A DNA stretch of 37,653 bases from Albugo candida (lineage: Eukaryota). Numbering within the stretch: position 1 is the first letter of the stretch; the number at the start of each line of letters is the position of its first letter. The position numbers and the translations under genes were made by a program. Shown in pieces: positions 1-37,653 of the stretch. The stretch spans positions 124,001 to 161,653 of the forward strand of contig JBDOQK010000068.1 of NCBI GenBank assembly GCA_040437565.1, written 5' to 3'. Under the pieces are notes generated by a model that saw nothing but the letters and a program-made list of their open reading frames with translations, made no database searches and had not been told where the DNA came from.

Positions 1-134
1 ACTACGAGGATGTCAACAATGTCAGCAAGACCTCNNNNNNNNNNNNNNNNNNNNNNNNNNNNNNNNNNNNNNNNNNNNNNNNNNNNNNNNNNNNNNNNNN
101 NNNNNNNNNNNNNNNNNNNNNNNNNNNNNNNNNN

Positions 135-979
135 AAGAAAGACTTTGACAGATGCAGCAATGGAAAACTACGAGGATGTCAACAATGTCAGCAAGACCTC
201 CAATAAAAGTGTGAGACACTCACCAGAGCAGCCAAAGCACCACCAACCGTTGCAGCTGTCTTCCACCAGGGAAACCCTGAGCATGACGGAGGTCCGCTCC
301 AATCGCTTGTACATACGCACTCCTTGGAACCATCCTTTCCAACTTTCCATGATGCTCGTTGTAAATTGCAAGTCTGACTACCTTTCTGGGACTCTGTATT
401 CAGTAAATCTGAAAGAGCACCATCTGAATTTTCCGAACACTTTGCCGCTCCTCCGTTTGCACCTGCGCTTGTGATCTCAATTGTAAACTCTGGAGTTGTC
501 AGGAGACAAGCATCGGGTCCCCACCCACGAAGGACAAATTTACCGGCACCCCGGGAAGCACATATAAAAAAATAGCTTGCTTTTTTTGTTGCTTCAGAGC
601 TTGAATTGCGAACTGTGGTCACCTTTTTGTGTCCTTTGGTATAGTACTCATACGTGACTCGATCTATCCCCGACCATTTTAATTGAATCCAGTTCCCATC
701 GACAATTTGCGGTGTAGTTCCCCCGTTACCGAATTTCGCGTTAAGTACATCAGGCTCCGAGTCACCTTCTTTAGCGCAATTATAACAGCAAACACCTTTT
801 GCAGCAGAACATTCTTTATGTATAACCGGGTCGTACGTGTACGGCACATTCGAAGTCTTGCCGATGCAAGTAGCACAGCAGCCGTCCGTCGGCGCGGTCT
901 TCGCGGTACTATCCCCACTTCTGACCCCAATCATGCCAAAACACGATACATACCATACAATCACGTCAACGAACCTCAT
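135..979 (-). CDS. Cys-rich single-pass membrane protein (signal peptide, EGF-like motif before TM helix); 3' end lost in gap
   Basis: ORF 979-188 has a hydrophobic N-terminus, Cys clusters (CCATC, CCYNC) and ECVCTSDWSGPPSC followed by FPWWKTAATVGGALAAL. A GTGAGT donor at 223 and TAG acceptor at 168 (56-nt intron) extend the TM helix as FSIAASVKVFL into the gap at 134. Confidence 0.75.
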
Positions 980-1437
980 GCTGCAGAATCAGTAGAATCT
1001 GTTTTGCGTGAATAAAGATAGGAAGCTGTACTTTCAGTCCATACCGCATTCCGTGCTCATAAGCATAAGTTACAAGTGATAATCCTTCCAGCTTATTCTC
1101 TCAGTATCAACGCGCGGACCTGATGTTTTGTATTACAAATACTCAGAAACGTCTAAAACTTTCTGATCTCAGAACTAAAATAAATCGTCATGAATCGGAT
1201 GTTATCTTCACTTTAGTATGTGGAAAAGCTCGGGTGAGATTTTCATGGGCAAGACAGCATTTCGAGCCTAATAAACTCTCAACTACGTCCAGTGCATGGA
1301 TACAAATGACACTACCTCTTCCTCGAAGGATAAATCGTAAATGATCTTCAGGTATCGGGTACCTCCAATGCGCTGGCGACATACTCAATCGAAGAATAAT
1401 AACATAACAGAATTGAAAAACATTCATTCGATATAAA

Positions 1438-3801
1438 ATGCTGGCCGCATATTATCGCGTGGCCAAGCGCTCGAACAGATGGCGTAATTATCACCGTGGA
1501 ATCGTTCCCGTTCCTGACCGCGTACAGCAACAGAGGGAGCAGTTGCACGCTCACAAATACGCATCATCGATCAATATCGATGCTCCGGTATTCCAAGTTT
1601 TCGGTAGCAACACCGATGTCGGGAAAACAGTGCTAACAGCGGGTATCTGCCGCTCGGCGATAGAAAATCACAAATATAAAATCACTTATATTAAGCCTAT
1701 ACAGACAGGCACTGATGCCCCAAATAGCGACGCCGCTTTTGTAAAGCGTCACGTCAATCGATCAGAATATTTGCAGTGTGAGACTTTATTCTCATGGAAG
1801 GCGCCAGTGTCACCTCACTTGGCTGCAAAAATCGAGAGTAAACCTCTGTCTGATGAGATTTTGATTCATACGCTCGAAAAACGACTGCAAGCGGTAGATC
1901 TCACCGGCCCGCGTACGAATCACTTGAGACTTGTCGAGACGGCGGGAGGAGTTTGCAGTCCAACTGCGTCATCATCCTGTCAAGCTGATGTGTACAGAGC
2001 TTTGAGACTTCCTGTGATTTTGATCGGCGATGGAAAGTTGGGTGGAATTTCAGCAACAGTCTCTGCAATGGAAAGTCTCTTGATTCGAGGCTACGATCTT
2101 GCTGCATTGTGTTTGCTGGAACAAGAGGACTTGGATAATACCTCTGCTATCGAGTTACGAGTGTCTGAACTTTCGATCCCTCTGTACACATTTCCCAAGC
2201 TCCCACCTGCTTCTGAACCGTTAACGGAATGGTACGCATTACAGTCAAATCTGTTCGATGAGGTCGTCTCAACTCTTAACGAGTTTCATTCCAAGCGACT
2301 CAAGCGGCTTTTTGAATTGGAAGACAAGGGTAGTAGCATCTTTTGGTGGCCATTTACTCAACATAAGCAAATCTCTAACAAAAGGCCCACCGTCATTGAT
2401 TCCGCGTACGGTGATACTTTTCAAGTCTGGAACAAGGAGCATAAGTCTATAGACTCGATGTTTGACTCATGTGCGAGCTGGTGGACGCAAGGCATTGGTC
2501 ATGGGAACGCAAAGATGGCGACTTCGCTCGCATACGCTGCAGGGCGATTTGGCCATGTCATGTTCCCCGAAAACGTTCATGAACCTGCTTTTCGACTAAG
2601 TCAACGACTACTAAAGAGCTTTGGAAATGGATGGGCTTCACGTGTTTTTTTTTCCGACAATGGCTCCACAGCTGTTGAAGTCGCTTTGAAAATGGCATTT
2701 CGAAAGTACATTACGGATCAGAACGGAGAATATGAGGACGCGAGTAATCTGTGTGTGTTGGCACAAGCCAATTGTTATCATGGTGATACCTTGGGCGTGA
2801 TGAATATCGTGGAAAACGGAGATTTCAACAACAAACAGCATCCTTGGTATCGCCCCAAAGCAGTACTTCTTCAAGTTCCCTCCGTGGCATTCAGGAGCGG
2901 CAAATTGACCATTTCACTTCCGTCCGACATCTGCATTAATGAAGTACCGAATATGAAGGAGTTCAGCACGTTTGAAGACGTTTTCGATCAGAAAAGATGT
3001 CAATTCGACTCACTCTATGGCACATATAGAGATTATGTTCGTAAGATCCTGGACGATATCGATAGGTGGTGTATCGGTGCTGCCGTATTAGAACCTATAC
3101 TGCTAGGATCTGGTGGTATGATCCTGGTCGATCCTCTTTTCCAACGTGTCATCGTCGAGGTATGTCGAGAGTACCGGATCCCCGTGATATACGATGAAGT
3201 ATTTTCAGGATGCTGGCGTTTGGGCGTCGAATCTGGTCGTGATTTGATCGGCATGGACCCAGACATTTCCTGTTTTGCAAAGCTGTTGACGGGTGGTGTC
3301 GTACCACTCGCTGTGACGCTCACTAGTGAAGAGATCTTCACTAGCTTTTACACAGATTCCAAGTCAGAAGCGTTATTGCATGGTCACTCATTCACAGCTA
3401 ATCCTGTGGGTTGCGCCGCTGCAAATACAGCACTAGACATGTACGAAATCGGAGAGCAATTCCAGAAGACAAACGAATTGACTTGTAAAAACCCAGTCAA
3501 GCTCGCCACTTTATCGCAAAGTATGTTGTGGGAGCAGAACTCTATTTTGGAAATTTCTATTCTCACCAGCGTGGAGCGTGTTTTCGCAATTGGTACAGTG
3601 TGTGTTGTGGAACTAAAGTCTGACTGTGCCGGATATACTTGTCAGGACGCAGCAAAAGTGATCACCAGATTGCGAGAAGAGGGAGTTTATGCACGTGCAT
3701 TAGGGAATGTTGTGTATATGATGGCGTCGCCAGTTTCAAGTCAAAAGAACTGTAAGCAATGGCTCGGCAAATTGATAAAATGTTTACGAGTAGAGTATTG
3801 A
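1438..3801 (+). CDS. BIO3-BIO1: Bifunctional dethiobiotin synthetase / 7,8-diaminopelargonic acid aminotransferase (BioD-BioA fusion)
   Basis: 787 aa. BioD motifs GSNTDVGKT, KPIQTG, SPHLAA, VETAGG, LGGIS. Class III aminotransferase motifs WWPFTQH, SWW, SDNGSTAVEVALKMA, YHGDT, DEVFSG, FAKLLTGG, HGHSF. Arg-rich N-terminus resembles a mitochondrial presequence. Confidence 0.96.
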   Translation: MLAAYYRVAKRSNRWRNYHRGIVPVPDRVQQQREQLHAHKYASSINIDAPVFQVFGSNTDVGKTVLTAGICRSAIENHKYKITYIKPIQTGTDAPNSDAAFVKRHVNRSEYLQCETLFSWKAPVSPHLAAKIESKPLSDEILIHTLEKRLQAVDLTGPRTNHLRLVETAGGVCSPTASSSCQADVYRALRLPVILIGDGKLGGISATVSAMESLLIRGYDLAALCLLEQEDLDNTSAIELRVSELSIPLYTFPKLPPASEPLTEWYALQSNLFDEVVSTLNEFHSKRLKRLFELEDKGSSIFWWPFTQHKQISNKRPTVIDSAYGDTFQVWNKEHKSIDSMFDSCASWWTQGIGHGNAKMATSLAYAAGRFGHVMFPENVHEPAFRLSQRLLKSFGNGWASRVFFSDNGSTAVEVALKMAFRKYITDQNGEYEDASNLCVLAQANCYHGDTLGVMNIVENGDFNNKQHPWYRPKAVLLQVPSVAFRSGKLTISLPSDICINEVPNMKEFSTFEDVFDQKRCQFDSLYGTYRDYVRKILDDIDRWCIGAAVLEPILLGSGGMILVDPLFQRVIVEVCREYRIPVIYDEVFSGCWRLGVESGRDLIGMDPDISCFAKLLTGGVVPLAVTLTSEEIFTSFYTDSKSEALLHGHSFTANPVGCAAANTALDMYEIGEQFQKTNELTCKNPVKLATLSQSMLWEQNSILEISILTSVERVFAIGTVCVVELKSDCAGYTCQDAAKVITRLREEGVYARALGNVVYMMASPVSSQKNCKQWLGKLIKCLRVEY

Positions 3802-4366
3802 ATCGGTTGGCTATAATATTGCTCTTATATTTTGTATGCATTCTGTCTTCGATATTCTATTTTGGAGCAACATTCGGTTGCGGCTCAAAGCGATTGATAT
3901 CGCGATATCGATCCATCAGGTAGCTAATGAAGAGGCTGTGTACCATATTGATACAACATAATACAATCGCATCATTACTGCTCCTTGAAANNNNNNNNNN
4001 NNNNNNNNNNNNNNNNNNNNNNNNNNNNNNNNNNNNNNNNNNNNNNNNNNNNNNNNNNNNNNNNNNNNNNNNNNNNNNNNNNNNNNNNNNTATATGATGG
4101 CGTCGCCAGTTTCAAGTCAAAAGAACTGTAAGCAATGGCTCGGCAAATTGATAAAATGTTTACGAGTAGAGTATTGAATCGGTTGGCTATAATATTGCTC
4201 TTATATTTTGTATGCATTCTGTCTTCGATATTCTATTTTGGAGCAACATTCGGTTGCGGCTCAAAGCGATTGATATCGCGATATCGATCCATCAGGTAGC
4301 TAATGAAGAGGCTGTGTACCATATTGATACAACATAATACAATCGCATCATTACTGCTCCTTGAAA
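3715..4366. repeat. Gap-flanking duplication (3715-3990 = 4091-4366), probable assembly overlap artefact
   Basis: Apparently identical 276 bp on both sides of the 100-N gap at 3991-4090. Confidence 0.9.
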
Positions 4367-4564
4367 TCAAAATTTCCAACATTTATCGCGGTATAAAACA
4401 AGGATCATTCGGCAGGTCGATGTCGAACTGTCATTCTCCAACATTGCACGACGAGCAGCACCATTCTTTTATATGTCCATGTGGCCGCTATCCATGATCG
4501 ATCATCACCAACTTGCATTTATGTGGCGACATGTTAGAGTGAATGCTTTCCACCGATCGATATC

Positions 4565-4619
4565 GGCTACTTATGTGATAAAGTGAAGGAGTTTTGGTTT
4601 TAGGTTTATCGAGGGACGC
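4565..4619 (+). promoter_or_regulatory. Conserved calmodulin upstream module, copy 1
   Basis: GGCTACTTATGTGATAA...TTTTGGTTTT(aggttt)ATC...GACGC; homologous to the blocks upstream of the other four CaM genes. Confidence 0.6.
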
Positions 4620-4676
4620 AGCAGGACTAGACGTTTGCACAGTTTGGATCCAAATAGCTTTTACACCCGCAGACGG

Positions 4677-4692
4677 TCACTTCTAAATTTGC
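4677..4692 (+). promoter_or_regulatory. Oomycete INR+FPR core promoter of CaM1
   Basis: TCACTTCTAAATTTGC matches YCAYTYY..MWTTTNC, ending 27 nt before the ATG. Confidence 0.7.
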
Positions 4693-4701
4693 ATCGAGTA
4701 A

Positions 4702-5169
<468 letters not shown>

Positions 5170-7044
5170 GCTATAGGTTAAGTATAAAGACCGCGTGAAT
5201 ACAGCGATGAGTTTCATGTCTGATCTTTGTGCATCGCTGGGTCCCTTTGGAGCTAAACGTTCTCTCCCAGCAGTCGCCGACATTTGCATCCTGTCGCCTG
5301 ACTTTGACTGAATATAGGAAAATCGTAGCCTCGAGAAGACGACCCTCACTATCGTGAAGCTGTCACGTTGGCGTGGCTGGTCTGCTCGCGGCTTTTGTAA
5401 AATTCATTAGTGCGACGACGCAAACAGATAGGCTACGAGGGCCAAGCCACTGTGTATGTGATCCAAATTATGTCTCCAGAGTTGCGAGTCCAAATTTGCA
5501 GCAAAGTCCATATGCACGTCCTACTTACAATTGCGGCATTTGGGCTTCAAGCTTGTCAAGATGCTGCAGTAAAGAGATTACACTCGTAGCATTCCGAGCA
5601 TCACCATTAGAAATATCGTCTCAAATGGTGGTACAAAAGGAAACAATTTGGCATGCTAAATTAAAGGTGGGCCTATTTGAAGTGAATCAGTTTGATAATG
5701 AGCCAGTTGTCCACTTTACTCTGCCCGAGTACGAGTTAAAGGCTATCTAAAGCAAGCGATAAAACGCATTGATTATCCCGCCCGATGAATGACTCAGAGC
5801 ATTCTTCTTGAGAAAGAGCGCAGGTTGCATTATTGCAGCGAGCTACATTGAGTATTTGTCTGCTTACAAAACTGCCATGCACTACATGAAGGAATCCCAC
5901 CTTACACACACTACACGGTGTCCTAGTAGCCGCGTTAGCTTCGCTCCATCAGTCGAATATGATGTGGCAATTGCATGCACCACATTTGAATGCTGATATA
6001 AGCGAGGGACCGGTCGACTATACGACTAGTGCGTTCAGGCGTACAAACAAAATCCTAAGAATGCTGAGAAAGGTGCTCTAGAGTGTCTGCAAGACTTATA
6101 ACCGGGCTAATCATCAGGCGCAACTCCGAACGTGGTAATCTTTCCTTACATCATAAGTGTAAGATTCTTCCCTATTTCCAACGCTGCGTTACTTCACGAT
6201 GACCTTGCGCGTTGAGCTATATATGTAGCGAGCTAGATTTTCGCGAGAATTGTCATGCATCACGTCCTTTCCAAAATCGATCTTGGCCTTTTCTCTTCTT
6301 TCTTGTATTCAAAATCATCAAACTCTTGAGGGCTTCGAAGACAGCTCAAAGACATCTTTCTCTGAACGCTTCTCGATTAATAGATTCCAGCGCTACCGAA
6401 TCAATCCAGGATGATGCGGTGAAGCCAGTGCAGGTAGCTCCGTTCCCGCTCTTCGATTCCACTTGCAATTTCGTCATGCTATCCCTAACGTTTTTTATCG
6501 CGTTCAGCTAATTGAGTGTCACTGATAATTTTTCCTTGCTATCATGAATTTGCTGCATTATCTGTATAGAGATTCTCATATCTTGAAGCTTTTCAACTTC
6601 CATTCTAACACCTCAGCCTTGAGCTCCCTGTGTCTATTCATACGATTTTCCACAGATCTGCGCATCTTCATCGTAAATATTGGAAGCATCGTCCAGCTTC
6701 TTTCAATATTTCGTATTCCGTGTGTGACGAGGATTTAACCGCTTTTGAATCTTCCACGTTCAGTTAAAAGTCGACTTATATTCTTGACGACACCTTGATG
6801 CTATGTTCTTTAAGCTTGACTATCTGTCGCGTTTGCTTATCGCAGCTCAGATTGTTGAAGAAGGTTACGGTTGTGACGTGCGTATGATTTGACAATAGCA
6901 TTTGTAATGCTATACGTATTCCTTTCATTGATAGTTAAAATCACAATAGCATTCTAAGCATCGGCTTGATCACTCGCCAAGAGCAGAAATGACTCTACTG
7001 CCACAACTCCATTTTCGTGAAACCTCCATGTGAAGGGCCGCAAC

Positions 7045-7060
7045 TCATTCAAGAATTTGC
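7045..7060 (+). promoter_or_regulatory. INR+FPR core promoter of CCG effector candidate
   Basis: TCATTCAAGAATTTGC immediately before the ATG at 7064. Confidence 0.7.
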
Positions 7061-7063
7061 ACG

Positions 7064-7706
7064 ATGCGATCGCTACGACCAGTGAGCATGGTCGCATGGG
7101 TTTTCGCATGTCATCTGCGGCCAAGTTTTGGTCAGTTGTATCAAAAAGTATACCGCACATATAAATATGATAAGAAACGTAGCACCGTACGAGAGCAATA
7201 TAGCAGATGTCAGGATTGCATGGTAATTAAAGCTGGAGTGTCTGGCATATCGTTAGATGAGGTGGATCACCATACCGCAAGATTTACAATCACTGGTATG
7301 CCACACACTTTCGTACGGGTGAAAATGTATTGCAGCTTTTCTGATGAATGTTCATTTTTGAAAGAATCTCCAACCCCAATATCAACCTCTGACAAGAACT
7401 TGGATCGGCAAGAACAAATGCAAACTCAAGAGCAATCGAACAGCCGGCTTTTATGTCTGTTTAAAACGTCCGCTGTTTTTCAAAACTGCAGAAATTTCGT
7501 GAAAGAAACAAGTGAATCTGACAGCATCGGTGAGTTCTTATTCGTGTCGGGAGAAGTCGAATATGTCGTATTCGTGATGAAATCTTTGAAAACACGAGAA
7601 CAAGTTGTCCAACCTGGTAAAACCTACGGGCGTTGCGATTCCTTTCGTGACCAATTCTATACTGATGAGTTTTTTTTTTTTTTTTATGCGAAGAAATTCA
7701 TGGTAC
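7064..7706 (+). CDS. Secreted CCG (CxxCxxxxxG; CHxC-type) effector candidate, 3' end lost in gap
   Basis: Signal-peptide-like N-terminus (MRSLRPVSMVAWVFACHLRPSFG), then CQDCMVIKAG at aa 49-58 (nt 7208-7237) and further paired Cys (CSFSDEC). INR+FPR upstream. Confidence 0.8.
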
Positions 7707-8635
7707 NNNNNNNNNNNNNNNNNNNNNNNNNNNNNNNNNNNNNNNNNNNNNNNNNNNNNNNNNNNNNNNNNNNNNNNNNNNNNNNNNNNNNNNNNNNNNN
7801 NNNNNNCTATTCTCCGCTCCACTCTACGAACTAAAATCTTCCACCACAAGTGTCTAAAGAGTAAAATCGCATCGCTAGTCGTCCTGCTACACGCTGCAAG
7901 CTGCACGAAAAGTCGCAGTCACATTGGACGATGAGAGGACCTGGAGATGCTGTCGTCAACCTGCGTCAGACGAGTCATGTGGCGGCGTCAGAAAGAGCTC
8001 AGCAATCGAAAAGAGTAGCATGTTGCTATAAGGAATGCGCAGTGCGTTTGCAGAAAGCGATATAGCCAACTTGAACGCTGATACTGCTGGACAACGCATT
8101 GTTGCTGCCGTCAGACAGAAGTCACACTTGCAACAGTAAGATGCCGGGACGATCCAAGCATTCGAGATAAGATGAGATGGCATTACACTGTCGATAGGCT
8201 TAATGAGAAGTTGGAGTACAAAGCTCAAAACGAGAACATCTGAAGAGGATTGGACTGTCTCTTCGTTGTCGATGTACAGACTGATATGACGCGGGGAAAT
8301 GAGCGTGGGCAACTGTGATGTGGACGACAATCGTCACTGAGAACGGAATGATGGCATCAGCGAGCTCTGTTGCGGTCGGAAATGCAAGCTTTTGCAATGA
8401 CCGTACAGCGGGGTCCAAAGCGAGAGTCCAGATAAAGAAAGAATATATCCTGATGATGTCTGATGCAACTCGGTGATTGGCATGTGCATTACCGAAGCGA
8501 TTTCGCACTTGACTGACAGCCCTGTAGCACCGTACCTACGACCCATACTTTGACGTAGCACCATTTGCATTAAATCCACTGTTTTCAGTGCCTAAAACAT
8601 TCATTGTATTTTATTTATTCAAATGCAATGCAATT

Positions 8636-8706
8636 GACTACATATGTAATAATCCGTAGAAGTTTTGGTTTTATCCAGCGACACGAAATCACTGAGATTT
8701 TGTATG
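8636..8706 (+). promoter_or_regulatory. Conserved calmodulin upstream module, copy 2
   Basis: GACTACATATGTAATAATC...TTTTGGTTTTATC (8663-8675)...GACAC...TTTGTATG. Confidence 0.65.
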
Positions 8707-8805
8707 CTGTGAATTCAAGGGACCAACTCCTTTACTGAATCGGTCTAAAATTTGACAAATGTTGATTTGTGCATTTCTGTCGCTCAATTCATATCTCAAT
8801 CAGCA

Positions 8806-9255
8806 ATGGCCGAGCAATTATCTGAAGAACAAATTGGCGAATTCAAAGAAGCGTTCTCGCTTTTTGACAAAGACGCCGATGGAATGATTACCACCAAAGA
8901 GCTTGGAACGGTGATGCGTTCCTTGGGACAAAATCCAACAGAAGCGGAACTACAGGACATGATTAACGAAGTAGATGCCGATGGTAATGGAACTATCGAT
9001 TTTCCAGAATTTCTAACGATTATGTCGCGCAAAATGAAAGACACCGATTCGGAAGAAGAGATTTATGAAGCATTTAAAGTTTTTGACAAAGACGAGAACG
9101 GGTTTATATCAGCGGCTGAGCTTCGCCACATTATGACAAATTTGGGGGAGAAACTGACGGACGAAGAGGTTGATGAAATGATCCGGGAAGCGGATATCAA
9201 TGGTGATGGACAAATCAACTATGAAGAATTCATCAAAAAGATGATGTCTAATTGA
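8806..9255 (+). CDS. CaM: Calmodulin paralogue 2 (divergent)
   Basis: 149 aa from ATG 8806. EF loops [49 protein letters not shown]-terminus FIKKMMSN. Confidence 0.97.
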
Positions 9256-9421
9256 GTTATAGATTGAGTCTAGTATCAAAAGTTGTCTGAATACAGCCAT
9301 AAGAATTCAATTCGTCGTGTAGTGTGATTCTGCTCGAGCTGACAATGTTCCATTGGTCGCCGGCATTTGAGTATAATTAAGTGACGCTTGACTGATTCTA
9401 AGAAACCTCATTGCCGTCAGT

Positions 9422-9841
9422 ATGGCGGCAAACATACCAAATGAAATCGACGAAGCGATCAAGCAATTGAAAAGTAAACCTGGCTTCGCAGCATATCTTA
9501 TCATGAGCAATGATGGAATTGTTGTGCGGTATGAAAACTTGGAATACCGTGAAGCTGTCATGTACGCATACCATGTCTTGGCTCTTTATGCACGAGCACG
9601 AAAACAAGTGGCAAAGATTATGGGTTCTACTCTGCAAGAAAGTGAAGAGATGGAATGGCTTCGTTTGAAAACAAAACTTCATGAGATGATCATTGCTCAG
9701 CATCTCCGTTACACCCTAGTTGTCCTGCAGACCTTTGAGGACACTGTCATTACTCCAGATGTAAGTGTGGCGCGTGGGGTGAGCGCGTTGGAAGAGCCTA
9801 AAGAAAAACAAGATGACAAAAGTGAGCCAAAATCCGCTTAA
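9422..9841 (+). CDS. Roadblock/LC7 dynein light chain family protein
   Basis: EIDEAIKQLKSKPG...YLIMSNDGIVVR...WLRLKTKLHEMIIA...YTLVVLQ fits the Roadblock/LC7 pattern; short charged C-terminal extension. Confidence 0.88.
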   Translation: MAANIPNEIDEAIKQLKSKPGFAAYLIMSNDGIVVRYENLEYREAVMYAYHVLALYARARKQVAKIMGSTLQESEEMEWLRLKTKLHEMIIAQHLRYTLVVLQTFEDTVITPDVSVARGVSALEEPKEKQDDKSEPKSA

Positions 9842-10230
9842 TCAAATTCCTCGCTAGGAGACTCAATCCTATTGGTATGCCCCGTTAAAGCACATCATAA
9901 TTGACATGTTAGCGTCATTCATCCGCGCCAAAAAACATAAGACATCAGCACGACTACCATGTATCTTGATCTCCAGTCCGTCAAGAAATGCGTCTTTATT
10001 CTGATCCTTGGTAACAAAAAAAGAAAATCTCTATGTATACATCGCAATTCAATTCTGTGTAAGCTTTTCATTTCAAGATGCGACCTGATTTTAAACCATG
10101 CAGTGTGAATGCAATCTTGCGATAGTCAGTGATGTAAGTTAAGCTTATAAAGCGCTCAAATGTCAGCTTTCATTGTCGGATGATAACTTGCGTCTCGTAA
10201 TGTTCATAATGCCCTTTGTGAACTTTGTTT

Positions 10231-11538
10231 TCACTGATGAGCTGTTGATTCGAGTAGTTGCTGCGTCAGGCGTGATACCTTCATCTCTAATTCATATTTC
10301 TCATGCATCGTTTGCTGGAGTAGTCGACGCAAGTTCTGATTTTCTATCTCGTACATCTCGATACTTTTAGTTGGCCGACTGACTTGCAAAAGACTGGGAT
10401 TGATATGCTCGTGATTCTCAGCAGTAGAATATGGCGCTGAAGTGGTATGAGTTGCTCGATTCAAAGTGTGAATAGGCTCTACCGTCGAATACATTCGTTG
10501 TGATGTTGCATTGGGCACATGAGAAGTGCTACGAACAGACGAGGTATTTCGTGCTAAATTGAATTTGACTGTCGGAAGTAGCGTCGGTAGTGCTGCGTCA
10601 CGCACAGTTTTGTGGTCGCTTGGTACCGATGAGGTTGTATTGTGATGCAAAGATGGCTGCTTTGTAGATGTGACAGTTTCCACTATAGTTTCCTTCGGTA
10701 AAAGTGATGCATCACGACTTGACTCAGTCGTGACGCAGGATGCCAGTTTTCGCCTTTTTTTCAAGGTGTTCGTATCAAAGATGGCTTCTTCATCCTTTTT
10801 TCCCACTGGAGTGCACTTCAGCGCCGTCCTATCCGCAACTGATCGAAGCGAGGCCAGCACGGCAGCGGAAACATCGTATGATGTGTCTAGTGCGGGGTTC
10901 TCTTGCGGTAGCACACAGCAATCCTCTTCAGTAGAGAAAAAACTCAATGGAACCGAATCAGTTTTCTTATTGAGCTGTTTCAAGGCTCCGCGTATTATTT
11001 CTCGCAAGGAATGCCCATATGCTCGCAATTTCGACGTCGGTAAGCCACAATTAGAAACATCGCCCGCTTTTATTGCCAGTTCGGAAATATTGGCAAGCTG
11101 ACTGTTCTCAAGTACCTCATGAGGCTCTACATTTTGTTCCTCAACGATATGTGCACGCCAGCTCTGTAAGCGCTTATAGACGTATTCCACGTGCTGTATC
11201 TCTTCCTTGCAATCGGTTCTCTTCTCTTTGCCTAATAGCGAATCTTGACTCATGCACTTGAGGTGTCGCAATCGTTCATTCAAGGTCTTTGTGTCCAGAT
11301 GTTCCCGCTCGCTTTCGGCTTTTTGAAAGAGAACATTCTCCAAACGTTGTGACAATGCTGGCAGTTTATTTCGAATTGTAGAGGGAGCCTTGGGCTTTCT
11401 ACTCTCCAACAGAGCTTGTATTTCAACGCGGATTCGCTCACGACAACGATTGAGATCTGGTCGCTGTCTCCAGTCTTCTTTCTGATTCGTAGGATACGCT
11501 GAGGATTGTGAGGTTGCTACGTTTTCTTTTTCAATCAT
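10231..11538 (-). CDS. Protein with N-terminal KIX-like (Med15-type) helical domain, HRDC-like domain, disordered region and C-terminal coiled coil
   Basis: DWR...RERIRVEI...LSQRLENVLFQKAESEREHLDTKTLNERL is KIX_2-like. VYKRLQSWRAHIVEEQNVEPHEVLENSQLANISE...GLPTSKLRAYGHSLREII is HRDC-like. First ATG at 11538. Confidence 0.7.
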   Translation of the reverse strand: MIEKENVATSQSSAYPTNQKEDWRQRPDLNRCRERIRVEIQALLESRKPKAPSTIRNKLPALSQRLENVLFQKAESEREHLDTKTLNERLRHLKCMSQDSLLGKEKRTDCKEEIQHVEYVYKRLQSWRAHIVEEQNVEPHEVLENSQLANISELAIKAGDVSNCGLPTSKLRAYGHSLREIIRGALKQLNKKTDSVPLSFFSTEEDCCVLPQENPALDTSYDVSAAVLASLRSVADRTALKCTPVGKKDEEAIFDTNTLKKRRKLASCVTTESSRDASLLPKETIVETVTSTKQPSLHHNTTSSVPSDHKTVRDAALPTLLPTVKFNLARNTSSVRSTSHVPNATSQRMYSTVEPIHTLNRATHTTSAPYSTAENHEHINPSLLQVSRPTKSIEMYEIENQNLRRLLQQTMHEKYELEMKVSRLTQQLLESTAHQ

Positions 11539-12265
11539 AAGTACAGCTATATGGTAACTGCAGAAAGGTATCAATCAGCGCAATTGCATTGCCGATAGCG
11601 ATTCACGTGCACGCAAACGCAAATCGAATTTGATTTGGAAATCAAGTGACGAATGTCGCGTCACTGAATTTGGTTATTTATGGCACCAACGAGACTTAAC
11701 TAAATCTAATATATTGCGATAAGCTTATGTTCGATCACTTGGCTCAGATTTTGTGCACAAAATAGTGTCTGTATTAACGTTAGAACGAAATTGGTATCAA
11801 AGGAGACGACTAACGGTGACTTTGCACGGTTCACTCCACCCAATCTGAATTTTGACGAATCGTGTTTTTCCGTATAGCAGACGATTTAATGTAGTAATGT
11901 GGGACCCGATTCTCCTGTTGGCAATGCCGATGCGCTGTTACTGCGCGTTACGTTCGCGGTCCAGCATAGCGGATGGCTCATCCAATTATCTTGATGCGAG
12001 AATACTCATCATTTGATTTTGCGGAAAGCAGGGAAATGATCTGGTCGAGAAATATAGAAAGCCTGTGTTGCTGATCACAGACTGGTGGACTGGGTGACAC
12101 GGTCGCTAATTTGACACGTTAATCGTTACGAAACTTATGACGCGGACATTTTTTATATTAAGACTAACATCCAGAAACGTTTCGTTCGATTGGAAGCTAG
12201 TACCCAAATAGAATTTCGCAAATTTCGACAGCACTGTCGCATTGGTTTCTGCGTGCAAAAAGATG

Positions 12266-12281
12266 CCATTTTTTAATTTAC
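12266..12281 (+). promoter_or_regulatory. INR+FPR core promoter
   Basis: CCATTTTTTAATTTAC just upstream of ATG 12289. Confidence 0.55.
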
Positions 12282-12288
12282 ACAAGAA

Positions 12289-13467
12289 ATGCTGAGCCGA
12301 TTTTGTTTGGGGTTCTTCTTCCTTGTACTGCACGCAAACGTGCCAAGCTCTGGTTCGATTTCCACGTTAAAAGCCAAATCGAAAAATAATGCCTATTTGA
12401 GAGGTTTGCCATCGATTGGGACAGCGATGAGACCCGAGAGTACGTTCCATCGCAATCTGAGTTATGGAGCAAATGATACAGTGGCAAATGGAAAAAAAGG
12501 TAACGCTGTCCTACCGGTGCAGAATAAGAGGTCGCTTCCTCCACCTGCAGTCACTCTCCCGGAAGAGCCATGTGTGGAGCTACCCCTTTTGGAAGACGAC
12601 TGCGAAGAGATCGTGTTGAAAGAAGAAGTGGAATGTGAAGAAATAGTGCTGAAAGCTGATCCTCTTGAAGGAGGTTCAATTGGTGGTGGAGCTTTACGCA
12701 CAGACGAATTGATTCTCAAGGATAAAGTGACAGATCAAAACATGAAAATTGTACCCAGCACAAACGTCACAAACGTCACAAACGTGTCCTCAGTTTCAAA
12801 CAACACGACAATTCAGAAAGTGGTAACGAATACGAGCATCACAAATCCCGCATCGGCTAAAAAAACACAGGAACCCGACTCAGCCACTGACNNNNNNNNN
12901 NNNNNNNNNNNNNNNNNNNNNNNNNNNNNNNNNNNNNNNNNNNNNNNNNNNNNNNNNNNNNNNNNNNNNNNNNNNNNNNNNNNNNNNNNNNGTTATGGAG
13001 CAAATGATACAGTGGCAAATGGAAAAAAAGGTAACGCTGTCCTACCGGTGCAGAATATGAGGTCGCTTCCTCCGCCTGCAGTCACTCTCCCGGAAGAGCC
13101 ATGCGTGGAGCTACCCCTTTTGGAAGACGACTGCGAAGAGATCGTGTTGAAAGAAGAAGTGGAATGTGAAGAAATCGTGCTGAAAGCTGATCCTCTTGAA
13201 GGAGGTTCAATTGGTGGTGAAACATTACGCACGGACGAATTGATTCTCAAGGATAAAGTGACAGATCAACAAATGAAAATTGTACCCAGCACAAACGTCA
13301 CAAACGTCACAAACCTGTCCTCAGTTTCAAACAACACGACAATTCAGAAAGTGGTGACGAATACGAGCATCACAAATCCCGCATCGGCTAAAAAAACACA
13401 GGAACCCGACTCAGCCACTGACAATGTTGACACATTCGCGTCCGATTTACTGAATTTTGGCAGCTGA
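12289..13467 (+). CDS. Small secreted acidic/Thr-Asn-rich protein (about 215 aa if the gap-spanning duplicate is collapsed)
   Basis: Signal peptide MLSRFCLGFFFLVLHANVPSSG, CEEIVLK repeats and many N-x-T/S sequons. 12461-12891 is repeated at 12992-13422 across a gap. Confidence 0.75.
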   Translation: MLSRFCLGFFFLVLHANVPSSGSISTLKAKSKNNAYLRGLPSIGTAMRPESTFHRNLSYGANDTVANGKKGNAVLPVQNKRSLPPPAVTLPEEPCVELPLLEDDCEEIVLKEEVECEEIVLKADPLEGGSIGGGALRTDELILKDKVTDQNMKIVPSTNVTNVTNVSSVSNNTTIQKVVTNTSITNPASAKKTQEPDSATDXXXXXXXXXXXXXXXXXXXXXXXXXXXXXXXXXXYGANDTVANGKKGNAVLPVQNMRSLPPPAVTLPEEPCVELPLLEDDCEEIVLKEEVECEEIVLKADPLEGGSIGGETLRTDELILKDKVTDQQMKIVPSTNVTNVTNLSSVSNNTTIQKVVTNTSITNPASAKKTQEPDSATDNVDTFASDLLNFGS

Positions 13468-13911
13468 ATAGCTCTCTAGCTACTAAACCATCTCCTATTC
13501 ATTCTCGTCTCAAGTCATTTATGTTATGTATACATAGTTTTTGCACAAAATAATACAATTAACTACGAGATCAAGTCACTGAACCTGCTTCCCTTCACAA
13601 CGTTGTATCGTTTGCCCGCATGAAATCCATATCTTTCACCTCAAGATCTACAAGATTCCTATCTTCGAATCACATAGGAACGCACACGCTCCTTTCAATA
13701 AAGCGTTACGTTGTAAGAGAAGAAAAAATTGCATCCCGAACCGCGTGGTACTCCAAGTCTTCTGATCTGCTCGGATTGGGTAATAAACACTTTTTGGTCA
13801 CTTTTGCTTGCTCCACGCATTCCATTCGGCTGATAGAACACACGTCCATGAATTTATATGTCATTCGATATTTGCGATGCCGCGTTTAGATTGACGATTG
13901 GTCAGCATATT

Positions 13912-13927
13912 TCACTAAACGATTTGC
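13912..13927 (+). promoter_or_regulatory. INR+FPR-like core promoter of the NPC1-like gene
   Basis: TCACTAAACGATTTGC ending 25 nt before ATG 13953. Confidence 0.45.
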
Positions 13928-13952
13928 TATCCTTCCGACACATTCAAACAGC

Positions 13953-16900
13953 ATGTGGCTGTTTCTAGCCGTCACAATCGCGATTTGTTTGCCGAGCTTT
14001 CGTGCCTGGATGGAAGTTCTCTTCGCTAAGCTCGCCGTCGTCTTTTTCAATTCCCTACTTCCCATATCGATCGCTGTCGCACTTATTTTCATTGCCGCAT
14101 TGTACCTCCACTTTGTCGTCTTCCATGCGCCCAAAATACTGCGAGTATCGAAACCAGTCATTTCGACACGTTTGTGGAAATACCTGCTTCTGATTTCAGC
14201 ATGTCCGGGATTGTATGCGTGGACGCTACAATCCCCACGCGGCTTCATTACCTCCTTACAACGCAAGCTGACGAGCAACAGCACCATTCCTCTCGATTTG
14301 GCTCACCTTCGTCAGTATCTCACAATGTGCCCCTACTCCAAAAAAAAAGAATGCATCGAGAATCCATGGCGATTTCCCGAACTTGGACAATATACCAAAG
14401 GACCTGGCATATGTGTGGGCTTGGACGCGGTTCCTGTCAAATTTACCAGTTCTGTCGCTGCTCTTCCAACGAGATATACGCCCATTAAAGCTAAGGATGC
14501 GATTTTACGTGGATATCAAAACAAGTTTTCTCAGTGGAGCGTGAGTAATCGTGAGCAATTTGAAGTGGATTGTCCATTGCTTTATAACCAGACGATCGCT
14601 AAAGGACAAGATTATTTGTGCTGCACCGAGTCGCAATACAAAGGGCTTCAAAGCCAAGTTCGCATGATTCCAGGGCTCTGCACTTCGTGCAAGGTGAATC
14701 TTCGTAATGTATGGTGTCAATATACGTGCAATCCAAGCAACTCGGAATTCATAGAGCCGAAATATATCCGACTCTCGTCGCCTGAAGACGACGCAAAACC
14801 TGTGGTGCCTTTTTTCGAACAAGTCACGTATTATGCTGGAGCGGACTGGATTCGTGATCTGTACGATTACTGCAAAAAAGATGCTTCATTGGTATTCCTA
14901 TGCAATCCAAACGAAGGATGCACAGATGGCTTCGGCTTGCTCAAGTTTATGGGTCAATACAAATTTGGCTCGATCGGCTCACCCGGTCAGATTGATTTCA
15001 AGACTATGGAACAAATGAAAGAACAGCAGGTCAAAGATGATATCTGTCCTTGCGTTGGAAAGAAGGATAACTGCACAGCGCCGTTGAATCATCGATTGCA
15101 GTCGTGTGCAAATGTATGCGGATCCTTGTGTGCTGTACAACCCAACGCTGTACGAAGATATCACGAGGCATGCTACAATCCAAACGTGACATTTGCATCA
15201 TTGCCTGCCCGAGACTCATTACCAGGAGTTGATGCTCCACCAGAGAATGCCAAATGGGCTCCCATTTTGAATATGCTCCGTAAGAATCTGGAAGGAAAGA
15301 TGTTTGGAGGCCTGAATCTTTTTTTGATCATATTTGGGATTATTGCTGGAGTCTGCTGTATCGCGGTGTACTTGTACGTCATGATATTTCGTCAAAAACC
15401 ACAACCAAGTGTGGATGGAAATTTCACAAGATGGAGCATTTATTCGAATGCTGCAGTGGATGAGAAGGTACTGAGTGCGACCGACCATTTTCTCATGCGA
15501 TGGATGAAGATCTGGGGCTTGCTTGTCAGCACAAGACCATGGATCGTGATCTTCGTTATGCTTGCTGTCTATACGATTTGTGCGATTGGATTATATCGCG
15601 TTCAAGTCGAGACAGATCCTGTCAAGCTTTGGGTATCCGAAAGTAATCAAGCATACAAGGAACGTGACCGATACGGAAAGATGTTTATGCCTTTTTATCG
15701 AACAGAGCAAGTGCTCATGGTGCCCAAAGATGGAGGTATCATTGGCCGTGAAGAATATATCAAGGAATCTATACGCATACAGGAAGTAGTCGCCTCTATC
15801 ACATCCACTCCACCTCCAAATTCTGCAAAATCAAGAGTTTTTCTCAAAGACATTTGCTGGAAAGCTACTGGAACGGATTGCACAGTCCAATCGATCACAC
15901 AATACTTTCAGAACAGCATGCTGCATTTTCGATTTTATGAAAAGCATGGATTAGTGATGCAGCATTTCACCAATTGCCTAAACTCACCAGCGAATGATGA
16001 CGTTCGTGTTTGCAACAAACTCCAGTCTAGTGCAGCTGCATTGAATGAGTCTATTCCTCGTTCGATGCAGTATTGTCCTTGTCTGTCATCCTTTGGAGCG
16101 CCAATGAATTTGTACAATGTTTATTTGGGTGGGTATCCTTTGGCCGCCGAAACCAATTCAACGCTTTACCTCGAAAGTGAAGCTTTTGTGTCAACAACAT
16201 TGGTCTATAATTACCAAAATCCTTCTCAAAATGAGCCCGCAATAAGATGGGAACGAAGTTTTATCGAACGGATGAAACTCGAAGCCGCTTCCAACTCTTT
16301 ATTCAATATTTATTTCATGGCTGAGATTTCTGTCCAGGACGAAATTTCAAAAGAGTCGACCGGAGACGCACTTCCTGCTGTGTTGAGCTACCTGCTGATG
16401 ATCGTGTACGTGTGCTTGGGAATCAATCGATGGAATTTAAATCGTCAGTTTTTCATCGTTTCAAAGATCACAGTTGCATTTTTGGGTATTTCTTGCATCA
16501 TTTTGGCCGTCACAGCAACAATGGGGTTTTTCTCATGGTGTGGAGTGAAATTACAATTGGTGATAATCGAAGTGGTTCCATTCCTATCGCTCGCTATTGG
16601 TGTTGACAACATCTTCCTGTTGGTACACGCTGTCGATGAGCAGCAGCATGTTTTGCGCCAAGGAGAGCCACGTCTGTTTTTCGATATGGTTCACGAAGAG
16701 GATATCACCCGAAGGAATCAAAAGGTTGTTGGAATGGCGACCCGGCTCGTGTCGGAAGGCTTGCAGACAATTGGTCCAAGTATTGCTGTAGCGTCAATGG
16801 CAGAAGCTACTGCTTTTGCACTCGGTTGTATCTCCAGCATGCCGGCAGTTCGCTATTTTGCTGCCTTCTCCTCATTGGCTGTGTTGGTCAATTTCTTCTT

Positions 16901-18770
16901 CCAAATGACATTTCTCGTCGCTGTGATCACTCTGGATAAACGGCGTGAGCTTAGCGGAACGTACGATCTTCTCTGCTGTATTTTTCGCGATCGTGGACGT
17001 CGTTTTCTACCTCAGATTTTCTACCTGAGAAGCAACGAGACCGATGGATCCAGTATGCTTGAGGATGAGATTTATCCGTATGATTCCGATCTGAAAACGC
17101 CGCAAGACGAAGTCGTGGTGGCAGCAGGCGCATTATCAGGCACATCGAGCGAACTTCAGCACCAGAAAATGCACTTTTTCGACCGCTGTATTGAGCTATA
17201 CGCTTGTTTTCTTCTGCATCGAGTCGTCAAATTGGTTGTGCTTGTTTTATTTATGCTATGGACATTATTTTCCATCGCTAGTATGGAGAAGATCAAGCTA
17301 GGGCTACCACAGGCCGAGTCGATGCCATCCAAGTCGTACATGACCAAATACTTTGACGCAATTAAAGTCTATCTTCAAACCGGACCGCCCATTTTTTTTG
17401 TGGTGGAAGGAGGATACAAACGCAATCCATCAGCTTTTGATTTCAGCAAACCGTCCATTCAAGCCAAATTTTGCCGTTCCAGAGACTTTTGTAGCGAGTA
17501 TTCGATCCCCAAGATTATCGATGCCTTAGCGAATGAAGCTGATAAAAGCATTACGCATATCAGTCCCGGTACGACGTATTCGTGGGAGGACGACTTCTGG
17601 GGCTTTGTTAGCTCCGACACGGATTGTTGTCGGCTGAATGCTAGAGGAGAATATATGCCCATTCAAGCCGATAATGCAGCTTACAAACTTGAACGATCAC
17701 GAGCTCGCACATGCCTTCCGTCTTCGAGTCACGTACCACCGATTCCTAAGGAGAGCTTCATGTCACTTTTCAGTATATTCGCGACCGCGAGTGCAGGGAG
17801 TGCATGCTCCTACGGTGGAGGGTCAATTTATCGAGGTCAGTTCAGCTTTGATCAGCATCCCGTACCAGTCTTGAACGGCTCTCACGCACCTATTATTGTC
17901 AACAAAACAAGCTATGGTGACGCTCTTACAGCAGTGAGCTATATGGTCACTTCTACAGCGAATCCAACTCAGCAATCGTACATCGACTCGTACAAGCAAG
18001 CTCGAGCGATCGCGGACTGGATCAGCAAAGAAACCGGCATTGATGTATGGGCATACGCCAACACATTTGTTTATTTCGACCAGTACTTGACTATTGAGCG
18101 AGATGCGCTCTTGTTTGTGGGGCTCGCACTTGGTGCCATTTTCATTCTTTATATGGTTTATTTCGGCTTTCGTCCGGCCTACCCGCTGATTATCACTGGA
18201 ATTGCACTCAATATGGTGATTCAAGTGATGGGAATGATGCCAGCTCTCGACATTATGCTGAATGGACTATCACTCGTGAATCTGATCATTGCCGCTGGTA
18301 TCAGTGTCGAATTCTCGGCGCACTTTGTGCGAGTGTTTGCCAAAATGAAGCCTACGATCCAATCGGGAGATGAACGAGCCAAAGCGGCATTTCGTCGCGT
18401 GCTTGTTTCCATCTTATTTGGCATTACGATCACCAAAATTATTGGTTTGAGTGCATTGATGCTGGCGGACTCGCGTATATTCCAAAAGTATTACTTTCGG
18501 ATGTATATGGCAGTGGTGGTCTCTGGTGTGTTGAATGGCACCGTGCTTCTACCCGTCCTATTGAGCATTGGAGCCGATATCAAACAACTGTTCGCTCACA
18601 AGGATGGAAAAAAGGCCGATCATAAGACCAATATGTACAGCTCAAGACCCTCTATGAATGCAGTCGGTACTTCGTCAAGTCGACTTGCTGCATTGAGCAG
18701 TACTTCCTACTTGGCTGAGTCCAGACTTGAATTTGATCCTGAAGCCTCCATGTCAAAATCTACCAAGTGA
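13953..18770 (+). CDS. NPC1: Niemann-Pick C1-like sterol transporter (RND/Patched family)
   Basis: 1605 aa. Cys-rich NPC1 N-terminal domain (LCCTESQ, CKVNLRNVWCQYTCNP), VETDPVKLW, PFYRTEQV, sterol-sensing region (VVPFLSLAIGVDNIFLL, GPSI), YFDQY, GISVEFSAH, FQKYYFRMY. Confidence 0.95.
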   Translation: MWLFLAVTIAICLPSFRAWMEVLFAKLAVVFFNSLLPISIAVALIFIAALYLHFVVFHAPKILRVSKPVISTRLWKYLLLISACPGLYAWTLQSPRGFITSLQRKLTSNSTIPLDLAHLRQYLTMCPYSKKKECIENPWRFPELGQYTKGPGICVGLDAVPVKFTSSVAALPTRYTPIKAKDAILRGYQNKFSQWSVSNREQFEVDCPLLYNQTIAKGQDYLCCTESQYKGLQSQVRMIPGLCTSCKVNLRNVWCQYTCNPSNSEFIEPKYIRLSSPEDDAKPVVPFFEQVTYYAGADWIRDLYDYCKKDASLVFLCNPNEGCTDGFGLLKFMGQYKFGSIGSPGQIDFKTMEQMKEQQVKDDICPCVGKKDNCTAPLNHRLQSCANVCGSLCAVQPNAVRRYHEACYNPNVTFASLPARDSLPGVDAPPENAKWAPILNMLRKNLEGKMFGGLNLFLIIFGIIAGVCCIAVYLYVMIFRQKPQPSVDGNFTRWSIYSNAAVDEKVLSATDHFLMRWMKIWGLLVSTRPWIVIFVMLAVYTICAIGLYRVQVETDPVKLWVSESNQAYKERDRYGKMFMPFYRTEQVLMVPKDGGIIGREEYIKESIRIQEVVASITSTPPPNSAKSRVFLKDICWKATGTDCTVQSITQYFQNSMLHFRFYEKHGLVMQHFTNCLNSPANDDVRVCNKLQSSAAALNESIPRSMQYCPCLSSFGAPMNLYNVYLGGYPLAAETNSTLYLESEAFVSTTLVYNYQNPSQNEPAIRWERSFIERMKLEAASNSLFNIYFMAEISVQDEISKESTGDALPAVLSYLLMIVYVCLGINRWNLNRQFFIVSKITVAFLGISCIILAVTATMGFFSWCGVKLQLVIIEVVPFLSLAIGVDNIFLLVHAVDEQQHVLRQGEPRLFFDMVHEEDITRRNQKVVGMATRLVSEGLQTIGPSIAVASMAEATAFALGCISSMPAVRYFAAFSSLAVLVNFFFQMTFLVAVITLDKRRELSGTYDLLCCIFRDRGRRFLPQIFYLRSNETDGSSMLEDEIYPYDSDLKTPQDEVVVAAGALSGTSSELQHQKMHFFDRCIELYACFLLHRVVKLVVLVLFMLWTLFSIASMEKIKLGLPQAESMPSKSYMTKYFDAIKVYLQTGPPIFFVVEGGYKRNPSAFDFSKPSIQAKFCRSRDFCSEYSIPKIIDALANEADKSITHISPGTTYSWEDDFWGFVSSDTDCCRLNARGEYMPIQADNAAYKLERSRARTCLPSSSHVPPIPKESFMSLFSIFATASAGSACSYGGGSIYRGQFSFDQHPVPVLNGSHAPIIVNKTSYGDALTAVSYMVTSTANPTQQSYIDSYKQARAIADWISKETGIDVWAYANTFVYFDQYLTIERDALLFVGLALGAIFILYMVYFGFRPAYPLIITGIALNMVIQVMGMMPALDIMLNGLSLVNLIIAAGISVEFSAHFVRVFAKMKPTIQSGDERAKAAFRRVLVSILFGITITKIIGLSALMLADSRIFQKYYFRMYMAVVVSGVLNGTVLLPVLLSIGADIKQLFAHKDGKKADHKTNMYSSRPSMNAVGTSSSRLAALSSTSYLAESRLEFDPEASMSKSTK

Positions 18771-19560
18771 AGACCAAGATGGTGGTAGCTCGTGAATGCC
18801 GATAAGGATTTCAGAATATCATGTAAATGCTTCAATGGCTACTTCTCTTTCTCTCCTCAACGCAAACTGTATCGTTATATATGAATTCCGGTCGGGATAT
18901 CAGCTTTGACGTCAGTTTCTTGTCAACGTAGTGATGTCATTTGTTGAACACACTGAGCGCGTTAACTGGAAAGATCCGATACAAACTTTGTGGCTTCTAA
19001 TTGACTTGATACCCTCCCTGCTATGAGGAGATTTAGACGCAGCAATGTGATATGAATGAGTGCACAGTCCTGTGCAAGATACGAGCCCCATCACATTCCT
19101 CTCTGACTGTGTGACTTCGTACAGGAGACATAATAAGAAACTGGTTTGAAACGCGATTCTGAGCAGGGTTTCACTTGTGAATAGGAATTGAAGAGTATTT
19201 CTGCCATTGCATCAAATTATACGGATGGTGTTCAGCTGAAACATCTGATGACCTCACTCTTCTACGTGAGTCAATCCAACAAGAGGATGTTAACTAGCGC
19301 ACATGCGTGAAAACACTTTTTGGTCCTAAGGTTTATGGTCGCACAATGCCATTTTTAATGAAACGATTGGGGTGCTGTAGCGCGTATTACCCATGTTTTG
19401 CTGTCTCAACTGAACCAGATTAATCAAAGTAAAGTATACAGTATCATGAAGCGTGTTCTCAATCAGTGGGGCTTCCACTTTGTTACTAACAGTTGCAAAG
19501 CGTGCGTCTTCTGTCCATTTCGGAAAGCTTTTCTGCAAAAGTAAATGATCATAGCACACA

Positions 19561-19631
19561 ACCTATATACGTAATAAACTGAAACAGTATTGGTTTTATC
19601 GAAAGACATAAAAACACTCAGAATTTGTATG
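19561..19631 (+). promoter_or_regulatory. Conserved calmodulin upstream module, copy 3
   Basis: ACCTATATACGTAATAAAC...TATTGGTTTTATC (19588-19600)...GACAT...TTTGTATG. Confidence 0.6.
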
Positions 19632-19739
19632 ATGAGAATAGAAGGAGCCAGACACTTAACCGAATGTTCTTAGTGTTTCCGTAGCCGATGATTTGCAGAT
19701 TTGCATCGAGTATTTCATATCTCAATATCTCAATCAGCG

Positions 19740-20189
19740 ATGGCCGAGCAATTATCCGAAGAGCAGATTGGTGAATTCAAGGAAGCGTTTTCACTATTTG
19801 ACAAAGACGGCGATGGAATGATTACGACGAAAGAGCTTGGCACGGTGATGCGTTCGTTAGGACAAAATCCTACGGAAGCGGAACTGCAAGACATGATCAA
19901 CGAAGTAGATGCTGATGGCAATGGAACGATTGATTTTCCAGAATTCTTGACGATGATGGCTCGCAAAATGAAAGACACTGATTCGGAAGAAGAGATCTTA
20001 GAAGCATTCCGAGTATTCGATAAAGACGGAAACGGCGTTATATCTGCAACAGAATTGCGTCACATTATGACAAATTTGGGAGAGAAATTGACGGATGAAG
20101 AGGTCGATGAGATGATAATTGACGCTGACATCAATGGTGATGGACAAATCAACTATGAAGAATTTGTAAAAAAGTTAATGGCTAATTAA
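19740..20189 (+). CDS. CaM: Calmodulin paralogue 3 (divergent)
   Basis: 149 aa from ATG 19740. EF1 [14 protein letters not shown]3 [25 protein letters not shown]-terminus FVKKLMAN. Confidence 0.97.
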
Positions 20190-21300
20190 GGCGTGATTTC
20201 AATTCAATATAAAATTTGGTAAATACAGCCAAAATTCTCATTTCAAATTAATTGTGCGATGCTATCCCTACTAGATCCGACATTCTCATTGTAGCGAACA
20301 ATTTAGTGCCTCAAGGTGACTTTGACTAATGTGTAAAAGCTTTGTAGCAATTACGTTGGCCGCAAGCATACTGATGAAAGGTGGACGCACTCACTATTTT
20401 GCTGTCTATTTTAGAAAACAACACGATATGAAATGAGCATTACTCAGTATCTCAAGATGATAGGTTGCGTGACCGCATCTATCCGAGGACTGCACCCTAT
20501 TGGAGAAGGCTTGGAGTATCCCATGACCTGTGCTTGATTTATGTGGTGATGAGATGACGATCGGTGTCATATTGCATTTGATCAGAGGAGGGAAGAGCAG
20601 TGCCAAGACTCGTATCATGTTGTACACCCAGCTCCATATCACGAATCATAAGGATGTCAGTGCTAGAAAAAGTTGGTGTATTTGGTCATTTTTTACANNN
20701 NNNNNNNNNNNNNNNNNNNNNNNNNNNNNNNNNNNNNNNNNNNNNNNNNNNNNNNNNNNNNNNNNNNNNNNNNNNNNNNNNNNNNNNNNNNNNNNNNTTT
20801 ACAGACCAATGCGCCCGGACATTGAACATGCCAACAGCGCGTTTTTCCTTTCGAATGTGTAGATGGAGCCCGAAAGCATTTAACAATTTCCCCATTGTTG
20901 TGGGATGCATTTTAGAAGCTATAACGTTGTCGTAGTGATTAAAAACAACTTTTGTAAGACTGCATGGTATCGAACAACTAAGCACAATAATCAAAGGATG
21001 AAACCATTTACAATCTGTCCACGCTAGAAGAATGAAGAGTGAACACTCTTGCAGGACCATCAAAGAACGCAGAATTCGGGATTCATCTCTACTTGCAGTC
21101 ATTTTGAGCCGCATCGGAGGTATAGCTCCGCCTTCCGACGCAANNNNNNNNNNNNNNNNNNNNNNNNNNNNNNNNNNNNNNNNNNNNNNNNNNNNNNNNN
21201 NNNNNNNNNNNNNNNNNNNNNNNNNNNNNNNNNNNNNNNNNNNCCGCCTTCCGACGCAATCACAGATGAGACGCCTACACGTAAATAGTTCTATTATGTA

Positions 21301-21370
21301 GACTACATATGCAATAATCTGAATAAGTTTTGGTTTTATCCAAAGACGCAAAAACACTGAAAATTTGTAT
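21301..21370 (+). promoter_or_regulatory. Conserved calmodulin upstream module, copy 4
   Basis: GACTACATATGCAATAATC...TTTTGGTTTTATC (21328-21340)...GACGC...TTTGTAT. Confidence 0.65.
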
Positions 21371-21464
21371 AATGCAAATCCAACCAACTCCTTTACTGAA
21401 TGTCTTGATCTTCACACAAGATAATTTGTAGATTTACGTCGCACAATACATATCTCAATCCGCG

Positions 21465-21914
21465 ATGGCCGAGCAATTATCCGAAGAGCAGATTTGTGAA
21501 TTTAAGGAAGCCTTTTCATTGTTCGACAAAGACGGCGATGGAATGATCACTACGAAAGAGCTTGGTACGGTGATGCGTTCATTAGGACAAAATCCAACCG
21601 AAGCGGAGCTTCACGAGATGATCAATGAAGTAGACGCCGATGGTAACGGAACGATTGATTTCCCGGAATTTTTGACTATGATGTCGCGTAAAATGAAGGA
21701 CACTGATTCGGAAGAAGAGATCATAGAAGCATTTAGAGTATTTGACAATGACCAGAACGGATTTATATCTGCAGCAGAATTGCGTCATATTATGACGAAT
21801 TTGGGAGAAAAATTAACGGATGAAGAGGTGGATGAGATGATTCGAGAAGCTGATCTCGATAATGATGGACAAATCAACTATCAAGAATTCATCAAGAAAA
21901 TGATGGCTAATTAA
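21465..21914 (+). CDS. CaM: Calmodulin paralogue 4 (divergent)
   Basis: 149 aa. [15 protein letters not shown]3 [14 protein letters not shown]4 [13 protein letters not shown]-terminus FIKKMMAN. Confidence 0.97.
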
Positions 21915-22926
21915 GCTGTAGGTTCAGTCTAGTATAAATGATACGTGAATACAGCGAGGTTATCCAAGTTTTTTCCTACATTCATCCCGCTTGAGCTGAC
22001 GCTCTTTATTGCTGCGTATAGTTGACCATTTTCAATTTCAAAAGAGTGCGGCTAATCCGCGAAAAGCTTGTACAATGTCTGCAACTGAGAAGCAAACCTA
22101 AATATACAGCCTATCGTAGAGATCGCTTGCCAGAATCTGCAATACAGCGAGCTTTTCATCGCGAATACAATGCCGTAGCTGTCAACTTGACGCGTAGTAG
22201 CTCCGTTCAACTCGGGCTGCAATGCAGATGTATGTAAATATCGGCTTATTTCCAAATATACTTTGAACTTGTAGGATGAGTCAATTCATTTGTTCACAGA
22301 AAAGTCCAAGCTTTCAAAAATGGTGTTGAGACCTCGCAATCAGATTCCCCAAATATTATCAATATGTTTCCAGGATGCTAAAAGGAGCCTCGTGGACACC
22401 ACATTACGCAAATAAGTGACAGTTTGAATCAAAGTGAATGCCAGCCTGAGAGATTATGTCACAAGCTTAGCCCCCTATCTACTTTGAATGGATGGAAAAG
22501 ATTTATCAAGTGAGACATGTGTATAGCACTACCAAATTGGCGGCTGCATCGCATCGAGGATGATGATCTGGTCATAAATGGGAGATTGTTCTCCTCAGTT
22601 GCGAATAACCTGAAAAGTTCGAGCACATAGGTATTCCGTATGAGAAACAAGACGCAGGGCGACAAATGAGTTACACTGGCAAGCTATCCTTTAGCAATGG
22701 ACTGCAGATCGCTAAGTTTGGCCTCCTACTACTATGATTTAGTAGAATGCAAATCGGCACGAGACCTCTCGCTTCGTCACCCATAAGTTCATGGAGAAGA
22801 GTAGTACGACAAAGCCTATGCACTCACCACCCTCAACAATCAATTGTTATTACATTATATCTTATTGTTGTGAATCGAAAACGTCTCAAACCATTTTATT
22901 GCAAGCCAACGACTGAGAGTGTCGAG

Positions 22927-23345
22927 ATGCACGCTATGGAAAATCAAACCTTTCAGCCATTACCGCACCAATTTACGCTTGGAATTAGATTATAGTCGCG
23001 ATGCTCTACTTGACACACAAGAGGTTGTACTCACCAAAGTATCGGAGATAGAAACTGAAACTGGACGTTTGCAAGACAAAGTTTGCTGTTGTCCAGTGAC
23101 GCGAACCACCCTCGACACGCTTAGCTTATCCTAGCACCGATAATGCAAAATCACATCCTCGACGCGAGGAAAAGAAATACTTATACTCTGGTATCTCTTC
23201 TTTGACTTTTTGAATATGAACGATTAGATCGTCGCCTCATATCAAATACCGTTACGATACCGTTCGGTAATTCGCGCTGTCAAGCGCATCAGAAAACTCG
23301 TTACAATCAACGCATACGATTCAGGACGACTATCTCATAGAATCA
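22927..23345 (+). pseudogene. Snapin/BLOC-1 subunit-like coiled-coil sequence, spliced or degenerate
   Basis: LDYSRDALLDTQEVVLTKVSEIETETGRLQD resembles the Snapin core LDSHVHAVRESQVELREQIDNLATELCRINE as I recall it. Downstream AVKRIRKLVTINA lies after AG-ending intron-like segments. I could not build a clean model. Confidence 0.3.
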
Positions 23346-23644
23346 CGGCCTACGAAATAAAGTATCGCTTCAACAGATTCGACTCACTCTATCACCTTCA
23401 ACTCTCCGGACTCATATGGTGCGATTATCCCCGTTCGTATCAAGGAATATCACGATGTTCTTGTACATCTACACTACAAGAAGAGAATGGTAAGATACTG
23501 ACCAGCGCTGTAATGATCACATACGAGTTACTTAGTTGGGAACAAATGTCGGGGACCGATATGAATCGCAACTTTAGCAAGATAACATTACACAAATGAT
23601 ATGAAAATCCTCGCTGTATTTTACGCAATCTTTTCTACTATAGC

Positions 23645-24094
23645 TTAATTTGACATCATCATCTTTACAAATTCTTCATAATTGATTTTTCCATCACCAT
23701 CAAGATCAGCTTCACGAATCATCTCATCCACCTCCTCATCCGTCAATTTCTCTCCCAAATTTGTCATAATGTGACGTAGTTCTGCAGGAGTTATAAAGCC
23801 GTCAAGATTTTTGTCAAAAACTTGAAATGCATTCCGGATCTCTTCTTCCGCATCGGTGTCCTTCATTTTGCGCGACATCATCGTCAAGAATTCCGGAAAA
23901 TCAATGGTTCCATTTCCATCGGCGTCTACTTCGTTGATCATGTCCTGTAGTTCCGCTTCCGTAGGATTTTGTCCTAACGAACGCATCACCGTTCCAAGCT
24001 CTTTCGTAGTAATCGTTCCATCGCCATCTTTGTCAAATAATGAAAAGGCTTCCTTAAATTCACAAATCTGCTCTTCGGATAATTGCTCGGCCAT
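23645..24094 (-). CDS. CaM: Calmodulin paralogue 5 (divergent, inverted)
   Basis: 149 aa from ATG 24094. [22 protein letters not shown]3 [14 protein letters not shown]4 [12 protein letters not shown]. Confidence 0.97.
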
Positions 24095-24188
24095 CACTGA
24101 TTGAGATTTAAATGAATTGCACGACGCAAATTTAGGAATTACCGTCAATTAAATTTTAAAAGAATTAAGTAAAGTAGCAGGTTGCTAC

Positions 24189-24260
24189 CATACAAATGGT
24201 AAGTTCTTTTGTGTCCCTGGATAAAACCAAAAACACCTTTACATTATTGCATATGTAGCC
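24189..24260 (-). promoter_or_regulatory. Conserved calmodulin upstream module, copy 5
   Basis: Minus strand GGCTACATATGCAATAATG...TTTTGGTTTTATC (24232-24220)...GACAC...TTTGTATG. Confidence 0.65.
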
Positions 24261-24685
24261 TGCATAATATGGAGCATTTACTTGGCAGGGTAGTGCATGA
24301 GTCATTCGGATCGGGGTGTTTATAACTCTATAACCTATGCTTCTTACACTAATCTCCGAGTCACACATGCAACTGATTCAGGCACGAGAATACTCTCCAA
24401 GATTCAGACGAAGAACAGCGCTTCAAGCTGCCGCAAAAAAGATGCTATGACTAAAGAATGTAGTACCTCTACGCACGATCTTCTTTACCTTTGAGTGCGA
24501 ATTCATCGACATGAAGCATACGAGTTTCAGGCTTTTGTGACCGTACGCGAGTCTGTGAGCTGCAGTGACTGTTTCATTTCACAAGTTGCATTCCAATGTC
24601 CTATTTTCTTGCAGTATTTGCATGGGTGCGGGCAGGTTTTTGCTCCATGTGTCGCTTCCTTGCAATTGAAACATGTACGCATCTT

Positions 24686-25651
24686 CTACACAGCGATAAA
24701 GTCAGCACGGAAACCTTTGTGAGGAGCATCTTTCCATACACTTTTAGCGGCTGCCATATCATTCCGCTCTATCTTTCTAGCCTTGAACTCTGCCTTCCGC
24801 ATCTTGCCAATGTCTTTTTGGTTTCGATGGCGCCGCCGTTTTTCCTTCGATTGCTCATGCATGGGTAGGATATCATGCTCATGTTTCGAAGCGATGGTGA
24901 CATAAATTCGCTCGAAGAAAAACAAAAGCTTCGATATCTCTGAAGAACTGATGGAAGTGTCTATTTTGATATTTGCCGCATTGGTTGCAAGCAGGTACTC
25001 TTGAAGCATCAGCTCAATGGCTATGCACGTTCAACAGTCGATATGTCAGCAAGGCACTAGATAGTTGAGTGCATATGTGGTATCACCTTCAATTGTCGAA
25101 ATGCATCCTTCGCCCGCTTCATGATATCTGATTTAGTACGAAACAAAAGGATTAGAATCTATGCTGTAGTGGTGCAGTGGGTACTTATCGTACCTCCAGA
25201 ATTTGCTCTGTGCGGGTGGATGGGCTAGTTTGATACAGCGTAGTTCGGATAAAGAACAATGTTGCAGCACTGACGGAGCTTTCTTCCACGAAGAATCGAT
25301 AAATACTAGATTTTCAATTTTGCTCAAGCTTATAGCGTCCAGCTCGAACAACGTTGCTGCCGTGTTTGTCGGGTAAACCACAAGAGTTTTCTCAGCGTCA
25401 AAATTGGGAAATTCTGATTCAGACGTCGTCATTGGGATGATGCGCGCATGTCGAGGGGCTATAACTCTCGCATGCGGTGCAGTGCTCTTTTTAACTTTGT
25501 CACGAAAGTAGATGAATAGTTGTAAAGGAAGATCGATTTGGGGCACCGTCACTTGTGTAGGAGCTGTCATTGGAATACAGCATGTTGGACAATAAAACTT
25601 GCAGCTTGTATTACAGCCGGCGCAGGTTTCACGTTGCCACTCTTCCTCCAT
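24686..25651 (-). CDS. DTW-domain protein (tRNA-uridine aminocarboxypropyltransferase, DTWD1-like); exons 25651-25194, 25127-25087, 25020-24686
   Basis: RxxCxxC...KFYCPTC, KSTA, VVYP and FIDSSW (DTW variant). Two GT-AG introns reconstitute FWRYHEAGEGCISTIEAI and LLFFF. Confidence 0.9.
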
Positions 25652-27061
25652 CTTTAAGACCGGTGATTGGCTGTGATACCTTTGTTCCCGATAGATTGTA
25701 TTGCTCGATCTCTCACAGTAATCACTTTATCGTATGAATTAAAACTTTCTGAAAGACAATTCACATCAGAGCTTGTGCCAAACGAGTTGTCGTGTATTCG
25801 TACGACAAGGAACCAGTGGGAGCATCTACCGTCTCGTTGTTCTTACTATGTGTGCGTTACCAGAACAAAGATACTGCACTGTGAATCTGGCGATGGTCAC
25901 GAGCAAATTATCTCTTGCGATTACGCGTGAATGATGCTTGACAGCGTTTCATCGTATATGAAGTCATCCATACCGCCTACGCTATCTTGTACATCGAGGC
26001 TATCCATTTGAAACTGGGTAGAGATGTTGCCAAGTGATACAGACAATGGTTTACAGGCGGTAAAGTATATCTGGAATCAGTAGTACGGTTACAGACACGA
26101 CATTGACACGGATAACTTCTCGACCCCGGATTCTACGAGTTTCCAGCTGGGTCCGGAGCTCAAGACGCAGATACGATTGCTTCGCGTAACACCTCACAGA
26201 CACAAAGCCAGTCTCCGAGATTGACTTTCAATCCTCTAGGCGATTCATGTCGTCTTGAAAGTACAGCAGTTCCCCAAANNNNNNNNNNNNNNNNNNNNNN
26301 NNNNNNNNNNNNNNNNNNNNNNNNNNNNNNNNNNNNNNNNNNNNNNNNNNNNNNNNNNNNNNNNNNNNNNNNNNNNNNAACTTGCAGCTTGTATTACAGC
26401 CGGCGCAGGTTTCACGTTGCCACTCTTCCTCCATCTTTAAGACCGGTGATTGGCTGTGATACCTTTGTTCCCGATAGATTGTATTGCTCGATCTCTCACA
26501 GTAATCACTTTATCGTATGAATTAAAACTTTCTGAAAGACAATTCACATCAGAGCTTGTGCCAAACGAGTTGTCGTGTATTCGTACGACAAGGAACCAGT
26601 GGGAGCATCTACCGTCTCGTTGTTCTTACTATGTGTGCGTTACCAGAACAAAGATACTGCACTGTGAATCTGGCGATGGTCACGAGCAAATTATCTCTTG
26701 CGATTACGCGTGAATGATGCTTGACAGCGTTTCATCGTATATGAAGTCATCCATACCGCCTACGCTATCTTGTACATCGAGGCTATCCATTTGAAACTGG
26801 GTAGAGATGTTGCCAAGTGATACAGACAATGGTTTACAGGCGGTAAAGTATATCTGGAATCAGTAGTACGGTTACAGACACGACATTGACACGGATAACT
26901 TCTCGACCCCGGATTCTACGAGTTTCCAGCTGGGTCCGGAGCTCAAGACGCAGATACGATTGCTTCGCGTAACACCTCACAGACACAAAGCCAGTCTCCG
27001 AGATTGACTTTCAATCCTCTAGGCGATTCATGTCGTCTTGAAAGTACAGCAGTTCCCCAAA
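25596..27061. repeat. Gap-flanking duplication (25596-26278 = 26379-27061), probable assembly artefact
   Basis: Apparently identical 683 bp on both sides of the gap at 26279-26378. Confidence 0.9.
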
Positions 27062-27219
27062 GATTTCATAAAGATGTCATATGTACGCTAATCGATGCAC
27101 ATACGCATGCTGCTAGGTACCCAATATCAACGCCATCATTGCTTCAGTCTGTGTTATCAATGAGGCAATGAGAAAATGACCGATTTACCAGATTTTTGTG
27201 CTTGTTCGAGTTCTCGCGT

Positions 27220-27278
27220 TTGTGTCGAGTTTATATATAAAAGCACATTGTGTCGAGTTTATATATAAAAGCACATTG
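27220..27278 (+). repeat. Perfect 28-bp tandem duplication
   Basis: TTGTGTCGAGTTTATATATAAAAGCACA x2 (27220-27247, 27248-27275) followed by TTG. Confidence 0.9.
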
Positions 27279-27303
27279 CGTCAAGCTCCAGTAACATCGC
27301 TCC

Positions 27304-27737
27304 AAATGCAGCACATCATAAGATCTCCGTGAAAGTCAGTCTTATTGCATGTGCTAACGTTCACAACAGATGATAATAAAATGGCGTGCACTCCTACCTC
27401 ACTCGCGGTAGAGAGTACGATTATAGAATTGGATTAACGTGTCTGCTCTCTACCTAGCCACTTCTCGTAGNNNNNNNNNNNNNNNNNNNNNNNNNNNNNN
27501 NNNNNNNNNNNNNNNNNNNNNNNNNNNNNNNNNNNNNNNNNNNNNNNNNNNNNNNNNNNNNNNNNNNNNNAAATGCAGCACATCATAAGATCTCCGTGAA
27601 AGTCAGTCTTATTGCATGTGCTAACGTTCACAACAGATGATAATAAAATGGCGTGCACTCCTACCTCACTCGCGGTAGAGAGTACGATTATAGAATTGGA
27701 TTAACGTGTCTGCTCTCTACCTAGCCACTTCTCGTAG
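27304..27737. repeat. Gap-flanking duplication (27304-27470 = 27571-27737), probable assembly artefact
   Basis: Same 167 bp either side of the gap at 27471-27570. Confidence 0.9.
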
Positions 27738-27763
27738 AACCGGAACAATCACAGTAACACGAG

Positions 27764-30700
27764 ATGACCATGCGAGACTTGATGCTTTTAGAAACAATCG
27801 ATGAACACGCCATTATAGAAGCGCTACTAAAACGATATCAGAAATCCAACATTTACACCTTTCTAGGACCAGTCTTAATTGCGATCAATCCGTACACAAA
27901 ACTCTGCATAAATGCTACAGAATACCCCGACTTATCTCCAAAGCTGTCACTATACGATCCTGGACTCATCGATCGATTTCGCAATAAGGAACTCCATCTG
28001 TCTCCTCCCCATCCATTCGCGATAGCTGAGGCTGCCTACTCGGATCTCATGCGCTTTCGACGCGACCAATCTCTCATAATCACTGGCGAGAGCGGAAGTG
28101 GGAAGACGGAAACGTCCAAACACGTGCTACAATACATAACTCATGCGAGCGAGCGCTCACATACACAGCCAAGTGCACATACCTCTGCAACACGAAACAA
28201 TCAAAGTCTACAGCTAAGGTCTAATGTAGGCGATAAAATTTGGAAATGTAATCAGATTTTCGAAGCTTTCGGGAACGCTCAAACAATCAGGAACCAGAAT
28301 AGTTCTCGATTCGGCAAGCACTCTGTCCTTCAATTCGATCCTCGAGGTCGTATCACGGGCGCCTACATAGAAAATTACTTGCTAGAAAAATGTCGGGTAT
28401 TCCAACAAGCGTATGGAGAGCGTAATTTTCACATTTTTTATCACTTGTTAGACGGTGTAACCCCAGAAGAAAGAAATCTATGGCGGATTTCGTCTTCGAC
28501 GTCATTTCGCTGTCTTTCACACGATCAGAATTATTGTCATAACACCAGCAGCAAGGACGATAAGGCTGCCTTGCAGCAGGTACGACAGGCAATGACGGAG
28601 CTACAAATCACTTTGGAAGAGCAGCAAACGATCTTTCAATTATTAGCTGCTATTCTATGGATTGGAAATATCTGTTTCGAAGACATCATCGACACTTGTC
28701 AAAATAGTTGTGCTGTCTTATCATCCGACATCTCTCGAGAAGCTCTCGAAAATGCTGCCTACTTGTTGGGACTTGCACCTCATAGTTTAGAGAAAATGCT
28801 TACGTATCGGCTATTGACAATTCAATCAGAAGAACAAGAATGGAAGCTGAGTGCAAGCAAAGCTACCAAAGTATGTCACTCACTCGCGCGATCGCTATAC
28901 GAGAAGATCTTCCACTGGATTGTGGGACGAGTAAACCAGACTTTAGGTCGTCAGACCTCTGCTTCAGCCTGTATCGGTATCCTCGACATTTACGGCTTTG
29001 AAATTTTTCAAGTCAATGGATTCGAGCAGCTTTGTATCAACTACGTCAACGAAAAGCTTCAACAGCTCTTCATAGTGCAGACATTGCGGGCCGAGCAAGC
29101 CGAGTATGTATCGGAAGGCCTTTCGTGGGATCTCATCGCATTCACCGATAATAAGGGCGTGTGTGAGCTACTAGAAGACCAAAGCAAACATGGGATTTTC
29201 TCAGTACTAGATGAGCAATGCGCAGTCACACAGTACTCCGAAAAGGAATTCATCCACCGTCTCAACACATTTCATGCCGAAAATCCGCATTATATCAAAG
29301 CTCGGGTTCGAAATCTGTCGTTCGGGATTCAGCACTACGCTGGCGATGTTGAATACGACGTATCACTATTTGCCGAATCCAACACCGATACATTCTACTC
29401 GCATTTGCTGTCCTGCATGCACGAGTGCACTGTTCCTTTGGTGAAAACCCTGTTTCAGGTCTCCGAAGTACACGATTTCAAGCGGCCTCCAACCACATCA
29501 CAACAATTCCGGTCGCAAGTAACGATGCTTCTGTCCAATTTACGCGATTGCCATCCAAATTATATTCGCTGTATCAAACCAAATGACGCAAAAATGACAT
29601 TGATAAAGAAAAATCGATTGAAAGAGCAGATACGATACTTGGGGCTGGTTGAGAATCTTCGACTTGGACGGAAAGGATACTGCTACCGGGAAACTTACAC
29701 GTTATTTTTCCAGCGGTACAGGATTCTTTCGAACGTCACATGGCCATCTTTCAATTTCCACTCTGCGGTACGAAACTCGCGTGATGCCCGGGATCTGGGC
29801 CAGACTTCCACCTTACTCTAACACTATGCTTCTCTGTAGAGGCAAGCTACCGTTGCGCTTTTATCGAGCCAAGAAGTGGTCTGGAAGAAGGGAACTACCA
29901 GTGTCAAGTTTGAAGAAGATACTCCCACACTTGGAAGCTACTCTTTGGGTCGAAATAAAATCTTCATTCGTACTCCGGAAGCTTTAGGTGCATTGGAGCA
30001 ACTTCGAGAGGCCAAACTACACGATATAGCTGCTATTTTACAGCAAAGCTGGCGGAGATATAAGGTATGCATACCCATAAACGTTTCTATCGACGTGGGT
30101 ACAAACTTTTCCATGGTAGAAACGAATTTTATTGGGACACTTTTTGGACGCGTATGAGGAGCTGAAGGTGGCGTATCGAGCTGTGCTCACCAATTGTATG
30201 CATCGCAGAATGCGACGTATGGATGCGAATGATCGATGCGAGGTAGAGCGCGTGTATACTGCGTGGAAACTGGTCAGTCAAAAGCTTCTCGGGCCTTTCA
30301 ACGGACACAATTCGCGACTGGCGAAAGAAGAGATGGAAAATGGCGTTGTGTACGCACAGAGCCATGTCCGTGCAAAACAAGGCCGGAAGAGGTTTTTGAG
30401 GCTTCGACAAGCTCAGATCACACTGAGCAAGCACGTACGAGGCCGACAAGTACGTCATAACTTGCCGCCGGATCTAAGGCAAGCTTGTGTCGCTATACGA
30501 CTTGGTATCCGTACGGAAATGGAACGATTTCTCGGGCAAAAAAAACGGCGACGGGATAGCTTGGATCGTGAATATGAAGGCGATTATCTGGGTCTCACCC
30601 AAATGCCCGCCTATCAGACATTGTTGCGTAAAAGGAGCGGGCTGTCACATGTCGTTATCTTTGCATCTGATGTTGTCAAAGTCAATTATCGCTTCCAACT

Positions 30701-31106
30701 CCAAGACCGCGTTCTTGTCCTCACAAACACGCACATGCTCAACATCCGCGCTGATCATCCGACCAAGCCTAAAGCGCGTCGGGTGATTGATCTCAAACTC
30801 GTGGTATCAATGGAATTAAGTACACTTTCCGACAATTGCCTTCTCTTCCATATTGAAGGCCAGGCTGATGTGCTACTCATTGTGGAGCAAAAGACCGAGG
30901 TGGTGACGTACGTTCGCCGTCTTATACAAGAAAAGTACCACCGAAAATGCGATGTCACATTCACAGACTGCATGAAAGTGGCTCTCAAGCGAAGAAAAAA
31001 ACTTTCCATTGTTCGATTTCAACGCAGCCCAAATCTAACAACTGTCAGGTATGAGAAAAAGGATCGAGCGTTATGGATCGTTCACGTTGGTCAACAAGCC
31101 CTCTAG
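27764..31106 (+). CDS. Class I myosin (motor, IQ motifs, TH1 tail); exons 27764-29767, 29840-30064, 30120-31106 (1071 aa)
   Basis: GESGSGKTE, NSSRFGK, ERNFHIFY, LDIYGFE, NYIRCIKPN, GRNKIFIR. IQ-like LQQSWRRY, AQSHVRAKQGR, LSKHVRGRQVR. TH1 KKRRRDSLDREYEGDYL...VVKVNYRFQLQDRVLVLT. Both introns are GT-AG and restore the frame. Confidence 0.93.
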
Positions 31107-34100
31107 TCTTCGTCTCCGGTAGGATCAATCTCTACGAGCAAATCTCCAGCAAGCATATTGTCTCCGACACCAGCAGATATCATGTTGATTCGCCCCGACA
31201 CCGGTGCTGTGACCACCGTCTCCATTTTCATCGCACTACGACAAGAAATGTGAGATTTTTTTTATATAATAGTCGAATTACGTACCTGAGCACCAGCAAC
31301 GGTGTGCCTTCTTTGACCACTTGACCGATTTTGACCTTGACTTCGAGCACTACACCAGGCATCGGTGCGCCCACAGAGCCTTGGAGACCGTGGATAGCCC
31401 GAGGCTTGACGACGACACCAACACCAGCTTGCTCATCCTTGACACGAACCACACGCTGACGCCCATTAAGCTCGAAAATCACATCTCGCATTCCATCTCG
31501 TTTGCTGACTGCACCCACTGCGATGAGTTTGATAAAAACTGTTTTTCCATGCTCCATTTCTAATTCGATTTCCTCGTCGATATTCAATCCCTGGAGAAAT
31601 GTCTTTGTGTCCATGAAATGCATCGAGCCATATTGCTGTTTGAACTGCACAAATTCGTCAAATACATTGGGATACAACGCATACGATAGCACATCAACGT
31701 CACGAATATTCTCACTGCCGTATTTCTCCTTCAGGTCGCGCTGTGCTTTAGCGAAATCGTAAGGTGTGAGCTCGGCTCCAGGTCGACCACGAAATCCTTC
31801 AAAACCTTTCCCTTTGATGACGCGAGAGCGTAATGGCTCGGGAAAACCGTGGTGAGGAATGCCGATATGGCCTTGAAAGTATTCCACTACAGAAGATGGA
31901 AATGATAGAGTCTCCGCTTGCTCCAAGACCTGCTCTTCAGTGAGCTGGTTTTGGACCAGAAATTGTGCCAAATCGCCAACAACTTTTGACGATGGCGTCA
32001 CCTTGATGATATCGCCAAGTAGTCGATTCGCAGCCGCATAAGCTTTCTTGATTGCTGGCCATTGACCGGTGAGACCCAATTGAGTCGACTGGTACAAAAG
32101 ATTGGTATATTGTCCCCCCGGCATTTCATGGAGGTACACATCGGCCGAGCCCGACTTCTGACCCGATTCAAATGGCGCATAGGCACCACGCATTGCTTCC
32201 CAGTACTCATTGACTGCATTGATCTGGTTGAAATCAATCTGAGTATCGTGCTTGGACCCTTGAAGAGCAGCGACCACAGCGCCCATCGACGGCTGAGATG
32301 TCGTTCCTGACATGGCATCTGTTGCAACATCTACGGCATCCGCTCCGGCATACGCGCATTCCAGCATAGAGCTCACGCCCGTACCAGCTGTGTCGTGTGT
32401 ATGAACGTGAATGGGAAGATCGGGGAATTCTTTACGAATACTCGATACAAGTAGACGCGCAGCATGAGGCTTGAGCAGTCCTGCCATATCTTTGATCGCC
32501 AATACGTGAATGCCAAGGTCCACAAGCTGACGGGTGAACTCCATGTAGTATTCCAGATTGTATGGACCACGCGCTGGATCCGAGACATCGCCAGTGTAAC
32601 ACACAGCAGCTTCGATAATTCCACCAGCAGCACCTACAGCATCGACACCCAGCCGCATATTTTCAAGGTAGTTGAGTGAGTCAAAAACGCGGAAGACATC
32701 CATTCCATTTTGTTGAGCTTCTTCACAGAATTTGAATACGACGTTGTCAGGGTAACTCGTATAGCCGACCGCATTTGCTCCTCGTAGTAACATTTGGAAA
32801 GGCACATCCGGCACTAATTCCCTCAGTCGTGTCAGTCGATCCCACGGATCCTCGCGAAGGAAGCGCATGGACACGTCAAAAGTAGCACCGCCCCACATTT
32901 CGATCGAGTAAGCATTCTTCAGCGCGATCGCTGTGGCTGGTGCTATGGTTTCCATGTCTTTGCTGCGCAGCCGAGTCGCTAAAAGAGATTGATGAGCATC
33001 ACGCCACGTCGTATCAGTGAGCAGGAGGCCTTTATGCTGTCGAACAGCTTTCGCGAAAGCTTGTGGTCCCTTTTCTTTGTATATTTGTCGCAGCGATGTT
33101 GTTTTTCTACCNNNNNNNNNNNNNNNNNNNNNNNNNNNNNNNNNNNNNNNNNNNNNNNNNNNNNNNNNNNNNNNNNNNNNNNNNNNNNNNNNNNNNNNNN
33201 NNNNNNNNNNNCGAGTCGCTAAAAGAGATTGATGAGCATCACGCCACGTCGTATCAGTGAGCAGGAGGCCTTTATGCTGTCGAACAGCTTTCGCGAAAGC
33301 TTGTGGTCCCTTTTCTTTGTATATTTGTCGCAGCGATGTTGTTTTTCTACCGGAAGACTGAAAACTCGGTACAATCGGTTGCTGATCTAGCGCCTTGGGT
33401 CCAGCGGCGCCAAGTGCTTTATCAGGACCGTTCACGATAGTATTTCCGATATATTTGAGCAGTTTTTGCGCACGATTCGTCGAGGCTGACGGGCGTAGTA
33501 ATTCCGGATTCTCACCGATGAAACCTGTGTGGATAATGCCATTGATAAAATCTGGATGCTTAAGAACGTTCAACACAAAGTTTTTGTTTGTTGTTACGCC
33601 GCGCACACGAAATTCCTGTAGCGCTCGTCGTAATTTGTGAGCACAATCGGAGCGATCGAGCGCTCGTGCGGTGACTTTGACAAGCAGTGAGTCATAATGG
33701 GGTGTTATATTGGCACCGACAAAGCCAGGTCCATCATCCAAACGTATACCCATACCACCAGGACTTCGAAATACTTCAATGACGCCAGAGTCTGGTCTGA
33801 AATTCTGAGAGGGATCTTCTGTGGTGACACGACATTGCATAGCGTGACCACGAGGTTGAATACTTGATTGACAGAGACCCAGCTCACTGAAAGACTCGCC
33901 TCCAGCAATTCGTATCTGACTTTGGACAAGATCGACGCCTGTAATTTCTTCCGTGATGGTATGTTCCACTTGGATCCGAGGATTGACTTCTATGAAATAA
34001 TGCTTCCCATTTTGATCAACCAGGAATTCGACTGTACCAGCGTTCAAGTAATTGGAAGCTTTTGTGAGTCGAACTGCGTCTTCCATGAGCGCTTTCTCTG

Positions 34101-34941
34101 TATCAGGAGGTAGCCCAACCGCAGGAGCAGTTTCTAGAACTTTCTGATGACGACGCTGAACAGAACAATCTCGATGATGGAGGTGGACGACATTCCCTTT
34201 GCCGTCACCGAGGATTTGGACCTCAATGTGTCGTGGTTTTTCGAGGTAGCGTTCAATGAAGACGGTTCCATCTCCGAACGCAGCCAATGCTTCCGAGCTT
34301 GCACGATGAAAACTCTCTTCCAGTTCTTCTTCTCGCATCACAACACGCATTCCTCGACCTCCTCCACCCATACTCGCCTTGATAATCACTGGATAGTCCA
34401 CACCAGAGTTGATAAACTGCCGAGCTTGTTCCAATGTCCTCACAGGACCATCCGTCCCAGGAATGACCGGAACATTGTTCTTGATTGCCATAGCTCGTGC
34501 AGCTGTTTTATCTCCAAATCGCTTCAAGTTCTCAGGAGTTGGACCGACGAAAATGATGTTGTGGAGAGCGCATTGTTTAGCAAATTCGACGTTTTCAGAG
34601 AGGAAGCCGTACCCGGGATGAATAGCATCCACCTCGTTGGATTTGGCAATGTGAATGATGGAATTGATGTCGAGGTACGCTCCAACGGGTGTTTTATCAC
34701 TTCCAACAAGGAAGGATTCATCGGCTTTGTAGCGGTGCTGGGTAAAGCGGTCTTCTTTGGAGAATATTCCCACGGTCTGAAGGCCCAATTCATTTCCAGC
34801 ACGCATTATTCGAGTAGCAATTTCTCCACGATTAGCTGCCATAATTTTTCTGATGGAGCTTGCGTTACGGGAATGGCTCCATACGTGCTTGGGCAAAGTC
34901 ACGTCAGGTAGGGCGACACGACGAGGGCGAAAGCGAAGCAT
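31103..34941 (-). CDS. PYC: Pyruvate carboxylase; intron 31285-31236, last exon 31235-31103; internal gap duplicate 32972-33111/33212-33351
   Basis: ANRGEIA, HPGYGFLSEN, GGGGRGMR, RDCSVQRRHQK, RDAHQSLLATR, WGGATFDV, KVTPSSK. The spliced last exon supplies the SAMKMET biotinylation motif. Mitochondrial-type N-terminus. Confidence 0.97.
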
Positions 34942-35281
34942 CTTGCTGGTTTTTTAGTATGATTTGTGCGGCTACTTTTTTCTGTAAAGAACACCCTTTT
35001 TTATAGAATTCATAGNNNNNNNNNNNNNNNNNNNNNNNNNNNNNNNNNNNNNNNNNNNNNNNNNNNNNNNNNNNNNNNNNNNNNNNNNNNNNNNNNNNNN
35101 NNNNNNNNNNNNNNNTCATAGTTTTATTAGGCTTATTAACACTCGATTAGAGTATACGCTAAGAGGGATAGAAGCCAGCACTAGTCCGAGCTTTTAGATG
35201 TGTTTGTGAGCTGTTCTCACCGATGGTGCCATCCACATCCACATACGATCCGTTCATAAAGCAGATACATATTGAGACTGC

Positions 35282-37653
35282 TTAGCATCTCAGCATTTTT
35301 CGCACAAGAAAAAACAGCAAAAGTATCCACATTTGCCAGCTTTCAATGAATGCTTCCAAAAGTGCTTGAATCGCAGTCTTTGTCGCTATAAGAGGCTCAT
35401 TCGCCAAGCAAATATCTCTCGGAATGATTTCATATGCCAATTTGGGGCAAAATCCGATGATCGGTCTCGGGTGCGGAGAATTGTACACTAATTGCCTTAG
35501 AGACCAAAATGATATGATCCACGTGCAGCCAACAGCAGCAACCCACATACGACGCCTACATGACCATGTGCCTTGTTCGAGATCTGTATCAGCGCGGCCA
35601 TTAGTGTATATCATGATACGTGAGTTTTCTATGATGAAATCCAGCCAGCCAGCCGAATAGTGACGAGAAGGGCAGTACAACTGCCGATTTGCCGAGACGA
35701 AAATGTGCCAGTCTCCTCCAAATTCAATCGTTAGATTCCTCTATCCAGAAAAATTCATCAACGTTGTACAATCTTTCGCAAGGACTTGATTGCTTACCTT
35801 TAATTTGCGGGCCATTTTGACATCACAGGATGGCGCCTTGTATTTTTTCTTTAGCTCAATCGTGTTGAAAAGAATCCATTGTTTCATGACGCCTTCCATG
35901 TTACCTCCAAGCAGAGTCGATTTCCTACAATCAGTCAAGCCACAAGTCAGCGAGAAAGCACCATATCTCGTCATCCTTACGTCTGTTTCGTCGTCATCGC
36001 TTCTCGTGTGATTTGGTCGACGGAAGCAATAATATGATGGAATGTTCGAAAAAAAAGAACCGCAAGCCCGAATTTGTCGCATCGTCGAACAAAATATGCG
36101 TCATTCCACTACACAGCACGATGTCATCTAAAAAGCAATGATTCTTCGAATCGGCTGACGTACACAACATATATCGGCTATAAACTCAGCTCCGACCGCG
36201 ATATCCCACATCTTTGAGCCCATGTTCATCGATAAATGATGGAGCTCTTGTGCAAATTCTTCGCCATTGCTGGAAGTAGACGCTGCATTTATAATTATCT
36301 ATCATCGAGCATGCAAGATGTATTTAGATTACGACACGTGAAGAGCTACCTTTTCTTCCATACCCTATCGGCCTCGTCTTTGAGCTTTTTCGGAATAGAT
36401 GCATTGAATTGCTGGCTATAGTTTGTTGATCGAATTTGATAGTCACGCTTTTGAAGTGCCCACTCGGACGATTTATCGCTTGTGTGCCTTCTCCTCCAAT
36501 GCCGATTGTGATACGTAAGCCAATTGCCATCGTCGAGGTACGATTCTTGATCATAATTTGTCGCCATCTCAGAACGACAATGACCTGTACATTCTGGTTG
36601 GAACTCACTGCTATGGTCTTCATTCATTTTGACGTTCGATGCAGTATGACTTTGTGCATCCAAGCATTCCTGCTTCCCTACTGCTACATTTCCAGCAGTG
36701 CCATCATTCTCCTCCCCGTTTGAAGCTGAGGAGGACAAGCCGGCATGCTCAGGAACTCGATGCTTTCGACGTCTTTTGTTTCTTTTCTTTTTAGACACAG
36801 NNNNNNNNNNNNNNNNNNNNNNNNNNNNNNNNNNNNNNNNNNNNNNNNNNNNNNNNNNNNNNNNNNNNNNNNNNNNNNNNNNNNNNNNNNNNNNNNNNNN
36901 TCGATGCAGTATGACTTTGTGCATCCAAGCATTCCTGCTTCCCTACTGCTACATTTCCAGCAGTGCTATCATTCTCCTCCCCGTTTGAAGCTGAGGAGGA
37001 CAAGCCGGCATGCTCAGGAACTCGATGCTTTCGACGTCTTTTGTTTCTTTTCTTTTTAGACACAGCTGAAGCACTGTCGTGAATTTGTGTCAGTTTTTTT
37101 GTATCCAAAGCTTTAGAAGACGCTTGTAGTTCGGCATTCCAAATCATCTTCCTGACTCCTGGAGTAATGTAGGAACCCCGGCTTTCACTTTGTGTCTCTT
37201 CATTCATCGTCTGTTTAGCGTCAGATTGCTCCTTCACTACATTGAAGACGCTATGATCCGGGTCCTTTTCTGCTTCAGGTTGTGATACATCGAAATCCCT
37301 GACTTGGCGTTCGACCGCATTTTTTGTAGACTTTGCTTGCGGTGCCTGGGCAATCGAAGCATCTTTTTCATTTGTGACCATAGACGCTTCGCAAATTTTT
37401 GCGCTTTTTCCTTTCTTTTGGTTTTTGTTGACTCTCCTTACCATAAGGCTTTGCTGTTCTGATACGTGGTCTGTTTCAGACCTGTTAGATAGAGATTTCT
37501 TCGCTTCATTTCTTGAACATGATGCAACTTTGTCCATCTGATCCGGCTCATGTGTTCCGTCTGTAAGTTGTGTCATCTTTCCATCCGTAGCATCTACTCC
37601 TTCGTCTACCTTTGCCAGTTTCTGTGTCTTTTTGTTCTTCTTCTTCTTTTTTG
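35282..37653 (-). CDS. 5'-partial protein: long Lys/Glu-rich disordered N-terminus, two divergent dynein light chain type-1 (LC8)-like domains, two C-terminal hydrophobic helices; exons >=37653-36364, 36298-36164, 36108-35981, 35924-35798, 35740-35282
   Basis: Four 55-65 nt GT-AG introns give one open frame: ASIPKKLKDEADRIIINAAS...EFAQELHHLSMNMGSKMWDIAVGAEF...GLAVLFFR and GNMEGVMKQWIL...KMARKLKRNLTIEFGGDWHIFVS...WLDFIIENSRIMIY. Gap duplicate 36636-36800/36901-37065 lies within exon 1. Confidence 0.7.

Follow-up and report, generated by a model that had tools for sequence, protein, structure and literature searches.

Three of five calmodulin (CaM) genes encoded within a short stretch of the genome of Albugo candida carry a lysine in place of the methionine at position 144, a residue of the hydrophobic target pocket of the C-lobe. 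We consider it somewhat probable that these K144 copies are Ca2+-competent CaM isoforms whose C-lobe target pocket has been retuned, a function that we infer from their sequences. They are accompanied by copies that retain Met144 and their characteristic residues are shared with proteins of Albugo laibachii.

Five calmodulin genes and their predicted calcium-binding sites

The window, by which we refer to the whole stretch of DNA that was analysed, comprises 37,653 nucleotides of A. candida (assembly GCA_040437565.1, contig JBDOQK010000068.1, positions 124,001-161,653 of the forward strand). It contains five CaM genes, each with an intronless coding sequence of 149 codons where stops and frameshifts are absent, and a tblastn search of the window has detected neither a sixth gene nor a fragment of one. 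Their description below refers to a canonical oomycete CaM, defined as the CaM part of the proteins P0029 of Globisporangium splendens, P0026 of Peronospora matthiolae and P0032 of Peronosclerospora sorghi.

4720-5169, + strand: CaM1, 149 amino acids; Met144 and Lys148 kept, Leu96; 7 differences from canonical
8806-9255, + strand: CaM2, M26 and K144, also G23A, M71I, L86Y, G96E, D131N and K148N; 13 differences from canonical
19740-20189, + strand: CaM3, M26 and K144, also M145L, F99V, A103T, R126I, E127D and D131N; 14 differences from canonical
21465-21914, + strand: CaM4, M26 and K144, also Q49H, D50E, K94N, G96Q, G132N and E139Q; 18 differences from canonical
23645-24094, - strand: CaM5, Met144 kept, S81A, L86R, E87N, EF3 loop with DKNLDG and Pro102; 16 differences from canonical

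Over 148 positions, the Albugo copies thus show 7-18 differences from the canonical protein (88-95% identity), with which they have in common the length of 149 amino acids, four EF-hands, an identical EF2 loop, Lys115 and the linker. In contrast to the canonical protein, D2E, T5S and A10G/C are found in all Albugo copies and the full canonical set of Gly96, Met144 and Lys148 is present in 0/5 copies of the window. The best database identities, obtained among 90%-cluster representatives, amount to 90-92% and concern oomycete CaMs. With its 7 differences, CaM1 is the nearest of the five to the canonical protein and, at a spacing of 3.6 kb from CaM2, this more canonical Met144 copy shares the genome with the K144 copies. 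A gene for a class-I myosin, in which an IQ-like motif (IAAILQQSWRRYK) is recognised, is located in the window at a distance of about 3.7 kb from CaM5. Proteins encoded next to the CaM genes fall into clusters of at least 90% identity with proteins of A. candida. The scaffold is interrupted by eleven 100-N gaps, and a 531-bp duplication at 12543-13075 is missing from the contigs of other runs.

In all five proteins, Pfam identifies four stretches of EF-hand_1 and two of EF-hand_7, and calmodulins from the PDB align with residues 1-148 of each copy at E-values of about 1e-82. Standard Ca2+ ligands are found in 20/20 loops (Asp at position 1; Asp, Asn or Ser at 3 and 5; Gly at 6; Glu at 12). Gly6 and Glu12 of the loops (20/20), the EF2 loop and Lys115 are invariant among the five copies, as recognised in the preliminary description. 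D131N and the D95N/N97D swap affect ligand positions, where they exchange Asp for Asn or the reverse. The swapped ligands in EF3 of CaM5 (DKNLDG) and the presence of Pro102 were likewise read correctly, and the loop presumably resembles the type found in site III of troponin C, with Asn at position 3 and Asp at 5 (D-K-N-x-D-G). However, CaM5 is otherwise a calmodulin and the leucine at the non-ligand position 4 of its loop, Leu96, which is also found in CaM1, occurs in 0/1596 comparator loops. Gln96, the state of CaM4, is found in 127/1596, including plant CaMs as judged by their source names. As far as can be deduced from these residues, all five copies would remain four-site Ca2+ sensors with retained Ca2+ binding.

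Lysine 144 and the C-lobe target pocket

The replacement of Met144 by lysine had been noticed in the C-termini of CaM2, CaM3 and CaM4, and these read FIKKMMSN, FVKKLMAN and FIKKMMAN, respectively. The translations equally bear out T26M in all three copies, M145L in CaM3 and D131N in CaM2 and CaM3. The codons concerned are:

9238-9240, + strand: codon 144 of CaM2, AAG
20172-20174, + strand: codon 144 of CaM3, AAG
21897-21899, + strand: codon 144 of CaM4, AAA
8884-8886, + strand: codon 26 of CaM2
19818-19820, + strand: codon 26 of CaM3
21543-21545, + strand: codon 26 of CaM4

In CaM1 and CaM5, codon 144 is ATG. The use of AAG in two copies and AAA in the third indicates that a synonymous change has happened while the lysine stayed. 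CaM2 also carries M71I, which is absent from the preliminary description and which affects the N-lobe counterpart of Met144.

The attribution of Met144 to the C-lobe pocket is backed by a figure legend in PMC8059062, which lists the hydrophobic quartets F19/L32/M51/M71 for the N-lobe and F92/L105/M124/M144 for the C-lobe, and a passage in PMC8825638 describes M144 and M145 as persistent interface residues in a complex of CaM with a peptide of RyR2. Both quartets are intact in CaM1 and CaM5. They are broken by M144K in CaM2, CaM3 and CaM4, and in CaM2 also by M71I, which makes 'divergent CaM isoforms' the better name for the K144 copies. M144K would place a long cationic side chain into the C-lobe pocket, to which CaM2 adds M71I and CaM3 M145L. 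Most likely, Ca2+ would still open the lobes, but the C-lobe would no longer accommodate in the usual manner the bulky hydrophobic anchor of a classical target helix and the basic residues that flank it. The targets bound or activated by the K144 isoforms would then differ from those of CaM1 or CaM5 and probably be fewer. The effect on function may be modest since the long aliphatic stem of lysine can partly mimic methionine, with its amine located at the rim of the pocket. The earlier proposal of kept Ca2+ binding and diverged targets is in line with the standard ligands and the changes in the C-lobe, and some copies may, as suggested there, be selective activators or competitive antagonists.

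The K144 isoforms might instead act as competitive antagonists or Ca2+ buffers, which dock on common targets, do not activate them and damp signalling by CaM1 and CaM5. Such behaviour, which we regard as unlikely, could be envisioned for proteins where one pocket residue is altered and the remaining interface is conserved. It finds parallels in soybean, where SCaM-1 activates and SCaM-4 inhibits NAD kinase, as mentioned in PMC6593290, and in the oxidation of M144/M145, which turns these side chains polar and, according to a passage in PMC8830543, blocks activation of the plasma-membrane Ca2+-ATPase. However, three separately kept K144 paralogues with their own conserved changes in the C-lobe would better fit distinct positive roles.

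Slightly less likely again, the K144 copies might serve as dedicated light chains of IQ-motif proteins such as myosins, to which they would mainly be bound constitutively and largely independently of Ca2+, with the change in the C-lobe tuning IQ binding in the apo-state. In essential light chains of myosins, the residue equivalent to 144 is polar or basic, which counts for such a role, as do the location of the divergence in the C-lobe and the vicinity of the class-I myosin gene to CaM5. Still, linkage to a single myosin gene may be a coincidence, and the Ca2+ ligands, all of which are strictly kept, would be superfluous in a Ca2+-independent light chain.

Finally, the loss of Met144, combined with that of Met145 in CaM3 and of Met71 in CaM2, might make the function of the C-lobe blind to methionine sulfoxidation. 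Albugo is an obligate plant biotroph and such insensitivity would be of possible use inside a tissue with an oxidative burst. The substitutions fall on exactly those methionines, Met144 and Met145, whose oxidation is described in PMC8830543 to alter the C-terminal structure, block Ca2+-ATPase activation and disrupt binding of CaMKII. We nevertheless hold a redox adaptation to be distinctly improbable, as 7/9 canonical methionines are left in CaM2, 7/9 in CaM3 and 8/9 in CaM4, and as Leu, Ile or Val would drop the redox site without introducing a charge. Since uncharged residues would suffice, the choice of lysine needs an additional reason. Improbable to a marginally lesser degree is a broader scenario, in which Albugo would be devoid of any fully canonical calmodulin and rely on specialised isoforms, with a charge-modified K144/M26 class that is insensitive to Met144 oxidation, selected under the oxidative burst of the host and rewired in its targets.

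Proposed origin, constraint and likely transcription of the copies

A maximum-likelihood tree built from 14 rows unites the Albugo copies (support 89/90) and places the K144/M26 proteins in a clade with moderate support (84/91), within which the branching is not settled. CaM4 is paired with the A. laibachii protein P0174 (94/89) and CaM5 with P0288 (100/99), their respective orthologues, of which the former shows 6 differences and the latter is identical at 148/149 positions. M26 and K144 are found in P0174 and also in P0308 of the same species, whose C-terminus reads FVRKLMAN. T26M and M144K are the only substitutions present in all five rows of the K144 clade and in none of CaM1, CaM5, P0288 and the canonical row. 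With the three K144 copies in one clade, both are most simply explained by one ancestral change each. The single K144 clade argues against three independent M144K events.

Residue 96, which was claimed to be hypervariable, indeed adopts the states L/E/G/Q/L in CaM1-5 and thus varies between paralogues. It is not unique in this respect, though, as residue 86 also shows four states (L/Y/L/I/R), and its identity within both orthologue pairs (Q-Q for CaM4, L-L for CaM5) indicates that it is paralogue-specific rather than freely variable.

We envisage that the CaM family has expanded inside Albugo, where one ancestral gene would have given rise to five or more linked copies, all of them intronless and with promoter-proximal and 3'UTR blocks in common. 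T26M and M144K would have been gained in one daughter lineage before the split of A. candida and A. laibachii, and this K144 lineage would then have duplicated again to yield CaM2, CaM3 and CaM4.

The five copies are old and under purifying selection, with pairwise dS of 0.58-1.99, dN of 0.038-0.075 and dN/dS of 0.022-0.129, and with dS of 0.86-1.74 and dN/dS of 0.030-0.068 among the K144 copies. Variable columns amount to 24/68 in the C-lobe compared to 7/80 in the N-lobe and linker (Fisher p = 9e-5), and dN/dS is 0.056-0.189 in the C-lobe and 0.006-0.043 in the N-lobe. The high pS of 0.30-0.70 in the N-lobe at this low dN/dS indicates that its identity results from selection and not from gene conversion.

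It appears highly improbable that the copies would be relaxed or decaying redundant duplicates, or an artefact of the assembly caused by collapsed or misjoined alleles. The several-fold faster evolution of the C-lobe compared to the N-lobe, the gaps and the duplication that is missing from other contigs could be viewed in this light, but every open reading frame is intact, dN/dS does not exceed 0.13 at dS of 0.6-2.0, and A. laibachii has kept K144, Q96, P102 and the loop with DKNLDG. Moreover, X7, an independent DNA run, provides contigs that join the copies to their own flanks, one of them (8333-9225) containing the upstream flank of CaM2 and CaM2 minus its last 30 bases and others tying the ends of CaM3, CaM4 and CaM5 to theirs (14559-19766, 20135-21127, 21767-23765), and the exact proteins of CaM2, CaM3, CaM4 and CaM5 are also on record from a second, longer contig. 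Given purifying selection and the retention of K144 in two Albugo species, these duplicates are not in decay.

The CaM genes are likely transcribed. The runs X1 and X6 are RNA-like in showing GT..AG joints that are absent from X7, in addition to a poly(A) loose end, and a depth of 0 to 1375 compared to a flat 3-31 in X7, where the RNA status is a guess, no listed run being recorded as RNA, and where the depth of assembled contigs cannot rank genes. Contigs of X6 match CaM2 (8926-9194), CaM3 (19740-20014), CaM4 (21491-21785) and CaM5 (23963-24068) with 0 differences, and a contig of X1 with a joint at 20217/20274 extends 88 letters upstream of this joint over codon 144 of CaM3. The preliminary description had made its proposal depend on expression of the K144 copies and, as far as the data go, RNA-like contigs are found on CaM2, CaM3 and CaM4. 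The following non-coding features were located:

20219-20274, + strand: candidate 56-nt GT..AG intron in the 3'UTR of CaM3, spliced in the X1 contig and unspliced in X7
8646-8805, + strand: upstream region of CaM2 with blocks common to the five copies, TTTTGGTTTTATCCA..., and ATTTGCGTCG..CAATTCATATCTCAATCAGCG directly before the ATG
4560-4719, 19580-19739 and 21305-21464 (+ strand), 24095-24254 (- strand): equivalent upstream stretches of the other copies

Non-coding blocks are thus kept upstream and downstream of 5/5 copies despite heavy synonymous divergence, and downstream of the stop codon a donor-like GT(G/A)AATACAG with an aligned AG is found in 5/5 copies.

Relation to known calmodulins

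Calmodulin belongs to the best-conserved proteins of eukaryotes, with methionine-lined pockets as textbook basis of its broad target binding. Plants and protists commonly possess divergent CaM isoforms and CaM-like proteins, and Phytophthora contains a single calmodulin gene. A lysine at the position equivalent to 144 was found in 5/422 EF4-type loops from 378 CaM-like proteins, a set that was retrieved with these CaM queries and is hence biased and for which the homologue search shows 90%-cluster representatives only. All five belong to Albugo, with no Lys144 outside this genus among the 378 retrieved proteins, and the remaining loops contain M (252), V (113), L (23), I (21) and others (8). 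A strict DNA pattern for N-Y-[EQ]-E-F-[IV]-K-K-x-M gave 0 matches in a collection of metagenome contigs. The pattern of Lys144 therefore does not appear to be due to chance.

Soybean SCaM-4 is about 78% identical to canonical CaM, to which the Albugo copies (88-95%) are much closer, and residue 144 reportedly alters target activation among soybean CaM isoforms, as described in a 1999 paper in J Biol Chem. The Albugo family resembles SCaM-1 and SCaM-4 in the presence of several paralogues per genome whose differences mostly spare the Ca2+ ligands, and the soybean isoforms activate or inhibit targets in an isoform-specific manner, as mentioned in PMC6593290. Whereas the retrieved plant CaMs contain Val or Ile at 144, which are still hydrophobic, the Albugo K144 copies contain Lys. 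Laboratory CaMs with oxidised or substituted methionines at M144/M145 share with them a pocket position that has turned polar, but in Albugo a cationic residue has become genetically fixed, is shared between species and is limited to dedicated paralogues that reside beside Met144 copies.

Collectively, the K144 copies of Albugo add to the already known class of divergent CaM isoforms, with a function that we infer from sequence comparison. As natural Met144 to Lys isoforms that appear to be selectively maintained beside Met144 copies, they would offer a ready-made comparison of the role of this pocket residue in target choice, and they mark Ca2+ signalling as a pathway that may have diversified in white-rust oomycetes.

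Lysine at position 144 in three of five calmodulins

A six-frame scan of the window detects 20 EF-hand loops, distributed in sets of four over five intronless reading frames.

Calmodulin genes of the window
4720-5169, + strand: CaM1, 149 codons, unbroken frame
8806-9255, + strand: CaM2, 149 codons, unbroken frame
19740-20189, + strand: CaM3, 149 codons, unbroken frame
21465-21914, + strand: CaM4, 149 codons, unbroken frame
24094-23645, - strand: CaM5, 149 codons, unbroken frame

No sixth gene was found in a tblastn search with CaM1 across the window and, since this search returned the five genes alone, calmodulin fragments and pseudogenes are absent from it. Each protein contains four stretches matching Pfam EF-hand_1 and four loops with standard ligand residues, and CaM2 aligns end-to-end with solved calmodulins (E ~1e-82). 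By their length, fold, ligands and identity, CaM1-CaM5 are calmodulins.

The residue differences listed in the preliminary description are borne out by the coding sequences, with Lys144 in CaM2, CaM3 and CaM4 (codons AAG, AAG and AAA; ATG in CaM1 and CaM5), FIKKMMAN as C-terminus of CaM4, Met26 common to the same three copies, Asn131 in CaM2 and CaM3, an EF3 loop with DKNLDG and Pro102 in CaM5, and L/E/G/Q/L at residue 96 of CaM1-CaM5. As it had stated, 20 of 20 loops keep Gly6 and Glu12, and neither the EF2 loop nor Lys115 varies between copies. Its C-lobe pocket F92/L105/M124/M144 is the quartet named in a figure legend of PMC8059062, where Met144 is one of four pocket residues and the N-lobe quartet F19/L32/M51/M71 contains Met71 as its counterpart. 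This pocket methionine is replaced in CaM2, CaM3 and CaM4, and CaM2 additionally carries M71I. The three proteins lack the conserved pocket quartet, one defining feature of calmodulin, and for this reason are filed as divergent isoforms.

Residue 86 (L/Y/L/I/R in CaM1-CaM5) varies as much as residue 96. At loop position 4, to which residue 96 belongs, 1596 loops from 427 non-Albugo calmodulin-like proteins contain Gly in 1414 cases, Gln in 127 and Leu in none. Leu96 is found in both copies with Met144 (CaM1, at 5008-5010, and CaM5) and in the CaM5 orthologue of Albugo laibachii; since it is unseen in the comparators, none of the five copies is fully canonical.

The coding sequences are 83.0-87.7% identical, with dS of 0.58-1.99, dN of 0.038-0.075 and dN/dS of 0.022-0.129 over all pairs (Nei-Gojobori), and with dS of 0.86-1.74 and dN/dS of 0.030-0.068 within CaM2, CaM3 and CaM4. 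Variation is concentrated in the C-terminal half, which holds 24 of the 31 variable columns (residues 81-148, compared to 7 in residues 1-80; Fisher p = 9e-5), and dN/dS of the C-lobe (0.056-0.189) is several-fold above that of the N-lobe (0.006-0.043), although constraint is still strong. The copies can be told apart by their 3'UTRs and by residues 86-103 and 126-148. Gene conversion as source of the near-identity of the N-lobes is rejected, because synonymous differences are high (pS 0.30-0.70) at this low dN/dS. The M144K replacement is held by selection.

Relatives in Albugo laibachii and rarity of the replacement

Searches for homologues with the whole of CaM2 and with its residues 100-149 returned mostly tandem or fused calmodulins and representatives of 90% clusters, and these lists are uninformative on rarity because relatives with Lys144 sit inside generic calmodulin clusters. 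By cluster look-up and a profile search, the latter of which surfaced two paralogues, we recovered three proteins of A. laibachii Nc14, recorded in the database as 'calmodulin, putative'. The first (P0174), with 6 differences to CaM4, keeps its Cys10, Met26, His49/Glu50, Asn94, Gln96, Lys144, Ala147 and Asn148. The second (P0288) shows 1 difference to CaM5 and retains the DKNLDG loop, Thr101, Pro102, Arg86, Asn87 and Ala81, and the third (P0308) is another Lys144 copy, with the C-terminus FVRKLMAN and with Ala23, Met26 and Asn131. D2E, T5S and A10G/C set all eight proteins of Albugo apart from canonical oomycete calmodulin.

In a maximum-likelihood tree of 14 rows, the eight from Albugo are grouped (support 89/90), and the five with Lys144 constitute one clade (84/91); CaM4 is paired with P0174 (94/89) and CaM5 with P0288 (100/99). 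T26M and M144K are the sole substitutions that are present in all five rows of this clade yet missing from CaM1, CaM5, P0288 and the canonical row. Since no other substitution marks the clade exclusively, the distribution is most simply explained by a single origin of each replacement, predating the split of A. candida and A. laibachii, and by their retention since. That the Lys144 copies would instead reflect decay or an artefact is countered by this conservation across species and by the selection data, which together render this possibility very unlikely.

Among 422 EF4-type loops from 378 retrieved calmodulin-like proteins, the position equivalent to residue 144 is occupied by Met in 252 cases, Val in 113, Leu in 23, Ile in 21, Lys in 5 and other residues in 8, with all five lysines found in Albugo. 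A search of 50% representatives, whose best 150 were mainly canonical calmodulins with extensions, served to widen this comparison set. The strict DNA pattern N-Y-[EQ]-E-F-[IV]-K-K-x-M had 0 matches in a collection of metagenome contigs, and a relaxed pattern matched at least 119 loci, with an EF-hand context in none among the matches listed. In the proteins compared, these counts show Lys144 to be rare, which does not imply uniqueness because the sample is biased.

Genomic surroundings and transcription

Sequence blocks that directly precede the ATG and others that follow the stop codon by about 30 nt are common to CaM1-CaM5 and, because they are shared though synonymous sites are saturated, this conservation points to putative regulatory or processing signals. 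The downstream block contains a donor-like motif, GT(G/A)AATACAG, which, about 30 nt after the stop, aligns together with an acceptor AG in all five copies. A spliced contig of sequencing run X1 defines the intron in CaM3, and the alignment suggests that a 3'UTR intron is common to all five paralogues.

Further features of the window
20219-20274: candidate 3'UTR intron of CaM3, 56 nt, GT..AG
1438-3801: fused dethiobiotin-synthase/class-III aminotransferase (BioD-BioA-like) gene
31228-34941, - strand: biotin-dependent pyruvate carboxylase

Four runs were compared as assembled contigs, whose type was guessed from contig behaviour, none being recorded as RNA. Run X7 is DNA-like, with a depth of 3-31 across 30 of 30 bins and without GT..AG joints. 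X1 is RNA-like, with a depth of 0-1375 between bins, a GT..AG joint at 20217/20274 and a poly(A) loose end at 8417, and so is X6, with a GT..AG joint at 7294/7364. Contig depth is unfit for ranking genes, and gaps in cover and depth differences between genes were set aside. Contigs of X6 match parts of CaM2, CaM3, CaM4 and CaM5 with 0 differences, and the spliced X1 contig extends 88 letters upstream of its joint, thereby spanning codon 144 of CaM3; CaM1 is ambiguous in X6, where one contig matches to 5167 and then diverges from the window. Among 230 letter differences between contigs and window, the 40 listed all lie outside the calmodulin genes. As the run types are guesses, the case for transcription of the Lys144 copies is fair but not firm.

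Contigs also depart from the window at other places. An ORF at 12289-13467 without Pfam match holds a direct duplication of 531 bp around a gap of 100 N. Contigs of X1 and X7 lack precisely 531 bases in it (12825/13357 and 12543/13075), and the duplication probably stems from the assembly or is polymorphic. In contigs of X5 and X7, position 21318 in the upstream region of CaM4 is connected, through 8 letters, back to 8662 in that of CaM2, owing either to a different order in other isolates or to joining through the upstream blocks that the copies share. One X7 contig matches CaM2 to 9002 and continues with sequence encoding PEFLCLMAKK, likely from a further EF-hand gene, belonging either to the same organism or to a different one present in this run.

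By Pfam, the neighbours encode a BioD-BioA-like fusion, a Roadblock/LC7 protein, an HRDC protein, an NPC1-like sterol transporter, a DTW protein, a class-I myosin and a pyruvate carboxylase, and two neighbour proteins share 90%-identity clusters with named A. candida proteins, which places the window in a white-rust oomycete, A. candida being the most likely species. Contamination by the host plant as origin of the calmodulin copies is rejected, since retrieved plant calmodulins carry Val or Ile at position 144 and the surrounding genes resemble those of Albugo. The BioD-BioA-like gene and the pyruvate carboxylase indicate that biotin synthesis genes are retained in this obligate biotroph. The myosin (27764-31106; motor head and TH1 tail, interrupted by at least one intron) contains the IQ-like motif IAAILQQSWRRYK in its neck, and some 3.7 kb separate it from CaM5. 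This myosin may be a client of calmodulin, but the linkage may be coincidence.

Predicted properties of the Lys144 isoforms

According to the available text of PMC8825638, M144 and M145 belong persistently to the interface with a target peptide and, according to that of PMC8830543, oxidation rendering them polar prevents activation of the Ca2+-ATPase and disrupts the binding of CaMKII. With moderate confidence, we favour a reading of the Lys144 copies as Ca2+ sensors with a cationic-rim pocket and a shifted or narrowed range of targets. In such isoforms Ca2+ sensing would persist and the pocket would gain a cationic rim, making it a poorer fit for the usual bulky anchor and the basic residues that flank it, so that the target set would be shifted or narrowed. 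Less probably, the Lys144 copies would be antagonists or buffers, dedicated IQ light chains, or redox-insensitive calmodulins.

An effect of residue 144 among soybean calmodulin isoforms, which the preliminary description had given as known, was not found in the literature searched; functionally, SCaM-1 and SCaM-4 of soybean, as portrayed in the available part of PMC6593290, are the closest precedent. Among the matches listed, literature on Albugo and calmodulin contained nothing about Albugo's own calmodulin genes, and that on oomycete calmodulin families, including A. laibachii, nothing on CaM1-CaM5. Collectively, the Lys144 copies are a real, conserved and unusual family of calmodulin isoforms, whose function is predicted.
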